A stretch of DNA of 64,000 nt from Minisyncoccota bacterium. Lineage in GTDB: Bacteria > Patescibacteriota > Minisyncoccia > Phycocordibacterales > UBA1550. The notes under the pieces are model-generated. The model saw nothing but the letters and a program-made list of their open reading frames with translations, searched no databases and was not told the origin of the DNA. A program made the translations under genes and the position numbers. The stretch covers positions 176 through 64,175 of the forward strand of contig JBAZWZ010000004.1 of the NCBI GenBank assembly GCA_041660105.1, in the 5' to 3' direction. This document shows positions 1-64,000 of the stretch, piece after piece (positions within the stretch are counted from its first letter, which is position 1; every line of letters begins with the position of its first letter).

Positions 1-395
1 GCGGGGGATGATTTGAACCTACGAAGAAACAAATAGAAAGAGATGAGGAGCGTCACGCAACTCCAAAATAATGCGACTTCCCTCCCCTTGTCTATTGCTC
101 CCGCCCAAGTAAATAGGGCACCAGGAACAAGGACAATAACAATAATCAAAGATGCTTCCCACCCCTCAGTAGCCGAAGATGAGGCTGGATACGAAAATCC
201 TCTTGCTTCCTGCCATTCCACCAATCGATCGAATGCTCCCGCAAAGGAAAGTGTTCCAAAAACGAAGAAAGCGACAACGGCTAGAGGTTGTAGTATTTGC
301 GAAGCTGGACACAGTCCAACAGACTGACTTGCTGTATCCCCGGCGCCAAAAAAACAGAGGGCGCCGAATACGAAGCACATCAAAATTTCTTTCAT
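1..395 (-). CDS. Partial hydrophobic membrane protein (N-terminal part; ORF runs off the window start)
   Basis: Minus-strand frame is open from an ATG at ~395 to position 1 (MKEILMCFVFGALCFFGAGDTASQS...). Several hydrophobic segments. GGAG-like SD upstream. Not in the ORF track because no stop lies inside the window. Confidence 0.4.
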   Translation of the reverse strand, partial: MKEILMCFVFGALCFFGAGDTASQSVGLCPASQILQPLAVVAFFVFGTLSFAGAFDRLVEWQEARGFSYPASSSATEGWEASLIIVIVLVPGALFTWAGAIDKGREVALFWSCVTLLISFYLFLRRFKSSP

Positions 396-471
396 TTTCT
401 TCTCCCCAAATAGTTAAAGTAACAGTGACCTGAAATGACACTATCAGGAATGTGAGTGTTCGTCAACAGCA

Positions 472-509
472 ACAACACGGGTGCCATCCGAAGATGGCAC
501 CCGTGTTGT
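472..509 (-). terminator. GC-rich hairpin (17-bp stem ACAACACGGGTGCCATC / 4-nt loop) just downstream of typA
   Basis: Perfect inverted repeat read directly in the sequence. No clean U-tract, so the terminator call is tentative. Confidence 0.35.
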
Positions 510-546
510 GATTGACTTTAAGACTTTGGGACTTTTGACTTTCTGA

Positions 547-2331
547 CTAGTTTTTGCGGAATGACTTCACTCTATCCGCATCAGTCAAAAACTGCTTGCG
601 GAGGCGCACTGACTTTGGGGTGATTTCCAAATATTCTTCTTCGGTCATTGTCTCAAGACCACGCTCAATAGAGAGGTCAAACGGTGGTGTGAGGACGATA
701 GCTTCATCAGTCCCAGATGAACGCATATTTGAAAGCTGCTTGCCCTTTGTTGGGTTCACGGTCATCTCGTCGCCCTTTGCAGTGTTACCAATAACCTGAC
801 CTTCATATACTTCAACAGCGGGCCCGATGTAGAGCGTTCCACGATCCTGAAGGTTGTAGAGAGAAAAGCCGAGTGCCTTACCTGACGCCATCGAGGTCAT
901 CGAGCCTGCAGCGCGCTTCACAATCTCACCAGCGTGCTCACGGAACTCTACGAAACGACTTGAGAGGATTCCGTCACCCTTGGTGTCCACCACGAACTGT
1001 CCGCGATAACCGAGAAGTCCACGTGTAGGAATATCAAACGTAAGACGTGTGATACCATTCTCCTCCTTCATGTTGGTCATCATTGCCTTGCGCTTGTTGA
1101 GCTTCTCGATAACACCACCAGAAAGTGCTGCGGGAACATCAATAATGAGTTCCTCATATGGCTCGAGCTTCTTGCCGTTCTCTTCTTTAATAATAACCTG
1201 AGGCTGTGATACCTGAAGCTCAAAACCTTCACGACGCATTTGTTCGAGAAGAATAGAGATGTGCATTTCGCCACGTCCGTACACTTTGAATGAGTCGTTC
1301 GCAGAGAAGTCCACACGGAGTCCCACATTAACCTCAAGCTCGCGCTCAAGACGATCACGAATCTGACGAATAGTAACAAACTTACCTTCGCGTCCTGCAA
1401 ATGGTGAGTCGTTTACAAAGAAGTTGAGAGAGATAGTTGGCTCATCCACCTTGATAGCAGGAAGTGGCTCTTGGTCTGCGTTTGCGCAAAGTGTCTCTCC
1501 GATGTACACGTCAGCAAGTCCAGCGACCATCACGATATCCCCCGCTACCGCCTCTTCTACTTCCTTTCGCTCAGTACCTTCAAATGTACAAAGCTTGGTA
1601 ATCTTCCCATTGCGTGTTGTGCCGTTAACATTTTTGATTAAAATACTTTCTCCTGCGTGGAGTGTTCCCTGATAGATACGTCCAATAGCGAGACGTCCGA
1701 GGAAGTTGTCATACCCCAAGTTGAAAGGCTGCATAAGTACTGGCGCGTGAATGTCTGCTTTTACAGCGGGAACCTTTTCCAAAATGATATCGAGAAGTGG
1801 ATCGAGATTGGTTGACTCATCTTCGAGGTTGCGCTTTGCGATACCCTGACGGCCGATTGCATACACAGTCGTGAAGTCGAGCTGTTCATCTGTTGCGCCG
1901 AGCTCAAAGAAAAGCTCAAACACTTCGTCGTGCACTTCCTGAGGACGTGCTGCTGGCTTGTCTATTTTATTCAAAACAACAATAGGCTTGAGTCCAAGCT
2001 CAAGTGACTTCTTGAGCACAAAACGTGTCTGTGGCATTGGGCCCTCTTGTGCGTCCACAAGGAGAAGCACGGTATCGATAGAACGAAGCACGCGCTCAAC
2101 CTCAGAACCGAAGTCGGCGTGACCTGGTGTGTCCACAATGTTAATCTTGGTGCCCTTGTAGAACACAGAGGTGTTCTTTGCATAAATAGTAATACCGCGC
2201 TCAAGCTCGAGAGCATTAGAGTCCATAGTTACTCCCTCCTTTGTCATCCCTGTCTGGCGCATCAAGGCGTCGGTCAAGGTAGTCTTGCCGTGGTCCACGT
2301 GAGCGATAATTGCGATATTTCTGATTTCCAT
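547..2331 (-). CDS. typA: Translational GTPase TypA/BipA
   Basis: 594 aa; N-terminal G-domain AHVDHGKTTL, DTPGHADF, NKID motifs; EF-G-like domain layout. Confidence 0.95.
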   Translation of the reverse strand: MEIRNIAIIAHVDHGKTTLTDALMRQTGMTKEGVTMDSNALELERGITIYAKNTSVFYKGTKINIVDTPGHADFGSEVERVLRSIDTVLLLVDAQEGPMPQTRFVLKKSLELGLKPIVVLNKIDKPAARPQEVHDEVFELFFELGATDEQLDFTTVYAIGRQGIAKRNLEDESTNLDPLLDIILEKVPAVKADIHAPVLMQPFNLGYDNFLGRLAIGRIYQGTLHAGESILIKNVNGTTRNGKITKLCTFEGTERKEVEEAVAGDIVMVAGLADVYIGETLCANADQEPLPAIKVDEPTISLNFFVNDSPFAGREGKFVTIRQIRDRLERELEVNVGLRVDFSANDSFKVYGRGEMHISILLEQMRREGFELQVSQPQVIIKEENGKKLEPYEELIIDVPAALSGGVIEKLNKRKAMMTNMKEENGITRLTFDIPTRGLLGYRGQFVVDTKGDGILSSRFVEFREHAGEIVKRAAGSMTSMASGKALGFSLYNLQDRGTLYIGPAVEVYEGQVIGNTAKGDEMTVNPTKGKQLSNMRSSGTDEAIVLTPPFDLSIERGLETMTEEEYLEITPKSVRLRKQFLTDADRVKSFRKN

Positions 2332-2429
2332 GTGATTGATTTGGTCTAAATGATAAGAAAATCCGCTGGAACCCAGCAGAATTACTCGAGGAGTATAACA
2401 AATCTTCTTGAATTAGTCAAAAAATGCGC

Positions 2430-2470
2430 AAAAGAAAAGGGTTGCCGTGTGTGGCAACCCTTGTTTGAGT
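2430..2470 (-). terminator. Rho-independent terminator after the 2480..3331 gene
   Basis: Stem AAGGGTTGCC/GGCAACCCTT with loop GTGTGT, followed on the minus strand by a U-rich tract. Confidence 0.55.
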
Positions 2471-2479
2471 TTGCTTCCC

Positions 2480-3331
2480 CTATTTGATCGCTTCCAAACA
2501 AAATGTTTTTTGTGGAGTACAACGCGTAGCCCCATCATAAAACTTGAACGTCGGATCAGGGACGGGATAGTTCGTTTCAGTTTCCTGAACAACATTGCCG
2601 TCAAACATCGTCCCGCAAATTTCATGCACCTTTTCCAGTGTGCCCTGGGCATTCTTGCAGACATCAAAGCCAGCCTGCAATCCTTCCAACCTGACGCCGA
2701 AATCCTTCACTTGCTGCACGAGCCTGTTGTACCTTCCAAAATATTTGAGCCCGCGCTGATGGATATCGTTGCCGTCTTTGTCGAGTTGGTCTGATGCGGC
2801 ATTAAGCGTGTCGAGGTTCTTGAGCAAACGCTCTCTGTTTTTATTAACTTCATCCGACCAGGCATTTACAGCTTCCCCCCAAGCGATTACTCGATCTATT
2901 AATGGCTGTAGCCGATCTCTTTCCCGGAGACACCAGTCAAGCAATGGGTAAACAACTGTTCCGTGGCAGGATGCGTTATATGCATCCACCTGCACATTGA
3001 CTTCATCAGCGAACTGCCTTTGCTTGATCGCATCTTCGTTCTGCAAGGCGACATTTTCCTGATGCTTGTCTCGTTCGGTCTCCCACGTTGCAAAGCCAGC
3101 CATAATGAGCTCCGCCGTAGCGAGCTGATGCTCCTGTTCCGCCGCGAGGCCCACACCGATTTTGTTCGTTTCTTTGATATCGATGTTGACTGTTCTGCGA
3201 ATCGAGCCGATATACAGACTCGCCTTTGCATCACGATCTTGAGCAGATATGCCGTCACTGGCCGTTTGCGCAATCACGGGATTGATGAAAGAGACCAGCA
3301 AAAGAAAGACCAAAACAATGAGCTTTTTCAT
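2480..3331 (-). CDS. Secreted coiled-coil protein of unknown function
   Basis: Signal peptide MKKLIVLVFLLLVSFINPVIAQ (start moved to the ATG at 3331). GGAGG SD upstream. No recognisable catalytic motif. Confidence 0.55.
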   Translation of the reverse strand: MKKLIVLVFLLLVSFINPVIAQTASDGISAQDRDAKASLYIGSIRRTVNIDIKETNKIGVGLAAEQEHQLATAELIMAGFATWETERDKHQENVALQNEDAIKQRQFADEVNVQVDAYNASCHGTVVYPLLDWCLRERDRLQPLIDRVIAWGEAVNAWSDEVNKNRERLLKNLDTLNAASDQLDKDGNDIHQRGLKYFGRYNRLVQQVKDFGVRLEGLQAGFDVCKNAQGTLEKVHEICGTMFDGNVVQETETNYPVPDPTFKFYDGATRCTPQKTFCLEAIK

Positions 3332-3436
3332 TACGTACTCCTCTTGAAATGAAGCGTTGAAATACAAAATACCCCCCGATTGAAGAAACACTCAATCCGA
3401 AATATACACTACCTATTAAAATCAATTATGTCAACT

Positions 3437-4831
3437 TTACAAGTTCTCAATTGGGTCAATCATCGTCGTCTGGATAGTGTCAGCTTTCTGCATAACCTGA
3501 GTTCCATACGTGGAAGCCCATGAGGAATTTGCACAAGAAGAGCCGGAGAAATACTTGCAGGCGGCATTTCTTTCTGCGCTATAAGATGTTGCCACAGCGC
3601 CGTTATCCTTCAAGAGAAAGCCCGCTGCCATAAATGCATCACGTGCAAGCCAAGGGTTTGCTGTAGAAATACCAAGTGCCTTCGTTATACGATTCTCATA
3701 TAGTACCCAAGTCGAAGGGATGAACTGCGCCGGCCCCATCGCCCCGCCATACCCAGAGCTTTGCGGACACGAAACTTGAGTCATAAATGGATCAAGTCCA
3801 AGTCTCTCAGTGATATCCAAAAACGGCTTCACATCTCCAAGGTTTGGATTATTCTTGCGCATTACTGCCATCACTTTTGCAAATACTTTACCCGTGTTCT
3901 TACCCACACCAGCGCCCGTCAGAGGGTCCTTGAGATAACACGATCCTTGATTCTTGCCAAAGCCTGACTCCTGCATAAATATAGCGAGGAGGAACGCAGG
4001 GCGCACGCCTGTCTTCAGGGAAACTGTCTTCGCATAGTCATACGCCTGACCAAACTGGATCTCGCCCGTGTCGCGGAGAGCGAAGAGTGCAGCACGAATC
4101 TGTGAGGCCTTTGCCTTCTTTTCTTTCAAAACTTTTTGATAAAGTGCCTCTTGCCCCTTTGTCACTTTCAACAAACGCGCCTTTTCTTTCTCCTTTGAAG
4201 TCAAGGACGCTTGTTCCACTTCCTGCGCGTGCTTCAAGTCCATTTCTTTATTCTTTTTTTCTTCGAGGGTTGCTTTCGCCTCCTCGGTCGTCTTCTTTGC
4301 TGCGCTCACAATATCAAGCGAGTCCCCTATCGCGTCTTCAATATATTCAAAATTATCAAGGTCACTAAAAAAATCAGAAATATTTTTATCAGAAAGTGCC
4401 ACCTCAATGAGAGAGGATGAATCGATTTCATTGGTACGACGAAGGAGCCCCGCCAGAGACTCGTGTTCCGAATCTATTTTTGCGGAATATTTAACAATGG
4501 TTTTATTTTTTGAACCAATATCCTCAGTGAGCTTTGCAATGGAAATTTGCTGCGCTTTGATTTGAAGTTTCGCTTTTTGAATTTGTGCGGTAAGTATCGC
4601 CATATCACGTTCGAGAGAAACCCCTTCTTTTTGTTTGCTCTCAAGCAAAGTGGTTTGAAGTTTAATCTCATTCTCCACCGAAGCCAGATCCGCCTCAAGC
4701 GCTGCCTGACAAACATTGTCTCCGGGGATGCAGGATGATACGGTCTGGGCGCTGGCAAAAGAAAAAATCTTTAAAGCAAAGGCTAAAAGAATTATGACAG
4801 TGAGGATTTTCCCTAAGATACTTTTGGGCAT
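3437..4831 (-). CDS. Secreted coiled-coil protein with C-terminal lytic transglycosylase domain (MltB/family-3-like)
   Basis: Signal peptide; long coiled-coil region; C-terminal ...MQESGFG... and GAMGPAQFIPSTW, which resemble lytic transglycosylase catalytic motifs. Confidence 0.7.
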   Translation of the reverse strand: MPKSILGKILTVIILLAFALKIFSFASAQTVSSCIPGDNVCQAALEADLASVENEIKLQTTLLESKQKEGVSLERDMAILTAQIQKAKLQIKAQQISIAKLTEDIGSKNKTIVKYSAKIDSEHESLAGLLRRTNEIDSSSLIEVALSDKNISDFFSDLDNFEYIEDAIGDSLDIVSAAKKTTEEAKATLEEKKNKEMDLKHAQEVEQASLTSKEKEKARLLKVTKGQEALYQKVLKEKKAKASQIRAALFALRDTGEIQFGQAYDYAKTVSLKTGVRPAFLLAIFMQESGFGKNQGSCYLKDPLTGAGVGKNTGKVFAKVMAVMRKNNPNLGDVKPFLDITERLGLDPFMTQVSCPQSSGYGGAMGPAQFIPSTWVLYENRITKALGISTANPWLARDAFMAAGFLLKDNGAVATSYSAERNAACKYFSGSSCANSSWASTYGTQVMQKADTIQTTMIDPIENL

Positions 4832-4849
4832 AAGTAAATAAAGTATATC

Positions 4850-4890
4850 AAAAAAAGAGCCGAGGGCGTAGCCCTCGGCTCTTTTTTTTA
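4850..4890. terminator. Bidirectional rho-independent terminator (A-run, 12-bp stem AGAGCCGAGGGC / loop GTA, T-run)
   Basis: Perfect hairpin flanked by A7 and T8 runs. Sits downstream of the L25 gene on the minus strand. Confidence 0.7.
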
Positions 4891-4908
4891 TTGCTCAATA
4901 CTTTTGAA

Positions 4909-5550
4909 TTATTCCTTGGCTGGAATCTCTTCCTCTTCCTTCTTACCCTTCTTCTCTACTTCTATTGATGAGAGATCCATCACTGGGGCCTCTTCCACTT
5001 CTTCCTTCGCAACTGCGATAGCAGCGACAACATCAGAACCGTGAGTTACGAGGGTAACACCCTTTGGAAGTACAATACTCTCTGCAAGAATCTGACTATC
5101 AAGAGCTGTGAGTGAGGCGATATCAATAATAAAACTATGAGGAATATTTGCAGGCTCTGCCTTAACTTCGATTTCGTGAAGCACCTTTACAAGTGAGCCA
5201 CCAAGATCCTTTACTGCACCTGATACTCCCGTAAACTCGAGAGGTACGTGAACAGAAACAGTCTGACCTTTCTCAACAGTGTAGAAGTCAACGTGAATAG
5301 GAAATCCCTTCACAGGATCAACCTGCACTTCAGTGATGAGTGCGTTTACCTTACCCTTTGGCATCTCAACAACAACAACAGATGACTCACCTGCAGCCTT
5401 CCAAACCTTAATAAATTCATTCAATGCAAATACGCATGGTGTTGCCTCCTGATTGTGTCCGTAAAACACAGCGGGAATAAAACCCTCTGCGCGAATAGCC
5501 GAAAGCTTCTTCTTTGGGTCACGAATTTCTCCTTTTAATGTGATAGTCAT
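4909..5550 (-). CDS. rplY: 50S ribosomal protein L25 / general stress protein Ctc
   Basis: MTITLKGEIRDPKKK... matches the L25/Ctc N-terminus; beta-barrel plus C-terminal acidic tail. Start placed at the internal ATG (5550) rather than the track start. Confidence 0.8.
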   Translation of the reverse strand: MTITLKGEIRDPKKKLSAIRAEGFIPAVFYGHNQEATPCVFALNEFIKVWKAAGESSVVVVEMPKGKVNALITEVQVDPVKGFPIHVDFYTVEKGQTVSVHVPLEFTGVSGAVKDLGGSLVKVLHEIEVKAEPANIPHSFIIDIASLTALDSQILAESIVLPKGVTLVTHGSDVVAAIAVAKEEVEEAPVMDLSSIEVEKKGKKEEEEIPAKE

Positions 5551-5607
5551 AGTGGGGCTAGTATACATAAATAAGATGAAAAAGGCAAGCAAAGCAATAG
5601 AATATAG

Positions 5608-5643
5608 ACCAAAAACAAAACCCGCCGAATAAACGGCGGGGTT
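5608..5643 (-). terminator. Rho-independent terminator after the 5646..6113 gene
   Basis: Stem CCCGCCG/CGGCGGG with loop AATAAA, followed on the minus strand by UUUUGUUUUUGG. Confidence 0.55.
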
Positions 5644-5645
5644 GA

Positions 5646-6113
5646 CTACAACATTGATTTCTTCATTTTATCCATCGAGCCCAGCAGGCCATTCAAATAT
5701 GACACACTGAACTCTCGAGATTCTTTCTCATCTCTCAACGCTTTATCAAGTTGCCAGTTCAGTTGCAAATCAAGTTTCGGATGATCAACAAGGAGATTTT
5801 CTCTCGTGGAAAAATGGAAAAGAAGTAAATCCGCTTGTTTTTTCCATTGCATTTTCCCACCACATGAACAAATTATTCTTATGCTCACAAACTCTCCAGT
5901 GGGAGCTCGGTGAGGAGAAACAACAATTACTTCAATATGATTTGTTACTGCCTCAGGAATCGTTTTGTACCACTTGAACAAATAATTGCTTATTTCTTGG
6001 CAGTGGTCAACTGAAATCATAAAACCCATGTTTGAATCACCAGAAAATGGTCCCTGGTTAATTGTCAATTTTAATGGCATTTTCAAACCCTTCTGGGGCA
6101 CAGCCCCTTTCAT
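5646..6113 (-). CDS. Hypothetical protein
   Basis: 155-aa ORF in a co-directional gene string. No recognisable motifs. Start may be the MPLK ATG at ~6080. Confidence 0.4.
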   Translation of the reverse strand: MKGAVPQKGLKMPLKLTINQGPFSGDSNMGFMISVDHCQEISNYLFKWYKTIPEAVTNHIEVIVVSPHRAPTGEFVSIRIICSCGGKMQWKKQADLLLFHFSTRENLLVDHPKLDLQLNWQLDKALRDEKESREFSVSYLNGLLGSMDKMKKSML

Positions 6114-6168
6114 CCCTACCTCGCATTCGGATAGGTAATTTAGTTCTACGCTTTTTTGAGAAAATTAC

Positions 6169-6203
6169 AAGAGGGTCGTTGCGCGAAGCGCAACGACCCT
6201 CTT
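6169..6203 (-). terminator. Hairpin terminator downstream of fba (14-bp stem, GAA loop)
   Basis: AAGAGGGTCGTTGCGC-GAA-GCGCAACGACCCTCTT perfect inverted repeat 40 nt past the fba stop. Confidence 0.5.
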
Positions 6204-6242
6204 CTGCGTAAGTCCGCGTCTAGTCCGCATCTCTTCCGCGTC

Positions 6243-7109
6243 TTATTCCATATTAAACAACCTCATTCTCTTCTCCACCACAGCCGCAACTGCATCAACC
6301 GCCGGCTTCATAAATTTGTACGGCGCAGTCTCATCTGGGTGCTCTGCCAAATACGCCTTTACCGCATCGTGATATGCTACACGGATTTCAGTATTGATGT
6401 GAATGATACCAATCCCCGCTTTGATAGCGTTCTGGAAATCTTCATCACTTGTCCCTGATCCTCCATGAAGTACGAGTGGTACGCCCGCAGCTTGGCGAAT
6501 TTCTCTAATGCGCTCAATATTGAGACGTGGCTCAGGAGCGTTACGAAGCATCCCGTGGATGTTCCCCACTGACGGCGCAAAGAGATCAATCCCTGTCTCT
6601 TTCACAAATCGCGCTGACTCCTCGCCTGTAGTGAGATTCTCAAGCGACACACCTTCTGGCACTTCATCAAGTACCTTTGACCCCGAACCAATGTAGCCGA
6701 GCTCAGCCTCAACAATAATTTCTGGATTCACACTTCGTGCATAATCAACACACTGCTTTGTAATACGTGCATTTTCTTCAAACGAGAGTTTCGCTCCATC
6801 ATAAATCACCGCATCAAATCCCGCATCAATAGCCTCCTTCACGCGCTCAAATGAATACGAGTGGTCCGCATTGAGATATATAGGATATCCTTCATCACGA
6901 ACACTTTTCACAATCGCAACAACTTGCTTGATACCAATGAAGTCACGCTCACCTTCTGACACACCGATGATGACAGGCACACCCGCAGCCTTTGCGCCCT
7001 TAAGCACACCCCAGAACCCCTCCATATCTGAAATATTAAAATGTCCCACTGCAACCCCCTTTGCTTCCGCTTGTGCAATCGTCTCACGTAATGTTGGAAT
7101 TGATGTCAT
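6243..7109 (-). CDS. fba: Class II fructose-1,6-bisphosphate aldolase
   Basis: 288 aa; class II FBA/tagatose-bisphosphate aldolase hallmarks (HFNISD, LHGGSG, DHS...). Confidence 0.9.
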   Translation of the reverse strand: MTSIPTLRETIAQAEAKGVAVGHFNISDMEGFWGVLKGAKAAGVPVIIGVSEGERDFIGIKQVVAIVKSVRDEGYPIYLNADHSYSFERVKEAIDAGFDAVIYDGAKLSFEENARITKQCVDYARSVNPEIIVEAELGYIGSGSKVLDEVPEGVSLENLTTGEESARFVKETGIDLFAPSVGNIHGMLRNAPEPRLNIERIREIRQAAGVPLVLHGGSGTSDEDFQNAIKAGIGIIHINTEIRVAYHDAVKAYLAEHPDETAPYKFMKPAVDAVAAVVEKRMRLFNME

Positions 7110-7137
7110 AAATGCTTAATTTCTTGTTATTAATGGA

Positions 7138-7177
7138 TATATTCTACCATAAACACCAGTCAGTATGATAGAATATA
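7138..7177. promoter_or_regulatory. 12-bp inverted repeat (TATATTCTACCA / TGATAGAATATA) in the fba-pfkB divergent promoter region
   Basis: 11/12 matching arms, 16-nt spacer, between two divergently transcribed sugar-metabolism genes. Confidence 0.3.
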
Positions 7178-7203
7178 CTCATTAATAATTAAATAGGAAC
7201 CAT

Positions 7204-8208
7204 ATGGATACCCAATTAGATTTCGTTGGCATTGGCGACACCGTCGTCGATGCATTTATTCGCCTCAAAGAAGATCACGCACATACCACCTGTCGCGTTG
7301 ACACAAATGCATGTGAACTCTGTATGCCATTTGGTGCAAAAGTTCCTTTTGATTTTGTGACGGTATGCTACGCAGTTGGCAACAGCGCCAACGCTTGCGT
7401 TTCTGCATCACGCCTTGGACTCAAGAGCGCGCTCATTTCCAACTTGGGGAATGACGACGATGGCAAGAAGTGTCTTACTTCCCTTACAAAAGATGGCGTC
7501 AGCACGCAGTACATCAAAGAATACGACGGTATCAAAACAAACTATCACTATGTACTCTGGTACGACAGTGAGCGTACCATCCTCATCAAGCACGAAGACT
7601 TCCCCTACACACTTCCCCTCGGCGATGTTGGTCCAAAGTGGCTCTACCTCTCGTCGCTCAACGAAAAGTCACTCGAGTTCCATCACGAGATTTCTCGCTA
7701 CCTTGCAGCACACCCAGAGACCAAACTCTCGTTTCAGCCAGGCGGTTTTCAGATAAAGCTCGGCGTCGAAGCTCTCAAGGATCTCTACGCACACACCGAA
7801 GTATTTTTCTGTAACGTAGAAGAGGCGCGTCAGATTCTCGAAGACAAAGAGTCAGAGCCAAAAGACCTTGCAAAGAAAGTTGCAGGTCTTGGTCCAAAGA
7901 TTGTCGTCATCACCGATGGACCAAAGGGTGCATACGTGTTTGATGGTGTAGACTCTTGGTTTATGCCTATCTACCCAGATCCAAAGCCACCATACGAGCG
8001 CACGGGCGCAGGCGACTCATTTGCATCAGCATTCGTCTCAGCCCTCGCTCTCGGCAAGACTCCGTCGGAGGCGATAGCCTGGGCACCCATCAACTCAATG
8101 TCCGTTGTACAGCAAGTAGGCGCACAAGCAGGCCTCCTCACCCGCGAACAGCTCGAGAAATATCTTGCAGAAGCACCCGCTGACTACAAGGCAGTGAAGC
8201 TAGACTAG
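7204..8208 (+). CDS. PfkB-family carbohydrate kinase (ribokinase/fructokinase superfamily)
   Basis: 334 aa; C-terminal TGAGDSFASAF anion-hole/catalytic motif typical of the PfkB family. Confidence 0.85.
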   Translation: MDTQLDFVGIGDTVVDAFIRLKEDHAHTTCRVDTNACELCMPFGAKVPFDFVTVCYAVGNSANACVSASRLGLKSALISNLGNDDDGKKCLTSLTKDGVSTQYIKEYDGIKTNYHYVLWYDSERTILIKHEDFPYTLPLGDVGPKWLYLSSLNEKSLEFHHEISRYLAAHPETKLSFQPGGFQIKLGVEALKDLYAHTEVFFCNVEEARQILEDKESEPKDLAKKVAGLGPKIVVITDGPKGAYVFDGVDSWFMPIYPDPKPPYERTGAGDSFASAFVSALALGKTPSEAIAWAPINSMSVVQQVGAQAGLLTREQLEKYLAEAPADYKAVKLD

Positions 8209-8220
8209 TGTTTATGTCCA

Positions 8221-8241
8221 AGACACGAATCAGCTGATTCG
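8221..8241. promoter_or_regulatory. Copy 1 of 21-nt motif AGACACGAATCAGCTGATTCG (contains perfect 14-bp palindrome GAATCAGCTGATTC)
   Basis: Identical to the 21-mer at 11947..11967. Lies just downstream of pfkB. Confidence 0.5.
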
Positions 8242-8276
8242 AAGTCTCAAGTCGAAAAGTCAAAAGTAGAGACAAG

Positions 8277-8311
8277 AAAACCCGCACCAATAATGGCTGC
8301 GGGTTTTTATT
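8277..8311. terminator. Bidirectional rho-independent terminator after pfkB
   Basis: AAAACCCGCA-CCAATAATGGC-TGCGGGTTTTTATT. Confidence 0.65.
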
Positions 8312-8395
8312 AAGGTTGAATTTCTTTTTCAAGAAACGCACAAAGAAACTCATAATGTTTTGAAACTTCATCTTGCGAACCCCAGAGACTCGTAG

Positions 8396-8674
8396 CTAAT
8401 TCTTGGCCTCTTTCAACAAGGACAGAAGTTCCTTTAGTTTTTTCAAATTTTTTACTGGTGTGATTGCCCGAAGAAAAAGGTTGTGTACTTCCGACTCCAG
8501 TTTGTTCAAGCGCATTTTTTTCGCATGAACTTCTGGGGCATGTTTTTGTTCAAACTCCCCAAGTAAGGTACGAAACTTCCCCGCAGTCATTCCCTCACTA
8601 GACATCTGTTCAAGAAGAATACGGAAATCAAAACGAATAGTTTCATTTTCATCAACAATCGTAGTTGCGTTCAT
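8396..8674 (-). CDS. Hypothetical protein
   Basis: 92-aa ORF with no recognisable motifs. Confidence 0.35.
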   Translation of the reverse strand: MNATTIVDENETIRFDFRILLEQMSSEGMTAGKFRTLLGEFEQKHAPEVHAKKMRLNKLESEVHNLFLRAITPVKNLKKLKELLSLLKEAKN

Positions 8675-8781
8675 TATTACTCCTTGTTTGAAAGTTGTAC
8701 GCTGTGCAGTAAATACTAATTAGTATTCGACTTCTAAAAATAAACTACCACGAAATTCATCCTTGTGTCAAATTCCCCTAC

Positions 8782-8821
8782 TATCTACTTATACAGTACT
8801 ATAGTACTGTATAAGTAGATA
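8782..8821. repeat. 40-bp perfect palindrome TATCTACTTATACAGTAC-TATA-GTACTGTATAAGTAGATA
   Basis: Read directly. Shares its outer ends (TATCTAC...GTAGATA) and TAC-TATA-GTA centre with the 52-bp palindrome at 15896..15947. Confidence 0.55.
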
Positions 8822-8844
8822 CCTGTAAAAACAATAACTATTAT

Positions 8845-9126
8845 CTATATTCTTCTTTTCGAAACAGAAATTAATTTAATAACCATACGACTAACAAAAC
8901 TCCAAAAGAATATATTGATTACGAAAGTTACCAATAGAAAATAGTTGTATTCTCCTCCTCCCCAAAACAAGTAGTAGCTAAATGGAAATCCTCTACAAAG
9001 AAGATCTCCTTCAACTGCTATACCAAAATATCCTGCTTTATTTACTGCATAGAAAAAACTAATTGCCGTAATAAGTACTCCACTGAGAAGCGAAACTTCT
9101 TGAACAATATTTCTTTTGTAATTCAC
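8845..9126 (-). CDS. Small membrane protein, unknown function
   Basis: 93 aa with two or three hydrophobic helices. Confidence 0.4.
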   Translation of the reverse strand: MNYKRNIVQEVSLLSGVLITAISFFYAVNKAGYFGIAVEGDLLCRGFPFSYYLFWGGGEYNYFLLVTFVINIFFWSFVSRMVIKLISVSKRRI

Positions 9127-9130
9127 TATA

Positions 9131-9382
9131 TTACTTCATCAGCACAGGGTGTAATATAGTTGTTCCCGCTTGATAGCTATCTCCAACCCAGGCTATCTGG
9201 GATATGTAGGGCCACAAAATTCCAAGAGCAATGGTTGCCAAGATTGCAGAACCAATAACTACTCCTAAACCATAAATAATCCCCGTATAAAAAATGTGTT
9301 TGAAACTAATCTGCTTCGCAATCTTTTCGTTCAAAGATACGAGCTGTAATAATATTTTATCTTCTTGTGGGTTTGGTTCCAT
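9131..9382 (-). CDS. Small membrane protein, unknown function
   Basis: 83 aa; hydrophobic helix pair GIIYGLGVVIGSAILATIALGILW. Confidence 0.4.
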   Translation of the reverse strand: MEPNPQEDKILLQLVSLNEKIAKQISFKHIFYTGIIYGLGVVIGSAILATIALGILWPYISQIAWVGDSYQAGTTILHPVLMK

Positions 9383-9384
9383 GT

Positions 9385-10356
9385 TTATATTAGCTTCTTA
9401 ATCGCTTCTTTAATATGACTAATCCCCATACCGTAGTGTTCGATGAGTTCAGTTGGTGTTCCTGACTGACCAAACTTATCATGCACACCGATGAACGCCA
9501 TCTTGGTTGGATGTTCTACGGCGAGCACCTCTGCGATAGCCGAGCCGAGGCCTCCTGCGACTTGATGTTCCTCTACGGAAACAATCGCTCCACATTCTTT
9601 TGCGAGCGCAATCACTGCATCACGGTCAAGTGGCTTGATGGTTGCCATGTTGAGCACCACAGTATTAATTCCTTCTTCTTGGAGCTGTTTCGCGGCCATG
9701 AGCGCATTGTAAACAAGCCCCCCACATGCGATGATACCAACTTTGGGACTCTCAGTACGGAAATATTCCTGCGCCTTCCCTATCTCAAATGGAGTGTCCT
9801 CATTCGTAACAATAGGTGTCTTCTCGCGAGCGAGACGGATATATGTTGGCTTTGTTGTCTTCGCCATTGCAAGTGTTGCCTTGCGTGCCTCGATACTATC
9901 ACAAGGACAGAGCACTACCATATTGGGAAGCACACGTGTGATAGCCATATCTTCGACTGCTTGATGAGTACCACCGTCAGGACCCACAGAGATACCTGCA
10001 TGTGAGCCCACAAGCTTCACAGGGCGATCGTTATAACAAATCGTAGTTCGAATCTGCTCCCAGCTTCTTCCAGGAGAAAACATTGCATACGAGGAAACAA
10101 ATGGAATCTTCCCCATCGCCGCCATACCTGACGCGACAGATACTGATGACTGTTCCATAATCCCCATTTCAAAAAATCGCTTTGGGAATTCTTTTGCAAA
10201 TGCATCCATTTTGGTCGACTCCGTGAGGTCGCAACACATAGCCACCACGCGCTCATCTGCGCGCCCCGCAAGCACGAGCCCTTCGCCAAAGCCCGCGCGA
10301 ATAGGCGCCTGCTCTACATCGGTATCAAAAAGTTTTGAATTAAGTGGAATGGTCAT
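9385..10356 (-). CDS. tkt: Transketolase, C-terminal (pyrimidine-binding + C-terminal domain) subunit
   Basis: Split-transketolase organisation. Start moved to the ATG at 10356 (the track start at 10374 is GTG). Confidence 0.9.
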   Translation of the reverse strand: MTIPLNSKLFDTDVEQAPIRAGFGEGLVLAGRADERVVAMCCDLTESTKMDAFAKEFPKRFFEMGIMEQSSVSVASGMAAMGKIPFVSSYAMFSPGRSWEQIRTTICYNDRPVKLVGSHAGISVGPDGGTHQAVEDMAITRVLPNMVVLCPCDSIEARKATLAMAKTTKPTYIRLAREKTPIVTNEDTPFEIGKAQEYFRTESPKVGIIACGGLVYNALMAAKQLQEEGINTVVLNMATIKPLDRDAVIALAKECGAIVSVEEHQVAGGLGSAIAEVLAVEHPTKMAFIGVHDKFGQSGTPTELIEHYGMGISHIKEAIKKLI

Positions 10357-10360
10357 GATT

Positions 10361-11230
10361 TTATTGATGTTCACTTTCTATCTGTCCCCCGAGTGTACGA
10401 AGTTCTGCGAGAGCATTCGCTCCTTGTTCCTTATTGGGTGGATTGCCGTGCCACTTGGGATCATTCTGAAACATATCTACACCTTTACCAGGAATAGTAT
10501 GTGCAATGATTACCGATGGCTTTTCAAACACGGCACGAGCTGTATCTACAGCGTTGATAATCTCAGACATATTGTGCCCATTGATCTCAAGCACATGCCA
10601 ACCAAACGAAGCCCACTTCATTGCGATAGGCTCAAGTGGCATCACGTTTTCGGTGTAGCCATCGATTTGAATATTATTGCGGTCAACGATAGCGACAAGG
10701 TTGTGGAGCTTCTCCTTCCCTGCGAGCATGATCGCTTCCCAGTTTTGCCCCTCATTGAGTTCACCATCTCCCACAAAACAATAGACAGTTCTGTTGGTGT
10801 TTTGTCCACGATCAAGGCGGTCCACAAGTGCCATTCCCACTGCCTGCGAAAGTCCTGAACCAAGAGGTCCAGAGCTCGTCTCGAGCATAGGGAGAAACTC
10901 ACGGTGTGGATGTCCTTGGAGACGTGAACCAAACTTACGAAGTGTTTTGAGTTCTTCAATGGGGAAATATCCTGCATGCGCCATCGTCGCGTAGAGTACG
11001 GGGCAGATGTGACCATTTGAGAGCACTACACGGTCGCGCTCTTCCCATGTGGGGTTCTTTGGATCCTGTTTTAAAATATGAAAATAGAATGCCGTAAAAA
11101 TATCCGTCATACCGAGAGGCCCCGCAGTGTGCCCCGACTTCGCTTCAACGAGCATCTCAATAATCGACTTGCGAATCTCAAGTGCTTTTTCTTCAAGAAA
11201 CTTTGTTTTATCGTCGTGTTGGCAGTTCAT
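10361..11230 (-). CDS. tkt: Transketolase, N-terminal (TPP-binding) subunit
   Basis: GHxxGPLGM and GDG...NEG TPP-binding motifs. Start moved to MNCQHDDKTKF (ATG 11230), immediately after the rpe stop. Confidence 0.9.
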   Translation of the reverse strand: MNCQHDDKTKFLEEKALEIRKSIIEMLVEAKSGHTAGPLGMTDIFTAFYFHILKQDPKNPTWEERDRVVLSNGHICPVLYATMAHAGYFPIEELKTLRKFGSRLQGHPHREFLPMLETSSGPLGSGLSQAVGMALVDRLDRGQNTNRTVYCFVGDGELNEGQNWEAIMLAGKEKLHNLVAIVDRNNIQIDGYTENVMPLEPIAMKWASFGWHVLEINGHNMSEIINAVDTARAVFEKPSVIIAHTIPGKGVDMFQNDPKWHGNPPNKEQGANALAELRTLGGQIESEHQ

Positions 11231-11234
11231 AGGA

Positions 11235-11906
11235 TTATTGTACCAGATTCTCAAAGCGAGTAATAGCGCCGACGAAGTCATCTGCTTCAAGAATAGCAGA
11301 GCCAGACACAAGACGCGTTGCCCCCGCATCTACGAGGGCGCGCGCAGTGTCGAAGTTTACCGAGCCATCGATACTAATAGGCATCTCGGGCTTCAGCGCG
11401 CGGATAGCGCGCACATTCTCAAGTACACGTTCATCAAAAGGCTCCCCTTGGAAACCAATACGCGCAATACCCATACACTGCACGAAGTCGATACGGTCGA
11501 GATATGGCTCAATAGCAGAAAGTGGTGTAGCGGTATTGATAGCAAGTCCAAGCTCAATCAAGCCCTCGGGCACCCCGGCGCGAATAGCCTCAAAGCCCTT
11601 CATGGACTCCACGTGCACGATAATACGGCTCGCCCCTGCAGTCACCCATTTTGAGACCCAGAGCTCAGGATTTTCTATCATAAGGTCTGCTTCAAAATTA
11701 ATACTCTCCCACGATGGCATCCCCTCTTCTTCGGTCATCATCGCATCAAAATGTGGGTCCCGCGGATATGGCCATGTGCGCGCTGGCACAAATTTGCCAT
11801 CCATAATATCGAGCTGAACGAGTGGTACAACATTCACAAAAAGGCTCATCATCTCATCGAGGTGGTCATAGTCACGTGGCATTATTGCGGGAATAATTTC
11901 AATCAT
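11235..11906 (-). CDS. rpe: Ribulose-phosphate 3-epimerase
   Basis: LDIMDGKFVP (DxMDGxFVP) and the C-terminal ISIDGSVN motif. Start ATG at 11906 (the alternative ATG at 11927 is also possible). Confidence 0.85.
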   Translation of the reverse strand: MIEIIPAIMPRDYDHLDEMMSLFVNVVPLVQLDIMDGKFVPARTWPYPRDPHFDAMMTEEEGMPSWESINFEADLMIENPELWVSKWVTAGASRIIVHVESMKGFEAIRAGVPEGLIELGLAINTATPLSAIEPYLDRIDFVQCMGIARIGFQGEPFDERVLENVRAIRALKPEMPISIDGSVNFDTARALVDAGATRLVSGSAILEADDFVGAITRFENLVQ

Positions 11907-11946
11907 ATTATTTTGCTTCGCAAACATTTAACAATATTTATGCCCC

Positions 11947-11967
11947 AGACACGAATCAGCTGATTCG
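11947..11967. promoter_or_regulatory. Copy 2 of 21-nt motif AGACACGAATCAGCTGATTCG, ~20-40 nt upstream of rpe
   Basis: Identical 21-mer to 8221..8241. Sits in the rpiB-rpe intergenic region. Confidence 0.5.
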
Positions 11968-12030
11968 CATGTGACATTTAACTCATTCGTAATTTGTATC
12001 CGTCAATTGTCCGCGAAGCGGTATCAATTG

Positions 12031-12471
12031 TCAAATGTCTAATTTTTTAATCCTTCGCGCATGTTTTTCTTCGTTTGAGAAAGGAGTTTCGAGCCACACA
12101 CGCACTACTTCCTTCGCCTCATCAGCTTCCACAAAGCGCGCACCAAAGGAAATAATATTCGCGTTATTGTGCTCTCGAGAAAGGACAGCAATATCTACAG
12201 GCCCACCATAGTAGACCGCAGCGCGCACACCATTCACACGGTTCGCACACATCGCCTCGCCTTGCCCAGAACCACCAAGAATAACTCCACGCGACTCTGA
12301 GTCCTTCGCGACCGCTTCTGCGACAGGACGAATGAAGTCAGGATAATCATCGAGTACCTCAAATGTATGCGCTCCCATATCCTCAACGTCGTGCCCGAGC
12401 TCGCGCAAAAAAGTCACAAGGACTTCCTTGAGCTCAAATCCTGCGTGATCCGTTCCAATAAATATTTTCAT
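12031..12471 (-). CDS. rpiB: Ribose-5-phosphate isomerase B
   Basis: MKIFIGTDHAGFELK...GGSGQGEAMCANR, the canonical RpiB/LacAB fold motifs. Confidence 0.9.
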   Translation of the reverse strand: MKIFIGTDHAGFELKEVLVTFLRELGHDVEDMGAHTFEVLDDYPDFIRPVAEAVAKDSESRGVILGGSGQGEAMCANRVNGVRAAVYYGGPVDIAVLSREHNNANIISFGARFVEADEAKEVVRVWLETPFSNEEKHARRIKKLDI

Positions 12472-12479
12472 TTTTTTAA

Positions 12480-13529
12480 TTACTCCAAGTGGCTCGCAAC
12501 TTTCGCTACGTGCTTTACGAGTGTGTTGGTGTATCCCATTTCATTGTCGTACCACGAGAGCACCTTCACGAGATTACCATCTGCAACACGGGTCATTTCA
12601 AGGTCAGCGATAGCACCATAGAGCTCGCCCACAATATCCGAAGACACAATAGGCTCCTCACTCACTGTGAAGACTCCTTCCCAACGTGGATCCTTTGCAG
12701 CGTCGCGAAGTATCTGATTCACTTCTTCCGCTGAAGTGTTACGACTTGCGATAAATGTAATGTCTGCGATTGAGCCTGCGATAACCGGCACACGAATAGC
12801 AATACCATCAAACTTCCCAATGAGATCTGGCACCGCCTCAGTCACCGCAATAGCTGCCCCCGTTGAACCAGGAATCATATTCTGCGCAGCAGCTCGTCCA
12901 CCACGCAGGTCCTTTCCCCCAGGACCATCAACAATCTTCTGCGTTCCTGTGTATGCGTGCGTGGTGTTGAGGAGTGCCTTCTCAATACCAATAGCCTCGT
13001 GGAGGATATGGATGAGTGGTGATGCAGCGTTGGTTGTACACGAAGCATTTGACGAAATGTCACATGTTGCGAGCTTCTCTTCGTTGATACCCATAAGCAC
13101 GGTCACACCAGTGATACCTGGCACAACTGCTTCGCCCTTCACCGGAGCGGTGATGACTACACGCTTTGCCCCTGCATCGAGATGAACTTTTGATTTCTCA
13201 TAGCTCGTAAAGAAACCGGTCGACTCCACCACGATATCAATATTGTACTTTGCCCAAGGGAGCTTGGTTGCATCTTTTTCTTGAATAAGGAGAACTTTAT
13301 GTCCACCAACAATAAATCCAGGCTCCTCACTTTCTGCAGGAGGAACTACGGTCACTTCGAAATCAGCCTTGCCGTACGCAGTGTCGTATTTGAGGAGATA
13401 TGCCATGTTCTCAGGGTCACCGAGGTCATTCACTGCCACAATCTCAAACTCAGGACGTGTGCGTGCCAACTTATAAAATGCGCGTCCAATGCGCCCAAAC
13501 CCGTTAATAGCTACTCGTACTTTTCTCAT
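12480..13529 (-). CDS. gap: Glyceraldehyde-3-phosphate dehydrogenase
   Basis: INGFGRIGR NAD-binding motif; ASCTTN catalytic cysteine motif; 349 aa. Confidence 0.95.
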   Translation of the reverse strand: MRKVRVAINGFGRIGRAFYKLARTRPEFEIVAVNDLGDPENMAYLLKYDTAYGKADFEVTVVPPAESEEPGFIVGGHKVLLIQEKDATKLPWAKYNIDIVVESTGFFTSYEKSKVHLDAGAKRVVITAPVKGEAVVPGITGVTVLMGINEEKLATCDISSNASCTTNAASPLIHILHEAIGIEKALLNTTHAYTGTQKIVDGPGGKDLRGGRAAAQNMIPGSTGAAIAVTEAVPDLIGKFDGIAIRVPVIAGSIADITFIASRNTSAEEVNQILRDAAKDPRWEGVFTVSEEPIVSSDIVGELYGAIADLEMTRVADGNLVKVLSWYDNEMGYTNTLVKHVAKVASHLE

Positions 13530-13562
13530 GGTTGATTTTGTTGATTTACTTATCGAGCTACC

Positions 13563-13638
13563 GCGAAATTTAGAAAATCAACACCCCGTTAAATGATTTC
13601 TGAAAGAAATCCCTGCTTTGCAGGATTTAACTGGGGTA
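13563..13638 (-). repeat. Copy A of ~75-nt conserved leader element (nested hairpins) 35-110 nt upstream of gap
   Basis: Near-identical to 17021..17096. Contains the P1 inverted repeat CCCCAGTTAAAT/ATTTAACGGGG and an inner CCTGCAAAGCAGG hairpin. Confidence 0.45.
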
Positions 13639-13855
13639 GACAACCAAACTTCGCTACGCTCGTTATTTTATTAAAACTATCTCATTATTTTAACATATGC
13701 AGTTTGAGTTGCGAAACCCACTTTTCCGTCTTTGCGAGTACTCGAAGCAATCCAGAGCTCACCGCAGAAAATCCTGGATTGCCGCGCTTCGCTCGCAATG
13801 ACAATACATTGCGTTGTTTTTAGTCATCTATAAAAATAGTACACAGTTTTGTATG

Positions 13856-14080
13856 CTATTTTGCCTTCTTTTTTATTTGACTAACGCTCACAGAATGAAC
13901 CGCTCGTTTCAAAAACGGTGTCGGGGCTATCGTCGAAAATGAGATAGATTTATTTCTCACTAAATCTTTAAGTAGCGCATTTATAATAGCCGACAATGTA
14001 AACCCAAGCTCGTCAGCTACCTTCTGCGCCTCATTCTTAACCTTTGGATCTATTTTGATGTTTAGTACTGCTGTTTTCAT
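13856..14080 (-). CDS. RelB/DinJ-family ribbon-helix-helix antitoxin-like protein (no cognate toxin adjacent)
   Basis: 74 aa. An N-terminal beta-strand (VLNIKIDPKVKNEAQKVADELG) followed by two helices fits RelB/DinJ antitoxins. Confidence 0.55.
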   Translation of the reverse strand: MKTAVLNIKIDPKVKNEAQKVADELGFTLSAIINALLKDLVRNKSISFSTIAPTPFLKRAVHSVSVSQIKKKAK

Positions 14081-14127
14081 ATATATGACAAAGTATATAC
14101 TTTGTCATTATTACTGTCAATCAAAAA

Positions 14128-14415
14128 TTAGTCCTTGCAATACGATACCACTGTTGAGCCTAGTGATACATGACACTGAATATTTTGTGGGTTACTCTCA
14201 TCACAAAGCCAGTTCCCTCTTTCAACTTCATTTTGACAGATTCGCATATTCTGAAATTTAGCTGAAACAAAGCAGCCAGAATAAGCTGAGTCACATATTA
14301 TATATTTCACTGGGAATCTAAACTTTTCAATAAAAATCAAAGTGGTTAGTGTAAGAAAAACTACAATAAGTATTATTATCTTATATCTCTCTATAGATGC
14401 CATAATTGTTTTCAT
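14128..14415 (-). CDS. Small N-terminally anchored Cys-rich protein, unknown
   Basis: 95 aa; TM helix IIILIVVFLTLTTLIFI; six Cys in the C-terminal half. Confidence 0.35.
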   Translation of the reverse strand: MKTIMASIERYKIIILIVVFLTLTTLIFIEKFRFPVKYIICDSAYSGCFVSAKFQNMRICQNEVERGNWLCDESNPQNIQCHVSLGSTVVSYCKD

Positions 14416-14433
14416 ATGTTTTTAATTATACGC

Positions 14434-15861
14434 TTACTTCAGCGCTTCTCCAAAAAGCGCTTTGAGTGCTTCAGGGTTTGCAGAACCCTTGCTGGCTTTC
14501 ATTCCTTGCCCTACGAAGAACTGAATGAGGGCGACTTTGCCTGCTTTATAATCCTTAACGACATTTGGATTTGCAGAGAGAATTTCTGCGACTATTTTCT
14601 CAAGTGCTCCGTTATCATTATTTTGGATATATTTTTTTGCCACCTCTACTAAATCACCTCCTTGTGTAAAAATCTCACACAAAGAATCCTTTGCTCCACG
14701 AGACGAGAGTTCGCTAGCCATTATTCTAGTTACTAGCGCCATCATTCCCTCAGGGGTAATATTATTAAATCCATCGAGGCCATATTTTGCAACTAGACCA
14801 GCAATGTCGGAACAAATATAGTTTGCCAAAAGTCGAACTGCTTCTCCGTCTTTACTATGTGTAACCTCAAATTCATCCAGTTTGATAGTTTTATCAAAAA
14901 GTTCACCGTATCGCTTGTCGGCGACCAGTATCCCCACTTGTTCTGGGGCAATTCTAAAAGATAGGAGACGCTCACGCTTCTCCCAAGGGAGTTCGGGCAT
15001 TGTCGCCTTGAGTGCCTCATTTGAAAATTCAGGAATTTCTGAAATCTTGAGCTTTGGTAAATCTGGATCAGGGAAATAGCGGTAGTCGTGTGCTGACTCC
15101 TTCTTGCGCTGTGAATATGTCGCTTGCTTACCTTCATCCCATCCACGCGTCTCTTGCACTATCTCACCAGGGCCACCGTCGAGGATCGCTGTCATGCGTG
15201 CAACCTCGTACGCAATAGCACGCTCCACTGAACGGAACGAGTTCAAGTTTTTCACTTCCACTTTCGTACCGAGTTTATCTGTCTTTGATATTGAAATATT
15301 TGCCTCCACACGCATCTCTCCTTTCTCCATGTTTGCATCTGACACACCGAGTGTGCGGAGGAGGAGCTGGAGCTCACGAGCAAATGCGCCCGCCTCCTCT
15401 GCAGTGTGAATCACGGGCTTAGTCACGAGCTCCATGAGAGGCACGCCCGCGCGGTTGTAGTCAACGAGACTTGCGCTTCCTCCTTCGTGTGATGAGCTCG
15501 CAGTATCTTCCTCGAGATGCACACGCTCAATAGCGACGCCGTGGAGCTGTCCGTTTGATACAAGCGGATATTTGTACTGACTGATTTGATAGCCCTTCGG
15601 AATATCAGGATAGAAATAGTTCTTACGGTCAAACTCCGTGAAGTCTGCGAGGTCCGAGCCGAGCGCTGTCCCCACACGGAGTACGTGATGCACCGCCTGC
15701 TTGTTGATCACCGGCAAAGTCCCCGGGTGCGCCATGCAGACAGGGCAAATATTCACATTCGGCTCAGAATTGAACGGGTCGTTCGCCGAATTGCAGAACA
15801 TCTTTGTTTTTGTCTTGAGCTCAGCGTGAACCTCGAGCCCTACCGTAAGTTTGTAACTCAT
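14434..15861 (-). CDS. gatB: Asp-tRNA(Asn)/Glu-tRNA(Gln) amidotransferase subunit B
   Basis: 475 aa; VGLEVHAEL N-terminus; C-terminal YqeY-like tail. Confidence 0.95.
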   Translation of the reverse strand: MSYKLTVGLEVHAELKTKTKMFCNSANDPFNSEPNVNICPVCMAHPGTLPVINKQAVHHVLRVGTALGSDLADFTEFDRKNYFYPDIPKGYQISQYKYPLVSNGQLHGVAIERVHLEEDTASSSHEGGSASLVDYNRAGVPLMELVTKPVIHTAEEAGAFARELQLLLRTLGVSDANMEKGEMRVEANISISKTDKLGTKVEVKNLNSFRSVERAIAYEVARMTAILDGGPGEIVQETRGWDEGKQATYSQRKKESAHDYRYFPDPDLPKLKISEIPEFSNEALKATMPELPWEKRERLLSFRIAPEQVGILVADKRYGELFDKTIKLDEFEVTHSKDGEAVRLLANYICSDIAGLVAKYGLDGFNNITPEGMMALVTRIMASELSSRGAKDSLCEIFTQGGDLVEVAKKYIQNNDNGALEKIVAEILSANPNVVKDYKAGKVALIQFFVGQGMKASKGSANPEALKALFGEALK

Positions 15862-15895
15862 AAATGAGATTGTAGCATAAATATCCTCAAAGAAT

Positions 15896-15947
15896 AGCCA
15901 CTATCTACCTATTTTATACTATAGTATAAAATAGGTAGATAGTGGCT
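15896..15947. repeat. 52-bp perfect palindrome (24-bp arms AGCCACTATCTACCTATTTTATAC around TATA) ~35 nt upstream of gatB
   Basis: Read directly. Related to the 8782..8821 palindrome. Confidence 0.6.
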
Positions 15948-15956
15948 ATAACTAAC

Positions 15957-16007
15957 ACAAAGGGCCGCAAAAGAGCCGCAAACGCCAAGCGTTTGCGGCC
16001 CTTTGTT
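15957..16007 (-). terminator. Hairpin terminator downstream of obg (imperfect, with a duplicated GCCGCAAA segment)
   Basis: GGGCCGCAAACGC-CAAG-CGTTTGCGGCCC core followed by a T-rich tract. Confidence 0.5.
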
Positions 16008-16014
16008 GTTCATG

Positions 16015-16998
16015 TTATTTGTCCGCTTCCTTCAAGAGCTTCAAAAGGTCATCCTGGAACTTTTTCATTCCTTCGTCATCGAGGATAGTGATGGTGAATA
16101 TCTCTGAATCAGGGCAAGCCTTCTTCATTTCCTTTTCCACTTCCTTCACACGCTCAGGAGTAACCATGTCTGTCTTGGTGAGCACAATGATCTCATGCTT
16201 TGCGGCGAGTTCTTTGTCAAAAGCCTCGAGCTCCTTACGCACGGTCTTGTACACCTCAAGCGGATTCTCATTTTCAAGTGACACCAAGTGCGCAAGCATA
16301 TGCGTGCGCTTCACATGACGGAGGAACTTGTGTCCGAGACCCTTCCCTTCACTTGCTCCTTCAATGAGACCAGGGATGTCCGCAATGATGTAACCAAAAC
16401 AGTCACCAAGATTTGGCTCAAGAGTTGTAAAAGCATAGTCAGCGGTCTTTGCTCCTGCACGTGTGAGAGTATTGAGAAGTGATGATTTACCAGCATTTGG
16501 CAAACCAACGAGTCCGAGGTCCGCAACAATCTGAAGCTCAACTTTGAAGTCACCTTCTTGCCCGTGCATTCCTGGCACGTGCTCCTTCGGTGTGCGATTA
16601 GTAGATGTCTTGAAATGCTCATTACCAAAACCTCCACGTCCACCCTTAAGCACAAGAATTTTCTGATCTTCGTGGAGAAGCTCATACACTGCGCCTGTAT
16701 CGAGGTTGGTAACAATAGAGCCAATAGGCAAATCCAAAGCGAAGTCGTCACCATTTCTTCCATGGAGACTGTCATTACCACCATCGCCTGCGCGCTCAGC
16801 GGCAAAATCTTTTTGATGACGATACTTTATGAGTATGTGCACGTCACGAACAGCGTGGATGTATACATCCCCACCCTTTCCTCCATCACCACCAGAAGGA
16901 CCAGCAAATTCTTTGCCTTTCTCGTGTTTGAGACGCATAACGCCGTTGCCGCCGTTGCCCGCCTTCATATGCATTGTCATTTCATCGATAAAAGCCAT
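16015..16998 (-). CDS. obg: GTPase Obg/CgtA
   Basis: N-terminal glycine-rich Obg fold (AGNGGNG, GGDGGKGG), then the G-domain GLVGLPNAGKSSL. The track start is TTG, so the start was moved to the ATG (MAFIDEM...). Confidence 0.95.
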   Translation of the reverse strand: MAFIDEMTMHMKAGNGGNGVMRLKHEKGKEFAGPSGGDGGKGGDVYIHAVRDVHILIKYRHQKDFAAERAGDGGNDSLHGRNGDDFALDLPIGSIVTNLDTGAVYELLHEDQKILVLKGGRGGFGNEHFKTSTNRTPKEHVPGMHGQEGDFKVELQIVADLGLVGLPNAGKSSLLNTLTRAGAKTADYAFTTLEPNLGDCFGYIIADIPGLIEGASEGKGLGHKFLRHVKRTHMLAHLVSLENENPLEVYKTVRKELEAFDKELAAKHEIIVLTKTDMVTPERVKEVEKEMKKACPDSEIFTITILDDEGMKKFQDDLLKLLKEADK

Positions 16999-17020
16999 GA
17001 TTGTTTTTCTTAATGAGTTT

Positions 17021-17096
17021 GCGAATTTAGAAAACAATCACCCCGTTAAATGACTTTTTTAAAAAAGTCCCTGCTTTGCAGGATTTAACTGGGGTA
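17021..17096 (-). repeat. Copy B of ~75-nt conserved leader element, 25-100 nt upstream of obg
   Basis: Same blocks as copy A. The second hairpin differs (GACTTTTTT/AAAAAAGTC vs GATTTC-TTTCA-GAAATC) but keeps its pairing. Confidence 0.45.
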
Positions 17097-17176
17097 AGTA
17101 ATTCAATATATTAGCTCGCTCTCTATATGTATAGTGACTATATCACAAAAATTATAAAAAGTCTATCCCGTGAGAT

Positions 17177-18091
17177 TTAAGCCTCGAGCGCGAACTTTGC
17201 GAGCGCGATCGCTCCCTCTTTTGACCCAGCTCCTGCGATAAAGCGCTTATTGTGACAGAAAAATGCATCGACAACACCCGTAATTTCTACAAATTCTTGA
17301 TCGCGCTTCCCCGCCCATGTCTCAGGCAAAAGTTTGCGTGATTCAAAAGAGTCGACGCTATTGCGCACTGTTTTTACTTTCCACTTGCCACCGTTTTCAT
17401 GATCAGGCTTTACGATATAAAGAGGCTCAGGAAACTGCGTGAGTATCCACTCCCAGGGGTACTGGCCTTCAATCACTATGATGCGCTTGTCTTCTGATCT
17501 TTCATAAAGGCCTGCGACGATTCTTTCCCCTTCGCGCTGATCCTTCGCAAGTGTAATCTCGCGCAAGATAACTTGTTTTGCAATTTCCACCGCACGAGCA
17601 AACCCCTCATCAAACGAGAGTGTCCCATTTTCTTCTTCTTTCCATGTAGGACGAAATGCGGTCACAACGTGATGCAAGAGATATGGAAAAACTTTCTGCT
17701 CGGTGAGATTAAAAGAATCCACGCCATTATCCGCCATATCTACTGGCTGTACGAGCTTCTCATCGATGCGCCGTGCGGACTGAGCATCCCCACACAGAGT
17801 CTCGCCAAATTCCTTCCACACTATGCCTATAGAAGAATACGGGATACCATTGTTGCGCCCTCCCGCTCCTCCCATCTGATGATGATCAAAGCGCCCACGA
17901 GATACATCGTACTCACCTCCCACATCCACGACGAAGTCCCCCGTCGCCCACACTTCTGGGTTGCGGCTACGTACTACTTCTACGTTGCCATTATGCGCAA
18001 GTGAGAGGACTGCGCACGCAAAAACTTCATCAGTATGAAAATTACCGCTATGCGTTATTATTTTTATCTTCTTCGAGTTCTCGTTGTTCAT
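17177..18091 (-). CDS. MYG1/UPF0160-family metal-dependent hydrolase
   Basis: HSGNFHTDEVFA...GGEYD...FDHHQ motifs are characteristic of the MYG1 family. Confidence 0.8.
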   Translation of the reverse strand: MNNENSKKIKIITHSGNFHTDEVFACAVLSLAHNGNVEVVRSRNPEVWATGDFVVDVGGEYDVSRGRFDHHQMGGAGGRNNGIPYSSIGIVWKEFGETLCGDAQSARRIDEKLVQPVDMADNGVDSFNLTEQKVFPYLLHHVVTAFRPTWKEEENGTLSFDEGFARAVEIAKQVILREITLAKDQREGERIVAGLYERSEDKRIIVIEGQYPWEWILTQFPEPLYIVKPDHENGGKWKVKTVRNSVDSFESRKLLPETWAGKRDQEFVEITGVVDAFFCHNKRFIAGAGSKEGAIALAKFALEA

Positions 18092-18665
18092 AAACTTTTG
18101 TTGCCCATCGTTGAATCAAAATAAACCCTACCACAAAAATGAATGCTATCAAAGCAAAACGCAGAGCCTTGTGAGTTACTGCGAGTGCTGCGTGACCAAA
18201 CATAAAGCCTGCGACTGAGTATACGGCGATCCAAACAAACGAAGCGAGTGCCTCGGCCTTGATAAATGTTGCAAACCTAACCCGCATAATCCCCGACACA
18301 ATGAGCGTCGCATGATTTGCTCCGTAAATAAACTTTGAAAGCATTATTGACTGCAGTGGTTTCGTACGAAAATGTGGCAAAAAAGTATGTACGCTTTTTT
18401 CAGCATACGTGGCAAGTTTCGCAAACCTTTTTGAGCGCAGAGTAATCATACCGAGTCCATACCACAGAGCATCTCCTATCATCACCCCCGCAAAAGAAAC
18501 CCAGAGAACATCACCGAGGTCGAGCGCCTTGAGACGTGCGAGCATTCCAGCCACGATGAGGATTATCTCCCCTTCTATGACCATCGCAAAGAACAAGACC
18601 ACATAACCCCACGCACGGTGATCCTGCACAAGCTGAATAAAAACATCTATTGACTGCTCGCTCAT
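18048..18665 (-). CDS. DedA/SNARE-associated (VTT domain) membrane protein
   Basis: VLFFAMVIEGEIILIVAGML... consensus; ~205 aa with multiple TM helices. Confidence 0.75.
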   Translation of the reverse strand: MSEQSIDVFIQLVQDHRAWGYVVLFFAMVIEGEIILIVAGMLARLKALDLGDVLWVSFAGVMIGDALWYGLGMITLRSKRFAKLATYAEKSVHTFLPHFRTKPLQSIMLSKFIYGANHATLIVSGIMRVRFATFIKAEALASFVWIAVYSVAGFMFGHAALAVTHKALRFALIAFIFVVGFILIQRWATKVYEQRELEEDKNNNA

Positions 18666-18667
18666 GA

Positions 18668-19015
18668 TTAATTGTCAGAGAATATCGTATTCATTATGTA
18701 ACTAACGACGGATACAATCAGAGACCCATAGAGTGCAGGCATAAATCCTGCAACATAAAAACCTTTTATAAACGAGCCAACGCTCCAGAAAAGTGCTGCA
18801 TTAACCACAAATGAAAAGAGGCCAAAGGTGATAAGCGTAATAGGAAACGCAACAAGTAAGATAATCGGACGAACAACAGCATTCAAAACACCAAAGAGCA
18901 CCGCAACCAAAAGTGCGACTCCAAAAGCAGAAGACGCTATCGAAATCCCTGGAATAAACGACGGGAGCGCAAGTATAGTGAGCGCAACCACAATTAATTT
19001 TGCAATAAGTTTCAT
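18668..19015 (-). CDS. DUF360 / phage-holin-4_2-like small membrane protein
   Basis: 115 aa; four predicted TM helices; GVLNAVVRPII motif typical of DUF360. Confidence 0.55.
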   Translation of the reverse strand: MKLIAKLIVVALTILALPSFIPGISIASSAFGVALLVAVLFGVLNAVVRPIILLVAFPITLITFGLFSFVVNAALFWSVGSFIKGFYVAGFMPALYGSLIVSVVSYIMNTIFSDN

Positions 19016-19045
19016 GTTGTTTGAAGTTTATTTTAAATTAGTAAT

Positions 19046-20020
19046 TTAAGCAACCGCATTCGGCGCCGTGCGACCACTCAGCACCTCGATAATATTTGTC
19101 GCGACCAGCTCCGCCATCTTTGCGCGTGTCTCCTCGGTTGCAGATGCAATGTGTGGGGTCACCACCACATTAGGAAGAGTGAGGAGCTCGGGGGTGACCT
19201 TTGGCTCAAACTCAAACACATCGAGCGCTGCACCACGAATTGTCCCCGCTTTCAGTGCCTCTACAAGAGCAAGCTCGTCGACGATTGGTCCACGTGATGT
19301 ATTAATAAGCACAGCGCTCTTTTTCATCAATGCGAGACGCTCTGCATTTATGAGGTGGCGCGTTGTCGGGAGAAGTGGCACATGGATACTTACGACATCT
19401 GCTTGCGCAAGAACTTCTTCGGGTGTCTGATAAAAAGTAGCAGTACAAGCGCAATTAAACGCTTCGCTTGGTTTTAAATCTGTATAAACAACTTTCATTC
19501 CAAAACCTTTTTGCAAAATCCCCGCGACCTCAGACCCAATACGTCCTGCACCAATAAGTCCGAGTGTCTTCCCTTTTATATCAGTACCGAGAAGGAGCAT
19601 TGGCTCCCACGCAACAAATTTCCCTTCACGAATATATCGATCCCCTTCGGCAATGCGCGAAGAAAGCGCAAGGATGAGCGCCACCGTATGCTCAGCGACC
19701 GTCGAAGTGAGCACCTCGGGGGTGTTCGTCACTACGATTCCTCGTGCGTGCGCAGCCGTGACATCAATATTGTTATACCCCACCGCATAGTTTGCAATTA
19801 TTTTCACTGATGCGGGCATTACGGCAATCATTTCCGCATCCATGACATCCGTAAGGAGCGACACGACAGCATCATACTGCCCCGCGATGAGCGCAGCCTT
19901 GAGCTCATCGCGGGTGAGCACTCCGACCTTCTCACTCACGGTCACTTCATACCCAGCCTCGCGAAGCATTTCCTCAGCTCGCGACGGAATACGTCTCGTT
20001 ATGAATATTTTTTGTGTCAT
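19046..20020 (-). CDS. D-isomer-specific 2-hydroxyacid dehydrogenase (glyoxylate/hydroxypyruvate reductase-like)
   Basis: GxGxIG NAD-binding motif (GLIGAGRIGSEVAG) and the catalytic R/E/H arrangement. Start moved to MTQKIFITRR. Confidence 0.85.
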   Translation of the reverse strand: MTQKIFITRRIPSRAEEMLREAGYEVTVSEKVGVLTRDELKAALIAGQYDAVVSLLTDVMDAEMIAVMPASVKIIANYAVGYNNIDVTAAHARGIVVTNTPEVLTSTVAEHTVALILALSSRIAEGDRYIREGKFVAWEPMLLLGTDIKGKTLGLIGAGRIGSEVAGILQKGFGMKVVYTDLKPSEAFNCACTATFYQTPEEVLAQADVVSIHVPLLPTTRHLINAERLALMKKSAVLINTSRGPIVDELALVEALKAGTIRGAALDVFEFEPKVTPELLTLPNVVVTPHIASATEETRAKMAELVATNIIEVLSGRTAPNAVA

Positions 20021-20085
20021 ATACTCATTATTGTACCACGTAGATGCAGTGCACAATACTATTGCTGAAGTAGCAAAAATCTGTT

Positions 20086-21372
20086 ATGGTGCAAATATCA
20101 ACCACTCGTCGTCCGCGAGCCTTTTCAATTATGGTCGAAATATTTTTCAATAGTATCCTCTATGTATTTCTATTTTTCACCCTTTATCTCGAGGTGTTTT
20201 TTCTCATCACTTTTTTTGAAGAACGTCAAAAGCTAGGCATTAAAAAGCTCAAGGAGAAACTTTCACACTACCCCACAGTGACCATCATTGTCCCTTGTTG
20301 GAACGAAGAAACAACGGTCATCAAAACGGTTGAGTCTCTGCTTGGTCTCAACTACCCAAAGGACAAACTTGAGATTTCTGTCATTGATGATGGCTCAACT
20401 GATAACACTTGGAATGTTGTCCAGAAATTCAAAACTCATCCCCAAGTAAAACTATTCCATAAAGAAAACGGGGGTAAGCACACGGCAGTCAACTACGGCA
20501 TCGAGAATTCGCACGCAGAGCTGATCGGCTGTCTCGATGCTGACTCATTTGTAGACAAGGATGCACTTCACGAGATAGCTGCGGCTTTCAATGAAGATCC
20601 AAAAATGATGGCGGCGACTCCGATGCTCGTCGTACACGAGCCGAAAACAGTTCTCCAGAAAATGCAGAAGACAGAGTATCACGCTGGCGCATTTTTGAAA
20701 CGAATGCTCTCGCCTCTTGACGCCATCAATGTGACCCCCGGACCGTTTTCGATCTTTCGACGTGAAGTGTTTGAAAAAATAGGTCTTTACAAGAAAGCAC
20801 ACAACACAGAAGATATGGAGTTTGCGCTTCGTATGCAGGTCAATCATATGCGCATTCGCAACGTCCACACTGCACAAGTACACACAAAGACTCCTGACAC
20901 GCTCTACAAGCTCTACCGCCAGAGACTCCGCTGGGCGTATGGGATTATGAAGAACACACTCGACTATCGTTTCATGATGTTTCGGCGTGAATACGGCATC
21001 TTGGGGATGATCACACTTCCACTTTCCTTTTTTGGTGTTTTTATCTTCCTTTACAATTTCGGATTTCTTACGTTCCATATACTGAATGTAGTTATTGATA
21101 AAGCAATACAAATCAGTACTGTTGGTTTTGTGAACGCGCTCCCACACGCTGACTCATTCTTTTTCAATACTGACCTTATGACTATTCTTTCCTACGTTTT
21201 TATCGGGATGTCACTTGTTATTGTTTGGAATGGGGTAAAACTCGCCGAGGGCCGTTTTCGTCTAACTCCGGGTGTCTTTTATTTCATTTTCCTTTATGGT
21301 ATTGTTGCACCAATCTGGCTTATCCGCGCAGTACTCAACATAGTATTTTCCCGCACTACAAGTTGGCGTTAA
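20086..21372 (+). CDS. Processive family-2 glycosyltransferase (cellulose/chitin/NodC-like synthase) with N- and C-terminal TM segments
   Basis: GT-A domain TIIVPCWNEE...DDGSTDNT, DAD, and the QRLRW (QxxRW) motif of processive beta-glycan synthases, followed by several TM helices. Confidence 0.8.
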   Translation: MVQISTTRRPRAFSIMVEIFFNSILYVFLFFTLYLEVFFLITFFEERQKLGIKKLKEKLSHYPTVTIIVPCWNEETTVIKTVESLLGLNYPKDKLEISVIDDGSTDNTWNVVQKFKTHPQVKLFHKENGGKHTAVNYGIENSHAELIGCLDADSFVDKDALHEIAAAFNEDPKMMAATPMLVVHEPKTVLQKMQKTEYHAGAFLKRMLSPLDAINVTPGPFSIFRREVFEKIGLYKKAHNTEDMEFALRMQVNHMRIRNVHTAQVHTKTPDTLYKLYRQRLRWAYGIMKNTLDYRFMMFRREYGILGMITLPLSFFGVFIFLYNFGFLTFHILNVVIDKAIQISTVGFVNALPHADSFFFNTDLMTILSYVFIGMSLVIVWNGVKLAEGRFRLTPGVFYFIFLYGIVAPIWLIRAVLNIVFSRTTSWR

Positions 21373-21378
21373 ACCATC

Positions 21379-22098
21379 ATGAAATCCATTCGCGCAAAAA
21401 TAGATACAAAAAAATATGTATTTGCCTTCATTGTTACGGTGATGGTTTTCTTTGGGGCCCTTCTCATTAGCAATAGTTTCTCGGAAAAACGAATCGCGGA
21501 GATAAAAAACGTAGAGGACAAGATTTCTCTCGACATTCTCTCCTCTGAAACTCAGTTTGCGCTTCTTAAAGAATCATCTTGCAAGGCCATCGACCACTCA
21601 ACGACTTTTTCAGAAGAGCTTAGTTCTCTTTCTGCAAAACTTTCATATATGGAAAACAATCTCGGCGACGAGGATGCTGACGTGATAAGTCTCAAAAAAT
21701 ATTACTCGCTTTTGCAAATCAAGGACTATCTTCTCACTGCTCAGGTAGAGCAAAAGTGTGGCACCAAGCCTATCACTATTATCTATTTCTACTCCAACAA
21801 GGACGGAGAATGTGTAGATTGTGTCAGGGAAGGCTACGTCCTCACCAAGCTCCGCGAAGATTTCCCCGAGCTCCGTATTTACTCTTTTGACTACAACCTC
21901 GACCTTTCAGCGGTAAAGACGATGAAGTCAATCCAAGGTGTGAAGAATAAACTTCCCGCACTCATCATTTGGGACGAGCCATACTATGGATTCAAGACTG
22001 CTGAAGATATTGAGAAGATAATCCCTCAACTTAAAAAGCTTCGCGCAGCACAGGAGAAAGCAGCAGCCACAAAAGCCGCAACGAGTACCAAAAGGTAG
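21379..22098 (+). CDS. Membrane-anchored protein with C-terminal thioredoxin-like module (CVDC)
   Basis: N-terminal TM helix, then a coiled-coil linker, then IIYFYSNKDGECVDCV...LPALIIWDEP resembling a CxxC thioredoxin fold with a cis-Pro loop. Confidence 0.5.
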   Translation: MKSIRAKIDTKKYVFAFIVTVMVFFGALLISNSFSEKRIAEIKNVEDKISLDILSSETQFALLKESSCKAIDHSTTFSEELSSLSAKLSYMENNLGDEDADVISLKKYYSLLQIKDYLLTAQVEQKCGTKPITIIYFYSNKDGECVDCVREGYVLTKLREDFPELRIYSFDYNLDLSAVKTMKSIQGVKNKLPALIIWDEPYYGFKTAEDIEKIIPQLKKLRAAQEKAAATKAATSTKR

Positions 22099-22132
22099 AA
22101 TATAGAATATTGAATGTGGAAGTTGGAATAAA

Positions 22133-22166
22133 ACAAAAAAAATCCGCCCAATGAGCGGATTTTATA
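22133..22166. terminator. Bidirectional rho-independent terminator
   Basis: A8-ATCCGC-CCAATGA-GCGGAT-TTT. Confidence 0.6.
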
Positions 22167-22189
22167 TTTGTCGATACAACTTACGGAAG

Positions 22190-22612
22190 TTATGTGCCAA
22201 AGATATTTTTTGCCTCACCCTGCACAAACCGCAGGATTCGATCAAGGCTTCTCATTTCGGCTGTATTAAGCGGATGCTGTTCTATAGAAGTAGGCTGTGG
22301 GCAACGGAGCACAACCATAGGGACAGTCTTCATGAGCGCAACAGTGCCAAGAGTGTGTTTTTCTCCACAATCACGACACTTGATTTCGTGGTCCTGGATA
22401 GCTTCGTCGATTTCGCGCGTCAGGCGAGCATAATTAGCCTTTAGCTCCAAATACTCCCGAAGGAGTTCGTCACTTGACCTGAGACTCGTATACGTCTTTT
22501 GGCAATCACTAAGAAGTTCCTCTGTTTGCGTCATTTGAGATGCGAGGCTCAAAATCTTTTCCATGGTACGCTTTTCTGCTTCTTTCAAAAAAACATTGTT
22601 GCTTCCCATCAT
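22190..22612 (-). CDS. Hypothetical coiled-coil protein with putative zinc ribbon (CRDC...C)
   Basis: 140-aa ORF with typical protein composition, flanked by terminators on both sides. Confidence 0.4.
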   Translation of the reverse strand: MMGSNNVFLKEAEKRTMEKILSLASQMTQTEELLSDCQKTYTSLRSSDELLREYLELKANYARLTREIDEAIQDHEIKCRDCGEKHTLGTVALMKTVPMVVLRCPQPTSIEQHPLNTAEMRSLDRILRFVQGEAKNIFGT

Positions 22613-22692
22613 CTTCTCCTTGTGTGAACTTTCAAAATTTCCAATTTCGATACTACTCCCAAGTCACGCAAAACACAAGCCCCGCGAGCGTA

Positions 22693-22803
22693 GGGTGGAA
22701 TATGGAATACGGGATTTGGAATATAGAATAAATACGAAAAAAGGGTGATGCATAGCATCACCCTTTTTTCTAAATCCTAAATTCCATATCCCAAATTCCA
22801 CCC
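22693..22803. repeat. Imperfect ~35-bp inverted arms built from degenerate GGAAT(A/T)TGG units, flanking a central terminator hairpin (22735..22770)
   Basis: GGGTGGAATATGGAATACGGGATTTGGAATATAGAATA ... terminator GGGTGATGC-ATA-GCATCACCC ... TAAATTCCATATCCCAAATTCCACCC. A related GAATATAGAATA block sits at 22100..22130. Confidence 0.45.
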
Positions 22804-22805
22804 AA

Positions 22806-23336
22806 TTACTTCCCCGCCTCGATAAGTTCCATAAACTTCATAACCTCACCTGGATATGCTGGAATCACAGAACCATTGTAGTGGTGGAGAATCTCTTCGA
22901 TTGTTGCGTCATCGTAATAACGCGCAGTCTTAGGATTATTTCCCCCAAGATTCTTTGCTACGGTATCGATTGCTTCGTCAAAAGACTTGAACTTTATTTT
23001 ACATGACCCCCAACCAAATGGGTTGTTATGACAAGCAAACTTACCGCCCGTAGACTCCTTGATAGCGATAGCGGGCAAAAGACGCCAGTCAATATCATTA
23101 TCTAGGGCTACTTGGGCAAGCTTCGCACCGTAGCCCTCGAGGGGCATAGCGCGCTTTGCAAAGTATGCATCAATCTTTTGTGCATGCTCGGCCTGAAGGT
23201 CAATCTCAGAAATCATAGATTCCTGGACAGATGCTTTCAAGGCAAAGTTAGTATTAAACATCGCGAGAGGCGATCCAATAGTCAGAAACGGGAGAAGGAT
23301 CAAGCCGTGCGCGAACTGTATTGTTTTGTTTTTCAT
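22806..23336 (-). CDS. Secreted mannosyl-glycoprotein endo-beta-N-acetylglucosaminidase-like (glucosaminidase domain) protein
   Basis: Signal peptide; ...LLPAIAIKESTGG...NNPFGW glucosaminidase (FlgJ-type) motifs. Start moved to MKNKTIQ. Confidence 0.7.
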   Translation of the reverse strand: MKNKTIQFAHGLILLPFLTIGSPLAMFNTNFALKASVQESMISEIDLQAEHAQKIDAYFAKRAMPLEGYGAKLAQVALDNDIDWRLLPAIAIKESTGGKFACHNNPFGWGSCKIKFKSFDEAIDTVAKNLGGNNPKTARYYDDATIEEILHHYNGSVIPAYPGEVMKFMELIEAGK

Positions 23337-23684
23337 ATGGATTACCATATATTCTTCGCTCGCTCGGAAGTTAAACTTGGTAGTTTTACTTCTCTCGCTC
23401 GCTTGAATATAAGGATGGTGGTGTGTGCTCCACCGAACTCTGTGTCGGTCTCAGATAATAAAAAAGCACCTTACAAAGGCGCAATTAAACTTACTGAAGA
23501 TGTGTCAATACTATCACAATCGAGCCAAAAAGTCAATGATTTTTTGAGGTTTCAGACACCTATTTCTGTAAATATTGTCAATTTGGCCATATAATATAAT
23601 GGTAAATTTAGACAGGGCTTTACAAGTTCCATTTGGTATTTCGTAGTCAAAATCACGACTTTTGAGAAAATCCACTCCTCCACT

Positions 23685-24161
23685 CTAGCCCTCGGCACGC
23701 TCAGAAACTTCCTGAATGTCCATCTCCAAAATGCGGTCTTCCGCCCCAAAAAGTATCTTTCCTTGGAACTTTTTACCCGCGAAGAAGAGGGGCATCCAGT
23801 GCGGATCGTCAGGCCACATCTCAGAAAATGGTATCTCGTCGAGGAAAAACCACTTTGGGATCATCTCTTCACTCTCCATCGGCTCACCTTGGTGATCTCG
23901 GGCTCGAAAAATGTGCACTTCGAGGATTTCTGGGTTTCCTTGAAACTCAAACTCCATTAAGCCTGCTTTTTCAATGATTGGTACTTCTATCCCTGCCTCC
24001 TCCCGAAATTCCCTTCTAGCTCCCTCTTCAATGGTCTCCCCCGCCTCAACCTTCCCGCCGAAGCCATTCCAGCGCCCAGCTCCAAAGCCTCGCTTCTTCA
24101 TCCCCAAAAGGACCTGATTCTCGTTATGAAGCAAACACAATGTTAATACTTTTTTTGACAT
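23685..24161 (-). CDS. NUDIX hydrolase (MutT-like)
   Basis: Nudix box GGKVEAGETIEEGARREFREEAGI. Start moved to MSKKV to avoid overlap with the upstream gene. Confidence 0.8.
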   Translation of the reverse strand: MSKKVLTLCLLHNENQVLLGMKKRGFGAGRWNGFGGKVEAGETIEEGARREFREEAGIEVPIIEKAGLMEFEFQGNPEILEVHIFRARDHQGEPMESEEMIPKWFFLDEIPFSEMWPDDPHWMPLFFAGKKFQGKILFGAEDRILEMDIQEVSERAEG

Positions 24162-24162
24162 A

Positions 24163-24378
24163 TTATTCAACAAATTTAAACCTTGGCTTCGTCACACCTT
24201 CAACTACTACATTTTCCAAAAACATTCCGAGTGGGCGAACAAAGAGCCCGTGGTCACCATATAGTGCCTCATAGACAACCATGTCCTCCATAGTCTCACT
24301 ATGTCGAGCAACACCTACCACACGATATTGGTTACCTTTATAATGTTCGTATACGCCAAGCTGAATCATGTTTTGCAT
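24163..24378 (-). CDS. DUF1653-family small protein
   Basis: YEHYKGNQYRVVGVARHSET...YEALYG matches the DUF1653 consensus. Confidence 0.6.
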   Translation of the reverse strand: MQNMIQLGVYEHYKGNQYRVVGVARHSETMEDMVVYEALYGDHGLFVRPLGMFLENVVVEGVTKPRFKFVE

Positions 24379-24380
24379 AA

Positions 24381-24617
24381 TTATTTTATTCTATACTTTT
24401 GCACTGCGAGGATAAACCAAAGGGCACCTGCCACAACGCTTGCAATTGAAGCAAACCAGAGACTAAGCGATGCTTGCGTAAAAGAATAGAGTATAAGGAT
24501 AGCTCCCGTGGTAACACTTGTGGAGACAGCGGGTTTATCTTTTCCTAATACAGAAGGAAGGAGCGCTATCGCAAAAATTATTGTCCCTATTCCAAATACC
24601 CAATCTTGCCAAATCAT
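24381..24617 (-). CDS. Small two-helix membrane protein, unknown
   Basis: 78 aa; two hydrophobic helices. Confidence 0.4.
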   Translation of the reverse strand: MIWQDWVFGIGTIIFAIALLPSVLGKDKPAVSTSVTTGAILILYSFTQASLSLWFASIASVVAGALWFILAVQKYRIK

Positions 24618-24620
24618 AAT

Positions 24621-25277
24621 TTATTTTGTTAACCCCCACCCCTCATGAAAGAGTTCGCGCTCTTTTTTAAATACCACTTCTGCAATATGGAAAATAGTAT
24701 ACGTAATGAAGAATGCCGAAAGAACATCAATCGTGTAGTGCAAGTGTCCAAGAAGTGAGGTCACACCAAAAACAATTGACCACAAGACAAAAAGAAGGCG
24801 CAACCACTTCTCCTTCCAAAAGACGAGCGCCATCAAAAACGGGATCCCTGTGTGCCCCGAGAAAAAAAGATCTCCACCAAAAATAAATTTACTCGAGAAT
24901 GTTCCGAGGTCGAGGATAGTTTGAGACGGGAACGGCCCAATATGCGTAAGGGAAATAAAGAGCGCACGTGTGAGAATGAAAAGCGTCAAACTATGAAGCG
25001 TAAATGGAATATACTTCGGCTGAACAACAAGGAGTGATGTAACAACAATAATGAGAAAGAAAGGTCCATACACAAAGACAGTATCCACATTAAAAACAGG
25101 GATATTACTTAGGATGATATCCGTAACAGCGTTACTAGCTTGCTCTGTCGCATAGGTACCCGCATAATAATTCACAATCAGGCTCACAAAAAGAGCAAAG
25201 ATGGCGACGATGCTTGAGTATCGAAAAATAGGGTCAGCAGTAAATATCGAATACCTTTCTTTAAATGTTTTAAGCAT
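24621..25277 (-). CDS. PAP2_C / sphingomyelin-synthase-like integral membrane phosphotransferase
   Basis: GGDLFFSGHTG (CGDxxxSGHT-type) and HLHYTIDVLSAFFITYTIFH (HYTxDVxxxY...) motifs, six TM helices. Confidence 0.6.
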   Translation of the reverse strand: MLKTFKERYSIFTADPIFRYSSIVAIFALFVSLIVNYYAGTYATEQASNAVTDIILSNIPVFNVDTVFVYGPFFLIIVVTSLLVVQPKYIPFTLHSLTLFILTRALFISLTHIGPFPSQTILDLGTFSSKFIFGGDLFFSGHTGIPFLMALVFWKEKWLRLLFVLWSIVFGVTSLLGHLHYTIDVLSAFFITYTIFHIAEVVFKKERELFHEGWGLTK

Positions 25278-25288
25278 TATGAGAAATA

Positions 25289-26089
25289 TTATATCACAAA
25301 ATCTACAATTGCATCCTTGATACGCTGGAAGTAGCTCGTGTTCACAATGATAATATGATCACCGTCCTCGAGAATGACCATGCGAGCCTGAGGCATAATT
25401 TTTTCCATAGTAAATGAATTTTGTATGGGAAAAATTGAATCCTTCCTTCCGTGGATAAGTAGAACGGGGATTTCTATGTTTCCCAAAATATCCTCATAGT
25501 TGGCCTCAAATGCCTGACGCGAAGCAAAAAGATATGCACGTAAACCTGTATTTCGCACATCACTTAGTGTCATCGGAATGTTCCAATCTCGTGCCCCCTG
25601 ATGAGGCAAATAATCAAAATGACTACCCAATGATGCTCTAAATGGCAGAAGCTCGAGGACCCGCGACATCGTCAGAAGTGGTTTCACCAATCTTGCAATA
25701 GGTCGATCGACAGAGAAACTTGGGCTCATGAGGACAAGTTTCCCCAGCATCACTTGATGATGTTTTGCAAACTCAAGCGCAATAAGACACCCAAATGAAT
25801 GTGTGATAAGGGTAAATTTCCCTATGTTAAGGAGTTGAACGAGCTCAAAAAGATCGTCTGCAAAAGATGCAATTTTATATGCATGATATGTTGCAAATTT
25901 CTGAGACAACCCATGCCCCCGAAGATCAAACGTGAGAATATTATAATTATTTCCTAGAAATTCCTCATAAGGTAACCACGCTCCCGAGTGCCCCGAAAGC
26001 CCGTGCATGAAAACAATCGTTGGACGGCCATCCCTAAACTCATTTGTTCGGTAATATATACCTTTTGGTTCAAAAATATGTTCTTTCAT
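25289..26089 (-). CDS. Alpha/beta-hydrolase fold protein
   Basis: HGLSGHSGAW oxyanion region, THSFGC nucleophile elbow, C-terminal GDH. Confidence 0.8.
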   Translation of the reverse strand: MKEHIFEPKGIYYRTNEFRDGRPTIVFMHGLSGHSGAWLPYEEFLGNNYNILTFDLRGHGLSQKFATYHAYKIASFADDLFELVQLLNIGKFTLITHSFGCLIALEFAKHHQVMLGKLVLMSPSFSVDRPIARLVKPLLTMSRVLELLPFRASLGSHFDYLPHQGARDWNIPMTLSDVRNTGLRAYLFASRQAFEANYEDILGNIEIPVLLIHGRKDSIFPIQNSFTMEKIMPQARMVILEDGDHIIIVNTSYFQRIKDAIVDFVI

Positions 26090-27285
26090 TTCCGTATTGC
26101 GTGATAGTACACCTCTTCGAGTTTCTCCACGCTTCTATTAATATCAAACTGCTTACTATTTTCGAGACTTACTTGTCCCATTTTTTCGCGAAGCCCTACA
26201 TCTGTGATAAGGCGGAGCGCCTGTTCACCAAGATGCTCTGGGTTTGCTGTCTCAAAAAGAAATCCGTTCCCGTCCACAAAATATCGTGAAGCACTCATTT
26301 CCGAATCAGAAATGAGTATTGGCTTACCACACGCCATCGCTTCGAGGACGACCATGCCTTCGAGCTCCGCAAATGAAGGAAGTACGAAAATATCCCCTGC
26401 ATTATATGCGAGGATTTTATCCTCATCGGTCACAAGACCTAGGAACGTAACATGCTTACGTAGTCCAAGGTCGTCGACGAGTGCTTCAAGCTTGGGGCGC
26501 AGATGCCCACCGCCAACAATCATCGCGTGAGTTTTTGGATGTTTCTTGAGGATATGTGGCATCGCCAGAATAAGTGTGTCGACAGATTTCTCAGGGAAAA
26601 GCCTGCCTACAAAAACAAGGTTGACCGTGTCTTCTGGGAGACCATAGCGCTTGTAAAAGTCACCGACTTCCCTAGGACTAAACTCACAAACATTAATACC
26701 ATTACTAATCACCATCGAAGGCTTCCCTTCATCGGTGAGATGGTCGAGGAGATTGTACGCCATTTCAGACGGATAAATAATTGTTTCCGCCTTACTGTAA
26801 AGCCACGCGAGATATTGATTCCACGCACGATACAGAAGCGGACGCACGGGTGCAGGCATATCCATGAATAAATTTTCTGGCTGAGAATGAGAATGCGCAA
26901 CAATTTTTATCCCCAGCGCGCGAGCAGCCTTCACGGTGATGATAGCGGCTGACATTGGAAGGATGATGTGCACCACATCAATCTGCTCATCCTGTAAAAC
27001 TTTTTTTACTTCGTTAACAGTAGGAAAAGCAGCGTACCAACCACCAGATTTTGGGATAGGGACACTACGAAAGCGATACGCCTTCATCCCATGATGCTCA
27101 TCGTGTTCTCTGTTTTCTTTTGACTTCGCTCCTATAAAGATTACGTGGTGCCCTCGACTTTGCAAGAGTCGCGCAAAACGCGTTGTAGAGACGATTACGC
27201 CCGCTTTGTAGTCACCGAGTGGGTCGCACACCATTGCAATGCGAAGTTTTCTTGCCCCGTTAGATTTTTCCTGTTCAGTATCCAT
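26086..27285 (-). CDS. GT4-family (Pfam glycos_transf_1) glycosyltransferase
   Basis: GT-B fold with the C-terminal EGMVVLEAMACGKPIL motif (E-x7-E region). Confidence 0.85.
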   Translation of the reverse strand: MDTEQEKSNGARKLRIAMVCDPLGDYKAGVIVSTTRFARLLQSRGHHVIFIGAKSKENREHDEHHGMKAYRFRSVPIPKSGGWYAAFPTVNEVKKVLQDEQIDVVHIILPMSAAIITVKAARALGIKIVAHSHSQPENLFMDMPAPVRPLLYRAWNQYLAWLYSKAETIIYPSEMAYNLLDHLTDEGKPSMVISNGINVCEFSPREVGDFYKRYGLPEDTVNLVFVGRLFPEKSVDTLILAMPHILKKHPKTHAMIVGGGHLRPKLEALVDDLGLRKHVTFLGLVTDEDKILAYNAGDIFVLPSFAELEGMVVLEAMACGKPILISDSEMSASRYFVDGNGFLFETANPEHLGEQALRLITDVGLREKMGQVSLENSKQFDINRSVEKLEEVYYHAIRK

Positions 27286-27428
27286 AATCGTTTTTATAAA
27301 TTATCAGAAGTTACATTTTTCTACCACAATTTGTAGATAAAAATCTGTTGGGGTTATTGGTATCCATATATAGTCGTTCTTATTAACCAATTTTACCACA
27401 ACTACCCCAATAGTCGACGTGCAGGATC

Positions 27429-28049
27429 CTACGCATTTGGATCGATGGCCCCAACATTTCTTTCTTCTTCAACGAGCCTCCTTCGCATATAAAATGCAAA
27501 GATATAATATCCAGAAATAGCGATCGTAAGAATACCGACCCCCATCAATGCGTTTGAAATAAAACTCGTTGCAGAATCAAATGCACCCCCGAGAAAATAC
27601 CCAAAGATAAAGAGTCCGCCATAATTTACGAGCGCAACGATGAGCGCAAGTCTGAAAAATCGTGCAAACGGCATCTTCACCATACCTGCAACAAAGAGAA
27701 ACGCATGCGCGACACCGTAGGAAAGCTTGCCGATAAACATCGTGCGGAGCCCTCGCGTGTCCCAGAGCTTTCGCACTGCGCCCAGATGATCGGGTGTTAC
27801 CTTGAGTAATGCGAGCATCTTGTTTGAAAACTTTGTCCCCTCAAAATGCTTTCCGAGGAAATAATACAGCGCATCCATAATGATGTCGCGAAAGATAAAT
27901 ATTGAAAATGCAAAGTAGGGATTAAAATACCCCATACTCGAAAGCGCCCCTGTGATGAACCCAATGATGGGACCCTCAATAAACGTCAGCGGAATGAGTA
28001 TCCAATATCGATAATCAAGAATAAGCGCTTGAATGTGATCAGGAGACAT
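27429..28049 (-). CDS. DedA-family (VTT domain) membrane protein
   Basis: LIPLTFIEGPIIGFITGAL consensus and multiple TM helices. This is a second DedA paralog in the window. Confidence 0.7.
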   Translation of the reverse strand: MSPDHIQALILDYRYWILIPLTFIEGPIIGFITGALSSMGYFNPYFAFSIFIFRDIIMDALYYFLGKHFEGTKFSNKMLALLKVTPDHLGAVRKLWDTRGLRTMFIGKLSYGVAHAFLFVAGMVKMPFARFFRLALIVALVNYGGLFIFGYFLGGAFDSATSFISNALMGVGILTIAISGYYIFAFYMRRRLVEEERNVGAIDPNA

Positions 28050-28073
28050 ATAATTCTATTATAACAACTCCCG

Positions 28074-28538
28074 CTACTTCTCTGAAGTATTTTCGTACGA
28101 CAAGCGGTTATATTCCTCCGTCCCATACTCTCCTATTCCCTCCTTGTGCCAAAGAAGAAATTTATCAATACCCACATCGAGCGCCATGCGACTACAAACC
28201 GTGCAGGTCGGATTACCAGATCTCTTTGTGTTTCCTTCTTCATCAACTCTCACAAAATACAATTTTGATCCTTTTATCTTTTCTGGATTATTTCGGAGTG
28301 CATCAAAAATCGCGCGCCACTCTGAGTGCACGCAATTACTTGGACCAACTTCCTTACCGCAAATTCTTCTTTCGGTTTTATCAAGGGGTGGTCCATTGTA
28401 TCCCTCGCCTATTATTGAGCCGTCTTTCACGATGACGGTGCCACACTTTGTTGCAAGACAGAGCGCCCCTCGTGCCACACGCGCTGCTTCCATCATCCAC
28501 GTCACCGCCTCTTCTTCTTTGTCTTTTAGATACTCCAT
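28074..28538 (-). CDS. dCMP/cytidine deaminase-family zinc enzyme
   Basis: CVHSEWRAI (H/CxE) and PCTVCSRMA (PCxxC) zinc-ligand motifs. Confidence 0.8.
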   Translation of the reverse strand: MEYLKDKEEEAVTWMMEAARVARGALCLATKCGTVIVKDGSIIGEGYNGPPLDKTERRICGKEVGPSNCVHSEWRAIFDALRNNPEKIKGSKLYFVRVDEEGNTKRSGNPTCTVCSRMALDVGIDKFLLWHKEGIGEYGTEEYNRLSYENTSEK

Positions 28539-28544
28539 ATTTTT

Positions 28545-28985
28545 CTAAATCTTTTCCAAAATTCTCACAAGATTCAAGCTTGTCATCCAGCCATACTTAT
28601 TAAAGAATTCCAGCGCAATAGAATACATCTCTTTATTCTTATCATCAGAAGCATTCCGTATTGAATTCTCAAGGTCTACCCCACTATTTTCTTTGCTCAT
28701 GTTGAATAAATTATGCAAACCAACAATGCGCATATCTTTTGGGAAAGTAGCGAGTTCCTCAATAAGGTTGAAGTCTTCTGAATTGATACTCCTTGAAACT
28801 ACGAACTTTTTTACTTCATCCGTTTCTAAAACAGAAAGTATATTTTCAGTAATCGCGGGTTGTTCAAATTTATTTTCCACAGCATTTCTTGTACTTCTTG
28901 CCGGAGCCACATGAACAAAGTTCGTTGCGACCTGTTTTGTCGGACTTGAGCGGTGAAGCCGTTGATGCCTCGTCTTCCCCACCAC
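28545..28985 (-). CDS. Hypothetical protein (N-terminus overlaps the secA 3' end by ~115 nt; the true start may be internal)
   Basis: 146-aa ORF. The overlap with secA suggests the functional start is further downstream, or that the ORF is not real. Confidence 0.3.
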   Translation of the reverse strand: MVGKTRHQRLHRSSPTKQVATNFVHVAPARSTRNAVENKFEQPAITENILSVLETDEVKKFVVSRSINSEDFNLIEELATFPKDMRIVGLHNLFNMSKENSGVDLENSIRNASDDKNKEMYSIALEFFNKYGWMTSLNLVRILEKI

Positions 28986-31332
28986 CGATTTCTATAGCCT
29001 TTTTTACTATCTCTTTTGCTTTTTCTTCTTCCTTTATAAAAGCTCCAGCGCCAATAGCGGGCACGAGACGAAGGATTTCGTTTTGCACCGACTCTTTCAT
29101 CTCACGGAAGAGGCGCATACCTTCTTTTTTGTACTCGACAAGTGGGTCACGCTGGCCATATGCACGGAGATTTACTGACGACTGCAAGTACTGCATTGCA
29201 TCCAAGTGTTCCATCCACATCATATCAACCACCTGCAAAATGAGACGTTTTATAGCGCTGTAGAATTCAACCTCACCAAGTGCGACAACCTTATCATCGA
29301 CTTGCTTAGTAAGCTCAGGGTTCTCTGCCACGATACTGGTGAGATAATTTTTTGCAGCTTCGATATCTCCCATGAGAATCTCGCGGCGCATCCCATACAC
29401 ATATTCACGCTGCTTGGTCATCACATCGTCATACGAGAGCACGTGCTTGCGTGAGTCGAAATGAAACCCTTCTATTTTCTGCTGTGCTGTCTCAAGGGAA
29501 CGAGAAATCATTTTAACCTGAATAGCCTCATCTTCGGGGAGCCCAAGCTTCCCCATCATGTTTTTCACCACATCTGATGCAAAAACACGCATAAGGCTGT
29601 CTTCCATAGATACAAAGAATTGCGTCTCTCCTGGGTCACCCTGGCGTCCCGCACGGCCACGGAGCTGGTTATCTATACGACGCGCTTCATGACGCTCAGT
29701 ACCGAGAACGAAGAGTCCTCCAAGTGCCTTTATCTCCTCCATTGACTCTGGGGTAGATGGGTTTCCGCCGAGCTTGATGTCTACACCACGACCTGCCATG
29801 TTGGTTGCGATGACCACGCTTCCCTTGCGACCCGCCTGCGCTACGATCTCACTTTCACGCTCGTGATTCTTTGCGTTCAAAACTTCGTGAGGAACATTTT
29901 CTTTTTTGAGGTACTCAGAAAGAAGCTCGTTCTTCTCGATAGAAACCGTACCGATGAGTACTGGCTGACCCTTTGCATTAAGCTCCATTACCTTACGTGC
30001 GATCGCTTTAAACTTGCCGTTCTCTGTCTGATAGATGAGATCAGTCTGGTCAATACGTGCCACCGGGCGATTGGTTGGAACAGGAGTTACTTCGAGTCCA
30101 TATACTTTATAAAATTCTTCACTAGAAGTTTCTGCGGTTCCCGTCATGCCCGCAAGCTTGCCGTAGAGACGGAAATAGTTCTGAAATGTAATAGACGCAA
30201 AAGTGCGAGACTCTTGCTGAATCTTCACACCCTCTTTTGCTTCGACTGCCTGATGAAGCCCCTCTGACCAACGACGTCCCGGCTGGAGGCGCCCGGTAAA
30301 CTCATCTACAATAATGGCCTCGCCGTTTTGAATCACGTATTCTTTGTCACGAATAAAGAGCGCCTGTGCACGCACTGCGGTCTCCAAGTGATGCACGTAT
30401 TTCACCCCACGCTCGGTATAAATATTATCAACACCAAGAAGCTCCTCCGCACGGTTGATACCCTCTTCGGTAAGCTGAATAGCCTTGAGCTTTTCGTCGA
30501 CGGTATAGTGTTCCTCTACTTTGAGCTTTGCAGCAATGCCTGCAAAAACAGTGTATAAATTCTCTGCGTCACCAAAAGGTGCAGAAATAATAAGTGGGGT
30601 ACGAGCTTCGTCGATTAAGATAGAGTCGATTTCGTCTACAATAGCGTAGTTGTATTCACGCTGACAGAGATCAAGCGGGCTGTACGCCACATTGTCACGA
30701 AGATAATCAAAACCAAATTCATTATTCGTACCATACGTGATGTCAGCACGATACGCCTCTTGTTTTGAACAAGGACGCATAAACTCACTGATCACCTTAA
30801 ACGAACCAAGCTCATCACGCTCTGCATCGAGCTCTTGATGGTTAGGGTCATAAAGAAACGAGGACATATGATTGAGCACGCCCGTAGAAAGTCCGAGTGC
30901 ATAATAAATCTGACCCATCCACGTTGCGTCACGACGTGACAAATAGTCGTTCACGGTCACGACATGAACACCCTTTGAGGTAAGGGCATTCAAATACGCT
31001 GGCAGGGTTGCGACAAGGGTCTTCCCTTCTCCCGTCATCATCTCGGCAATCTTGCCCTGATGAAGTGCTATACCTCCCAAAAGCTGCACATCATAATGGC
31101 GCTGCCCGAGGGTGCGGTGCGAAGCTTCGCGCACACAAGCAAAGGCCTCTGGGAGAATATCATCCAAAGTTTCGCCTGCGGTGAGGCGTGAGCGGAACTC
31201 ATCCGTTTTCGCCTTGAGTTCCTCATCCGAAAGAGCCTGGAGCGCAGACTCAAAACTATTGATTTTCTTCACAATGGGCGCGTATTTACCCGCAACCCCA
31301 CTACCCTTGAATATATTTTCTAGAAATGACAT
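28870..31332 (-). CDS. secA: Preprotein translocase ATPase SecA
   Basis: 820 aa; DEAD-like motor domains; C-terminal zinc-binding tail CSCGSGKKYKKCCGK. Confidence 0.95.
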   Translation of the reverse strand: MSFLENIFKGSGVAGKYAPIVKKINSFESALQALSDEELKAKTDEFRSRLTAGETLDDILPEAFACVREASHRTLGQRHYDVQLLGGIALHQGKIAEMMTGEGKTLVATLPAYLNALTSKGVHVVTVNDYLSRRDATWMGQIYYALGLSTGVLNHMSSFLYDPNHQELDAERDELGSFKVISEFMRPCSKQEAYRADITYGTNNEFGFDYLRDNVAYSPLDLCQREYNYAIVDEIDSILIDEARTPLIISAPFGDAENLYTVFAGIAAKLKVEEHYTVDEKLKAIQLTEEGINRAEELLGVDNIYTERGVKYVHHLETAVRAQALFIRDKEYVIQNGEAIIVDEFTGRLQPGRRWSEGLHQAVEAKEGVKIQQESRTFASITFQNYFRLYGKLAGMTGTAETSSEEFYKVYGLEVTPVPTNRPVARIDQTDLIYQTENGKFKAIARKVMELNAKGQPVLIGTVSIEKNELLSEYLKKENVPHEVLNAKNHERESEIVAQAGRKGSVVIATNMAGRGVDIKLGGNPSTPESMEEIKALGGLFVLGTERHEARRIDNQLRGRAGRQGDPGETQFFVSMEDSLMRVFASDVVKNMMGKLGLPEDEAIQVKMISRSLETAQQKIEGFHFDSRKHVLSYDDVMTKQREYVYGMRREILMGDIEAAKNYLTSIVAENPELTKQVDDKVVALGEVEFYSAIKRLILQVVDMMWMEHLDAMQYLQSSVNLRAYGQRDPLVEYKKEGMRLFREMKESVQNEILRLVPAIGAGAFIKEEEKAKEIVKKAIEIGGGEDEASTASPLKSDKTGRNELCSCGSGKKYKKCCGK

Positions 31333-31362
31333 TTAGATACTTTAGCATAAAAAGTGCCCCGA

Positions 31363-31469
31363 CTAAAGGGCCCGCTTTGAGGCCCCAAAGCGGGCCCTTT
31401 AGTACATAGGTCGGACCTATGTGAAAGAACGAATACGAAAATCCCACTCCTTTGCAGGAGTGGGATTTT
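31363..31469. promoter_or_regulatory. Three consecutive strong hairpins in the secA 5' leader region
   Basis: Perfect inverted repeats: 17-bp stem CTAAAGGGCCCGCTTTG (31363..31402), a 17-nt palindrome CATAGGTCGGACCTATG (31405..31421), and a 13-bp stem AAAATCCCACTCC with loop TTTGCA (31438..31469). Confidence 0.5.
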
Positions 31470-31481
31470 CGTAAAAGCGTA

Positions 31482-31568
31482 CTATGCACGCTTTGCAGTC
31501 TTCTTCTTTGCTGCCTTCTTTGCTACCTTCTTCTTTGCTACTTTCTTAGCCTTTTTCTTTGCTGCCAT
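31482..31568 (-). other. Tiny 28-aa Lys/Ala-repeat ORF (MAAKKKAKKVAKKKVAKKAAKKKTAKRA) encoded by tandem ~12-nt repeats
   Basis: ATG...TAG frame on the minus strand. Ends right at the 31438..31469 terminator-like hairpin. Not in the ORF track because it is under 60 aa. Confidence 0.2.
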
Positions 31569-31868
31569 TTTATTTATGTGCTGTTTTAAGAAACAAACTG
31601 CTTCTCAAAACATATATGCAAAAATTAATATCTACAACAATGTTCGACCTGGTGCACTAAATTATTTAATGGTGCATCACGTACAATTATTGGATCATCT
31701 TCGTAATAAATTTCTTTATCACTCTGTACTAGATCTACTATTATTATCTCGCATACAAAAATCAAACACAATGCTTTTTGAAATTAAACTGTGGATAACT
31801 TTTTTCTCAAAAATATTTTGTAAAAATTATTTGTATTCACTTTTAACTTTACAAACTTGATAACTTTA

Positions 31869-32894
31869 CTAACTTAATACCACCACCTCTTCTTCAAGCA
31901 TCACATTTGTTTTTTCTTTGATATCTTTTTTAATTTCTTGCGCAAGCGAAATCATTTCTTCTGCGGTCGCATTACCATAGTTCACAAGGATGAGTGCTTG
32001 CTTTTCGTGTACTCCTGCGTCGCCCTTTCTATATCCGCGCCACCCGCCCACGTGGTCGATGAGCCACGCCGCAGAAAGCTTAACGCTATTACCCCCTTGT
32101 ATATACGCCTTCATTTCAGGATATTGCTTTTTAAGCCCTTCATAGGTTGCCGTATCCACTACAGGATTTTTGAAGAACGACCCCGCGGAGCCAAGTGGTA
32201 ATGCTGGCATCTTTGCCGTGCGTATCGACACGATTGCCTCGTGAATTTCTAGAAGCGCTGGCTCACCAATTTTTCTATCAGCAAAATATTTCTTAACGTC
32301 TTCGTAATTAATATTTGGCTCACCATCGCGCTTGAGCTCAAATATTACGCGGAGCACAATCAAATTTTTGTTTTTCTTAAAAATACTTTCTCGGTAACCA
32401 AATTCGCAATTTGCTTGCAAAAAAGTTTTTATTTGCATTTTTTCTATATCGAGAGCTTCCACTGAGAAAATAGTCTCTCGTGCTTCCACTCCGTATGCTC
32501 CGATATTTTGCACAGCTGCCCCACCAACTGTTCCCGGGATGAGTGATAAATTTTCTACTCCCCACAAGTTGTGTGCAACCACATCGCGCACCACATCATC
32601 CCACCACTCACCTGCTTGCACAGTCACACGAGTGCCTTCGTATGAGATTCCTTTTATTTCTATCTTGATAACCAGCCCATCAAAACCCTCTTGCGAAACG
32701 AGCGTATTTGCACCACCCCCAAGGATGCAGATTGGCAACTTTTTTTCCCGCGCCCACAACACCGCTTCCGAGAGTTCCTCAACGTTCGTCACGCGCACAA
32801 AAAACCGCGCATTCCCACCCACGCGCATCGTAGTAAGTGGCGCCAGTGGTACTTGTTCTAATATATTTAGAGCCATATTAAGTATGATAACCAA
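31869..32894 (-). CDS. murB: UDP-N-acetylenolpyruvoylglucosamine reductase
   Basis: FAD-binding PCMH domain (GGGANTL, VENLSLIPGTVGGA) and the MurB C-terminal domain. Confidence 0.9.
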   Translation of the reverse strand: MVIILNMALNILEQVPLAPLTTMRVGGNARFFVRVTNVEELSEAVLWAREKKLPICILGGGANTLVSQEGFDGLVIKIEIKGISYEGTRVTVQAGEWWDDVVRDVVAHNLWGVENLSLIPGTVGGAAVQNIGAYGVEARETIFSVEALDIEKMQIKTFLQANCEFGYRESIFKKNKNLIVLRVIFELKRDGEPNINYEDVKKYFADRKIGEPALLEIHEAIVSIRTAKMPALPLGSAGSFFKNPVVDTATYEGLKKQYPEMKAYIQGGNSVKLSAAWLIDHVGGWRGYRKGDAGVHEKQALILVNYGNATAEEMISLAQEIKKDIKEKTNVMLEEEVVVLS

Positions 32895-32929
32895 CGCTTA
32901 AAGTAAAGTGGTGGCTTAATCATTATTTT

Positions 32930-33772
32930 CTATTTTTTGAATGGTATTGTTTCGAGAAGTGTCAATTTGCCTGTTGCTCTGTCGTAACTCCAAAGTTCTT
33001 TGTCGGAAATTTGAGTGTAGTCATGAACCTCAGTTCCCTCAGCATAATATGATGTAAGCTCAATTGTATTACCAACAAAACGGTATGCTCCAATAATATT
33101 GTCTACTAACCCCTTATCATGCCATGTTGTTGCACTTTGATGATCTGACATATATTGTTCCACATTACCAGGCCTCTCAAAAGTAACTGATCTTTTGGGA
33201 TCGACTAAATCGATGATACTAAAGTAAGTCTTAGATTTCTTGTAGATATTAGGATTAACGTCATAGCTCATAAGGCTCAAACTTAAATTATCTGAAGCAA
33301 ATCTAAATGTTTTAGTAACTATACTATTTCCAGAAAATATTTCCTTTGAAATATTATTTATAATATCTGTTTCATAAATAAACCATTTTCCAGACTGTGG
33401 GTCTGTAGAAACCGAGTGATCAACTAAAACGTACAATTTATTTGTTTGACTATTAAACGCTGCATCTACAACAAATGCATTGTTCCCATATTTGTTTGTT
33501 TCAATTTTGTATACAACTGCTCCAGAACGATCGCCAGTATTCGACATTTTTTTAATGGTTATATATTGACCAATTGGGCCCACCCAATAACCATTATATT
33601 CACCATAAGTGAAGGGCCAATTTTGATTGATCAATTCCTCTTTTGTTATTGAGGTTATGTTGATGTTTTCTATTTGTTTTTTGAGTAAGAATGATTTACT
33701 AGTACAAACAACAACGGCAATTCCTATTACTGCAAACACTGAAACAATTATCACTATGTATTTATATTTCAT
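32930..33772 (-). CDS. Secreted/N-terminally anchored beta-rich protein, unknown
   Basis: N-terminal TM/signal helix, then a 250-aa Tyr/Asn/Thr-rich domain. Co-directional with, and just downstream of, the giant surface protein gene. Confidence 0.5.
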   Translation of the reverse strand: MKYKYIVIIVSVFAVIGIAVVVCTSKSFLLKKQIENINITSITKEELINQNWPFTYGEYNGYWVGPIGQYITIKKMSNTGDRSGAVVYKIETNKYGNNAFVVDAAFNSQTNKLYVLVDHSVSTDPQSGKWFIYETDIINNISKEIFSGNSIVTKTFRFASDNLSLSLMSYDVNPNIYKKSKTYFSIIDLVDPKRSVTFERPGNVEQYMSDHQSATTWHDKGLVDNIIGAYRFVGNTIELTSYYAEGTEVHDYTQISDKELWSYDRATGKLTLLETIPFKK

Positions 33773-33797
33773 AATTTTTTAATTTAATCAACAAACT

Positions 33798-36700
33798 TTA
33801 TTCTCCAAACCTCACCTCTACCACATCCGTCTGAGTTATACCATTCACTGTCGTGGTAATAATGATATTTTCTTGAGCTGCTGTAGTGCCTTGTGGGAAG
33901 AACAACGAGAACTTCGTCTGCTTGCGGTCGTCACCATCACTATGCTCTTCCTCCTGAACCACATTGAGCATGGTGAAGTTTCCAGAGATATTGGTGGTAA
34001 ACGGTACATCCTTCTTGATTCCTGTGACTTTTACCGTAAGTTCTAGTGGTTGTCCTTTCTTGAGTTTCAAGACATCATCTGACTTAAGGAGGAGTGTAGT
34101 ACTGTGAGCGGTATCTTTATACTTGTACTGGAGTTGGGCAGTTTGTTGCTTGTCGTAGATATTAACCGTACTCGTTTGAGACGTTGTTTTATTGGCAACA
34201 GTATTAGTGATACTAAGCGTGATTTCGGCGTTTGCAAACTTGAGTTCTTTTTCAAGTTCGTTTCTTCTCTCGTTGTCTGACTCGTGGTCTCTTTTGTGTT
34301 TAATTGATTCTCTTTCCTTAGTGTTACCTTTTGTAGTAGTAAGGGTAAGAGTATATGTCTTAAGTTCTTTTGTGCTTTGTGGGAAGGAGATAGTAATCAC
34401 ACCGTTTGTGGTAGCAACCGTTGCTGGGACAGTAGCCTCATTACTATCTTTTACTGGAGAATTTCCTACGCGATAGTAAGTGTTGGAAAGATTTAAGGAA
34501 ACATTTCCTCTTCCAGCAACTGAGAATGGCAGATTAAATGAATCCTTTTCCCAGAGTGAATACTCGTCAGGAATAGTGAGATTTGCGAAGACAGTGGTAT
34601 CAAATGGCTTCACATCATCTTGATTTGGGACACCGTCTCCGTCGGGATCTGCCGTGGGACTCGAGTAGACAGTTACCGCAATACTTGAGGTTGCGATGTT
34701 ACCAGCCATATCATGCGCAGTTATCAATATGTTTGTAACCCCTGGGGCAAATGTTTGTGTTAGTGGTTTGTCTGTAGTGAATGTAGAATTAGGATCAATA
34801 CTATCATTAACAGTTACGGGAATAGTTAGAAGTGTACCACTCGAAGTAAGTTGCTCAACAGAGGTATCAGACGCAAAGATAGTTGGAGCGGTAGTATCGA
34901 TTTTGAAATCAAGTGTACTTGTTGCTTCTGTGTTCCCAAAGTAGTCGACTGAGTAATACTTGAGGGTACTAGTACCTTCGGTTGCAATGACGAGCGGGGT
35001 TGAAGTGCTGTAGGTGTTCCATGTAACTCCGTTATCAAGAGAGTACATTGTTTTTTCTACACCTACGCCGTCAATATTATCTACAGCGGTAAGAGCTACT
35101 GATGTTGGACTTGTGTACCAATAATCCACACCTAATGAACCCGAAATAACTGAGGTGGTCATTGGTGCAACTGTATCAGAGAAATTATTACCAACCTGAA
35201 TAGTTTGTTCAGGTGTGCCATCTCCATTTTCATCAACTAACACGGTTACTCCACGCTCTCCCCTTGAGAGCGCATCAGAGTCAACCTTGTAAGTATAGAT
35301 TTCTCCCAATTTAAGTGGGATATTTATTGCTGAAAAAATATTTGATACTGCTCCGTCAACATAAAACGAATACAGCCCTTCCTCAGTTCCTGATACCTTA
35401 TAAGACTCAGTTCCATTCGGGAAGTAAACTTCTGCTTGTTTTCCACTCTTCTGGTCGTAGTATACATTCGGTACATCGTTTTTTACTCCTGTAGTGTTTA
35501 GTCCAGAAGACCTCCCCTCTGAATCAACTATTTCAAGGGTACCTGGACTACAAATAGAAATTGTTTCTTTTTCCTGTGATGCTAGTTTTAATTTTTCTAT
35601 AAAATTATCAGGATTACTATAAGTATCAGAATTAGGGAAAATCGTCTTTATTGTTTCTAGTTTATTTGCAACCTGAGCGAGATAATAAGGCTGAGATTGA
35701 TTATTTAATCTGCGACAAACCTTGTTGCCATTTTCATCATAATACGGATCAGGCCCGAACCCATTGTATCCTCTAACCCCTAAGATTTGCTCCATTTCCG
35801 GTTTTGTAATCTTATAAGTTATGTTGTTTTCATCCAATTTGCCAGTCCAAGTTTCATTTTGTGCAACGTAAGGATTATTATAATAAATATTAAATTTGTC
35901 TCTCAAAACCTTCATACCATCTTTTACGTTAGAAAATATAGACTGTTTTGTATTTGTGTAAAACTTATACAAATATCCATCAGAAGCAGTTTTGTAGGAG
36001 TGAGGAATATTCTTATCTGAATCAGTATAACAGTCTAGATAATTTAAATTATCTAGAGAACATGCAGGCACATCAATACCGCTAGCCACTCCTCGCTTAT
36101 CATAGTCATTCTCTGGTTGTGCGGGGTAATGAGTAGTGGTAACTTGACTAATACCATGACCGAAATCCCTCGCTACATTTTCGTTATCAAAGTCAACAAT
36201 ATCAGACTCATTAGCAAAAATTGCTAAAATGAGCTGTTTTGGGAAATCAGCCAACCGCAAAAGAGAAATATTGTTTGCCCCCTCTTTCCCGAGATTATCA
36301 CTGCTACTAAGAGAAGGGGTTGCGCTTGCGTTTATATAATAATGGTTAACGGCATCAGAAATAAGGTTTGCTCGATCTTCCTTTGTCCCATAAATTTGTG
36401 ATGCTGTATTCTCTAATTCCGTCTGCATACTTGCCTCATACTTCAAATACTCCTGCCCATCGATAAAGTTTCCTGTTGCATTATCAATAACCCCAGCCTT
36501 CATCCAGCCTGTTGTGCCATCGGTCGCATCTCGAACTTGATACCATCGATATGCGATTCCGCCCTCTATAGTTTCAGCATTACTTCCATCTTTCTTTGTG
36601 CTCTTAACCTCAACCGCCCATCCACTAGGAAGCTGCTTTAATTCTGTCGAGGTCGTGTTTGGCAACTCATACATCTTCATAGCTCCCGATTCATTTGAGA

Positions 36701-37604
36701 TTTCTGCCCAAAAATGATCTGGAGTAGCACCACCCTGCGTAACCACCAAATCATCAAAGTAATCAAAGTGTCCCGTCCCCCAACCCCACGGACGGTCATA
36801 TACTTGCATTTGGTAATTGTCTGACACAGGAAGGGCGCCGACGTTTAATTCTGCTTGCTGCGTATCGTTTATTAAATATGTCAACAATCCTGTTGCTGGG
36901 TCATAGGTGAGGGATTCATCAAACCAAGTGTTCCATATTGCGGGAATAATATTACTAATATGTACTCCGCAATAAATACCATTTTGCCAATTTAATCCAT
37001 CATCAAGAAAAAAGCCATAACGAGAGCAGTATGTTCCGTTGTATCCGCTGTAGGAGTTGTTGGCATAATCAACACCAAAATGTTTATCAGGAACTCCGTC
37101 ACCATTGGTGTCAAAAAAGAGCCTGAGGAAGCCATTATAAAATTGGTTTCCAGCGTGCTGCATTGTACGACGACTGACAGTGATTGGATGCGTACCATTT
37201 ACTGGTATCCAGCGCGAAGCGAGGATACCTCCGTTGTCCGTGACGTCTGTACTTACATTCATTTCTCCATTTTGTTCTACGACTCCGTAACCGCTTGTTG
37301 TCCATTTGGTTGGATCAATAGTATTGTCATCAAAATCATCTGAGAAAATTGTATCTACAGAAAGAGAAGTTGAATTCAAAGAAAGCGACGAAAGTCGCAT
37401 TAGTGGGGCAAAAAATGAGGTGACTGCTGACTGAACAGTAGTCGGAGAGTCAGAAGGAGAAGTTGAGGAGGTCTCAACAAACTGCATTGTTGAGGTAGCG
37501 TCAATAGGAGCACTTGATGTTGCCGTTTCCGGCATAATAACCTGCGCAAATGAAACCTGCGGAAATACTAGTAGTAACCCGAGGAGCAAAATAACTTTTT
37601 TCAT
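33798..37604 (-). CDS. Giant (1268 aa) secreted multidomain surface protein: Ser/Thr-rich linker, lectin/LamG-like region, possible lysozyme-like region, Ig-like (Big/CHB_HEX_C-like) domain, HYR-like domain, TSP3-like Ca-binding DxDGDG motif
   Basis: Signal peptide MKKVILLLGLLLVFPQVSFA. A possible lysozyme-like region carries ESD...GISQV. An Ig-like domain carries YSLDNGVTWNTY...YYSVDYFGNTE. HYR-like domain TAPTIFASD...ITAHDMAGN. Calcium-binding motif DPDGDGVPNQDD. Confidence 0.75.
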   Translation of the reverse strand: MKKVILLLGLLLVFPQVSFAQVIMPETATSSAPIDATSTMQFVETSSTSPSDSPTTVQSAVTSFFAPLMRLSSLSLNSTSLSVDTIFSDDFDDNTIDPTKWTTSGYGVVEQNGEMNVSTDVTDNGGILASRWIPVNGTHPITVSRRTMQHAGNQFYNGFLRLFFDTNGDGVPDKHFGVDYANNSYSGYNGTYCSRYGFFLDDGLNWQNGIYCGVHISNIIPAIWNTWFDESLTYDPATGLLTYLINDTQQAELNVGALPVSDNYQMQVYDRPWGWGTGHFDYFDDLVVTQGGATPDHFWAEISNESGAMKMYELPNTTSTELKQLPSGWAVEVKSTKKDGSNAETIEGGIAYRWYQVRDATDGTTGWMKAGVIDNATGNFIDGQEYLKYEASMQTELENTASQIYGTKEDRANLISDAVNHYYINASATPSLSSSDNLGKEGANNISLLRLADFPKQLILAIFANESDIVDFDNENVARDFGHGISQVTTTHYPAQPENDYDKRGVASGIDVPACSLDNLNYLDCYTDSDKNIPHSYKTASDGYLYKFYTNTKQSIFSNVKDGMKVLRDKFNIYYNNPYVAQNETWTGKLDENNITYKITKPEMEQILGVRGYNGFGPDPYYDENGNKVCRRLNNQSQPYYLAQVANKLETIKTIFPNSDTYSNPDNFIEKLKLASQEKETISICSPGTLEIVDSEGRSSGLNTTGVKNDVPNVYYDQKSGKQAEVYFPNGTESYKVSGTEEGLYSFYVDGAVSNIFSAINIPLKLGEIYTYKVDSDALSRGERGVTVLVDENGDGTPEQTIQVGNNFSDTVAPMTTSVISGSLGVDYWYTSPTSVALTAVDNIDGVGVEKTMYSLDNGVTWNTYSTSTPLVIATEGTSTLKYYSVDYFGNTEATSTLDFKIDTTAPTIFASDTSVEQLTSSGTLLTIPVTVNDSIDPNSTFTTDKPLTQTFAPGVTNILITAHDMAGNIATSSIAVTVYSSPTADPDGDGVPNQDDVKPFDTTVFANLTIPDEYSLWEKDSFNLPFSVAGRGNVSLNLSNTYYRVGNSPVKDSNEATVPATVATTNGVITISFPQSTKELKTYTLTLTTTKGNTKERESIKHKRDHESDNERRNELEKELKFANAEITLSITNTVANKTTSQTSTVNIYDKQQTAQLQYKYKDTAHSTTLLLKSDDVLKLKKGQPLELTVKVTGIKKDVPFTTNISGNFTMLNVVQEEEHSDGDDRKQTKFSLFFPQGTTAAQENIIITTTVNGITQTDVVEVRFGE

Positions 37605-37677
37605 ATTAATAACGATGGTGAATAATGAGGAACAGTGAATAATGTAAACTTACGACATTATCCCATTATCAGAAACA

Positions 37678-37722
37678 AAATGAAAGAGCGAGATTGCCGT
37701 AGGTAATCTCGCTCTTTCATTT
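37678..37722. other. 18-bp-stem hairpin (AAATGAAAGAGCGAGATT / loop GCCGTAGG) ~75 nt upstream of the giant gene
   Basis: Perfect inverted repeat, read directly. Confidence 0.4.
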
Positions 37723-37887
37723 CTGCATTCTGCTTTTGACTTTTAGCTTTCAGACTAACCCTCCTGTACTCTTTTGGCCAGCGGGTGCGAGCTCCAACAA
37801 ATGTCTAATATGTGAGTGCAGCCGCTAGCCAAAGGAACACACGAACTTCTATAGTATAGTAAATTTTTAGTAAGCACGCCAGAGAAA

Positions 37888-37917
37888 CAAAAAGCCCCGC
37901 TTTCGCGGGGGTTTTTG
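37888..37917. terminator. Bidirectional rho-independent terminator after the Wzy_C/TPR gene
   Basis: AAAAAGCCCCGC-TTTC-GCGGGGGTTTTTG. Confidence 0.65.
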
Positions 37918-38034
37918 TAGACTTTCGTTGGATGAATCGCACATAGAGTTGCCTCCAGCGCACTCACATAAGGGGATCCTAGCAGATATTAATGGAAAAG
38001 TCAAGCAAAATTAGTTCTTTTCAGCTTTTTAATT

Positions 38035-40113
38035 TTACACCTTAGGAGCTGGGTATTCCTTCAAAATTTTTACCGTTTCTGCATGCTTCCCATTTAACTC
38101 CAATACCTGCAAGTAGAATTTCTTTGCTTCAGGATACTCTGGGGCCAATTCAAATGCACGCTTGAATATCTCTTCTGCTTTTGCGGTATTCTTATTACCA
38201 TAATGAGCATTTCCAAGCTCAAAAAGAATTGATTGCTTCGTAGGTGAAAGTTCCGCTGCTTTATTCAAGTAAACGAGCGACTCATCATACTTTCCTACTT
38301 TTGAAAGGAACGAGCCGGCGAAAAGCTGTGCACGTGCATCAGAGGGGTGCTCAGCCGCTTGTTTTTCAAGTTCACTTTTTGTAAGGAGGAGGAACTGTTG
38401 CTGGATGTCTGATATTCCTTTTGATGAATCAAACGCAGTAGTTGAGAAAGGAGTAAGCTGCTCACGAATCTCGGTCTCCCCCATCGAGTCGTAGGCAAGC
38501 GCATCTTTGAAGAAGGCGAGGTTACGGGCAAGTGATGGATCCGTACGATCGGTCAAACCTTTTATAAATGTAATGTTCTGCATAAACGGACTGTAGTTCA
38601 CGTTATAGAGAAGAACGATTGCAAAAATGAAAGCTCCACCAGAAACCATAAACGTAAGGTCTTCTTTTTCTGCTGCATCCTTTTTAATATTTTTTGATTT
38701 ATTCTCTGCGTTTCTGTCAGTTGTCTGCGAAGCAGTGTCAGTTGTCAGTTGTCCCCTGTTCATTCCCTCAACATACGCAAGTATCATTCCGAAGTAAATA
38801 AGACTCGTGATGTTGTCAAACACAAAAAGATTCTGGAAAAAGTAGCCGCCCAGAAGCCCAGTAAGTACGCTTTTTTCTAAGACACTCAGCTCATCCGTGC
38901 GCCCCGTTAGAGACGGAGCCACGCTGCGACCACTCGCGGTCTCTAACGGGGCAGGTCTCCAAATGTAATAAAGAGACAATCCAAAGAGCGATAAATATCC
39001 GAGCAGCCCGAGCGCACCTCCCGCAACAAGCCAATCAAAGACTACGTTGTGCGCGCGGTCAAACCATTGCTCCTGCGCGTACATATTTGGATCATAGTAC
39101 TTACTGAAAACATACATAAAGTTATCCATTCCCCACCCAAGAATAGGTTTTTCCTTGAACCCTTCATACGCCATACCCCACACCATGAGGCGTGCGTGAC
39201 CTGTGCCTTCTGTTGGAGAGATAGCAGCGAGGCGTGAAAGCACGGGGCTTTGCTGTATGAACGATGCATCGCGAATAGCGATAAATCCACCGACAAAAAG
39301 AATTATCGCAATCACAATACCGATTGCACTTTTTCTAATCAACTTATTATTTTTCTCAAAAATGGCGACAAGAAGTGTAGCGAGACCAAGCCCAGCAATG
39401 AGCCCAAGGATCGCTCCACGCGTACCTGAGTGATATAGCGCAAACGTCTGAAGGATAATTATTAAACCATAGATTACCATACGTATATTCCCACCCGTAG
39501 TGTCTAGCTTTTCACGCACTAAAAGAAACAAAGCAATAAAAATATTAAAGAGCGCGTAGGTACCAAGATACTCAGTGTTACCAAGTGTACCATCAATACG
39601 AATGCCTCCTTGGGAAATTTTGACGTGGCCAGCCCATTGCATCACTCCGATGATTGCCATAATGACTCCCGCAAAAAGATTGAAATTCAAATAAGGTCGC
39701 CAAAATCCGCGCACGGTGAGCACTGTTGATGCCACCACAAAATAAGCGAATAGATGAAAGTAGGTGACCACTCCTTCCATACGCTCGTAGTTGGACCAGA
39801 AACTTTTTGCGGGATCTGCTCCAAAAATAGATGCAAGGGTGATGATACCAACAAATGCTGCAAAAGCGTAAAGAAGATAACTTTTCTTTGGACGATATGC
39901 AGGATCAATTACCGCAAGGACAATCCATGCTGAAAACATTATTTCGACAAGAGCGCGAAACGCAAAATTCTTACCTGTAATAAATGGGAAAAACGTACTC
40001 TGTCCAAGAACAATAAACGGAATAAATGGCACCGCCACGAACCCCGCAAAAACAACCGCATTGGCAAAAAATTTATGTAAATTCATCCCGTTAGAAGTAG
40101 GAAATGCGAACAT
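38035..40113 (-). CDS. O-antigen-ligase-like (Wzy_C) polytopic membrane protein with C-terminal TPR repeats; candidate O-oligosaccharyltransferase
   Basis: More than 10 TM helices with a Wzy_C-like core, then C-terminal TPR units (AKAEEIFKRAFELAPEYPEAKKFYLQVLEL). The true start is probably MNLHKFF (~40086), from comparison with the homologous PMM leader. Confidence 0.75.
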   Translation of the reverse strand: MFAFPTSNGMNLHKFFANAVVFAGFVAVPFIPFIVLGQSTFFPFITGKNFAFRALVEIMFSAWIVLAVIDPAYRPKKSYLLYAFAAFVGIITLASIFGADPAKSFWSNYERMEGVVTYFHLFAYFVVASTVLTVRGFWRPYLNFNLFAGVIMAIIGVMQWAGHVKISQGGIRIDGTLGNTEYLGTYALFNIFIALFLLVREKLDTTGGNIRMVIYGLIIILQTFALYHSGTRGAILGLIAGLGLATLLVAIFEKNNKLIRKSAIGIVIAIILFVGGFIAIRDASFIQQSPVLSRLAAISPTEGTGHARLMVWGMAYEGFKEKPILGWGMDNFMYVFSKYYDPNMYAQEQWFDRAHNVVFDWLVAGGALGLLGYLSLFGLSLYYIWRPAPLETASGRSVAPSLTGRTDELSVLEKSVLTGLLGGYFFQNLFVFDNITSLIYFGMILAYVEGMNRGQLTTDTASQTTDRNAENKSKNIKKDAAEKEDLTFMVSGGAFIFAIVLLYNVNYSPFMQNITFIKGLTDRTDPSLARNLAFFKDALAYDSMGETEIREQLTPFSTTAFDSSKGISDIQQQFLLLTKSELEKQAAEHPSDARAQLFAGSFLSKVGKYDESLVYLNKAAELSPTKQSILFELGNAHYGNKNTAKAEEIFKRAFELAPEYPEAKKFYLQVLELNGKHAETVKILKEYPAPKV
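38901..38950. repeat. 13-bp inverted repeat CCCCGTTAGAGAC...GTCTCTAACGGGG (28-nt spacer) inserted in-frame inside the Wzy_C/TPR CDS
   Basis: Shares the core with the CCCGTTAGAGGT elements at 40082..40210 and 41081..41208. Encodes the loop peptide APLETASGRSVAPSLTG. Confidence 0.5.
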
Positions 40114-40210
40114 TTCCGTAGTTAGTTAATGATTATTAATAATTTCTATACTATACCGATATTTTCCATTTGTCTCAAGTCAAAACTTTGGGACCTCGAA
40201 CGGGATTCAT
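40082..40210. repeat. Inverted-repeat element E1: 14-17-bp terminal inverted repeats ATCCCGTTAGA(A/G)GT bracketing ~95 nt and containing the 5' end/start codon of the Wzy_C/TPR gene
   Basis: Left ~60 nt near-identical to E2, including the hairpin GGAAATG-TTCG-CATTTCC. Right end GACCTCGAACGGGATTCAT is the inverted copy of the left end. Confidence 0.55.
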
Positions 40211-40220
40211 AATGTCTAAA

Positions 40221-40335
40221 AGTATACCCCCACATCTACTTTTTTCCTAGTGTTTTACGCAATCTTTATAAAGCGCAACACTGAGCACTAGACCCCGAGC
40301 CCAATCTAAATAATACAAAAGTAGGTGCAGGGGTA
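40221..40335. other. Imperfect ~22-bp inverted repeat (AAGTATACCCCCACATCTACTTTT / AAAAGTAGGTGCAGGGGTATAT) enclosing ~65 nt, immediately downstream of the PMM gene
   Basis: Read directly. Followed on the minus strand by UUUU, so it could be a large terminator or a small structured RNA. Confidence 0.3.
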
Positions 40336-40355
40336 TATCATACTTAAGCTCAATG

Positions 40356-41084
40356 TTAAGAACTTAGCTCACCAATGAACAAACAGACTGCATCCTCACA
40401 CTCTTTGGGAGTGTCTATAGAATATGTAGGGATTACACCTACCACACTATGATCATTCCCTCCCTCAAACAGCGCATCGCCGACATAAACACATTCATCA
40501 CTTCGCCACCCCATCTGATCTATAAAATATTTCACATTGTCGCCTTTATTGCGCGCAGTGAAATCAACACACGTGGTGCCACCAATACGTGCCTGCACGC
40601 CGAGATTCTTCAACTGAGAAATTTCTGGTTCAAAACGACAGAGAAGACCCTTCCGAATCCCCCTATCTTGATCTGCTTTCTCTTTTTCTTCAAGTGGTGC
40701 GTTGTGCCCAATCAATGAATACGATATCTGACACTTTCTGTCTTCAACCAAGTCTTTTAGATTACTAATTTCGAGACCAGCGTGATCAATCATTTTATCA
40801 ACAAGCCTAAAAATCTCATTTTTCTGAATTTCCGTTAGCTCATTACGCCAAATGATTTCACCTGATTGCGCTTCTGCATGATTTCCGTTTTGCGCCATTA
40901 TCACAACTTCTTTTGCAATTTCCCCAATCTGTTTTATTATTTGATCTTTTGTGGCACCAGACACAACGACCACATCACCACCATTTTCTTTGAGACCCAG
41001 CAAACATGCAACCATCGAATCACTTATTTCACTACGCGAGCGAGTAAGTGTCCCATCCATATCAAAAAAGAAATGTTTTTTCAT
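40356..41084 (-). CDS. Eukaryote/archaeal-type phosphomannomutase (HAD-IIB PMM family)
   Basis: FDMDGTLT HAD motif I, GGNDHS (cf. eukaryotic PMM GGNDHE), 242 aa, and end-to-end colinearity with eukaryotic PMM2-type enzymes. Confidence 0.75.
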   Translation of the reverse strand: MKKHFFFDMDGTLTRSRSEISDSMVACLLGLKENGGDVVVVSGATKDQIIKQIGEIAKEVVIMAQNGNHAEAQSGEIIWRNELTEIQKNEIFRLVDKMIDHAGLEISNLKDLVEDRKCQISYSLIGHNAPLEEKEKADQDRGIRKGLLCRFEPEISQLKNLGVQARIGGTTCVDFTARNKGDNVKYFIDQMGWRSDECVYVGDALFEGGNDHSVVGVIPTYSIDTPKECEDAVCLFIGELSS

Positions 41085-41208
41085 CCCGTTAGAGGTAGGA
41101 AACGCTGCGCGTTTCCGTAATTAGTTAATAATTAGTAAGACTTCGACACATCACTTTATAATACCCGCAAGTCCAGAATATAACTGTATGACCTCTAACG
41201 GGATTCAT
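41081..41208. repeat. Inverted-repeat element E2 filling the whole manC-PMM intergenic space; termini TTCATCCCGTTAGAGGT / ACCTCTAACGGGATTCAT; the left end abuts the PMM start codon
   Basis: The left ~60 nt is homologous to E1, with a covarying hairpin GGAAACGC-GCA-GCGTTTCC. The 14-bp termini are perfectly complementary. Confidence 0.55.
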
Positions 41209-41212
41209 TGTT

Positions 41213-42670
41213 TTAGTTTCTTCCATGTTTATCTTCGTAACGCACGATGTCATCCTCTCCGAGATACATACCGCTCTGTACTTCAATAATCTCGAGAATT
41301 TCATTCGTTGGATTTTCAAGACGGTGCACGGTTTCAACAGGGATATCTACCGTTTGATGAGCACTATAAAGAAGTGTGTTTTCGCCGACGGTCGCCTTTG
41401 CGGTACCTTGTATCACGACCCAGTGCTCAGAACGTTTGTGGTGGAGCTGGAGGCTCAGCTGCTCGTGCGGGCTCACCATAATCTTTTTCACCTTATACCC
41501 AAGGCCTTCTTCAAGTACCGTATATGAGCCCCAGGGACGAATCACCGTCTTGTGTTCCTTGTATTGCATCTTGTTGCGCTCCTTGAGCTCTGCGTACGCA
41601 TTTTTAATTTTGTGCGTCTCATCCTTGTGAACCACGAGGACTGCGTCTTCTGTATCCACCACAACGATTCCTGTTATGCCAATAGCGACTGTTGCTCGTT
41701 TTGAATTGCCATATACGAGAGAATTTTCACAATCAATCGTGAGTGCGTGTTCATTGAGAACATTGCCACACTCATCTTTTTCGAGGAGCTCATAGAGTGA
41801 CTTCCACGAACCGATATCCTTCCATCCAAAATCAACTTTAATAACTTCCACTTCCCTACTTCTCTCAAGGAGACCGACATCGATAGACACAGGAGACAAC
41901 ACCGAGAAATGTTCGATAAACTTTTCAGCATCTGCATCTCTGAGAGACACCGCGTGAGCAACTTCGGGTAAATATTTTTGAATTTCTTCATTAAACGTTT
42001 TCGCACTCCACACAAAAATTCCCGCGTTCCAAAGATACCCCTCTTTGATATACTTTTCAGCAATGTCACGTGGTGGCTTCTCAACGAAACATTCGACTGG
42101 TGTGGGGACGTTATCAATCATTTCTCCCACTGGCTTGATGTAGCCATACTCAGTGCTAGGACTATCTGGCGTGATACCAAGCGTAATAAGCTTTCCTTCT
42201 TTTGCGCGCGTAAATGCATCAATCACGCTTTTCTTAAAAGCACTGTCATCTGTGATCAAATGATCCGCGGGGGAAACGAGCATCAAAGCATCCTTGTCCT
42301 TCCTCTCAATAACATCTGCGGCGAGCGCGAGTGCTGGGGCAGTATTCTTTTGTGCAGGCTCAATAATGAGCTGTTCACGAGTAAAACCGTAATCCTTGAG
42401 TTGTAGCAAGATGTCAGTTGAAAATTGCTTGTTCGTGACAATGTAAATATTTTCTTTGGGGACTATATTCTCTATGCGCAAAAAAGTAGCTTGAATAAGA
42501 GTCTTATCCCCTGTGAGTGCGAGAAGTTGCTTCGGGTACAGCTCACGACTAATAGGCCAGAGTCGTGTACCTGATCCACCTGCGAGAATTACAGCGTAAT
42601 GATGATTATTTGATTGCTCCTTCATACTATTTCTAACTTTGTTGTTTTCATCGTACCACAGTTTAGGCAC
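41213..42670 (-). CDS. manC: Bifunctional mannose-1-phosphate guanylyltransferase / mannose-6-phosphate isomerase (type II PMI-GMP)
   Basis: [14 protein letters not shown] nucleotidyltransferase motif and a C-terminal cupin PMI domain. The track start is GTG, so the likely real start is the [12 protein letters not shown] about 45 nt downstream. Confidence 0.9.
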
Positions 42671-42714
42671 AAAACGCTACCAAATCAAGCAAGAATAGTG
42701 TAATATTCTTTTAT

Positions 42715-43797
42715 ATGAAAAAAGCACTTATCACGGGAATTACAGGACAAGATGGTTCATACCTCGCAGAACTTCTCCTTGAAAAAGGGTATGAGGTTCA
42801 CGGTATTATCCGTCGCGCAAGCAGTTTTAATACCGGAAGAATCGATCATATTTATCAGGACCCACATGAGTCAGGAAAGCGCCTTTTCCTTCATTATGGA
42901 GACCTCACCGACTCGACAAACCTCATAAGAATTATTAAAGAAGTTCGACCAGACGAAATCTATAATCTCGCAGCACAAAGCCACGTGAAGGTATCTTTTG
43001 AAGTTCCTGAGTACACCGGCAATTCTGACGCACTTGGGACGCTCCGCATCCTTGAGGCAATTCGCCTCCTTGGACTCGAAAAGATAACAAAGTTTTATCA
43101 AGCATCTACCTCAGAAATGTTTGGTGCTACTCCACCTCCCCAAAGTGAGGAGACACCATTCTATCCTCGCAGTCCTTATGGTGCTGCAAAAGTTTATGCA
43201 TACTGGATAACAAAAAATTATCGCGAGGCGTACGGAATGTTTGCGGTTTCTGGAATTCTTTTTAATCACGAGTCCCCTCGTCGAGGCGAAACCTTTGTTA
43301 CCAAGAAAATTACCCGCGCAGCAACAAGAATCTCAGTTGGTCTCCAAGAGAAATTATTTCTTGGTAACCTCAATGCAAAGCGAGACTGGGGGCACGCAAA
43401 AGATTATGTGAACGCAATGTATCTTATGCTTCAAGCAGAAACACCTGAGGACTTTGTTATTGCAACAGGTGAACAGTACTCTGTGCGCATCTTTTGTGAA
43501 GCAGTCTTCAAAGAACTCGGCGTTGAAATCGTTTGGCAAGGTGTGGGGCTAGATGAAAAGGGTGTCGACAAAAAAACTGGCAAAGTAATTATTGAAATCG
43601 ACCCTCGCTATTTCCGCCCTACTGAGGTTGAATCACTTCAGGGTGACCCAACAAAGGCGCAAGAAAAACTCGGCTGGAAAGCAGGGGTAACCTTCGATGA
43701 ACTCGTAAAGGAAATGGTTGCAACCGATCTAAAAGATGCGCAAAAGGATGTACTTCTTAATAAGAGTGGCTTTGTTATTGAAAAGCACTATGAGTAA
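42715..43797 (+). CDS. gmd: GDP-mannose 4,6-dehydratase
   Basis: [17 protein letters not shown] Rossmann motif, YxxxK, 360 aa. Confidence 0.95.
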
Positions 43798-43819
43798 TTA
43801 GGGGATTTACGACACCACT

Positions 43820-44269
43820 ATGGAATATATCCCGGATGAACTCTACAAAGAAATACTCAACGTTATGCCTTTTGTTTGTGTTGATATGGTGATTAAAAAA
43901 GGAGATTCATTTCTTCTCGCCAAACGAACGAACAAACCCGCACAAGGACAATGGTTCTTCCCTGGCGGAAGAGTTTTGAAAAACGAAAAACTCGAGGACG
44001 CTGTACACCGTAAACTCAAACAGGAAACGGGGCTCACGGGCAAAATTGAAAAAACTCTCGGAGTGGGCGAAACAATGTTTCCTGATGGCCCCTACGGGGA
44101 CTCCATCCACTCAGTAAATGTTGTATTTCTAGTGACTCCCAGAAACCTCGGTGAAATTATTCTTGATACTCAAAACAATGAGTATCAGTGGTATACTCAC
44201 ATTGATGACTCGTGGCATCCCTACGTGAAAAAGTTCCTTGGGTTAGCAGGTTTTACCAAAGTTGATTAA
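43820..44269 (+). CDS. gmm: GDP-mannose mannosyl hydrolase-like NUDIX protein
   Basis: Nudix fold (GGRVLKNEKLEDAVHRKLKQETG) positioned between gmd and fcl, as in colanic-acid-type loci. Confidence 0.75.
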   Translation: MEYIPDELYKEILNVMPFVCVDMVIKKGDSFLLAKRTNKPAQGQWFFPGGRVLKNEKLEDAVHRKLKQETGLTGKIEKTLGVGETMFPDGPYGDSIHSVNVVFLVTPRNLGEIILDTQNNEYQWYTHIDDSWHPYVKKFLGLAGFTKVD

Positions 44270-44280
44270 TTTGCAATATT

Positions 44281-45210
44281 ATGGAAAAGAACTCTAAAAT
44301 TTTTATCGCAGGACATCGCGGACTCGTGGGAGCTGCTATTGTAAGCGCTCTTCAAAATGAGGGATTTTCTAATCTCGTCCTTAAGACTCACGCGGAGCTC
44401 GACCTAACCAACCAGCAGGCAGTTGCTGATTTCTTTGCGCAAGAAAAGCCTGAGTATGTATTTCTTGCAGCAGCAAAAGTAGGTGGCATTATGGCAAACA
44501 AGAACTATCCCGCTGACTTCATCTACAACAATCTCACCATTGAGACAAATGTTATTCATAATGCATATGTAAACAAAGTAAAGAAGTTACTTTTCCTCGG
44601 GAGCTCGTGCATCTACCCCAGAATGTGTCAGCAACCAATCAAAGAAGAATATCTTCTTACGAGCGAGCTCGAACCAACCAATAAAGCGTATGCGCTTGCC
44701 AAAATCGCTGGTATTATAATGTGCCAGTCGTATAACGAACAGCATGGAACAAACTTCATTTCCTTAATGCCTACTAACCTCTACGGACCGCACGACAACT
44801 TTGATCTTGATAATTCTCACGTAATGCCTGCGATGATCCGTAAATTTCACGAGGCAAAAATTTCCAACGCGCCGCAAATTAGTATGTGGGGTACCGGTGT
44901 TGCAATGCGCGAGTTTCTCCATGTTGATGACCTCGCCAATGCAAGCATATTTTTGATGAATAACTACGACGACTCTTCTATTGTCAACGTAGGAACTGGT
45001 GAAGATGTAACGATCAAAGAGCTCGCGGAAAAAATTAAGGAAATTGTCGGATATGAAGGTGAGATTGTTTGGGACAGCACAAAACCCGACGGCACGCCCC
45101 GCAAGCTCCTCGACGTAACAAAACTTCACGCTACAGGTTGGAAACACACAATCCCCCTCAATGAAGGCATCTCGTCAACATACGCGTGGTTCAAGGAGAA
45201 TTATAAATAA
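44281..45210 (+). CDS. fcl: GDP-L-fucose synthase (GDP-4-keto-6-deoxymannose 3,5-epimerase/4-reductase)
   Basis: IFIAGHRGLVGAAI N-terminus, SxxxYxxxK, 309 aa. Confidence 0.9.
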   Translation: MEKNSKIFIAGHRGLVGAAIVSALQNEGFSNLVLKTHAELDLTNQQAVADFFAQEKPEYVFLAAAKVGGIMANKNYPADFIYNNLTIETNVIHNAYVNKVKKLLFLGSSCIYPRMCQQPIKEEYLLTSELEPTNKAYALAKIAGIIMCQSYNEQHGTNFISLMPTNLYGPHDNFDLDNSHVMPAMIRKFHEAKISNAPQISMWGTGVAMREFLHVDDLANASIFLMNNYDDSSIVNVGTGEDVTIKELAEKIKEIVGYEGEIVWDSTKPDGTPRKLLDVTKLHATGWKHTIPLNEGISSTYAWFKENYK

Positions 45211-45214
45211 CCAC

Positions 45215-45913
45215 ATGATTCCAAAAATCATCCATTACTGTTGGTTTGGCAAGAGTCCAAAATCCCCCGAGATTCTTGATTGTATTGAAAGCTGGAAGAA
45301 AACCTGTCCAGTTTTTGAGATTAAAGAATGGAACGAGTCCAATTTCAATATCCAGGACTTCCCTTTTACTAAGCGAATGTATGATGAAAAAAAATGGGCG
45401 TTTGTAGCTGATTATGCACGTCTTCATATTCTTTTTGAAGAAGGTGGTTTCTACCTCGATACTGACATGCTCTTACTCCAGTCTCTAGAGCCTCTCACAC
45501 ACCACGCGTGCGTTCTTGGTGAAGAATCCGTTGGTGTAATAAGTGCTGGGATGATTGGAGCCACAGCGCATCACCCGTTTATTGAGCAATGCAAGAAATA
45601 CTATGACGAAGGCACCGGAGAGATCGCAACTATCCCTCGTGTTCTTTCTCAAGTCTTCGAAACTTACTCCGACAAATCAAATATTGTCGTTTATCCACCA
45701 AAAACTTTCTACCCATTCGACAGCGAACATATATCCGATTATCATGGACAAGACCTTGGGCGCGAAGTAACTGGTGTCCACCTCTGGCATTACTCGTGGG
45801 GACATCCACTCAATAAGTTTTTTAAAAAGCTTGGTGTTTATCGTGTTGGGAAAAAAGTAGTTGAAGTTCTCGGTATCAAGAAGTTTCTTAAAAAAATATT
45901 TGGTTTTATTTAA
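45215..45913 (+). CDS. Glycosyltransferase with DXD sugar-binding motif (Gly_transf_sug / Och1-like family)
   Basis: IPKIIHYCWFG...YLDTDM motifs. Start moved to the ATG at 45215, just after the fcl stop. Confidence 0.7.
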   Translation: MIPKIIHYCWFGKSPKSPEILDCIESWKKTCPVFEIKEWNESNFNIQDFPFTKRMYDEKKWAFVADYARLHILFEEGGFYLDTDMLLLQSLEPLTHHACVLGEESVGVISAGMIGATAHHPFIEQCKKYYDEGTGEIATIPRVLSQVFETYSDKSNIVVYPPKTFYPFDSEHISDYHGQDLGREVTGVHLWHYSWGHPLNKFFKKLGVYRVGKKVVEVLGIKKFLKKIFGFI

Positions 45914-45923
45914 CCCGCTTAAT

Positions 45924-46709
45924 ATGAAATTTAGTATTATTACACCAACATATAAACGCGCAGACAAACTTACTCGAGCTGTTGAGTCGGTTCTTAATCA
46001 AACTTACACAAACTGGGAAATGATTATTGTGAATGATTCTCCTGATGATGTCAGCTATTCATCATTTGAAAATTCTATTTCCGATCCACGTATTATTTAT
46101 TTAAACAACGAACAAAATTCAGGGGTAAACTATTCTCGCAATCGTGCTCTTGATAATATCTCAAAAGATTCTGATTGGGTAATCTTTCTCGACGATGATG
46201 ATTATTTTGCCACCGACGCACTTACCACGCTCCACGACCTCATACAAAATCACCTCAACAATAAGTGGTTTGTTACCAACCGCGCTCAGTCTAATGGCTC
46301 GTCGCTGACCCACTTCCCCGCTTCCGACACATCCTATCCTTATGCATGGGATTACCTCATTACCAAAAAATGTAAAGGTGACGCAACACACTGTATCTCT
46401 ACTTCACTCATAAAAAACATTCGTTTTTCAAAACATATTAAACAAGCGGAGGAATGGCTGTTTTTCTATCAAATCGGTTTACGTGAACAAATGTTTTACC
46501 ACAACCACAACAGCACACTGACCGATGGCTACAACGAATCCTCGGGCCTCAATTTCCGCAAACGCACAGCACCTGAGCAGCTCAAAACTCTCTTTGCGAT
46601 CAAACTTGAAGGATTTCGCCATAATTTAATCTGGCGTCCCACGTTCCTTATTTATCTATCTCTGAGATTTGTTCGCATTGGCGTCAAAAGTTTAAGTTTT
46701 AAGCCCTAA
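45924..46709 (+). CDS. Family-2 glycosyltransferase
   Basis: FSIITPTYKRADKL...IIVNDSPDD...FLDDDD GT-A motifs. Start moved to the ATG at 45924. Confidence 0.8.
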   Translation: MKFSIITPTYKRADKLTRAVESVLNQTYTNWEMIIVNDSPDDVSYSSFENSISDPRIIYLNNEQNSGVNYSRNRALDNISKDSDWVIFLDDDDYFATDALTTLHDLIQNHLNNKWFVTNRAQSNGSSLTHFPASDTSYPYAWDYLITKKCKGDATHCISTSLIKNIRFSKHIKQAEEWLFFYQIGLREQMFYHNHNSTLTDGYNESSGLNFRKRTAPEQLKTLFAIKLEGFRHNLIWRPTFLIYLSLRFVRIGVKSLSFKP

Positions 46710-47553
46710 TCCAACTATTTGGGCACAAATCATCATCATTTTTCAAAAAAGAGTTTCTCCAATCATTTGGACATATAATAATTGCTTCTTTGTGCTGATT
46801 AAGCATCGCCGCCCACCAAGAAAAAGATGAGTTTGCTATAATCGCATTTTTGCACTGTGCCATCAAAACAAGCTCCTCGTAATCCTTCAACCCGAGATCT
46901 GAGACATACACAACCCTACCACCAAGAAAACCAAGATTTTGTTTTGCCCATGAAACATCATCGGTGAAGACAAAATATTTCACATTCTTAAGTTTCTTTA
47001 AAACTATGTCATTCGCTCTTTCGTAATAAGAAATGTCGAGCACGCTTAGATCAGGGCCTGCATTTACATAATCGCCTCTTCGTATATGCAATGCAACTGA
47101 CTCAATATTTGAGAGCTCTTTTACTGCGTTATTAAACACGGAAGATGTGTCATCCTGTAAAGTGACTTCTTTCCTTAAATCCTCTATGCAAGGCTCTACA
47201 TAATGAAAGCTCTGCCAATATCCCTCTAGGTATGCCGAATCTACATCCTCCATTGAAGCAAGAAAATCCGACTCGTAGGAAATGTGATACTTTTTAAAAA
47301 CAAACTTATTGAGGGCTTTTTTAATTAAGTAAGTAAAAGTACCCTTGGTTTTCGCTATCTCATTATTATCCGCGATATTTACATCAATCTTAAATTTCTT
47401 CAAGAGAAGAGTTCTTGGAGTAACATTTTGCTGGTTATCAAATGAGGAAATATCATATTTGACCTCCTTGTTATATTCTTTTTCAATAGTCCTTCCAATT
47501 GCATACTGAAAAAGTTGGTTTCCAAGGCCTCCTTGTAATTTAATTATTATCAT
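46699..47553 (-). CDS. GT11-family alpha-1,2-fucosyltransferase
   Basis: N-terminal GGLGNQLFQYA motif, diagnostic of alpha-1,2-fucosyltransferases (FutC/WbgL-like); 284 aa. Confidence 0.85.
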   Translation of the reverse strand: MIIIKLQGGLGNQLFQYAIGRTIEKEYNKEVKYDISSFDNQQNVTPRTLLLKKFKIDVNIADNNEIAKTKGTFTYLIKKALNKFVFKKYHISYESDFLASMEDVDSAYLEGYWQSFHYVEPCIEDLRKEVTLQDDTSSVFNNAVKELSNIESVALHIRRGDYVNAGPDLSVLDISYYERANDIVLKKLKNVKYFVFTDDVSWAKQNLGFLGGRVVYVSDLGLKDYEELVLMAQCKNAIIANSSFSWWAAMLNQHKEAIIICPNDWRNSFLKNDDDLCPNSWIRA

Positions 47554-47559
47554 ATGAAA

Positions 47560-48309
47560 TTACTTTTTAACAAACCAGAAACAGCCGCAGCCGTAAATCT
47601 GTTTATCTGCAATTTCTTTTGTCGCGTCATATATCATACCAGTTTCTAAGGCATTATCTGGAATAAGCGAAAACTCTTTAAGAATGAGCTCTGGAAACAT
47701 TCCAATAACCATCTCATACGAGTATACACGATGTGCATTAAATTGAATTCTTGGAACACCCACAGGCACAACAAAAAGGAGATTACCACTCTTTGCAATA
47801 ACGCGAGAAAGTTCTTTAGCTGCAACCAAATCCCCTTCTGGGTCTATTTCGTCACCATAGCGACCAAGTCCCACATGCTCAACGGTATGCATACAAGAAA
47901 GAGAAGTTATTGAATCATTCTCAAAAGGCAAACTTAATAGATTCGCAGGTTTCGATATCAAATTCGATAAATTTAATTTAGCTGGTCGAAAATCATAAAA
48001 ACGAACTGTTTTAAATGCTGATACAATACCAGAAAAATACAAACTAGAAGAAATATCCACATGCTCCTTTGCGTCTATCTCTTTAACTTTTCGCGCAGCC
48101 CATGCAGTGTGATAAATATAATGAGTATCAAATCTTGTATAAGGTATATTTTCAAAAAGACACGGGAAAATGTCTAGAATAGAAATTTTAAACCTTTTTT
48201 GCTTATCTTTTGCCTTAAAAGAAACAAAGCTTCTAATGATGAGAGGAAGGAACAAGAATGATCTTATTGTAAAAACAAATCTTTTAACCCCGCGCAAGAA
48301 ATTAAACAT
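47560..48309 (-). CDS. Putative SAM-dependent methyltransferase (DUF268-like)
   Basis: Weak resemblance (SLSCMHTVEHVGLGRYGDEIDPEGDLVAAKELSRV) to the DUF268 putative methyltransferase family found in polysaccharide loci. Confidence 0.4.
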   Translation of the reverse strand: MFNFLRGVKRFVFTIRSFLFLPLIIRSFVSFKAKDKQKRFKISILDIFPCLFENIPYTRFDTHYIYHTAWAARKVKEIDAKEHVDISSSLYFSGIVSAFKTVRFYDFRPAKLNLSNLISKPANLLSLPFENDSITSLSCMHTVEHVGLGRYGDEIDPEGDLVAAKELSRVIAKSGNLLFVVPVGVPRIQFNAHRVYSYEMVIGMFPELILKEFSLIPDNALETGMIYDATKEIADKQIYGCGCFWFVKK

Positions 48310-48339
48310 ATCAAATTATATCAACAATAATTATCCGAT

Positions 48340-49275
48340 TTATTCTTTTGCTGGTTGTCCTTTAATAAACAACTCGGCTTGCTTTTGGTTTTCTGGGTGG
48401 ACAAAAAGTAGATTATCATATCGATAGCTTTCCTTATATTCATGCTTTTGCAAATATCCATCATTATCTATTTCATATCCAATATATCCATATTTTTTTA
48501 GGATTTCAATCGATTCCGTACAGTTTTTTGCCCACTCTTCATCTCCTCCCATCTCCAAAGTAACCAGAGGTTTAATATCTGTAAGGATATGCTGCATTGA
48601 TTGCAATATGAGATGTTCGGCCCCCTCTGCGTCTATTTTAATAAAGGTTGGTGAAACACCTTTATCTCTACAATAAGTATCGAGCGAAATCGCCTTGACC
48701 TTGATGCGATTAGCATCATCTAAAAACTTCATCTCTTCACTTGTTCGTGCTTTAAATGTGTTGAAAGCACTATACTTTGGTCCATAATCCACGAATTCTA
48801 TTTCAGTCTCCTTGTTTAGGACAGCATTATTATTTACCGTAATATTGCTTTTTTTTGATGCGTTTTCCTTTAGACTCTCAAATGTGCGCGGTGTTGGCTC
48901 AAAGCTATGCACCTGACCACTAGATTCAACAAGAGTGCTTGCAAGAATAGAGTAATAACCTACATGAGCTCCAACATCAAAAAATACATCTCCTTTTCTA
49001 AGGAAATTAATTAAAAAATTGGTAAGGTTTGCCTCCAGGAAACCATAGTAATAAATAGCGCTCCCCTCTGGCAAGTAAAACCTCATTGTATCTCCCCAGA
49101 GTGTCTTGTGGGTCACCTTAAAGGGGTGCAGATACGCAAAGCTTTGCAATATATAAAATGGGATTGTTCGTATTGGGTCTTTCAAAAGCCTCCTCATTCT
49201 ATGAGGCTGCAGCTTATAGAGCTCATATCTCTTGAGAACCATTTTTTTTAGATCTGCTCGTTGTTTTTCGTCCAT
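48340..49275 (-). CDS. FkbM-family methyltransferase
   Basis: FFDVGAHVGYYS...FEPTP...IKIDAEGAE motifs of Methyltransf_21/FkbM. Confidence 0.8.
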   Translation of the reverse strand: MDEKQRADLKKMVLKRYELYKLQPHRMRRLLKDPIRTIPFYILQSFAYLHPFKVTHKTLWGDTMRFYLPEGSAIYYYGFLEANLTNFLINFLRKGDVFFDVGAHVGYYSILASTLVESSGQVHSFEPTPRTFESLKENASKKSNITVNNNAVLNKETEIEFVDYGPKYSAFNTFKARTSEEMKFLDDANRIKVKAISLDTYCRDKGVSPTFIKIDAEGAEHLILQSMQHILTDIKPLVTLEMGGDEEWAKNCTESIEILKKYGYIGYEIDNDGYLQKHEYKESYRYDNLLFVHPENQKQAELFIKGQPAKE

Positions 49276-49407
49276 TTTTTTATTATATTAGTTTTAAGAA
49301 TAATAGCATATTTCTTTATATTTATATAATGCAACATATTGCGAATTTATCGTAAACTACGTTGAGGTGTATACTGATAAATATCGCTAATTATAAATTA
49401 GGGGTCC

Positions 49408-50094
49408 TTGGCGCAAACAATTATGAAATTAACTACATTTGACGAATTCCGTGCACAATTTCGTGATTTTTATCATTCTGTAAAAACGGGACACGAAAAT
49501 ACAAAAAAACAGTCTCATGGCGGTCACGGTATTGACCATGATATCACCGTAGCAATGATTGCTGTAAAAATATCTGACGACGAACGTATCGGACAAAAAG
49601 CTTGGTGCGCCGCTATGCTTCACTCTGTAGACCGCGTAGTGGGAGCATCCGACATCAAAGACACAATGATGAAGCACGCCGAGTACCTGAAACACTTCTT
49701 TAGTCAAAATGAGATAGACGAAATAATTGAAGCTGCATTTCGCCATTCCGAACGAAACCAGATAGATCAGAGCGAAACTCAAATTACATTAATGGACGCA
49801 GACAGACTTGCAAATATGCAGTCTGCAGTAATTATACGTTCTGGGCAATTTAGACCCGATATACCAGTTTTTGATTTTAAATATCTCTCGGGTGCGATAG
49901 ACCCCCTATCAACTTACGAAGATCCAAAAAGTGTAATTGATGATCTACGATTATGCATAATAAATTATATTCCACAGCTGAGAAATAAAGAAGCAAAGCA
50001 TCTTGGTAATATATACGCAGAGAAACTTAATGCCTATATTAGATCGATTGAGGACGAAAATGAGTATTTTGGCCTAACAAATATTGAGATATAA
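49408..50094 (+). CDS. HD-domain phosphohydrolase
   Basis: H...HD (GHGIDHDITVAM) ... H ... D (LMDADRLANM) metal-ligand pattern. Confidence 0.6.
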   Translation: MAQTIMKLTTFDEFRAQFRDFYHSVKTGHENTKKQSHGGHGIDHDITVAMIAVKISDDERIGQKAWCAAMLHSVDRVVGASDIKDTMMKHAEYLKHFFSQNEIDEIIEAAFRHSERNQIDQSETQITLMDADRLANMQSAVIIRSGQFRPDIPVFDFKYLSGAIDPLSTYEDPKSVIDDLRLCIINYIPQLRNKEAKHLGNIYAEKLNAYIRSIEDENEYFGLTNIEI

Positions 50095-50115
50095 AATAGC
50101 AACCTCAAAAGTATC

Positions 50116-50634
50116 GTGATTAAAGAAATTCTCGCATTTTTCATAAAATTTATCAATCCACATAAACCGCTTGGAACGGCGTTGTTTAATGCAGTTGCAA
50201 GAGTTAGCATATCTGTTGCTTTTGAAGCAGTAGCTTTGCGTAAAAACCCTATAAATGGCGAAACTGAAATCTACCTAATAATGCGAGTAAATGATTCTTC
50301 TTTCCCAGGACAATGGCATGTTCCTGGATCAATCTTAAGACCGAAAGAAGACGACGAGCATGTCTTTGCTCGTCTTGGTAATAAAGAATTTGGAGCAAAA
50401 ATTGTTAAATCAAAATTTATTGCAATAGTATCCTTTCCAGAAGAACCTCGTGGTCATATTATCTCTTTGGTATACAGCGTAGAACTAGACAAAGAACCTA
50501 CAGGTGGTGGCAAATGGTTCCCTGTTGACAAATTACCAACCAATTTGGTTCTCTATCATAAAGAATATATTATTCCTGTCGCAATTAATGAAGAGAATTT
50601 TGAAAGTGTTAGTATTAGAATATCAGGGATCTAA
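50116..50634 (+). CDS. Possible degenerate NUDIX-fold protein
   Basis: Weak Nudix-box-like segment GSILRPKEDDEHVFARLGNKEFGAKI. Low confidence. Confidence 0.35.
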   Translation: MIKEILAFFIKFINPHKPLGTALFNAVARVSISVAFEAVALRKNPINGETEIYLIMRVNDSSFPGQWHVPGSILRPKEDDEHVFARLGNKEFGAKIVKSKFIAIVSFPEEPRGHIISLVYSVELDKEPTGGGKWFPVDKLPTNLVLYHKEYIIPVAINEENFESVSIRISGI

Positions 50635-50674
50635 ATCAACCTCATAGCATAGTACGTAATAATATTTCAAGCGA

Positions 50675-51607
50675 CTATTTTGACATGTTGTCTATTTTAC
50701 TTATCTCGCTCTCTATCCCCTTCAGTGAGGAATATTCTGGTACATATCCAATCGTTCCAGCTTTTTTGTTTTTTGAATAATACACATTCTTTGATACTCC
50801 CGTAATGGGTTTCGGTATTTTGTTAATAACATATTTTAGTCCGTATTTTTTCTCTAAAAAAGAAAGGAGGGTGAGTTTTGAGATAGGAGCCTTGCTATAC
50901 ACATCAAAGAAATCATTTATCTTACCTTTCTTCATAACCTTCTTGATTAGAGAAAGTAGGTCTTTTGGAGTGATGTAATCTCTAACAATATTATTGTCAT
51001 CCGTTTTGAAAACTTTTTTGCTTTTCAGACAATCAACGATTTCCGAAATCATAAAATTTGGACTAACATCATAAAAACGGCTAAAAAATGCAAATACTCG
51101 CAAGTCAACAATATTTAGATTCGACAGCGACCTGTGCTTCGCTTCTGAATTCAATTTTGCAATGGCATACGATTCAGAAACATCAATGTTGTTGATATCC
51201 AAAACTGACTTCGTCTTACTACTTATTGATTTGTGGAAATTATCGCCATACACCGCTCCACTACTCATATTGATATATAGTGCTTTTGGATTTTTCAAAA
51301 GATACCTAATAACCATACTGTCGACTTCCTCAGTAGCACTAAAGACCTCTGATGGGTTCTGTTTCAAACTATTGAGACTTTTTATGCCAGTGCAGTTTAT
51401 AATCACATCGTAATTATATTTGTTAAATTCCCCGATTTCACAGATTTGAAAATTTATGTCTTTGGGATATTTTTTTACGATGGTGTGAACCTTACTTTTT
51501 GTTCGAGAAAACAAGAACAACTGAGACTTATCCTTTTCATCAAAAAACTCCCGGAGGAGTGACCTCCCGATATATCCCGTCGCTCCAAGTAAGGCTATTT
51601 TTTTCAT
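50675..51607 (-). CDS. NAD-dependent epimerase/dehydratase (extended SDR) family protein
   Basis: N-terminal LLGATGYIGRSL Rossmann motif; 310 aa. Confidence 0.75.
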   Translation of the reverse strand: MKKIALLGATGYIGRSLLREFFDEKDKSQLFLFSRTKSKVHTIVKKYPKDINFQICEIGEFNKYNYDVIINCTGIKSLNSLKQNPSEVFSATEEVDSMVIRYLLKNPKALYINMSSGAVYGDNFHKSISSKTKSVLDINNIDVSESYAIAKLNSEAKHRSLSNLNIVDLRVFAFFSRFYDVSPNFMISEIVDCLKSKKVFKTDDNNIVRDYITPKDLLSLIKKVMKKGKINDFFDVYSKAPISKLTLLSFLEKKYGLKYVINKIPKPITGVSKNVYYSKNKKAGTIGYVPEYSSLKGIESEISKIDNMSK

Positions 51608-51621
51608 AGTACAGGCAAAAA

Positions 51622-52254
51622 TTAATGTGTTTTTATGAAATCCAAAATTTCATTATACTCGCTTGCAAGCAAATCAGGATTTTCAACCTTAAGAACCTTT
51701 TCACTATGGAAACCCCAGGTTACAGCAATAGTAAGTATATTTGAATTTACCATCCTGGCTTCCTTAATATCACCCGTCGTATCAGTAATGAAAAAGACTT
51801 CCCCCCCTTTTTTATCCTTAAGTGTACTTTGGAAAAACAGGTTTTTGGGTTGGGAATTTTGTCCGATAATTTTGGTAAAATAATCCACTAACCCATAAGA
51901 TTCTAGAATATTTATAATCAATTCTCTTGGGGAGGAACTGACAATCCATAACTCTCCAAGATCTCTTGCTTTTACTACTAATTCTTTGGAAAAGCTAAAA
52001 AGCTTAACCTCCTGCGTGCGGTAATAACTAGGAAAAAGATCTGCTTTGATTTCAATGAGCCGTCGTTTTTCTTCTTCATTTAAATTCAGTAATATCGCTA
52101 GACGCTGGTTAATGTGTCCACCAAAACAAGACAGATATTCATCCATCGTCAATGTTTTATTGATTTGCGAGACAGCTTCCTTGTTCATTTTGAAAACCGT
52201 GTTAACAGAATCTGCCAACACTCCATCAAAATCAAAAATGATTACTTTGCTCAT
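51622..52254 (-). CDS. HAD-superfamily phosphatase
   Basis: IIFDFDGVLADS motif I; C-terminal D-containing motif. Confidence 0.75.
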   Translation of the reverse strand: MSKVIIFDFDGVLADSVNTVFKMNKEAVSQINKTLTMDEYLSCFGGHINQRLAILLNLNEEEKRRLIEIKADLFPSYYRTQEVKLFSFSKELVVKARDLGELWIVSSSPRELIINILESYGLVDYFTKIIGQNSQPKNLFFQSTLKDKKGGEVFFITDTTGDIKEARMVNSNILTIAVTWGFHSEKVLKVENPDLLASEYNEILDFIKTH

Positions 52255-52263
52255 GGGTAAGGT

Positions 52264-52797
52264 CTAGAATTCAGCTAACAAGGCTTTCATAAACATGCCT
52301 ATGTCGCGTGGATGACGAGACGTGATCATATTGCCATCAATTACAACTGGTTGATCTATGTATTCTGCTCCTGCATTTACAATGTCATCCTTTATTCCAA
52401 TATACCCTGTTGCTTTTTTCCCCCTAAGCAGCCCAGCTGAAATTAAAATCCACGGGCCATGGCAAAACGCAGCTACAATTTTCTTTTTCTTGTACATCTC
52501 CTGAACAAATTCTAAAACCTCTTTTATTTGACGAACACGGTCTGGGGCTTCAAAGCCACCAGGCAATAGTACCAAGTCATAGTCCTCAGCCCTTAATTTC
52601 TTTGCGTCCACTAGCCTACCATAATACTTAACCATAAGTTCTAGTGGAAAATTCATTCGACCCACCACTAGTTTTGCATCTTTTGTGGCAATGTCCACTT
52701 CAAAACCTTCCTCATGTAAACGCATAATTGGATACATAACTTCTTCGTCCTCGAACGCCTCTGCGGTAATAATTACAACTCTTTTATTTTTTTTCAT
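52264..52797 (-). CDS. DJ-1/PfpI-family protein (class I glutamine amidotransferase-like)
   Basis: AAFCHGPWIL nucleophile-elbow Cys; 177 aa. Confidence 0.8.
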   Translation of the reverse strand: MKKNKRVVIITAEAFEDEEVMYPIMRLHEEGFEVDIATKDAKLVVGRMNFPLELMVKYYGRLVDAKKLRAEDYDLVLLPGGFEAPDRVRQIKEVLEFVQEMYKKKKIVAAFCHGPWILISAGLLRGKKATGYIGIKDDIVNAGAEYIDQPVVIDGNMITSRHPRDIGMFMKALLAEF

Positions 52798-52846
52798 ATT
52801 TTAATATATTTATATTGTATGTTAATTCATCAGAATCTATTAGCGT

Positions 52847-54649
52847 TTACTCTTCCAGGGGTTTAATAAACATGTTACCTAAAAATTCTTGACGGTCCAA
52901 AAATGGGTACATGTCCTCCAGGGGTTTACTAACCATCGTGCCGTCTGCCAATTTCTCGGAAAAGACCTTGGGGAGCAGAGCCTGAGTGGGGGCCATTTTA
53001 ATATCACAAATTACTGGGCCGTCATAATTCAATGCCTGAAGAATTTTCTCCTCTACCTCGTCTTGATTTTCCATTTTAATATAGCCTAATCCAAATGTTT
53101 CGGCAACTTTTGAAAAAGGTGGAAAACTTACCCCAGACGTTGGGTCAACCGCGGCTAGATTGCCATTAAAAAAGGAATTTTGGGTATTTTTAATTGCTAG
53201 ATAGCCGTTATTGTTAAGCAAGAAAATTTTAACTGGTATTTTATAATGAGAAATTGTTTGTAATTCTTGAAGATTTAACATAATACTCCCATCCCCAGTA
53301 ATCAGGATAATCCGTTTTTTGCCAGTTGCAAACCAAGCTCCAATTGCGGAAGGCAAATCATAGCCCATAGAAGCACAACCGACACTGGAATGCAATCGCT
53401 GTCCTTTTTTTATTTTAAAAGCTTGGAGGGTCCCCGTAAAAGAAGTCCCAACGCCTGTCATTATAATCTCTCCTTCCTCCAATGTGCCAGAGAGAACCTT
53501 GGTGAAATAATACGAATTAACATAGTCTTTTTCATCTTTATATTCAGGAAGAACTACTGGGTATTTTCCCTTCCACTTTTGACAGCATTCAATCCATTCT
53601 TTTGTGTCCGCACTCAAAGATATTTGTTTATCCATTTCTTTTATAAATGCTTTTGCGTCAACATTAATAGATAAATCAGGAACAACTGTTTTTTTCTTTA
53701 ATTCCTCTATGTCGATGTCTACAACAACTTTCTTAGCACCTCGCGCGAATGCTGTATATGTGTATCCAATATTCCATAAATGATGACGGGCCCCTATACT
53801 AATTAACAAATCTGCGTTTTGGACAGTAAAATTTCCAGAGCGATCACCAAAAACACCTGGTCGTCCTATAAACAACGGACTATCTGAAGGGATTAGATCG
53901 TGTGCTGACATAGAAGTAAGCACGGGTATTTGCAGTTTTTCGGCGAGCGCTAAAAATTCTTGTTCTGCTTTCGCCAAACGAATACCATGCCCAGCGAGGA
54001 TAACTGGCCGCTTAGCCTCTTTAATCCAAGTTACAAGAGTTTCCACTTGCGATGACAAGCTGTTTCTATTCACTAGAAGCAGACCTTCCTCTTGTGCACT
54101 AAATTCCCTAAGATCACTCTCATCAACTTCCATAGCCTGGATATCCGATGGTATATCAAGGAGAACTGGGCCCGGTCGTCCATTTTTTGCCAAAAAAGTA
54201 GCTTTTTGTAGATGGTATTTGATATCGGCAACGTTTAGGACAACCTCAGAATACTTGGTTATGGGCCGCGCAATATCAGCGATGTTAATTTCTTGTACAC
54301 CAAGTTGGCGCAGATGGGTACCTGTTATCATATTGTCACGTTTAACCTGACCGCAGATATAGAGTGTGGCGATAGAATCTGTCCAAGCACCCATAATACC
54401 AGTGAGTGTATTTGTTGCGGCGGGGCCAACGGTTGTGATGCAGACACCAATGTTGCCACCTGTTCTTCCATAACTTTCAGCAGCCATTGCACAGGCCTGC
54501 TCGTGGTGATTACATACATATTTCAGCTTTGAACTATTCGCAATTGAGTTAACAAGGTGCATGTTAGCACCTCCTGGCATCAAAAAAATATGCCTAACAC
54601 CGAGTGCAGCAATGTAGTCAACTATCAAATCTGATACTTTTATTTTCAT
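52847..54649 (-). CDS. Thiamine-diphosphate-dependent enzyme of the acetolactate-synthase/YerE family
   Basis: 600 aa. N-terminal TPP-pyrimidine domain, central domain, and C-terminal TPP-binding GDG(x)24-27NN motif (ILITGDGSIMLNLQEL...LLNNNGY). Confidence 0.85.
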   Translation of the reverse strand: MKIKVSDLIVDYIAALGVRHIFLMPGGANMHLVNSIANSSKLKYVCNHHEQACAMAAESYGRTGGNIGVCITTVGPAATNTLTGIMGAWTDSIATLYICGQVKRDNMITGTHLRQLGVQEINIADIARPITKYSEVVLNVADIKYHLQKATFLAKNGRPGPVLLDIPSDIQAMEVDESDLREFSAQEEGLLLVNRNSLSSQVETLVTWIKEAKRPVILAGHGIRLAKAEQEFLALAEKLQIPVLTSMSAHDLIPSDSPLFIGRPGVFGDRSGNFTVQNADLLISIGARHHLWNIGYTYTAFARGAKKVVVDIDIEELKKKTVVPDLSINVDAKAFIKEMDKQISLSADTKEWIECCQKWKGKYPVVLPEYKDEKDYVNSYYFTKVLSGTLEEGEIIMTGVGTSFTGTLQAFKIKKGQRLHSSVGCASMGYDLPSAIGAWFATGKKRIILITGDGSIMLNLQELQTISHYKIPVKIFLLNNNGYLAIKNTQNSFFNGNLAAVDPTSGVSFPPFSKVAETFGLGYIKMENQDEVEEKILQALNYDGPVICDIKMAPTQALLPKVFSEKLADGTMVSKPLEDMYPFLDRQEFLGNMFIKPLEE

Positions 54650-54659
54650 AAATTATTAT

Positions 54660-55427
54660 CTAACCAACAATTAAACTAATGAATCCTTCTTTTGGAATAG
54701 AGTCAGTTTTTAAAGACCTGAGTAAATCTTTTGCCTCAGCAATCTCACCAATACCTAGTAATATTTGCCCTTCTTCATTCGTCAATTTATAATTCAACGG
54801 ACAAAATATTTTCCCTTTTTCTTGACTTATTTTTTCTTGAAGCTGTTCCAACGTAGTAAAATTACAAATCCTTATCACCCTGTCTTTTATCAACTTCTGA
54901 ACTTCCTCAGTTTCCTCTGCCTCATTATGAAAATCGCAGTAATGATAATTTTCAAGATTACGTGAAATAGACGCACCGCTCTCATAGCCAAGGGCCTCTC
55001 TTCCATATTCATCCTTGAGACGTACTAGGTCGCTCTTTTTTACTGGTGTTTCAATTTCCATAACAAATGAACCGTGAGTAGATACAGATTTTGTAGAATG
55101 AAAAACTCCGCGCTCAATAATAATGCCGTCCATACTTTTTAACATAAAAAGTGAGTCTAGCGATGAAGTTTCAACTTCTCCACCCAAAACCAAGAGGGAC
55201 GTCTTTTTTTTAGGATGGCAATGGGTTGAAGTCTTTGCTTTATGCTTCAGAAACAACACCCAGACAGCAACGTCCTTATTCTCGAACATTAAATACTCAT
55301 AACCCCAGGGCTTATCCACCACCACACATTTATAATCTACCTCTTCTTCTGAACATGGAACAACTGTACGTTCCAAAGACATATTAAAAAGATCTAGTTC
55401 GTTTGGAAAAATTTTTTTAATCATCAT
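54660..55427 (-). CDS. Cupin-domain protein
   Basis: KPWGYEY and STHCHPKKKTSLLVLGGEVE match cupin motif 1, G(x)5HxH(x)3-4E(x)6G. Start uncertain (55424-55463). Confidence 0.5.
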   Translation of the reverse strand: MMIKKIFPNELDLFNMSLERTVVPCSEEEVDYKCVVVDKPWGYEYLMFENKDVAVWVLFLKHKAKTSTHCHPKKKTSLLVLGGEVETSSLDSLFMLKSMDGIIIERGVFHSTKSVSTHGSFVMEIETPVKKSDLVRLKDEYGREALGYESGASISRNLENYHYCDFHNEAEETEEVQKLIKDRVIRICNFTTLEQLQEKISQEKGKIFCPLNYKLTNEEGQILLGIGEIAEAKDLLRSLKTDSIPKEGFISLIVG

Positions 55428-56208
55428 TATTTTTAAATAACCAAGATTCAGAATTTTCCTCAAATGACTTATTCAGTGATTTGCGCTCCCTGTCGTTGTC
55501 AACGCATTGCCAAAAACCACGGTGCTCAAATATGTTAATTTGATTATTGTTAACTAACTTTTCAAAAACCTCATTTTCCAAAATACATTCATTGTACGGA
55601 GTAAGATAATCAAATATTTTATTTTTTAAAACCATAAACCCTCCGTTTACTAATCCATTCTGGCTTTGTAATTTAGATATCCTTTTATACTCGACTGGGT
55701 TACCGTCCTTCATAATAAACTCACCATATCTAAATGGGGGGAAGATGCCACTGACCGTTGCAAGCTTACTCTGCTTTTTATGAAAACTAACCAACTTCTT
55801 GATGTCTATATCAGCCAAACAATCAGAATAAGCAAGCAAAAAGTCTTCCTCGCCTAAATATTTTTGACATCTAGACAAACGAGCCCCCGTGCCACTTTCT
55901 TCTCCAGTCTCTACAAAAGTAATTTTCCAATCTTCTTCTTGGTTTTGAGTATTGTAAGTTAATTTTGATTGACCAAGTGCCAATGTTAAATCATTAACAT
56001 TTTCATTGTAGTGCAAGAAGTAATCACGTATAATTTCTCCTCCTGAACCTAGTGCTAGGACAAATTCGTTGTATCCATATCCAGAGTATATTTTCATTAC
56101 GTGCCACAAAAGAGGCCTGTGCCCAATCTTTACCATACCTTTCGGTATAAAATCTAATGAGTCATCAAACCTAATTCCTTTTCCACCGCAAAGAATTGCA
56201 ACTTTCAT
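55417..56208 (-). CDS. Divergent sugar-1-phosphate nucleotidyltransferase paralog (RfbF-like, degenerate GGxGTRL motif)
   Basis: Colinear with the adjacent rfbF-like gene, but N-terminal CGGKGIRF replaces GGLGTRL, and SDCLADID replaces YGDGVADVD. Confidence 0.65.
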   Translation of the reverse strand: MKVAILCGGKGIRFDDSLDFIPKGMVKIGHRPLLWHVMKIYSGYGYNEFVLALGSGGEIIRDYFLHYNENVNDLTLALGQSKLTYNTQNQEEDWKITFVETGEESGTGARLSRCQKYLGEEDFLLAYSDCLADIDIKKLVSFHKKQSKLATVSGIFPPFRYGEFIMKDGNPVEYKRISKLQSQNGLVNGGFMVLKNKIFDYLTPYNECILENEVFEKLVNNNQINIFEHRGFWQCVDNDRERKSLNKSFEENSESWLFKNNDD

Positions 56209-56305
56209 AAAATACTTTTTATATGTTGCAACTATACAAAAAATGATGGGTCAAGTCAAATACATGTATTAGTTCACTACACCATTATAAATCACGAATT
56301 TTATA

Positions 56306-57076
56306 TTAGTCCCAGATCCTCCAGGGTGCCTTATCTTTATTCCACATATCCTCAAGCTTAACTTTATCATGAAGTGTGTCCATTGCCTTCCAAAAACCAT
56401 CATGATGAAAGGCAACTAATTTGCCATCCTTCGCAAGCCTCTCAAGGGGTCTTTTTTCAAAAGGCATATCGTCCCCTTCTAAATATTCAAATATTTCTGG
56501 TTCTAAAACAAAGAAACCTCCACTCACTCTGTTTTTATTATCTGTTTTTTCACTAAAATTAGTGACTGTTGAATTTTCATCAAAAGCGAGCGTGCCAAAT
56601 CTCCCCTCAGGAACTACGGATGTAACCGTAGCTAATGCCTTATTTTTTTTATGAAACTCTACTAATTTATTAATATCCACATCAGCAACACCGTCACCGT
56701 ATGTCAACATAAATGTCTCAGCATCAATATAATCTTTTATTCTCTTTATTCTCCCCCCCGTCATTGTTTCAGCCCCCGTATCAACCAGTGTCACTTTCCA
56801 TTTTTCGCTTCGACTATTGTGATGGGTGATACTATTATTTTGCAAGTCAAACGTTACATCGCTATTATACAAATAATGATCATTAAACCATTCCTTTATT
56901 AAGTGCCCTTTATACCCAAGACAAATAACAAACTCGTTGTACCCGTAGTTGGAGTACAACTTCATTATATGCCACAAAATAGGCTTGCCACCTATCTCAA
57001 CCATCGGTTTTGGCTTTATGCTCGTCTCCTCACTCAATCTAGTACCAAGTCCTCCTGCTAAAATTACGACTTTCAT
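56306..57076 (-). CDS. rfbF: Glucose-1-phosphate cytidylyltransferase
   Basis: MKVVILAGGLGTRLSEETSIKPKPMVEIGGKPILWHIM is a near-canonical RfbF/DdhA N-terminus; 256 aa. Confidence 0.85.
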   Translation of the reverse strand: MKVVILAGGLGTRLSEETSIKPKPMVEIGGKPILWHIMKLYSNYGYNEFVICLGYKGHLIKEWFNDHYLYNSDVTFDLQNNSITHHNSRSEKWKVTLVDTGAETMTGGRIKRIKDYIDAETFMLTYGDGVADVDINKLVEFHKKNKALATVTSVVPEGRFGTLAFDENSTVTNFSEKTDNKNRVSGGFFVLEPEIFEYLEGDDMPFEKRPLERLAKDGKLVAFHHDGFWKAMDTLHDKVKLEDMWNKDKAPWRIWD

Positions 57077-57081
57077 ATTAT

Positions 57082-57351
57082 TTATCCGAGAAAATTTTTA
57101 CTAATAAAAAAATTGTTTAAGACCCTTTTGATGTGATTTCGTCCGTATTGTGTTTTCATATACTTTTCTCGATTATATGCATCTTTACTATTAATGTACG
57201 CTTCATAGTAAATAATTGCAAACGGTGCATTTCTTTTTGTTGAGGCAACTTTTTTTGCATTATGCAATACCAACCGAGCCTTTTTATCTTTCGTACAACC
57301 TGTGTATAATTCACCATTCTTTTTACTCTCAAGTATGTAAACGTATTGCAT
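57082..57351 (-). CDS. Free-standing GIY-YIG nuclease-domain protein (UPF0213-like)
   Basis: YVYILES...GELYTGCTKD...R...H, an 89-aa single-domain GIY-YIG. Confidence 0.75.
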   Translation of the reverse strand: MQYVYILESKKNGELYTGCTKDKKARLVLHNAKKVASTKRNAPFAIIYYEAYINSKDAYNREKYMKTQYGRNHIKRVLNNFFISKNFLG

Positions 57352-57369
57352 AATGAGTTAGTAAAAACT

Positions 57370-58458
57370 TTAGCGGATATTTCCAAAAAAATTATTAATC
57401 TGCTTATTGGTGAATTCTACCACATCTTCTTTATTGTCATAATAATTTTTATACCAATCAAAAGTGAGGTTTAAAGTTTCCTGAAAATTGAGTTTTGGCG
57501 CCCAATCAAGAAGGGCAATCGCTTTATTGATATCAAGCTTTAAAAGACTGGCTTCATGTTTTGATATATCAGGAATAATTTGATAACCACCTTTCCCTAG
57601 AATTTCTTTACTTCCTTCTACGAGGCTTTTTACATTATGGAAGCTTTCATTGTTTGGTCCAAAGTTCCAAGCACCTGACAAGTCAGTTCTTCCTTCATAC
57701 AATCCCTGCCCCAACTCAAGATATCCCGCAAGAGGCTCGAGAACGTGCTGCCATGGTCGGATAGACTCTGGGTTTCTAATTATCACATCTTTTCCTTCGT
57801 GGTACACAGCCCTAATAATATCGGGAATCAGTCTGTATTCCGCCCAGTCCCCACCTCCAATAACATTCCCCGCTCTTGTTATAGCTACGAGGGTTGCGTG
57901 TTTTCCCCCAAAATCTTTTGGATTAAAAAAAGACTGAATGTATGAACTTGAAATAATATCTGCGGCTGCCTTACTGGAGCTGTAGGGATCATAGCCACCG
58001 AGGGGATCATTTTCGCGGTAAGCATGATGCCATTCCTTATTGTCATAAACCTTATCAGTCGTAATAACAACAGCAGACTTTACAGACTTCGTTTCTCTTG
58101 TTGCTTCAAGAAAATTTGCTGTGCCCATAACATTCGTTGATATGGTATCTATGGGGTCATCGTAACTAGTTCTCACTATCGCTTGAGCTGCTAAGTGAAA
58201 TACAATCTCAGGCTGTTCATCCTTAAAAAATTTTTTAAGAGCATCAATATCTCTAATATCAACAAAATAATTCTTTATATTCTTTTCTTGATTTAACACC
58301 TCAAACAAACTTGGAGTTGTGTTGGGCTTCAAAGAAATCCCGACTACTTCCGCTCCCCAATTCAATAATATTTGAGTTAGCCAAGCACCCTTAAACCCCG
58401 TATGTCCCGTTATGAGAACTTTTTTGTTTTTATAAAATTCGTTCATATTATTATCCAA
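57370..58458 (-). CDS. rfbG: CDP-glucose 4,6-dehydratase
   Basis: VLITGHTGFKGAWL N-terminus; SDR YxxxK; ~360 aa, typical of RfbG/DdhB. Confidence 0.85.
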   Translation of the reverse strand: MDNNMNEFYKNKKVLITGHTGFKGAWLTQILLNWGAEVVGISLKPNTTPSLFEVLNQEKNIKNYFVDIRDIDALKKFFKDEQPEIVFHLAAQAIVRTSYDDPIDTISTNVMGTANFLEATRETKSVKSAVVITTDKVYDNKEWHHAYRENDPLGGYDPYSSSKAAADIISSSYIQSFFNPKDFGGKHATLVAITRAGNVIGGGDWAEYRLIPDIIRAVYHEGKDVIIRNPESIRPWQHVLEPLAGYLELGQGLYEGRTDLSGAWNFGPNNESFHNVKSLVEGSKEILGKGGYQIIPDISKHEASLLKLDINKAIALLDWAPKLNFQETLNLTFDWYKNYYDNKEDVVEFTNKQINNFFGNIR

Positions 58459-58560
58459 ACAAAAATAGGTAGAGTGACACGTATTTATTGCCTATTCTTC
58501 AAAAAAGGATTATACTTTCTCTATTATTATTGATAGTAACATAAAAAACCCAGTAAGAAC

Positions 58561-59784
58561 ATGGCCAAAGCAAGTAAAGCAAAATTAAGAGTCCCCTATG
58601 GTTTCTCGGTTCACGGACAGGCAGAAATTGATGCAGTTGTTGCTGTCCTCAAAAAAGGGACTGCTCTTGGTGATAAAACCAAAGAATTTGAGGCAAAGAT
58701 TGCAAAAATGTTTGGTAAGAAATACGGAGTTATGGTCAACTCTGGATCCTCAGCAAACCTCCTCGCGTTTGAGTTACTTAATCTTCCAAGAGGTTCAGAG
58801 GTGATTACTCCTATTTTGACATTTGCTACCGTTGTTGCGCCGATGATTCAAAAAGGTCTTGTTCCTGTATTTATTGATGTTGATCCTGCCACATATATTA
58901 TCAACCCGGAACAAGTTGAAAAGGCTATCACCAAAAAAACAAAAGCATTGATGATACCTTCTCTTATGGGGAATATTCCCAACATGGTGGCTCTTGCTAA
59001 AATTGCAAAGAAGCATAAATTGTTTTTCATAGAGGACTCATGCGACACTTTGGGGGGTAAGTTTGGAGGGAAGCCAACAGGAACATATTCAGACATTACT
59101 ACAACGAGTTTCTATGGCTCTCATATTATTAACGGCGCGGGTGGAGGCGGTATGATTATGGTCAATGACCCTAAATGGGTCGACAAGCTTGTCGTTCTTC
59201 GTGGTTGGGGAAGAGAATCTTCTCTCTTTGGAGAAAATGCAGACTCTGAGCTTATCAAGAACCGCTTTAGTGGGAAAATAGGAAACATCCCTTACGACAA
59301 CAAATTCATCTTTAGTCAGATTGGGTACAATTTCCTTCCTCTTGAGCTTTCTGCTGCTTTTGCACTGGAACAACTCAAGAGACTCCCTGGTTTCATTACA
59401 AAAAGAAAGGAGCATTTTGCTGATCTATTAAGTTTTTTCGAGAAGAGAGATAAATATTTTATCCTACCCAAGCAGACTACTAACACTGAGACTGTTTGGC
59501 TCGCCTTCCCTCTCATCATTAAACCGGGAGCACCATTTACTCGTTTGGAACTCGTTACCTTCCTTGAAGAGGAGAATATTCAAACAAGGCCTATCTTTAC
59601 AGGGAACATCTTGAAGCAGCCTGGTTTCAAGAAAATCGAACATCGAAAACTGAGTGAGGCCTTCCCTAACACAGAACTTGTTATGAAAAATGGCTTTGTT
59701 GTAGCATGCCACCACGGACTTGAGGAAATACATCATCTCTATCTCAGGAATAAATTTGATGAGTTTTTGGCGCGATACAAGTAA
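58561..59784 (+). CDS. DegT/DnrJ/EryC1-family PLP/PMP enzyme with His replacing the Schiff-base Lys: predicted nucleotide-sugar 3-dehydratase (ColD/E1-like)
   Basis: Fold-type I sugar aminotransferase family (GSSANLLAF, DxxxAxG). The lysine position of SF(H/Y)xxK reads SFYGSH. Only two Cys in 407 aa, so no E1-type [2Fe-2S] site. Confidence 0.7.
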   Translation: MAKASKAKLRVPYGFSVHGQAEIDAVVAVLKKGTALGDKTKEFEAKIAKMFGKKYGVMVNSGSSANLLAFELLNLPRGSEVITPILTFATVVAPMIQKGLVPVFIDVDPATYIINPEQVEKAITKKTKALMIPSLMGNIPNMVALAKIAKKHKLFFIEDSCDTLGGKFGGKPTGTYSDITTTSFYGSHIINGAGGGGMIMVNDPKWVDKLVVLRGWGRESSLFGENADSELIKNRFSGKIGNIPYDNKFIFSQIGYNFLPLELSAAFALEQLKRLPGFITKRKEHFADLLSFFEKRDKYFILPKQTTNTETVWLAFPLIIKPGAPFTRLELVTFLEEENIQTRPIFTGNILKQPGFKKIEHRKLSEAFPNTELVMKNGFVVACHHGLEEIHHLYLRNKFDEFLARYK

Positions 59785-59809
59785 TAGTGCTTAAAGTGTT
59801 TTCAAAAAA

Positions 59810-60358
59810 ATGAAAATATCACCCACAAAATTAAAAGGAGTTTTTGTCATTGAAACTGATTTCTCTGAAGATGAGCGAGGCTCTTTTTCAAAAACCTTCC
59901 ATGCTGATATTTTCAAAAAATATAAACTGAGTAGAAATTTTAAGGAAAGTTTCTTTTCAATATCAAACAAAAATGTTATACGAGGTATGCATTTTCATTT
60001 GCCCCCAAGAGATCACGCCAAGCTCATATATGTAACACACGGTGCTATTCTTGATGTTGTGCTGGATCTTAGGAAGGATTCAAAAACATACGGTGATTAT
60101 GTATCAGTTGAACTCTCACAAAAAAATCACAAAGGTATCTATATACCAACTGGTTGCGCGCATGGTTTTCTTTCTTTAGAAGATAGTACTTGCACTGTTT
60201 ATTTGCAAACAAGTATGTATTCAAAAGAGCACGACACTGGTGTAAACATAGGCTCATTTGGAATGAAATGGGGGGTAAAAAATCCAGTCATCTCTAAAAG
60301 GGATAAAGGCTTAATGGCATTTAAGGATTTTGTTTCACCTTTTAATAAAACAAAATGA
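59810..60358 (+). CDS. RmlC-like cupin sugar-nucleotide 3,5-(or 5-)epimerase
   Basis: RGMHFH...HGF motifs of dTDP-4-dehydrorhamnose 3,5-epimerase-like enzymes; 182 aa. Confidence 0.8.
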   Translation: MKISPTKLKGVFVIETDFSEDERGSFSKTFHADIFKKYKLSRNFKESFFSISNKNVIRGMHFHLPPRDHAKLIYVTHGAILDVVLDLRKDSKTYGDYVSVELSQKNHKGIYIPTGCAHGFLSLEDSTCTVYLQTSMYSKEHDTGVNIGSFGMKWGVKNPVISKRDKGLMAFKDFVSPFNKTK

Positions 60359-61236
60359 AAATACTAATTAGTGGATCAACGGGTTTTATTGGAAAACATT
60401 TAACTGAGAAATTATTAGAAAAAAATGATGATGTTTGCGTTGTTATAAGGCCCTCTACTGATAAAAATAGTCTTAATAAAAAAGTTAGGGTTTACGTTTT
60501 TGACAATAATGTCAACGAATTGATTTCCTACTTGAAAAAGGAGCAGTTTGATGGAGTAATACATCTCGCTTCCCTCTTTTTGGCACAACATAAAACAGAA
60601 GATATTCCTGAATTAATAAATTCTAATGTTCTATTGGGCACAGCTCTGCTTGAAGCAGCAAGCAAAAGCAATGTGACATGGTTCATTAACACAGGGACTT
60701 TTTGGCAACATTACAAGAATAAAAAGTACTCCCCCGTCAATTTGTATGCAGCAACAAAACAAGCTTTCGAATCCATCGCGCAGTATTATATTGAAACATC
60801 TTCCATTAATTTTGTCACCATAAAATTATCTGACACATTCGGGCCACTCGATACAAGGCAAAAAATTCTAAATTTACTACTTAAGATAAGCAAGACGGGT
60901 GAAAAACTAGATATGTCTCCAGGTAATCAACTTATAGATATAAGCTATATCGACAGTGTTATTGATGGCTATTTACGGATGATTGATTTACTATCAAAGG
61001 ACGCAAAGAGGAGTATGAATGGTAAATCATTTGTCGTAAGCTCAGGAAAACCAGTATCACTTAGAAAACTAGCAGCGATTTTTGAAAAAGTAAGCAATAA
61101 GAAATTAAATATCAACTGGGGAGGAAAAGAATACCGACAAAGAGAAGTTATGGTACCATGGGGCAAGGGAGTTAAAATACCTGGTTGGAAACCTGGGGTA
61201 TCATTAGAAAAAGCAATTAGAAATACTATCAAATAA
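60355..61236 (+). CDS. NAD(P)-dependent SDR (putative 4-ketoreductase of the deoxysugar pathway)
   Basis: ILISGSTGFIGKHL Rossmann motif; 293 aa; translationally coupled (4-nt overlap) to the epimerase. Confidence 0.7.
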   Translation: MKILISGSTGFIGKHLTEKLLEKNDDVCVVIRPSTDKNSLNKKVRVYVFDNNVNELISYLKKEQFDGVIHLASLFLAQHKTEDIPELINSNVLLGTALLEAASKSNVTWFINTGTFWQHYKNKKYSPVNLYAATKQAFESIAQYYIETSSINFVTIKLSDTFGPLDTRQKILNLLLKISKTGEKLDMSPGNQLIDISYIDSVIDGYLRMIDLLSKDAKRSMNGKSFVVSSGKPVSLRKLAAIFEKVSNKKLNINWGGKEYRQREVMVPWGKGVKIPGWKPGVSLEKAIRNTIK

Positions 61237-61239
61237 TTT

Positions 61240-62163
61240 ATGCTGTTAACAATTGATGAAAATCTAATAGATCAAGATACTTGCCCTGTTTGTGGCGGAG
61301 ATGGCATCGTAATCGACACCATTAATACGATCAACCCTTCTTCAAATAAAAAAATTGATCTCGTAGAATGTGCATTATGTAAACATTGGTGGCACAATAA
61401 ATTACCTAACCAGAAACTATTAAATGACTTATATCAATCTGGATCGGAATATGTAGTTCCCGCAACTTATGCAAAAGCAGTCGTAACAAAACCGTCAAAG
61501 AATATCGACGATCTATTATTTGAAAAAATTTTTAATCAGCTATCCTCATATTCAAATAAAATCTCTAGCACCAAAAAATCATTCAACTATTTAGAACTAG
61601 GAATTGGATCGGGTCATATGTTTGACTTTTTTTCAAAAAAAGCAAACGTATCATATGGTGTGGAGCCTGGAAAATGGGTGCTTTCAGAAAATCAGAATAT
61701 CATCTCAGACGTTAAAGAAACACCGACTGATATTAAATTTGACTTAATTGTAGCCTCTGATGTTTTAGAACATCTCAGCAATCCGACCAATATGCTTAGC
61801 ACACTGAGAGGGTTTGCGGGCAACGATGGTATCATTTATTGTACATTCCCCAACAAAGATTCATTAAAGGCTCAGATTCAAAAAGGTGGGTGGCACATGG
61901 TGCGACCTTTTGGACATTTGCATTATTTTTCAGCACAATCCATAAAAAATACTTTCAAGAAATCTGGTTGGAAGATTGTTAAAATGAGGAAGCGTCGTAT
62001 CGCTGATAGCAGCATCCTTGATTTAATTAAAAAATTTGACACATCCAGTAAAAACATATTGTATCGTCTTGTGAAAAGTTTACTTGTCGGACAAATCCTT
62101 CTTGGAAAAGACCAGTGGTCCGTCATAGCTCTTAATGATAAAGAAATGTCAAACTACTTTTAG
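61240..62163 (+). CDS. Class I SAM-dependent methyltransferase with N-terminal Zn-ribbon
   Basis: CPVCGG...CALCKH zinc ribbon. LELGIGSGHMFDFF (motif I) and DLIVASDVLEHL (motif II/III). Confidence 0.7.
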   Translation: MLLTIDENLIDQDTCPVCGGDGIVIDTINTINPSSNKKIDLVECALCKHWWHNKLPNQKLLNDLYQSGSEYVVPATYAKAVVTKPSKNIDDLLFEKIFNQLSSYSNKISSTKKSFNYLELGIGSGHMFDFFSKKANVSYGVEPGKWVLSENQNIISDVKETPTDIKFDLIVASDVLEHLSNPTNMLSTLRGFAGNDGIIYCTFPNKDSLKAQIQKGGWHMVRPFGHLHYFSAQSIKNTFKKSGWKIVKMRKRRIADSSILDLIKKFDTSSKNILYRLVKSLLVGQILLGKDQWSVIALNDKEMSNYF

Positions 62164-62181
62164 TTTAAAAACTAATTAAAA

Positions 62182-63480
62182 ATGAATACTTACGAGAAAG
62201 TTATACACTACACAAGAGGGAAGCTTGCGCATCCTGGCATCCAAAAACATTCAAGAAACATGGGTTGGATGTTTTTTTCAAGGATAGCAAGTTTGGTTGT
62301 AGCCTTCATAACTACCGCCTATATTGCACGACATCTTGGACCAACAAACTACGGGCAACTAAGCTACGCGATTAGTTTCACTGGGCTTTTTGGTTTCCTG
62401 GCGTCTCTCGGCATTGACCAGATCCTCTACCGCGATCTCATTAGATATCCAGAAAAAAGAGATGTTTATATGGGAACCGCACTCGCCTTGAGATTGGCGG
62501 CGGGTATCATTACGGTAGTTCTTTGTACTGCTTCAGCATATATCTGGTCACCAAAGGATGTATCCCTTATTCTTATTTTCCTAGTGAGTTTAACTTTTGT
62601 TTTTGGCTCATTCCTATTACTGGGCTACGAGTTTCAAGCAGAAGCTAAATCAAAGTACCCTTCAATTTTTTCCACTATAATCATAATATTTTTAAATATT
62701 TTAAAGATATTAGTAATTTTTAACGATGAAGGTGTTATTTACCTTGCAGGACTTATTGTTCTTGAACCAATACTTTACGCACTTGGTTATTGGTATTTAA
62801 GAACGCGAGAGTATGGGAGCCTCAAAAACCTAAAATTTGATGGTCTTGTCGCTATTTCAATTTTAAAAGACTCATTCCCTCTTATTTTCGCTTCTGCATT
62901 TGTTGCAGCGTCAGCGCGCATAGACCAAGTTATGATAAAAAATATGATGGATACTGAATCAGTTGGTCTTTATGATTCAGCAGTAAGAATTTCTGAGTTG
63001 TTATATTTTGTTCCCAACATAATCATTACCGCCCTCTTCCCCGCTATAATTAACTCAAAAAAAGTTTCTGATGAATTATACTACAAGAGAACAAAAAAAC
63101 TGTTTGTGTTGGTCGTTGGTATTTCTATATTTTTGGCGATACCAACAGCGTTATTATCGAAATATTTAATCACTATAATATTCGGGGCTGGCTTCATTGG
63201 AGCATTCCCAGTTTTACAAATATATGTTTGGAGTAACATCGGCGCAGCTATGAGTATATTGGTAGGAAGTTTTTTAGTTGCCGAAAATATGACAAAAATA
63301 ATATCTCTAACAACTTTTTGTGGAATGATAACAAATGTCATTTTAAACTTAATCCTTATACCAAAATACGGGATGTCGGGGGCGGCGTTTGCTAGCCTTA
63401 TTTCATACACCATCCCCTTCCTTTCCGTCTTCTTTTTTAAAAAGACAAGGCAATTAGCATTAAATATTTTCAAAATATGA
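62182..63480 (+). CDS. Wzx-type polysaccharide flippase (MOP superfamily)
   Basis: 432 aa with about 12 TM helices and a polysaccharide-biosynthesis-protein architecture. Confidence 0.8.
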   Translation: MNTYEKVIHYTRGKLAHPGIQKHSRNMGWMFFSRIASLVVAFITTAYIARHLGPTNYGQLSYAISFTGLFGFLASLGIDQILYRDLIRYPEKRDVYMGTALALRLAAGIITVVLCTASAYIWSPKDVSLILIFLVSLTFVFGSFLLLGYEFQAEAKSKYPSIFSTIIIIFLNILKILVIFNDEGVIYLAGLIVLEPILYALGYWYLRTREYGSLKNLKFDGLVAISILKDSFPLIFASAFVAASARIDQVMIKNMMDTESVGLYDSAVRISELLYFVPNIIITALFPAIINSKKVSDELYYKRTKKLFVLVVGISIFLAIPTALLSKYLITIIFGAGFIGAFPVLQIYVWSNIGAAMSILVGSFLVAENMTKIISLTTFCGMITNVILNLILIPKYGMSGAAFASLISYTIPFLSVFFFKKTRQLALNIFKI

Positions 63481-64000
63481 AAACAACAATCACAATAGCT
63501 ATCCCCTCTTATAATAAAGAAAAATACATTAAGAAATGTTTATCTAGTATCTTGAATGAAAAACATTATATAGACAAAATAATTCTCTTGGACAATTGTT
63601 CTACTGATAAGACTTTTGAGATTGCAAAAACCTTTGAGCCTGAAATAAAATGTATTCAAAACGATACAAATTTAGGGATGGTGGGCAATTGGAATAAATG
63701 CATTGAGCTATGTGAAACTGATTGGCTCATGATTTTTCACGCTGATGACGAAATGGTCCCAGATGTTGTTTCTCACTACAGAGAAACAATTCAAAAATAC
63801 CCAACCGCAAACCTCGTTTGCGCAAACGCATATTCGATAATTGAAGAAGACGAGTCTACAAAAAGTTTAGGCAAGAGTGACCCAAAAGAATTCTATCGCG
63901 CAGGACTAGAAGCAATGGGTTGCCGAGGAAGCGTTTGCTCGGCGGTTATGGTCAAAAAGGAAGCGTATAATAAGCTCGGGTATTTTATTGACTCACTATC
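63477..64000 (+). CDS. Family-2 glycosyltransferase (5' partial, continues past the window end)
   Basis: MKTTITIAIPSYNKEKYI...LLDNCSTDKT...FHADDEM GT-A motifs; ATG at 63477 overlapping the wzx stop. Confidence 0.75.
   Translation, partial: MKTTITIAIPSYNKEKYIKKCLSSILNEKHYIDKIILLDNCSTDKTFEIAKTFEPEIKCIQNDTNLGMVGNWNKCIELCETDWLMIFHADDEMVPDVVSHYRETIQKYPTANLVCANAYSIIEEDESTKSLGKSDPKEFYRAGLEAMGCRGSVCSAVMVKKEAYNKLGYFIDSL

Follow-up and report, generated by a model that had tools for sequence, protein, structure and literature searches.

The locus and its inverted-repeat units

All genes in this part of the window (the whole 64,000-nt stretch of DNA that was analysed) lie on the minus strand, and a surface-glycan locus comprises, in order of transcription, a ManC gene, a HAD-IIB/PMM-like gene and a Wzy_C/TPR gene (Table 1). 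A first-pass annotation had assigned the latter two genes from the sequence alone, and both assignments are upheld by Pfam and NCBIfam. It had also described units with inverted arms (core CCCGTTAGAGGT) ahead of these two genes. Such units are real, each being 120 nt long with arms of 13-14 bp. The size first given, ~125 nt, is corrected here to 124 nt in both units, counted from the ATG that precedes the distal arm (hereafter the old ATG) to the new ATG of the gene. The arms were said to be exact reverse complements, which holds for unit 2 (41083-41096 and 41191-41204, 14 nt, 100% complementary) but not for unit 1 (40085-40098 and 40193-40206, 86% complementary, with one C.T and one G.T mismatch); they are 94 nt apart in each case. 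Measured from centre to centre, paired arms are separated by ~106 bp, or roughly 10 helical turns. The 12-mer of the arm occurs nine times in the window at two mismatches or fewer, against 2.5 expected, and none of 100 shuffles reached nine.

The two units are 81-84% alike over the proximal ~60 nt and unrelated in the centre, as first described, and their distal ~27 nt are also alike (85%). The gene-proximal arm adjoins the ATG in both, with a covarying hairpin beside the arm. The reported pseudo-start ATGAATCCCGTT is present, in both units; its ATGAAT is made up of the A of the old start codon, TGAA and the T of the TIR. In unit 1, automatic gene calls start at an ATG within the hairpin (40113) and so lengthen the N-terminus spuriously by 9 codons (692 aa product). 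Finally, a mini-element in the Wzy ORF forms a 54-nt in-frame insertion encoding 18 aa (PAPLETASGRSVAPSLTG), and these 18 residues are missing from three Wzy orthologues.

Table 1. Genes and element features of the glycan locus (window coordinates).
Feature	Position	Strand	Remark
ManC gene	41213-42670	-	Adjoins unit 2
HAD-IIB/PMM-like gene	40356-41084	-	Downstream of unit 2
Wzy_C/TPR gene	True start 40086	-	Orthologues begin MNLHKF or MNIHKF at the same ATG
Unit 2, complete element	41084..41203	-	120 nt, 13-bp TIR to 13-bp TIR; at start of HAD-IIB/PMM-like gene
Unit 2 distal TIR, T-CCCGTTAGAGGT	41191..41203	-	
Unit 2 proximal TIR, ACCTCTAACGGG-A	41084..41096	-	Closing base 41084 supplies the A of the HAD start codon
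Unit 2 old start-codon A (41208) and distal TGAA target duplication (41204-41207)	41204..41208	-	
Unit 2 proximal TGAA duplication	41080..41083	-	Bases 2-5 of HAD ORF
Unit 2 subterminal hairpin, GGAAACGC-GCA-GCGTTTCC	41098..41116	-	1 nt from proximal TIR
Unit 1, complete element	40086..40205	-	120 nt; at start of Wzy_C/TPR gene
Unit 1 distal TIR, T-CCCGTTCGAGGT	40193..40205	-	
Unit 1 proximal TIR, ACTTCTAACGGG-A	40086..40098	-	40086 supplies the A of the true start codon of Wzy
Unit 1 old start-codon A (40210) and distal TGAA copy (40206-40209)	40206..40210	-	From empty-site alignment
Unit 1 proximal TGAA copy	40082..40085	-	Bases 2-5 of Wzy ORF
Unit 1 subterminal hairpin, GGAAATG-TTCG-CATTTCC	40100..40117	-	
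Sigma-70-like site in unit 1, TTGAGA-17-TATAGT (10/12)	40150..40178	-	Toward Wzy; candidate internal promoter
Native Wzy -10 box, TATACT	40221..40226	-	10 nt 5' of old ATG; aligns with TGGTATACT in L120/L122
Third family member, mini-element, arms C-CCCGTTAGAGAC / GTCTCTAACGGG-G	38902..38955	-	24 nt between arms

Empty sites and target duplications

The syntenic gmd / ManC-HAD-Wzy loci of three relatives (L120, L122 and L124) contain no element, the ManC-HAD spacer being 3-33 nt in all three and the HAD-Wzy spacer 35 nt in L120 and L122. The same gene order, with elements absent, is found throughout L120/L121, L122/L123/L127 and L124-L126. For unit 2, the empty L120 site reads GGA ATGAAA AAAC and the window AACA ATGAA T[CCCG..CGGG]A TGAA A AAAC; for unit 1, the empty L120/L122 site reads ACATT ATGAAT TTACA and the window ACATT ATGAAT[CCCG..118 nt..CGGG]ATGAAT TTACA. 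Both window junctions are exactly explained by an insertion, a 4-bp TGAA duplication and an element-derived A. One caveat concerns L120, in which the 20 nt upstream of HAD match the proximal arm at 12 of 14 positions, so that this "empty" site could be a decayed remnant of the element, whereas L122 and L124 are clean. The alignments identify the window units as insertions, not ancestral leaders.

A family spread over many genomes

Further copies do occur in other genomes: a scan of species-representative genomes yielded at least 118 stretches in at least 78 assemblies, mostly Patescibacteria, with up to at least six stretches per assembly among the matches listed. The 64-kb window holds three copies of the family; a second MITE family is present with one member, which lies with these three copies within 2.3 kb of the glycan locus. 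Viral contigs searched for the element gave no match. We extracted 137 arm pairs from the matches listed; as the family was collected with exact arms, arm conservation is overstated in this set. Of these 137 listed pairs, 94 adjoin, on exactly one side, the start codon of an ORF that is 60 codons or longer; within this start-codon set, 58 copies have the hairpin toward the gene and two have it beside the distal arm only.

Target duplication can be recognised throughout the matches listed. Copies away from start codons have identical flanking 4-mers in 28 of 43 cases, against 4.4 expected (maximum of 11 in 2000 shuffles), and start-codon copies in 70 of 94, against 47.3 expected (maximum of 56 in shuffles). 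The duplicated 4-mer is mostly T-N-N-A. Among the 137 listed copies, the terminal base pair is T:A in 101, C:G in 35 and mismatched in one, and a distal terminal C goes together with a GTG start of the gene (7/7 such copies listed).

Inside the element there is no conserved ORF, and interiors are unrelated. The gene-proximal half has a fixed order, namely an AT-rich stretch, a TAC motif, a 6-9-bp hairpin, one T and the TIR. The hairpin covaries, as the first-pass annotation had proposed from the two window copies: in 42 hand-picked members, pairing at its five basal positions is 99.5%, and each of these pairs has changed on both sides (0/500 shuffles equal this). Its stability is alike on both strands (-9.6 vs -9.3 kcal/mol). 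Arm changes, too, are often compensated (GAAGT/ACTTC, GAGAT/ATCTC, GAGGC/GCCTC), and arm mismatches show no RNA-strand asymmetry (G.T 4-5 vs A.C 4). After the left arm, 28 of 94 copies have a subterminal (C/A)GTT(A/T) or CCGT(A/T), which a control window shows in 5 of 94, and tandem copies form 12-6-12 palindromic sites. Arm spacing peaks at 90-99 nt among the matches listed, most copies falling within 80-110 nt, a range partly set by the search pattern (80-110 nt). About one quarter of family members carry an uninterrupted uORF from the old ATG to a TAA in the proximal arm (CTC TAA CGGG ATG), which is absent from the window copies.

Family copies share ~0.70 interior identity within genomes and ~0.60 between genomes. 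As copies have diverged even within one genome, most insertions must be old; yet ends, hairpin and length have been kept, which points to a retained function beyond the MITE label.

Promoters, leaders and a predicted start-codon stem

A Shine-Dalgarno-like 4-mer precedes only 4 of the 54 other window genes, and a -10 box lies 4-12 nt ahead of the start in 10 of these 54; by these signals, the host is Shine-Dalgarno-poor and partly leaderless. Within the family, -10 boxes are most frequent 6-8 nt 5' of the old ATG, and 38 of them end 4-12 nt before it (94 copies).

The first-pass annotation had reasoned that a start of transcription downstream of the distal arm would preclude a long-range stem. 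The sequence does not place the start there. Unit 2 is located inside an operon, and both the native Wzy -10 box and the old ATG precede the distal arm, so that both arms can be part of a read-through transcript. According to RNA folding, such transcripts may form a 14-bp stem that masks the AUG: unit 2 has a predicted fold of -46.4 kcal/mol (z -6.55) and unit 1 one of -28.9 kcal/mol (z -2.0), and in each fold the AUG has its A and U paired.

Both units also have a -10-like box 63-75 nt before the ATG, and in the family the extended -10 motif TGnTAnnnT is found 29 times in sense and 15 times in antisense orientation, concentrated 70-79 nt before the ATG. A generic sigma-70 scan found promoter-like sites equally on both strands (56 vs 55 of 94 copies), and positional conservation upstream of the hairpin revealed no clean TAnnnT box. 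For these two reasons support for an internal promoter ~63-75 nt upstream of the ATG is weak, and we treat it as a possible candidate.

Origin, mechanism and alternatives

The elements are small (<~500 bp) and non-coding, possess TIRs and a target duplication, show presence/absence polymorphism and occur in multiple dispersed copies, as MITEs do. Most probably, then, the units belong to a MITE family whose behaviour comes nearest to that of the Correia elements of Neisseria, and we consider it likely that the element is a non-autonomous DNA transposon of ~120 nt with 13-bp TIRs (Y-CCCGTTAGAGGT ... ACCTCTAACGGG-R) and a 4-bp target duplication. The "MITE-like mobile leader" of the first-pass annotation, offered there as one of two options, is thus the one borne out by empty orthologous sites, target-site duplications and copies dispersed over at least 78 assemblies.

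The lineage of the window gained copies at bases +2 to +5 of the HAD-IIB/PMM-like and Wzy ORFs. Since the duplicated TGAA and the terminal A (G in some subfamilies) rebuild ATGAA after the element, the ORF stays intact, and the old ATG persists as a pseudo-start before the distal arm. The arms would be the transposon ends, putative binding sites for a transposase acting in trans. Neither the window nor 118 8-kb loci yielded an autonomous element or a transposase whose ends match, no long arm pairs enclose an ORF in 905 kb of loci, and no transposase figures among the top 25 families listed for the window. As no autonomous partner was found, we infer mobilisation from its footprints only; MAG assemblies often lose IS copies.

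Surviving insertions would mostly be those that rebuild the start codon, in compact, Shine-Dalgarno-poor and partly leaderless genomes. The single surviving orientation is likely explained by the gene-proximal half keeping the gene expressed, for which an outward-facing promoter ~63-75 nt upstream of the ATG would be the most likely route; its leader would start 5' of the hairpin, without the distal arm. Transcripts from the native promoter or an upstream gene would carry both arms and fold into the stem occluding the AUG, which may dampen expression or create a processing site, by analogy with Correia elements. Copies with a uORF would allow termination-reinitiation at the new ATG.

A more far-reaching reading, which we regard as rather unlikely, is that Patescibacteria have co-opted a mobile, start-codon-rebuilding leader genome-wide, insertion at +2 to +5 turning leaderless genes into leadered ones and the element, more than selfish DNA, serving as a portable translation-initiation/regulation module in organisms with little Shine-Dalgarno initiation. 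Three features would then determine expression: the TIR stem, the conserved hairpin and, for many copies, a uORF that opens at the old AUG and closes with a UAA of the proximal TIR, 4 nt ahead of the new AUG; the TIRs might additionally act as operators for a transposase-derived regulator.

It is less probable still, although compatible with a MITE origin, that the element has been domesticated, its arms being putative operators through which a host DNA-binding protein (possibly transposase-derived) loops DNA and co-regulates dozens of genes. Arms, hairpin and length have indeed been kept while interiors drifted to ~70% identity within a genome, arm variation is DNA-symmetric and arm spacing has its peak at 90-99 nt, but a transposase also requires conserved ends, the spacing range is partly due to the search pattern, and a candidate protein is lacking.

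We deem it very unlikely that the units are REPIN-like, i.e., paired REPs moved by a RAYT (an IS200/IS605-type Y1 transposase) acting on single-stranded hairpin DNA. The mobility of REPINs and of IS200/IS605 leaves no target duplication, while a 4-bp duplication is present here, and ~94 nt of variable sequence, instead of a short spacer, lie between the arms. The family does recall REPINs in its short palindromic units, its strict orientation and the strand polarity of its hairpin, and one relative (L120) has a Y1_Tnp gene close to the orthologous locus, but no arms occur in L120-L126 beside this gene, the only Y1_Tnp gene seen.

The other option of the first-pass annotation was a riboregulatory switch shared by the surface-glycan pathway, that is, a conserved cis-regulatory RNA (thermosensor, riboswitch or RNase III switch) whose stem evolved to sequester the AUG. 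The stable predicted folds with A and U of the AUG paired, the covarying hairpin and the position of both window copies before glycan-pathway genes are all expected under this hypothesis. It fails on the absence of the units from the orthologous locus in three relatives and on the genes downstream of family copies, which are functionally unrelated, include housekeeping genes and represent 118 different Pfam families among the matches listed. The arms lack a G.U-over-A.C bias, the hairpin is as stable on one strand as on the other, there is no Rfam match, the glycan-gene copies share no central sequences or ligand-pocket-like conservation, and flanking target duplications are unexpected for an evolved leader. 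We therefore judge a conserved cis-regulatory RNA highly improbable, and a pathway-specific glycan regulator is largely refuted. The element is not a regulator specific to sugar-coat genes, and the co-occurrence of three copies and the second-family member at the glycan locus reflects insertion history, not pathway regulation.

Equally improbable is an invertible promoter (an inverton, for phase variation) in which a recombinase would flip the ~94 bp between the inverted repeats: these do flank an AT-rich, promoter-like segment before surface-polysaccharide genes, and the palindromes of tandem copies resemble recombinase core sites, but orientation is near-invariant across assemblies (58 vs 2 among the matches listed), direct 4-bp duplications and empty sites indicate insertion rather than inversion, and most copies precede non-surface genes.

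Significance and comparison with known systems

Patescibacteria have tiny, gene-dense genomes whose mobile DNA is poorly described, and a review of prokaryotic MITEs published in 2024 (PMC10969869) contains no entry for the group. Our full-text literature search retrieved no description of the element, which apparently represents an undescribed family common in Patescibacteria. Its occurrence in at least 78 species-level assemblies would make it a useful marker of genome dynamics, and it is also a practical nuisance that breaks assemblies and shifts start-codon calls, as in the 692-aa Wzy call. What is unusual is the precise placement of most copies on a start codon, in a single orientation, the last base of the element completing a new ATG or GTG. 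Such copies link transposon insertion to a leaderless, Shine-Dalgarno-poor gene organisation, and provide a concrete case of a gene surviving separation from its own promoter.

Members of the IS1380 family such as ISEcp1 have outward promoters, ends beginning with CC and 4-5-bp duplications. Orientation-dependent activation of the downstream gene, ends beginning with (Y)CCC and a 4-bp duplication are the points of likeness here, which we take as a lead only; ISEcp1 is an autonomous, transposase-encoding element of ~1.6 kb, and a partner of this kind did not turn up here. Rickettsia palindromic elements (RPEs) insert in frame into coding genes and lengthen the protein by a peptide segment, yet do not destroy it (PMC10969869); the mini-copy in Wzy does the same. 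They are, however, ~150 bp long and unrelated in sequence, and the in-frame copy is a minority form here, the main form being found outside the mature ORF, at start codons. Among enterobacterial MITE-like repeats, ERIC/IRU and others are likewise imperfect palindromes in transcribed intergenic regions, with orientation-dependent effects on mRNA stability (PMC10969869), but ERIC shows no fixed relation to start codons and differs in sequence and taxon.

The closest parallel is with the Correia elements (CREE / nemis) of Neisseria, which are ~100-155-nt non-coding elements with TIRs, a target duplication and many dispersed copies, which can supply promoters and are cut by RNase III as its substrates (PMC2649163; PMC10969869). 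They, too, lie mostly directly upstream of genes and are co-transcribed with them, and their repeats can form a long mRNA stem; there is no sequence relationship, and the hosts are Neisseria in one case and Patescibacteria in the other. Correia TIRs are 26 bp long and the target duplication is TA, compared with 13 bp and a 4-bp TNNA here. To our knowledge, insertion in the first codons with the last base of the element rebuilding the start codon has not been described for Correia elements. Because arm sequence, arm length and duplication all differ, we regard the present element as an analogue of the Correia family and not as one of its members.

Units at two start codons

Unit 1 and unit 2 lie at the starts of the Wzy_C/TPR and HAD-IIB/PMM-like genes, respectively, and were accurately described by the first-pass annotation: each has inverted arms and a 94-nt interior, the ends of the two units are alike and their centres unalike, and in both a hairpin lies 1 nt away from the gene-proximal arm. 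The 12-mer core of the arms is enriched in the window, with 9 matches at ≤2 mismatches vs 2.5 expected (0/100 shuffles gave 9). No credible Rfam family was detected in the whole window at gathering thresholds, or in 39900-41400 in E-value mode.

Features of the ManC-HAD-Wzy locus and of other window genes
Feature	Position	Strand	Remarks
gmd, NUDIX gene, epimerase		plus	divergent from the ManC-HAD-Wzy genes
ManC (GMP/PMI)	41213-42670	minus	upstream of the HAD gene
Unit 2 arms, ATCCCGTTAGAGGT / ACCTCTAACGGGAT	41191-41204 and 41083-41096		14-bp perfect inverted repeat, 94 nt enclosed
HAD-IIB/PMM-like hydrolase	40356-41084	minus	between ManC and Wzy
MITE-like insertion of ~115 nt	40223-40337	minus	between the HAD stop and unit 1
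Native TGGTATACT box	40221-40226		upstream of the distal arm
Unit 1 arms	40193-40206 and 40085-40098		arm pair as in unit 2, 86% complementary, 94 nt enclosed
Wzy_C/TPR protein	38035-40086	minus	downstream of the HAD gene
54-nt palindromic mini-copy	38902-38955		inside the Wzy ORF
1268-aa protein	33798-37604	minus	directly downstream of Wzy
Genes with an extended -10 box near the ATG (examples)	14434-15861, 24621-25277, 27429-28049, 47560-48309, 48340-49275

Automatic calls place the Wzy start at an ATG in the unit 1 hairpin (40086-40113; 692 aa), which adds nine element-encoded residues; orthologue comparison gives 40086 as the true start. The 1268-aa protein, otherwise uncharacterised, matches only an OmpL47-type beta-barrel domain and, weakly, SH3_3.

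Empty sites and the insertion model

The window HAD protein has close homologues at 71-75% identity, whose contigs show an identical gene order. In relatives devoid of the elements, the ManC-HAD spacer measures 20 nt (loci L120/L121) or 3 nt (L122/L123) vs 128 nt in the window, and the HAD-Wzy spacer ~35 nt in both pairs vs 269 nt. Junctions of filled and empty sites align base for base.

Filled and empty junctions
Site	Sequence
Empty Wzy site	ACATT ATGAAT TTACA
Window Wzy site	ACATT ATGAAT [CCCG...118 nt...CGGG] ATGAAT TTACA
Empty HAD site (L120)	GGA ATGAAA AAACATTTC
Window HAD site	AACA ATGAAT [CCCG...CGGG] ATGAAA AAACATTTC

A single insertion model accounts for both the Wzy and HAD junctions with zero mismatches. 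In this model the element, T-CCCG...CGGG-A, is bounded by 13-bp terminal repeats; it entered directly behind the start-codon A and duplicated the 4-bp TGAA. The present start-codon A is thus element-derived, and what had first been taken for a pseudo-start is, judged from the junctions, the old, pre-insertion ATG. We thus consider it highly probable that the units are mobile insertions, and the second alternative of the first-pass annotation, a MITE-like mobile leader, proves right in view of the empty sites, the target duplication and the many copies.

In L120, the ManC-HAD spacer (3981-4000) reads TCTAAATTTAACGGAATGAA; the 14 bases at its end, TTTAACGGAATGAA, agree with the proximal-arm end TCTAACGGGATGAA at 12/14 positions. 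To judge by this likeness, the 'empty' L120 spacer may be either what is left of an earlier, decayed copy or a target that the element prefers; no such likeness is seen upstream of HAD in L122 or in L124, another relative. A metagenome scan for same-species empty Wzy sites recovered only an already known relative (L127, from the P0004 organism). An independent assembly of the window organism (Logan contig SRR18595301_541284) has as its first base the start of the unit 2 distal core (CCCGTTAGAGGT...), suggesting that the element breaks assemblies or that the population is heterogeneous at this site.

Family size and taxonomic spread

The first-pass annotation had called for a genome-wide count of copies, and further copies do exist: a scan for CCCGTTNGAGGT-N80-110-ACNTCTAACGGG in one genome per species, for which ~2 chance matches are expected, yielded at least 118 stretches in at least 78 assemblies. 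Among the matches listed, most come from MAGs labelled Paceibacterota or Parcubacteria (Kaiser-, Lloyd-, Yonath-, Yanofsky-, Jorgensen- and Nomurabacteria, Minisyncoccia), 'Saccharibacteria' or Patescibacteria, a few source assemblies are labelled Planctomycetota, Omnitrophica or Gammaproteobacteria, and some assemblies carry up to six stretches. Arms nearly always occur in convergent pairs, and the 137 pairs extracted from the listed matches show a spacing peak at 90-99 nt. Interiors are ~70% identical within a genome and ~60% between genomes, so most copies are old; conservation across copies is confined to the ends, the hairpin and the length.

Viral contigs contain zero copies, and phage carriage is thus not supported. 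Neither the window nor the 118 loci yielded a transposase gene bounded by the element's ends, which may reflect the frequent loss of IS copies from MAGs. Long arm pairs and solo arms were searched in all loci for an autonomous partner; solo arms, such as the proximal arm adjoining another gene start at position 2627 of locus L113, turned out to be truncated copies or chance matches.

In 94 of the 137 pairs among the matches listed, a start codon lies directly against one arm, never against both, and is followed by an ORF of 60 codons or more. The proteins encoded downstream are varied and unremarkable (FtsW/RodA, solute-binding proteins, glycosyltransferases, IF-3, GluRS, MurG, Mur ligases, SecE, SHMT), with 118 Pfam families matched among 92 downstream proteins. 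The element thus has no specific link with glycan genes, and the switch of the surface-glycan pathway initially proposed is not borne out.

Target duplication and terminal base

Flank positions 2-5 are the same on both sides in ~77-87% of the copies among the matches listed, while positions 1 and 6 agree less. Among these listed matches, the flanking 4-mers are identical in 28 of the 43 copies not at start codons vs 4.4 expected (maximum 11 in 2000 shuffles), and in 70 of the 94 start-codon copies vs 47.3 expected (shuffle maximum 56). The duplicated 4-mers (TGAA, TTGA, TCAA, TTCA, TTTA, CATA, CTTA, TAAA, TGGA and others) roughly follow T-N-N-A. Just beyond the 12-mer core, the outer bases of the two ends are complementary to each other, as T:A in 101 listed matches and C:G in 35, with a mismatch in 1. 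Seven gene-start copies among them have a distal C, and in all seven the gene starts with GTG, as the insertion model predicts.

In some loci (L077 ~5454-5686, L041 ~5978-6102, L075, L031, L113 4073-4393), tandem or nested copies have a single flanking repeat in common. Such copies form ACCTCTAACGGG-N6-CCCGTTAGAGGT palindromes resembling 12-6-12 recombinase core sites. Integration by a tyrosine recombinase was considered on account of this common 6-bp spacer and dropped, as the terminal base behaves like the rest of the repeat and only 4 bp are duplicated.

A subfamily with other interiors (GGCGAAGCC-type hairpins) comprises copies outside start codons (L034, L041, L053, L057, L023, L075, L087), several from MAGs labelled Planctomycetota or Omnitrophica. 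It has GTTGAC on both flanks and is inserted in the TTGA of TTGACA-like -35 boxes, which the 4-bp duplication rebuilds; such a position in TTGACA-like boxes is frequent among the non-start-codon copies in general.

Hairpin and arms

The hairpin adjoins the gene-proximal arm in 58 copies and the distal arm in only 2, among the matches listed; so strict an orientation argues for a functional gene-proximal half. Hairpin stems vary widely (GGAAAT, GGACAC, GGATGC, GGTCGTC, GGAAGC, GGACGCC and others). In 42 hand-picked copies, the five basal pairs are 99.5% paired, with double changes at all five (0/500 shuffles equal this), in line with the covariation noted from the two window copies. Inner arm positions likewise show compensated double changes (GAAGT/ACTTC, GAGAT/ATCTC, GAGGC/GCCTC). 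Two tests of RNA-strand asymmetry were negative: uncompensated arm changes are G.T in 4-5 cases vs A.C in 4, so the arms show no RNA-strand bias, and hairpin stability is equal in sense (-9.6 kcal/mol) and antisense (-9.3 kcal/mol), which, like the hand-picking, qualifies the covariation.

In some genomes (L003, L011, L016, L068 and L100, all five from one Lloydbacteria MAG, and the CAYHFD01 loci), the inverted repeat reaches ~25 nt, e.g. GGT-CGCGGACCC ... GGGTTCGCG-TCCT-ACC. Two alternative structures thus become possible, since the hairpin's 3' half has both a local partner and one at the distal end.

Gene expression after insertion

We infer the element's effect on expression from host context, predicted folds and reading frames. 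The window organism, a Candidatus Paceibacterota MAG, is Shine-Dalgarno-poor: an SD-like 4-mer precedes 4 of the 54 other window genes, and a good -10 box ends 4-12 nt before the start codon in 10 of the 54, a signature of leaderless or near-leaderless mRNAs. In many window genes the ATG is preceded, at 5-10 nt, by an extended -10 box (TGnTAnnnT), again in keeping with leaderless mRNAs. Across the 94 copies among the matches listed, 38 -10 boxes end 4-12 nt upstream of the old ATG, with a peak at 6-8 nt.

The box of empty Wzy loci persists upstream of the distal arm and unit 2 lies within the ManC-HAD operon, so transcripts from native signals should carry the whole element. Folded from the old ATG, unit 2 reaches -46.4 kcal/mol (z -6.55) and unit 1 -28.9 (z -2.0); in both predictions the fold is closed by the stem between the arms, which takes up the A and U of the true AUG in base pairs. 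The masking of the AUG by this stem, as originally suggested, is thus possible in the predicted folds, and the sequence does not place a transcription start downstream of the distal arm, where the stem could not form.

An outward promoter inside the element may also drive the gene; its transcripts would start past the distal arm, and their AUG would stay free of the stem. Unit 1 contains a promoter-like site (TTGAGA-17-TATAGT, 10/12) and unit 2 a TATTAT 73 nt before the ATG; across the family copies listed, TGnTAnnnT occurs 29 times in sense vs 15 in antisense and clusters 70-79 nt before the ATG. A generic sigma-70 scan inside the elements was uninformative (equal frequency on both strands), and in position weights for the stretch before the hairpin a conserved TAC-GG and AT-richness alone stood out, a clean -10 box being missing. 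These motifs hint weakly at such a promoter.

In one frame the proximal arm holds a TAA (CTC TAA CGGG ATG); in another, an overlapping ATGA arises from the duplication. Among the matches listed, an ATG-initiated ORF ends at this TAA in 63 of the 94 copies, and an unbroken uORF runs from the old ATG (MNPVRG...SYL*) in 24; in 21 of these 24 the distance from old to new ATG is 1 mod 3. Over the 94 copies, the distances fall 48/27/19 in classes 1, 2 and 0 mod 3, related copies not being independent. These frames suggest termination-reinitiation in a subset of copies. As a general mechanism, uORF coupling is rejected for units 1 and 2, both of which have internal stops despite their 124-nt spacing, and we retain it as a subfamily feature only.

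Other insertions near Wzy

The ~115-nt insertion, second and unrelated, has 21-nt arms (TATACCCCTGCACCTACTTTT / AAAAGTAGATGTGGGGGTATA, 86% complementary) and a predicted RNA fold of -42.5 kcal/mol (z -3.5). It is located inside the native Wzy -10 box, flanked by a TATAC repeat, and is missing from the empty loci; relatives occur in L019 (6800-6904) and L069 (178-280). The mini-copy, which belongs to the start-codon family, adds 18 in-frame residues (PAPLETASGRSVAPSLTG) that are missing from three Wzy orthologues; no clean 4-bp duplication is visible there.

Comparison with known systems

Each of the REPIN/RAYT, inverton and riboswitch readings conflicts with a feature that defines its class. 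By its small size, lack of coding sequence, terminal repeats, target duplication, empty sites and numerous copies, the element is a MITE for which only the cognate transposase is missing. We found no description of this motif or family, or of MITEs in Patescibacteria, in the searchable literature. The element represents a new MITE family, unusual in that it inserts at start codons and rebuilds them. Closest in behaviour are the Correia elements of Neisseria, which lie in front of genes and are transcribed together with them, provide promoters, and form stems from their TIRs that RNase III cleaves (PMC2649163, PMC10969869). However, sequence, TIR length, duplication and host all differ, so that the family is not a member of this group. 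The 54-nt in-frame copy in Wzy, for its part, parallels the Rickettsia palindromic elements (PMC10969869).

Follow-up and report, generated by a model that had tools for sequence, protein, structure and literature searches.

The window, by which we mean the whole 64-kb stretch of DNA that was analysed, carries on its minus strand a gene (38035..40086) for a 683-aa membrane protein combining an O-antigen-ligase-like Wzy_C domain with a TPR region (Pfam PF04932 and TPR families). A protein of identical sequence (100%), P0001, comes from a Candidatus Paceibacterota MAG. The true start of the gene is at 40086 (MNLHKFF, kept in all orthologues), while the start of the open reading frame at 40113 falls within an element lying upstream. 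Within this gene an inverted-repeat search identified two arms of 14 bp, at 38901..38914 (GCCCCGTTAGAGAC) and 38939..38952 (GTCTCTAACGGGGC), which are 100% complementary over the 14 bp and separated by a spacer of 24 nt. The original prediction, made from the sequence alone, had described a perfect 13-bp repeat with a 28-nt spacer ending at 38950; the repeat is real, and its arm length, spacer and end are corrected here to 14 bp, 24 nt and 38952. Two further claims held, namely that the repeat lies in frame within the Wzy_C/TPR coding sequence and encodes a loop-like peptide between hydrophobic segments (PAPLETASGRSVAPSLTG, found in an AlphaFold coil between helices), and that its core is common to the leader elements nearby. 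Both upstream elements contain this core, CCCGTTAGAG: the copy at 41085/41193 is exact, and each arm of the one at 40087/40195 has a single mismatch. Allowing up to one mismatch, it occurs eight times in the window against 1.76 expected, a count reached in 0 of 100 shuffles; a shuffled window contains, on average, 0.07 perfect inverted repeats of 14 bp or longer. Taken together, the core count, the shuffles and the inverted-repeat rate show that the coding hairpin, which folds at -34.4 kcal/mol (z = -3.6), exceeds chance expectation.

Comparison of empty-site with filled-site DNA delimits an in-frame insertion of 54 nt at 38902..38955 (minus strand), whose limits can be moved by 1 nt (38901-38954 being equally allowed). 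Read on the sense strand, it consists of CCTG followed by a 50-nt palindromic element, CCCCGTTAGAGAC...GTCTCTAACGGGG. The empty site reads TGG CGN|CGC in L003, L004 and L005, and is filled (+54 nt) in the window, L001 and L002. The inserted copy has no ORF of its own, fits the 50-nt sequence class CCCCGTTAGAGGCCGCGAGGGCTCGCAGCGTGCCTCTGCCTCTAACGGGG of the hairpin family described below, and lacks a target duplication, being flanked by the 4-mer CCTG on the left and CGCA/CGCG on the right. In frame with the minus-strand Wzy_C/TPR gene it encodes the 18 aa of PAPLETASGRSVAPSLTG, which form residues 378-395 of the protein between predicted helices at 357-376 and 402-422, and which the AlphaFold model represents as a coil loop with pLDDT below 50.

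The orthologues leave little room for an ancestral segment. An 18-aa gap is found at the insert position in 23 of 25 aligned orthologues, the insert is present in only three of the 120 best Wzy orthologues, and the two closest orthologues (82% and 78% identity) lack it. In the tree, the three carriers fall in three separate clades whose common ancestor covers 75 of the 115 leaves, and their nearest neighbours are without insert. The three inserts nevertheless agree at 52-54 of 54 bases, whereas most synonymous sites in the neighbouring codons have diverged: identity extends just 5-6 bases beyond the insert before synonymous differences set in. The one arm change among these diverged orthologues is a C to T that retains a G.U pair on the sense strand. 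Since carriers from three clades share near-identical inserts amid diverged synonymous sites, the segment is not an ancestral loop; it is an insertion into the window Wzy gene. The claim that a small palindromic element had inserted in frame and been tolerated was thus upheld, as a clean 54-nt insertion against empty sites. The ortholog alignment put forward as a check on that claim was run and came out favourably, the segment of about 19 aa proving to be one of 18 aa. The finding that would have refuted it, an ancestral peptide without the nucleotide palindrome, was not encountered: the carriers' DNA matches at 52-54 of 54 positions and the carriers are polyphyletic, and the insertion reading stands.

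Both upstream elements are 120-nt, long-form members of the same family on the minus strand, and both sit on start codons, with the ATG remade by a duplicated TGAA. The element at 40086..40205, with termini TCCCGTTCGAGG...CTTCTAACGGGA, lies at the Wzy start codon and is flanked by duplicated TGAA (plus-strand TTCA at 40082-40085 and 40206-40209), the ATG at 40086 being rebuilt from the terminal A of the element and the duplicated TGAA. It contains a promoter-like TTGAGA-17-TATAGT at 40178-40150, although the count of such sites is not above shuffle expectation. The second element, at 41084..41203, lies at the start codon of a HAD-phosphatase gene (40356-41084), has perfect 14-bp terminal repeats (ATCCCGTTAGAGGT), is flanked by the same duplication (TTCA at 41080-41083 and 41204-41207) and folds at -46.4 kcal/mol (z = -6.2). 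An empty/filled pair is available for a leader copy, L003 reading ...A TGAA T... and L005 ...A TGAA (element) TGAA T....

With these, the family has three copies in the window, and it occurs at 119 or more loci elsewhere. A possible relic half-copy was also noted at 27256..27266 (minus strand), where a solitary arm-like CCCCGTTAGAT follows CTTG and is read as ..EKSNGARK at the N-terminus encoded by a glycosyltransferase gene (26086-27285), without any partner arm having been detected. Finally, the window contains a GIY-YIG nuclease gene of 89 aa at 57082..57351 (minus strand; tblastn E = 6e-21), with 48% identity to the nuclease of the full-length elements discussed below. A separate inverted repeat, TTTTACTAA/TTAGTAAAA (57096-57366, 271 nt), brackets this gene, and the CCCCGTTAGAG termini are missing. 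We regard it as a divergent relative whose action on the hairpin has not been shown, and no nuclease gene with hairpin-family termini is found within the 64-kb window.

A scan of the genome collection for the termini CCCCGTTAGAG...CTCTAACGGGG located them at no fewer than 119 loci in Patescibacteria, Omnitrophota, Planctomycetota, Nitrospirota and other phyla. About four chance matches would be expected (a rough estimate from the collection size). The ends, also written CCCCGTTAGAGAT...ATCTCTAACGGGG, are of the CCCC/GGGG type with TNNA flanks, and elements measure 32-62 nt in the short form and about 120 nt in the long form. Terminus positions 12-13 vary yet stay complementary, in 90/94 and 84/94 copies respectively. 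An exact abutting 4-bp direct repeat was present at 62 of 123 copies, with per-position identity of 64-78% in that register only, and the flanks of 94 symmetric copies gave 55 direct-repeat matches against six inverted ones. The preferred target is YNNR, mostly TNNA. Target duplications are therewith shown for the family, and insertion polymorphism is shown by the empty and filled sites of the coding copy and of a leader copy.

Copies occur in both orientations, in intergenic DNA and in about 20 unrelated genes, including those for DnaE, RecJ, carbamoyl-phosphate synthase, a class II aminoacyl-tRNA synthetase, a Mur ligase, GcvT, YchF, FBP aldolase, TsaD, QueA and GltB; in the case of FBP aldolase, some 22 residues around the insert are unmatched in the solved homologue 3q94. 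Element length is 2 mod 3 in 98 of 124 copies (binomial p = 2e-25), so that, with a 4-bp duplication, whole codons are added. Fifty of the 124 copies lie within ORFs (flanked to either side by 50 or more open codons), and all but one of these are 2 mod 3 and keep the frame, while copies outside ORFs show a 26/13/13 split. Length classes with stops in every frame, such as the 60-nt class, are found only outside ORFs. Two of the three frames across the termini are open, reading PVR...SNG and PLE...LTG, and in many coding copies the sense strand is the C.A mismatch version, read PIRE...SNGA. That the short copies are under selection for frame preservation is shown by these data; that the inserts are translated is inferred from the frame and stop-codon statistics only. 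The T arm variant, with its G.U pair, was considered as a mark of RNA structure on the sense strand and rejected, because many coding copies have the mismatch on that strand.

Rfam gave no match at gathering scores over the whole window, nor at E up to 5 for 38800-41300, and no description of the family was found in the literature searched (for the terminus sequence and for GIY-YIG with repeats), most subscription journals being outside its scope. A protein search with two linker-joined insert peptides returned just two small proteins, the word index being ill-suited to short queries. Clustering of 949 ORFs near copies revealed no recurrent neighbour, the commonest family being present at 6 of 119 loci. 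No transposase-sized ORF lay between paired termini at any locus; L082 and L022, candidates for elements of that size, were rejected as ordinary gene arrays. Viral contigs were nearly free of the family, with one short and eight long matches.

What does lie between the termini is a nuclease. In full-length family elements, of about 279 bp, a single gene for an 86-aa Slx1/UPF0213-like GIY-YIG nuclease is enclosed by terminal repeats of 13 bp (CCCCGTTAGAG and two covarying pairs). At L076:4024-4297 the family termini enclose an ORF with a PF01541 GIY-YIG match above the gathering score (E = 5.7e-15), the termini bracket the nuclease gene in all four homologues fetched, and a GIY-YIG ORF is present in 99 of 124 metagenome elements of 262-291 nt. 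The length is exactly 86 aa in 83 of 120 nuclease homologues and the C-terminus reads KRFLSLTG in 79 of 120, its LSLTG being encoded by the 3' repeat. Among solved structures, the nearest is UPF0213 1zg2 (E = 3.1e-8), with weaker matches to 1ywl, another UPF0213 protein (E = 0.037), and to the SLX1 homologue 7wme (E = 0.17). The protein has no DNA-binding extension and scores 27.4 bits against the group I intron endonuclease model TIGR01453, for which the cut-off is 56. Short copies and nuclease-bearing elements have identical termini and form one family. When the interior of the long-form leader elements was tested as a decayed nuclease ORF, no significant similarity emerged (z from -1 to 1.8): apart from the termini, what matches is a 12-mer, TTACGGAAACGC, together with the final 27 nt. 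An exact duplication is uncommon at full-length elements (15 direct and eight inverted matches at 82 distinct sites), and orthologous full-length insertions recur in diverged contigs, in site clusters of up to six. Two identical full-length copies on one contig were rejected as evidence of transposition, since their flanks are identical and they are therefore duplications. No near-identical copies were found at different sites of one genome; hence recent activity is not shown.

On this evidence the coding hairpin is probably a non-autonomous miniature copy of a very small mobile-element family whose full-length members encode the nuclease. Members of the family would target YNNR sites, TNNA above all, where insertion usually produces a 4-bp duplication; for most short copies the element and its duplication together add whole codons. 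Given that the terminus frames are open and whole codons are added, copies in tolerant protein loops may survive and be translated. The window copy lies with an arginine codon on either side, where the Wzy_C/TPR protein has a short loop joining two membrane helices, and it adds a loop of 18 residues; we infer that this insert is translated, not removed, and that it is of no use to the host. The GIY-YIG nuclease is inferred to act in trans on the hairpin or cruciform of the termini and so to mobilise the short copies, its structure-specific cleavage being likewise an inference. GIY-YIG enzymes are hydrolytic nucleases and, to our knowledge, none acts as a transposase, which leaves the strand-joining step without an assigned enzyme. 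A bolder reading, which we find attractive but would not quite back, is that the units of about 279 bp represent a prokaryotic transposon class of their own, whose sole enzyme is a structure-specific nuclease recognising the cruciform or hairpin of the element's ends. Few known autonomous mobile elements would be as small, and its hairpin derivatives would colonise the coding sequences of essential genes in Patescibacteria, Omnitrophota and Planctomycetota, as the Rickettsia palindromic elements (RPEs) do in Rickettsia.

The original prediction that the element family is or was mobile is supported by the leader elements, insertions of the same family with duplicated TGAA, and more widely by the further copies (at least 119) in many phyla, the 4-bp duplications and the spread over about 20 unrelated housekeeping genes. 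The recurrence of the insert at one codon in three clades is, on the other hand, unlike what would be predicted for a loosely targeted transposon. As to additional copies inside coding sequences, for which a search of the genome had been suggested, 50 of 124 copies from the genome collection lie within ORFs, as given above. The statement that in-frame insertion is rare in bacteria has to be qualified, as the phenomenon is already known from the RPEs. The window copy, moreover, lacks a target duplication, and the family's derivation from small elements encoding a GIY-YIG nuclease could not have been recognised by the original prediction.

The most serious competitor remains possible: the nuclease would be a homing endonuclease that cuts unoccupied sites, the element being copied in by repair from the occupied allele or, in a variant, being an old insertion that frequently undergoes precise loss and whose copies stay uniform through gene conversion with one another. 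It would account for the same insert at the same codon in three Wzy clades, for the recurrence of orthologous full-length insertions in diverged contigs (clusters up to six) and for a window copy without target duplication, and GIY-YIG is a classic homing-endonuclease fold (PMC1564403). However, the flanks of the insert are not co-converted, 5-6 identical bases giving way to synonymous differences; the family occupies many unrelated sites with variable 4-bp direct duplications, which homing does not yield; and the 86-aa protein has no DNA-binding extension and reaches only 27 bits against a cut-off of 56. It is unlikely that the hairpins are MITEs or REP-like repeats moved by another enzyme (DDE, IS1380/piggyBac-like, or a RAYT tyrosine transposase), with the GIY-YIG gene as cargo or neighbour. 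A 4-bp duplication with T..A preference and CCC termini do resemble piggyBac/IS1380, and the hairpin repeats look like REPINs (PMC3116915). This proposal has to contend with the absence, at every locus, of a transposase-sized ORF or DDE transposase between paired termini, with the lack of any protein family recurring near copies beyond 6 of 119 loci, and with termini that are without the GTAG/CGTC tag of REPs (PMC3733652), whereas the GIY-YIG ORF is the sole gene repeatedly found between the termini (4/4; 99/124) and its C-terminus is encoded by the repeat itself.

We give very little credence to the hairpin being a selected RNA or DNA structure, such as an intragenic pause, processing or regulatory site, instead of selfish DNA. 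Its fold is very stable (-34.4 kcal/mol, z = -3.6) and its sequence near-invariant across three diverged orthologues, the C to T arm change keeping a G.U pair; yet 117 of the 120 best orthologues do without the hairpin, copies of the element lie in both orientations in intergenic DNA and in some 20 genes unrelated to one another, many coding copies have the C.A mismatch version on the sense strand, and an Rfam match is absent even at E up to 5. Programmed translational bypassing, in which the ribosome would skip the insert with the flanking repeats as take-off and landing sites (as in T4 gene 60 and the mitochondrial byps), is similarly remote. A stable hairpin within a coding sequence and the short direct repeats flanking many family copies speak for it; but bypassing would lift both the frame and the stop constraints, and 49 of the 50 coding copies are frame-preserving and stop-free, with the classes that have stops in all frames confined to DNA outside ORFs. 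The remaining explanation, an ancestral or lineage-specific loop that is palindromic by accident, could draw on the loop position, the frame and the lack of a flanking duplication. It is all but excluded, and refuted as far as sequence comparison can do so: the closest orthologues lack the segment and its carriers are polyphyletic, the insert DNA is far more conserved than flanking synonymous sites, and the same 50-nt sequence class is present in other genes and other phyla.

Until now, in-frame palindromic insertions have mainly been a Rickettsia curiosity whose mobilising enzyme is unknown. The window opens onto a far broader family in little-studied, mostly uncultivated phyla, with host genes that include dnaE, recJ, tsaD, queA and fba, and it provides the first candidate enzyme physically tied to the termini of such coding hairpins. 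If it is true that the nuclease drives movement, a GIY-YIG structure-specific mechanism would join the known transposase types, and the widespread UPF0213/YhbQ-like small nucleases would gain a testable function. In practical terms, such inserts inflate or interrupt protein alignments, mislead start-codon calls (as at 40113) and fragment metagenome assemblies.

Coding palindromes and mobile GC clusters in mitochondria (Nematomorpha, PMC6649704) resemble the family as perfect inverted repeats in frame in coding genes, but their sequences are different, and neither a nuclease gene nor a target duplication goes with them. Homing endonucleases of the GIY-YIG type, free-standing or intron-encoded (I-TevI, Seg proteins; PMC1564403), likewise are selfish elements built around a GIY-YIG nuclease and recur at the same site in homologous genes; they have long DNA-binding extensions and no terminal repeats, target duplications or hairpin derivatives (PMC1564403), whereas the family nuclease, which belongs to the Slx1/UPF0213 branch, consists of nothing but its 86-aa catalytic domain and scores below the cut-off of the homing-endonuclease model. 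The prokaryotic Slx1-like/UPF0213 (YhbQ) proteins are its closest relatives with solved structures (1zg2, 1ywl, 7wme). These are treated in PMC1564403 as vertically inherited repair enzymes, and neither terminal repeats around their genes nor hairpin derivatives are described there. Eukaryotic Slx1 cuts branched DNA, for which reason a hairpin or cruciform would be a fitting substrate.

REP/REPIN sequences with their RAYT (PMC3116915, PMC3733652) have in common with the family that hairpin-forming non-autonomous repeats are thought to be mobilised in trans by one small structure-recognising enzyme. REPs carry a GTAG/CGTC tag, are extragenic and species-specific, lack a target duplication and require a transposase of the Y1 (HUH) type (PMC3116915, PMC3733652). 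None of this is seen in the family, as regards the transposase among the 949 ORFs near copies. Bacterial MITEs (Correia, ERIC, Nezha and others; PMC10969869) resemble the family in being dispersed and non-coding, in having terminal inverted repeats and target duplications, and in descending from a longer element whose ends they share (PMC10969869); Correia elements, like the long form, are found in 5' regions and may affect expression. The window copy itself meets the MITE criteria of small non-coding size, terminal inverted repeats and dispersed polymorphic copies. Target duplication holds for the family but not for this copy (CCTG against CGCA), and of an autonomous partner only the longer elements with the same termini are established, their mobilising role being inferred. 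Known MITEs, however, derive from insertion sequences with DDE (or HUH) transposases (PMC10969869), while the longer element of this family measures about 279 bp and has an 86-aa GIY-YIG nuclease as its only product.

The RPEs (Ogata et al. 2000/2002, via PMC10969869) are about 100-150 bp long, restricted to Rickettsia and without a known autonomous partner or enzyme (PMC10969869). The present family measures 32-62 nt (about 120 nt in the long form), occurs in several phyla, mostly has a 4-bp target duplication and shares its termini with a nuclease element, and membership of the RPEs is not met by host (a Candidatus Paceibacterota MAG) or length (50 nt), a judgement that rests on these two features and not on sequence similarity. 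Common to both are small palindromes lying in frame in many unrelated housekeeping genes, where, on translation, they add stretches of peptide without upsetting the protein fold (PMC10969869).

The gene that carries the hairpin encodes a Wzy_C and TPR protein and lies on the minus strand at 38035-40086 (assigned by domain match, with the start placed by orthologue conservation); its product is identical to a protein from a Candidatus Paceibacterota MAG. The two arms, GCCCCGTTAGAGAC at 38901-38914 and GTCTCTAACGGGGC at 38939-38952, are perfectly complementary over 14 bp each and are separated by a spacer of 24 nt, which corrects the 13-bp arms and 28-nt spacer of the original prediction, a description that was otherwise right. 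The sense strand folds at -34.4 kcal/mol (z = -3.6), and perfect repeats of at least 14 bp were found in shuffled windows at a mean of 0.07 each. The core CCCGTTAGAG has eight matches in the window at no more than one mismatch, compared to 1.76 expected and a number reached in none of 100 shuffles, and its exact matches all fall within three inverted pairs (the hairpin, 40087/40195 and 41085/41193). The translated insert reads PAPLETASGRSVAPSLTG and, in an AlphaFold model with a mean pLDDT of 67, its residues 378-395 form a coil (pLDDT <50) between helices 357-376 and 402-422.

Comparison with orthologues shows that these 54 nt are an insertion derived from the dispersed family of palindromic elements. 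When the proposed check for lineage specificity was run, the 18-residue segment was missing in 23 of 25 aligned orthologues, including the two closest (82% and 78% identity); among the 120 best hits it was found only in the window protein and in two more distant orthologues (P0004 and P0018), which have PAPLETASGRSVTPSLMG at the same alignment column. In the DNA of five fetched loci the empty site reads TGG CGN CGC, interrupted between CGN and CGC at filled sites by 54 additional bases (CCT GCC CCG TTA GAG ACC GCG AGT GGT CGC AGC GTG RCT CCG TCT CTA AYG GGG). The two other filled loci, L001 and L002, have one and the same insert, which differs from that of the window at 2 of 54 bases; in the adjoining codons, by contrast, most synonymous positions differ. 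The observation of an in-frame palindrome was confirmed, and its interpretation as a tolerated insertion is supported. A neighbour-joining tree of 115 orthologues places the carriers in three separate clades; the insert is missing from the nearest neighbour sequences, and the last common ancestor of the three spans 75 leaves. These data do not separate three independent gains from a single old gain with many precise losses and homogenisation afterwards. The window copy has no target duplication; its left 4-mer, CCTG, recurs beside other copies of one subfamily in unrelated genes, as if four bases travel with the element.

The gene neighbourhood differs between the loci with the Wzy insert: at L001 (4668-5000) and L002 (726-1058) the start codon of the Wzy gene directly adjoins a PemK-like toxin gene, unlike the window, where a HAD-phosphatase gene and a leader element are found upstream. 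A second patchy segment of the window protein, GQLTTDTASQTTDRNAENK (approximately residues 444-470; about 38700-38760, minus strand), with heptamer repeats and low pLDDT, is common to only some orthologues (P0004, P0009, P0012 and P0017). Its DNA, GGACAACTGACAACTGACAC, matches L001 at 20 of 20 bases despite differing flanks, and it is possibly another small in-frame element.

A scan for the family termini, CCCCGTTAGAG-N(10-40)-CTCTAAYGGGG, in one genome per species returned at least 119 loci, where we estimate from the size of the collection that about four would match by chance. The hosts comprise Saccharibacteria, many other Patescibacteria, Omnitrophota, Planctomycetota, Nitrospirota, Cloacimonadota and Bdellovibrionales, as well as a Burkholderiales MAG and one Methanosarcinales MAG. 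Interiors of short copies vary, with length classes of 32, 38, 47, 50 (that of the window hairpin), 53, 59, 60 and 62 nt. Sequence comparison shows that short members are usually flanked by a 4-bp duplication of a YNNR site: exact 4-bp direct repeats adjoin the termini in 62 of 123 copies, per-position flank identity is 64-78% in the abutting 4-bp register and at background in other registers, and TTTA/TAAA, TCAA/TTGA and TGAA/TTCA are favoured targets. The flanks of symmetric copies are direct repeats in 55 of 94 cases and inverted repeats in six. Positions 12 and 13 of the termini are variable, yet complementary in 90 and 84 of 94 copies respectively, with pairing at chance level from position 14 on; this covariation points to the two ends pairing with each other.

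Several further repeats were observed. The metagenome locus L232 holds two family elements in tandem with one TTGA in common, after which a second CCCCGTTAGAG comes. A solitary arm-like CCCCGTTAGAT preceded by CTTG (27256-27266; minus-strand reading ..EKSNGARK) sits at the N-terminus of a glycosyltransferase gene (26086-27285); no partner arm was found for it, and it could be a relic half-copy. The window contains twelve perfect inverted repeats of at least 14 bp where 0.07 would be expected, namely the hairpin, the leader at 41083-41204, and others at 8782-8821, 15894-15949, 472, 4850, 6169, 15957, 22736, 31362, 31434 and 37678. The majority resemble terminator hairpins; the repeats at 8782 and 15894 have a common core, TATCTAC.TAT...ACTATAGT, and may represent another palindrome family.

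The two 120-nt leaders, at the start of the Wzy gene (40086-40205) and of the HAD gene (41084-41203), have TGAA on both sides and are shown to be insertions of the same kind as the hairpin by an empty/filled pair with the same layout. In L003, the closest orthologue locus, a 41-nt spacer comes between the stop of the upstream gene and ...ACT ATGAAT ATG CAC; in L005 the same spacer is followed by ATGAA, the element TCCTGTCAGAGG...CCTCTAACGGGA, and TGAAT ATT CAC, so that the 4-bp TGAA has been duplicated. Because the last base of the leader is A, the ATG of the gene is restored (A + TGAA), and the upstream ATG copy opens a short ORF that stops within the element. The true Wzy start at 40086 (MNLHKFF) is kept in all orthologues. 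The longest ORF begins at 40113, within the leader, whose 3′ end provides MFAFPTSNG; family elements can therefore mislead start-codon calling. One of the two window leaders contains a good promoter-like site (TTGAGA-17-TATAGT), and the scan for such sites overall was not above chance.

The ends of the short members are shown by sequence comparison to be those of nuclease-encoding units. At L076 (4024-4297) family termini 274 nt apart, with TAAG on one side and TAAA on the other, enclose a complete 86-aa ORF that matches Pfam GIY-YIG (E = 5.7e-15); among solved structures its closest relatives are 1zg2 and 1ywl, both UPF0213 proteins, and an SLX1 homologue. Among 5095 relatives in the protein database, the best 120 were analysed, which are 72-86% identical to the query apart from its own sequence (P0123). 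Exactly 86 aa were found in 83 of these and the C-terminus KRFLSLTG in 79, LSLTG being the translated 3′ terminal repeat; those without this end extend into flanking sequence, which is what a stop codon supplied by the target would lead to, and one begins with MNPVRDNK, which results when an ATGAA target is read into the 5′ repeat. The family repeats bracket all four nuclease genes with fetched DNA, including L134, with TAAA on both sides, and L136, where the tyrS start codon bears a duplicated TGAA, the termini are TCCC/GGGA and the arrangement is that of the window leaders. Searching metagenomes for termini separated by 240-270 nt gave at least 124 elements, most commonly of 279 nt, of which 99 have a GIY-YIG ORF. 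These represent about 82 distinct sites. An exact direct duplication survives at only 15 of them, and on the right the flanking bases are usually TGAA or TAAA, which supply the stop codon. Window leaders and full-length elements have in common the termini, the 12-mer TTACGGAAACGC, similarly spaced from the 5′ end, and their final 27 nt, with no detectable relatedness between their interiors.

No nuclease gene with family termini was found in the 64-kb window. A divergent GIY-YIG gene (57082-57351, minus strand), with a sugar-nucleotide gene on either side, encodes 89 aa that share 48% identity with the full-length elements' nuclease. A 9-bp inverted repeat of its own, TTTTACTAA/TTAGTAAAA (57096 and 57358-57366), brackets the gene in a unit of 271 nt, and the whole therefore looks like a second, divergent repeat-plus-nuclease unit.

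Within genes, only frame-preserving, stop-free copies are shown to persist. Copy length is 2 modulo 3 in 98 of 124 cases (p = 2e-25), so that element plus 4-bp duplication amounts to whole codons. This holds for 49 of 50 copies within ORFs (open for 50 or more codons to either side), and the 52 outside ORFs are split 26/13/13 by length modulo 3. Length classes with stops in all frames, such as that of 60 nt, occur only outside ORFs, and coding copies read PVR[GDE]...SNG[VA] or PLE...LTG, the two open frames through the termini. The hosts are unrelated housekeeping genes, among them dnaE, recJ, carbamoyl-phosphate synthase, a class II aminoacyl-tRNA synthetase, heptosyltransferase, another Wzy_C gene, a radical SAM enzyme, tatD, a Mur ligase, gcvT, ychF, class II FBP aldolase, tsaD, queA and gltB. 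When the aldolase is aligned with the solved structure 3q94, the break falls exactly around the insert, where aldolase residues 134-155 have only two counterparts in 3q94. Copies were also observed in pilin-like genes with a prepilin motif, at TTTA of Phe-Thr codons (L068, 6776-6828 and 7892-7944; L024, 6932-6990); they read ...SLTG followed by FTLIEL, the element thus supplying the Gly directly before the motif.

As for the mechanism, the nuclease would recognise the hairpin or cruciform that the paired termini form, an inference that fits the covariation at positions 12-13 and the kinship with the structure-specific Slx1. It would mobilise both full-length units and short hairpins in trans, although strand rejoining remains unaccounted for, since enzymes of the GIY-YIG type act by hydrolysis. 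A homing-type route, in which the empty site is cut and then repaired from an occupied copy, remains possible and would account for the recurrence of the insert at one Wzy codon; as the sole route it is opposed by the lack of co-conversion of the flanks and by the many unrelated sites with new duplications. Frame preservation and the absence of stops in coding copies speak against removal of the inserts by splicing and against ribosomal bypass, and from these constraints we infer that the inserts are translated. There is a substantial chance that the parent elements represent a new kind of transposon driven by the nuclease.

No Rfam family corresponds to the hairpin elements, and a literature search that included the terminal sequence found no description of the family, although coverage was incomplete and an earlier description elsewhere is not excluded. 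The nuclease belongs to the Slx1/UPF0213 branch, regarded in a GIY-YIG phylogenomic survey as vertically inherited repair enzymes, without mention of terminal repeats (PMC1564403). REP/REPIN repeats are characterised by a tag and an extragenic habit, both absent from the hairpin (PMC3733652, PMC3116915). The Rickettsia palindromic elements resemble the family copies in being palindromes tolerated in frame in many genes (PMC10969869); the window hairpin falls outside them by host and length, without a direct sequence comparison. Finally, apart from the missing target duplication at this copy and a putative autonomous partner that encodes no known transposase, the hairpin has the defining features of a MITE, and we classify it as an in-frame MITE.

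Follow-up and report, generated by a model that had tools for sequence, protein, structure and literature searches.

Genes for GDP-L-fucose in a Paceibacteria genome as one portion of a large surface-glycan locus with a variable arm

Why should a bacterium with a reduced genome carry, side by side, a pathway for GDP-L-fucose, a GT11 fucosyltransferase and methyltransferases? The question is raised by a 64,000-nucleotide stretch of a Paceibacteria metagenome-assembled genome (the window), in which an original prediction had read positions 40356-49275 as an island for a fucosylated, probably O-methylated glycan that mimics or binds a host. The reduced-genome host is borne out: the NCBI label on the exact GT11 protein is Candidatus Paceibacterota, and all 80 of the 80 related loci, collected around a Wzy_C-TPR protein, are from Patescibacteria. 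The gene cluster is ordinary in kind and very large, and its host is one of the tiny-genome, groundwater-type Patescibacteria/Paceibacteria. As a feature, the interval holds real genes but is only a ~9 kb portion of one ~31 kb surface-glycan locus, which runs from 38035 to ~5.6 kb beyond the window end, where it was followed by gene calls and Pfam on a contig (L162) that is 100% identical to window 57081-64000. Besides the genes of the interval, the locus comprises a Wzy_C-TPR membrane protein, a Wzx flippase, a CDP-3,6-dideoxyhexose/branched-sugar pathway, further glycosyltransferases and a GT10 alpha-1,3-fucosyltransferase. It is a Wzx-type fucosylated polysaccharide locus, a kind of system already known, and its product is probably a fucose-containing, methylated cell-surface sugar chain.

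All ten genes originally described are present with strong family scores, the exception being the Nudix Gmm model, which falls below its cutoff. On the minus strand, a HAD-IIB phosphohexomutase of the eukaryote-type PMM/alpha-PGM family (40356-41084) scores 25.7 bits against PF03332 (PMM; cutoff 22.4) and 63 bits against TIGR01484. Its top 16 PDB matches are all HAD-type phosphomannomutases or the L. lactis alpha-phosphoglucomutase 4bnd (E 5e-12 to 7e-7, full length), and a 74% identical orthologue sits at the matching position in the close relative L102. We propose that it would convert Man-6-P to Man-1-P; it could prefer glucose phosphates instead. ManC, the bifunctional mannose-6-P isomerase/mannose-1-P guanylyltransferase (PMI-GMP; 41213-42670, minus strand, called start 42625), reaches 501.9 bits on TIGR01479 (cutoff 373) and has NTP_transferase, ManC beta-helix and MannoseP_isomer domains. 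The plus strand carries Gmd, the GDP-mannose 4,6-dehydratase (42715-43797; TIGR01472, 598 bits, cutoff 415), with orthologues of 87-89% identity in L002 and L102, and the GDP-L-fucose synthase Fcl (44281-45210; NF047922, 503.4 bits), which clears its cutoff of 500 by only 3 bits. Between them lies a Nudix hydrolase (43820-44269, plus strand), 64% identical to an L102 orthologue at the matching position, for which NF011963 (GDP-mannose mannosyl hydrolase) is the best family at 70 bits, below the curated cutoff of 146. Accordingly, while the genes named as manC, HAD-type PMM, gmd, gmm and fcl are all in place, this last-but-one assignment is better worded as putatively Gmm-like. Since ManC, Gmd and Fcl exceed NCBIfam equivalog cutoffs and the nearest solved relatives of the HAD protein are phosphomannomutases, family-level evidence supports the predicted route from Fru-6-P to GDP-L-fucose as complete and co-located.

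Glycosyltransferase genes follow directly. A DXD-motif enzyme of the Gly_transf_sug type (45215-45913, plus strand; PF04488, 55.3 bits; DTD motif in FYLDTDM) precedes a GT2 enzyme (45924-46709, plus strand; PF00535, 90.5 bits), both starts being taken from gene calls on L001 and lying later than the longest-ORF starts. On the minus strand, the GT11 fucosyltransferase (46699-47553; alpha-1,2 type by family) scores 111.8 bits on PF01531 (cutoff 23.9) over profile positions 4-295 of 298, has GGLGNQLFQYA at residues 8-18 and is already named alpha-1,2-fucosyltransferase at NCBI. The original prediction would have been weakened by loss of the HxRRxD region; HIRRGD is present (H156-D161) and, like GGLGNQ and NSSFSWW, is invariant across an alignment of 30 family sequences. 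With a structural model (pLDDT 90) whose best PDB matches are the GDP-fucose-dependent fucosyltransferases NodZ, POFUT1, AtFUT1 and FUT8, its prediction as a real family enzyme is well supported. In 13 of 33 metagenomic loci, the gene directly downstream of GT11 and on its strand is a GT2 homologue, and the GT2 enzyme here is a possible maker of the GT11 acceptor; linkage specificity and acceptor are read from family and gene order and are to be taken as candidate assignments.

Two of the three methyltransferases claimed for the interval lie within it, while the third is found at 61240-62163. Between the end of the DUF268 gene (47560-48309, minus strand; PF03269, 49 bits, cutoff 25) and the start of GT11 are 6 nt, and on the other side of DUF268 stands an FkbM-family methyltransferase (48340-49275, minus strand; TIGR01444, 99.3 bits, cutoff 37.7; PF05050, 70 bits). 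In the DUF268 model (pLDDT 87) the fold is that of a class I methyltransferase, and the N-terminus bears a hydrophobic helix. Nearly every one of the 50 best PDB matches listed is a SAM methyltransferase, with the sugar O-methyltransferases RebM and AtmM among them. Against this, the protein has no canonical GxGxG SAM loop; it carries an invariant D-I-S-S-S. A same-strand GT11 gene follows DUF268 in 27 of 36 metagenomic loci and precedes it in three of 39, compared with a background of five GT11-bearing loci among 80 (1.24 Mb) of Wzy-anchored Paceibacteria DNA; FkbM lies between the two in 8/47. These loci were sampled by similarity to the window protein and include near-duplicates, and shared ancestry may explain part of the linkage. 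The 27 of 36 nevertheless suggest a new prediction, that DUF268 is a fucoside-linked O-methyltransferase. The fold and the tight linkage to GT11 genes also make O-methylation of the glycan plausible, as originally proposed, at a site that family and gene order would place on the fucosylated end.

The conserved anchor of the locus is the gene for a membrane protein of the Wzy_C (O-antigen ligase/polymerase) type whose C-terminus carries TPR repeats (38035-40113, minus strand; PF04932, 66.7 bits, with matches to several TPR families as well). It has at least 575 relatives in Patescibacteria, with a median identity of 42% among the 80 kept, of which 45 have SecA and 31 MurB in synteny. On the island side, relatives with at least 5 kb there have gmd in 13 of 62 cases and fcl in seven, and gmd/fcl stand directly beside the Wzy_C-TPR gene in L002, L009, L036, L070, L073 and L078. 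About a fifth of the relatives have gmd-fcl next to the SecA-MurB-Wzy_C-TPR backbone. Large variable surface proteins occur on both flanks of the locus (33798-37604; an LTD-PKD protein on L162).

Downstream of FkbM, an HD-domain protein and a second Nudix protein (49423-50634, plus strand; PF01966, 29 bits; PF00293, 25 bits) are of uncertain membership in the glycan pathway. Family scans identify an SDR epimerase/reductase, a HAD phosphatase and a DJ-1/PfpI protein (50675-52797, minus strand), ahead of an acetolactate-synthase-like ThDP enzyme with three TPP domains (52847-54649, minus strand), a YerE-like candidate for sugar branching that is not a true acetolactate synthase because it scores 386 bits on TIGR00118, under the cutoff of 538. 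A cupin-like protein and two glucose-1-P cytidylyltransferase (RfbF) paralogues occupy 54660-57076 (minus strand), the paralogues scoring 391.7 bits (56306-57076) and 249.7 bits (55417-56208) on TIGR02623 (cutoff 300). Then come the CDP-glucose 4,6-dehydratase RfbG (57370-58458, minus strand; TIGR02622, 477.9 bits, cutoff 278) and an E1/ColD-type sugar 3-dehydrase (58561-59784, plus strand), whose best PDB match is 3bcx (CDP-6-deoxy-L-threo-D-glycero-4-hexulose-3-dehydrase; E 2.6e-75), followed by ColD; its PLP lysine is replaced by His (SFYGSH) and it scores 349 bits on the RfbH model (cutoff 423). Family scans place an RmlC-like 3,5-epimerase, an SDR reductase and the Methyltransf_23 methyltransferase at 59810-62163, before the Wzx-type flippase (62182-63480; PF01943, 96 bits; PF13440, 44.5 bits) and a GT2 gene cut by the window end (63477-64000), all on the plus strand; the order then read on L162 is GT2, GT2, GT4, GT10 fucosyltransferase and SDR. 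Family scans of the window and L162 found neither an initiating phosphoglycosyltransferase nor a chain-length regulator.

We consider it likely that the interval covers the GDP-L-fucose arm, plus some of the glycosyltransferase arm, of this one locus, working as follows. At family level, ManC isomerase, the HAD-type mutase, ManC guanylyltransferase, Gmd and Fcl would convert Fru-6-P to GDP-L-fucose, the Gmm-like Nudix protein probably trimming the GDP-mannose pool, and the neighbouring CDP-glucose pathway would yield a 3,6-dideoxy, possibly C-branched, hexose. Some eight glycosyltransferases (the DXD enzyme, four GT2s, GT4, GT11 and, beyond the window, GT10) would assemble a lipid-linked oligosaccharide on the cytoplasmic side of the membrane, with GDP-fucose as the donor from which GT11 and GT10 add fucose. 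The FkbM methyltransferase and the membrane-anchored DUF268 protein, which make up a conserved module together with GT11, may O-methylate the fucosylated end; Wzx would flip the unit, and the lineage-conserved Wzy_C-TPR protein would polymerise it or ligate it onto a final acceptor.

That last step is where a different outcome is conceivable, if rather unlikely: a PglL/PilO-like Wzy_C-TPR protein might move an unpolymerised fucosylated oligosaccharide en bloc to pilins, S-layer or surface proteins. Conservation of this protein in its 575 or more Paceibacteria relatives with fixed SecA-MurB synteny, while adjacent glycan genes vary, is easier to reconcile with a ligase of relaxed glycan specificity than with a polymerase specific for one repeat unit; the TPR domain is a possible binding site for protein acceptors, the failure to find a chain-length regulator and the flanking surface proteins agree, and pilin O-glycosylation is predicted in Saccharibacteria (PMC11623550). 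However, Wzy_C alone cannot separate WaaL, PglL and Wzy, the protein matches PDB sequences in its TPR part only and no solved ligase, and a long repeat unit would also make use of eight glycosyltransferases and two or three pathways to nucleotide sugars. A more radical objection is compositional, and we judge it very improbable. GC falls from 0.43 to 0.37 at ~45.2 kb (GC3 down to 0.23-0.27 in some genes) and regains 0.42-0.46 past the last glycosyltransferase genes on L162, so that the low-GC half might be a chimera of assembly or binning, or a block recently brought in by a phage or by other horizontal transfer, leaving the fucose pathway and the fucosyltransferases unrelated. Among the auxiliary genes of Patescibacteria phages are gmd, manA and rmd (PMC12911398), and a small GIY-YIG ORF (57082-57351) lies where the Logan assembly breaks. 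The GC break that was to betray a chimera is thus literally there, but an independent Logan contig (41174-57109) and a JGI contig cross it at 100% identity, and in L102, on a 784-kb contig, both the fcl-to-GT11 junction and the GC drop recur; the drop is therefore a mark of the locus's variable arm and not of a chimera. Variable polysaccharide loci are usually low in GC. Furthermore, Pfam scans of window parts and L162 showed no integrase, capsid or terminase, and most GT11 and DUF268 homologues are nameless, the sources given for the others being Patescibacteria lineages or unassigned groundwater metagenomes. Related CPR genomes are likely to exchange such genes, and we count this within the preferred reading.

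The locus has two arms, one vertically inherited from Wzy_C-TPR to Fcl (GC 0.43) and one rapidly exchanged (0.37). Against L102, the shared arm is 64-89% identical (Fcl 81%), compared with 36% for GT11 and 29% for FkbM, and the DXD and GT2 genes are absent at the L102 locus. O-antigen and capsule loci show such a pattern, and the glycan probably differs between strains. The pattern also bears on the host-mimicking (Lewis/H-antigen-like) or host-binding glycan of the original prediction, as in Helicobacter pylori, which we find unsupported and hold to be improbable. In its favour, both fucosyltransferase families of H. pylori Lewis antigens are present; GT10 (motif FENS...YTTEK) matches FucT 2nzw at E 2.8e-44, and GT11 is 33% identical over its full length to an H. 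pylori FutC sequence, a comparison that serves as a lead only. CPR bacteria, moreover, are generally episymbionts (PMC11623550). Yet the relatives' record names point to groundwater or sediment and to no animal host, LacNAc-forming enzymes were not identified among the locus genes, O-methylation would alter Lewis/H epitopes, and replacement of the glycosyltransferase arm between close relatives speaks against a fixed mimicked epitope; such hypervariability fits diversifying selection better.

Among known systems, E. coli O86/O128 O-antigen clusters combine GT11 enzymes with a colanic-acid-type GDP-fucose module (gmd-fcl-gmm-manC-manB). Our locus has in common with such Wzx/Wzy-dependent O-antigen/capsule loci the gmd, fcl, Nudix and manC set, GT11 among the glycosyltransferases, a Wzx flippase, a Wzy_C-domain protein and a variable region of lower GC than the backbone. 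It differs in its monoderm-like CPR host of very small genome, its HAD-IIB rather than ManB-type (alpha-D-phosphohexomutase) phosphomannomutase, and a TPR-bearing Wzy_C protein that is a conserved lineage core gene beside secA-murB. Two or three methyltransferases and a second deoxysugar pathway, which is CDP-linked, also set it apart, and neither an initiating transferase nor a chain-length regulator was detected in it. H. pylori likewise has GT11 (FutC, sharing HIRRGDY and IIANSxxSWWAA) and GT10 (FutA/FutB), but its genes are scattered, whereas here they share one locus, GT11 is coupled to methyltransferases, and neither a LacNAc acceptor nor an animal host is indicated. The Yersinia pseudotuberculosis CDP-3,6-dideoxyhexose/yersiniose A pathway (DdhA-C, YerE, YerF) is matched by the cytidylyltransferase, 4,6-dehydratase, E1-type 3-dehydrase (3bcx), ALS-like ThDP enzyme and SDR reductases. 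In contrast, no E3 (DdhD) reductase gene was seen here, an RmlC-like epimerase, cupin, DJ-1, HAD and methyltransferase are extra, and the 3-dehydrase has only two cysteines, so that, like ColD, it probably lacks an Fe-S cluster.

The closest parallel for DUF268 lies in the Golgi-type PF03269 proteins of Caenorhabditis. The window protein, named DUF268 domain-containing protein at NCBI, is above the family threshold and likewise has an N-terminal hydrophobic helix, but of the 176 profile positions its match takes in only 68-126; the bacterial family measures ~250 aa and is 65-82% conserved within CPR. DUF268 genes of C. elegans sit in clusters alongside glycosyltransferase genes, and no gene has yet been assigned to the worm's fucose-modifying methyltransferase (PMC7614267). 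The most useful by-product of the locus is this strong clue to an uncharacterised family, DUF268, acting with fucosyltransferases.

The ten genes that the original prediction had placed at 40356–49275 were all recovered there by an ORF listing combined with profile searches. A HAD-IIB hydrolase of the phosphomannomutase type (40356–41084, minus strand) and ManC, a bifunctional PMI/GMP enzyme (41213–42670, minus strand; TIGR01479, 501.9 bits against a cutoff of 373), lie to the left of Gmd (42715–43797, plus strand; TIGR01472, 598.1 bits against a cutoff of 415), a Nudix protein (43820–44269, plus strand) and Fcl (44281–45210, plus strand; NF047922, 503.4 bits against a cutoff of 500). These are followed by a DXD-motif glycosyltransferase (45215–45913, plus strand; PF04488) and a GT2 (45924–46709, plus strand), both with starts taken from independent gene calls on an overlapping Logan contig, the longest ORFs being too long. 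The remaining three genes lie on the minus strand: a GT11 fucosyltransferase (46699–47553; PF01531, full-length, 111.8 bits against 23.9), a DUF268 protein (47560–48309) and an FkbM methyltransferase (48340–49275; TIGR01444, 99.3 against 37.7 bits, and PF05050, 70.3 against 22.7 bits). The proposed complete route from Fru-6-P to GDP-L-fucose is supported, as ManC, Gmd and Fcl all pass their NCBIfam equivalog cutoffs in the profile search. Within the predicted set of manC, PMM, gmd, gmm and fcl, the PMM member scores marginally (PF03332, 25.7 bits against a cutoff of 22.4); its 16 best PDB relatives, with alignments that run the whole length, are without exception HAD-type phosphomannomutases or the Lactococcus alpha-phosphoglucomutase, and the protein is therefore a HAD-type hexose-phosphate mutase, for which mannose specificity is suggested by the manC neighbourhood and by the same position in the locus of a close relative (L102; 74% identity). 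The gmm member is not borne out as a GDP-mannose mannosyl hydrolase (Gmm/NudD): the best family of the Nudix protein, NF011963, is matched at 70.3 bits against a cutoff of 146, so the label is a positional guess for a gene that occupies the gmm position and is conserved in L102.

The GT11 assignment rests on a PF01531 match of residues 4–282 to profile positions 4–295 of 298, and on three motifs, GGLGNQLFQYA (residues 8–18), HIRRGD (156–161) and NSSFSWW (241–247), all in invariant or nearly invariant columns of an alignment of 30 homologues reaching down to 38% identity. The HxRRxD region, whose absence had been named as grounds for doubting the call, is thus present as HIRRGD. A sequence search of the PDB with this protein gave no match, and no GT11 structure was detectable; the fold is consequently a prediction from an AlphaFold model (pLDDT 90), whose top 26 PDB matches are NodZ, POFUT1, AtFUT1 (plant FUT1) and FUT8 (E 1e-7 to 6e-5, TM about 0.5). 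The modeled fold is of the GT-B type common to GDP-fucose-dependent fucosyltransferases. Transfer of fucose in alpha-1,2 linkage to a galactoside would follow from family membership. The sequence that we take to be H. pylori FutC is 33% identical over the full length with the motifs in register, a lead rather than a test.

The interval given in the original prediction does not bound the locus. To its left lies a membrane protein of the O-antigen ligase/polymerase type with C-terminal TPR repeats (Wzy_C-TPR; 38035–40113, minus strand; PF04932, 66.7 bits), and just 3' of this gene a perfect GC-rich hairpin, CCCCGC-TTTC-GCGGGG (37895–37910), which has T-runs on each strand and resembles a terminator, marks the left end of the locus. 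A promoter and terminator scan of 37.5–51 kb was otherwise not above shuffled expectation, this bidirectional hairpin being the one notable feature, and tRNA and Rfam scans of the window returned nothing. To the right of the interval, HD and Nudix proteins, an SDR, a HAD phosphatase and a DJ-1 protein precede a CDP-sugar block at 52847–61236. This block opens with an acetolactate-synthase-like ThDP enzyme (from 52847; under the ALS cutoff) and contains a cupin-like protein, two Glc-1-P cytidylyltransferases (RfbF paralogues), a CDP-glucose 4,6-dehydratase (RfbG; 478 bits against 278), an E1/ColD-type 3-dehydrase (SFYGSH; only two Cys) with no E3 gene nearby, and, up to 61236, an RmlC-like epimerase and an SDR. 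Its composition recalls how a branched 3,6-dideoxyhexose is made in yersiniose synthesis (YerE/YerF), and such a block would be unusual for a genome of the Patescibacteria (CPR). The third of the methyltransferases predicted within the interval lies beyond this block (Methyltransf_23; 61240–62163), leaving two inside, and is followed by a Wzx flippase (62182–63480; PF01943, 96 bits) and a GT2 truncated by the window end.

A Logan contig (L162) that is 100% identical to window 57081–64000 carries the locus further, with three GT2s, a GT4, a GT10 fucosyltransferase and an SDR, after which GC returns from about 0.36 to 0.42–0.46. The GT10 gene, of the alpha-1,3/4 type (L162 10456–11505, about 3.5–4.6 kb past the window end on the same contig; FucT_N 101.6 and GT10 71.8 bits), has the FENS...YxTEK motif as AFENSSRSGYTTEK and matches H. 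pylori FucT 2nzw at E 2.8e-44, so that two fucosyltransferase families occur in one locus. Since genes continue left to Wzy_C-TPR and right onto L162, the locus spans about 31 kb, from 38.0 kb to a point corresponding to about 69.6 kb, and holds about eight glycosyltransferases, with both fucosyltransferase families represented, together with three methyltransferases and the genes of two nucleotide-sugar pathways. The ORFs scanned in the window and L162 included neither an initiating phosphoglycosyltransferase nor a chain-length regulator; both may lie elsewhere in the genome. Two further features lie within or beside this stretch. An 89-aa GIY-YIG ORF between rfbF and rfbG (57082–57351, minus strand) coincides with a split between Logan contigs, one ending at 57109 and L162 starting at 57081, and this may be a point of insertion that is mobile or varies between strains. 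A surface-type protein that combines Lamin-tail and PKD domains is encoded immediately beyond the low-GC glycan block (L162 13382–14809, minus strand) and is a candidate glycan-bearing or adhesion protein.

The host is, as had been supposed, a reduced-genome bacterium. A genome scan with the Wzy_C-TPR protein gave at least 575 relatives, and every one of the 80 retained is a Patescibacteria MAG (Yonathbacteria, Kaiserbacteria, Paceibacterota and others), many with groundwater or sediment names; the rest of the window carries housekeeping genes typical of such genomes, namely TypA, GatB, Obg, GAPDH, the C-terminal half of transketolase, SecA and MurB. The premise is therefore sound. The transketolase ORF (9385–10374) matches only model positions 315–624, and the adjacent ORF (10361–11329) is presumably the N-terminal half of an enzyme split within 9385–11329 (minus strand). 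A second, separate envelope gene set at 20086–27285 comprises a PgaC-like processive GT2 (20086–21372), a PAP2_C protein, an alpha/beta hydrolase, VTT/DedA-type proteins and a GT4 resembling glycolipid-anchor synthases (26086–27285). Between murB and the glycan locus, a 1268-aa low-GC protein with only a weak SH3_3 match and a 280-aa ORF (32930–37604, minus strand) have no homologue in any of 80 related loci and may be strain-specific surface proteins.

GC falls from 0.45 in the backbone (1–33 kb) to 0.43 from Wzy_C-TPR to fcl and to 0.37 from 45.2 kb onward, and such a break had been put forward as a possible sign of a chimeric island. The break at 45.2 kb is real, but synteny and independent assemblies argue against a chimera and against a phage island, and both are very unlikely. 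Specifically, a Logan contig from SRR18595301 is 100% identical across 41174–57109, and 47300–48997 is also present on a JGI contig. Moreover, L102, on a 784-kb metagenomic contig, has the same order of Wzy_C-TPR (73%), PMM-like (74%) and ManC (81%), then Gmd (89%), Nudix (64%) and Fcl (81%), with GT11 (36%), FkbM (29%) and DUF268 (57%) directly after Fcl and the same fall in GC. All named organisms for GT11 or DUF268 homologues are Patescibacteria, one entry being only "groundwater metagenome" and most nameless. Instead, the break separates an arm that is inherited vertically from one that evolves fast and is exchangeable, an arrangement usual in O-antigen and capsule loci. Of the Wzy_C-TPR loci, 62 extend for 5 kb or more on the island side; among these, gmd occurs in 13 (at least 50% identity), fcl in 7, GT11 in 4, and manC and DUF268 in 1 each. 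The gmd-fcl pair directly adjoins Wzy_C-TPR in the Yonathbacteria locus L002 (87% and 76% identity) and in L009, L036, L070, L073 and L078, and fucose synthesis at this site is accordingly a recurrent, native Paceibacteria trait; a self-contained pathway with manC and mutase is rarer, being found in this window and L102. A DegT-family gene adjoins gmd and an fcl-like gene in the relatives L009, L025, L070 and L002, where GDP-perosamine or GDP-colitose-type sugars may be made instead of, or besides, fucose in some loci.

At the level of enzyme families, the isomerase domain of ManC would convert Fru-6-P to Man-6-P, the HAD mutase would yield Man-1-P, ManC would form GDP-Man, and Gmd and then Fcl would lead through GDP-4-keto-6-deoxy-Man to GDP-L-Fuc. 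A parallel CDP-glucose route would supply a 3,6-dideoxy-4-keto sugar, which the ALS-like ThDP enzyme could branch in the manner of YerE, the enzyme that does so in yersiniose synthesis (PMC9306805). A lipid-linked oligosaccharide would then be assembled, fucosylated by GT11 and GT10, probably methylated at the membrane by the DUF268 and FkbM proteins, and flipped by Wzx before the Wzy_C-TPR protein hands it on. Wzx and a Wzy_C-domain polymerase or ligase are both present, as in a Wzx/Wzy-dependent polysaccharide locus. A serious alternative to a repeat-unit-specific polymerase is that Wzy_C-TPR acts as a relaxed-specificity ligase or O-oligosaccharyltransferase, since its gene belongs to the Paceibacteria core (at least 575 relatives) and is held in fixed synteny with secA-murB (SecA in 45/80 and MurB in 31/80 anchored loci) while the neighboring glycan genes vary.

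Within the exchangeable arm, DUF268 and GT11 make up a conserved module. The model of the DUF268 protein (pLDDT 87) has a predicted class I methyltransferase fold (Rossmann-like) and a long hydrophobic helix at its N-terminus; of the 50 best PDB matches listed, nearly every one is a SAM methyltransferase (E values as low as 9e-9), and RebM and AtmM, both sugar O-methyltransferases, are among them. This agrees with the earlier expectation that the glycan is probably methylated. The fold is a model prediction because a profile search of the PDB with the DUF268 alignment gave no match. The canonical motif I (E/D-x-G-x-G-x-G) is not found after strand 1, where H-V-D-I-S-S-S-L stands instead; an invariant D-I-S-S-S thus replaces the glycine-rich SAM loop (D85, S87 and S88 are invariant in 34 homologues), and SAM binding is therefore only putative. 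The exact protein is in NCBI as "DUF268 domain-containing protein" on the same 84,570-bp Candidatus Paceibacterota contig as the exact GT11 protein, "MAG: alpha-1,2-fucosyltransferase." DUF268 is far better conserved than its neighbor: its best 120 clusters are 64–82% identical, and GT11 is at 40% by about rank 40.

The survey of genomic context drew on 80 metagenomic loci that matched the DUF268 protein (52–100% identity) and compared their six-frame ORFs with HMMs built from the gathered homologues. All of these loci were selected for their similarity to a single protein, and there are near-duplicates among them. A same-strand GT11 starts within 3.5 kb downstream of DUF268 in 27 of the 36 loci with at least 3.5 kb of downstream sequence (distances −97 to +2104 nt), and upstream in only 3/39. 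As background, GT11 occurs in 5/80 Wzy-anchored Paceibacteria loci (1.24 Mb), in four of those five without DUF268. The dependence is one-way, in that DUF268 requires GT11 and GT11 does not require DUF268, the pattern expected of a tailoring enzyme acting after the fucosyltransferase. FkbM stands between the two in 8/47 loci, a homologue of the window GT2 directly follows GT11 in 13/33, and GT10 homologues (53–60% identity) adjoin DUF268-GT11 pairs in three. It is possible, if somewhat doubtful, that DUF268 proteins are glycan O-methyltransferases acting on the GT11 product, yielding for instance a terminal O-methyl-fucose. A tblastn search of plasmids with the DUF268 protein gave no match; the FkbM protein gave only generic "FkbM family" matches there (25–33% identity, mostly rhizobia), leaving a relationship to NoeI, the Nod-factor fucose 2-O-methyltransferase, unconfirmed. 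We know of no DUF268 member with a tested function. Were the methyltransferase reading true, DUF268-(FkbM)-GT11-(GT2) would be a portable CPR "methyl-fucose cap" cassette, and an uncharacterized family would gain a function. Its founding members belong to gene clusters for glycosylation in C. elegans, where the methyltransferase that modifies fucose has yet to be identified (PMC7614267). In practice the pairing lends itself to testing, as the DUF268 and FkbM methyltransferases beside GT11 are small soluble or single-helix proteins that can be expressed and assayed, with results that could inform the hunt for nematode fucose methyltransferases.

As a kind of system, the locus is well known; its genes are already annotated in NCBI, and as a cluster type it is ordinary. 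Several E. coli O-antigens among the Wzx-type polysaccharide loci likewise combine a colanic-acid-like GDP-fucose module with GT11, and H. pylori uses the same GT10/GT11 pair. What sets this locus apart is its CPR host, the HAD-type mutase, the conserved Wzy_C protein with TPR repeats, the methyltransferase module and its large size relative to the genome. Surface glycans are thought to govern attachment of ultra-small CPR cells to partner cells as well as phage evasion, and CPR glycobiology is essentially uncharacterized. Genes for dTDP-rhamnose and other nucleotide sugars have been described in Patescibacteria, as have gmd, rmd and manA carried by phages (PMC9166423, PMC12911398), and a Saccharibacteria pilus study termed the group's glycosylation "unexplored" (PMC11623550); our literature search found nothing specific on CPR fucosyltransferases, Parcubacteria O-antigen or Parcubacteria GDP-mannose. 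The suggestion that the glycan mimics a host is unsupported. About 31 kb devoted to one glycan would amount to roughly 3–4% of a genome the size of the 784-kb L102 contig, and that glycan would be fucosylated in two ways, would be methylated, and would contain a dideoxy or branched sugar. With a conserved fucose arm joined to a swappable one, the locus is likely a strain-level identity marker.
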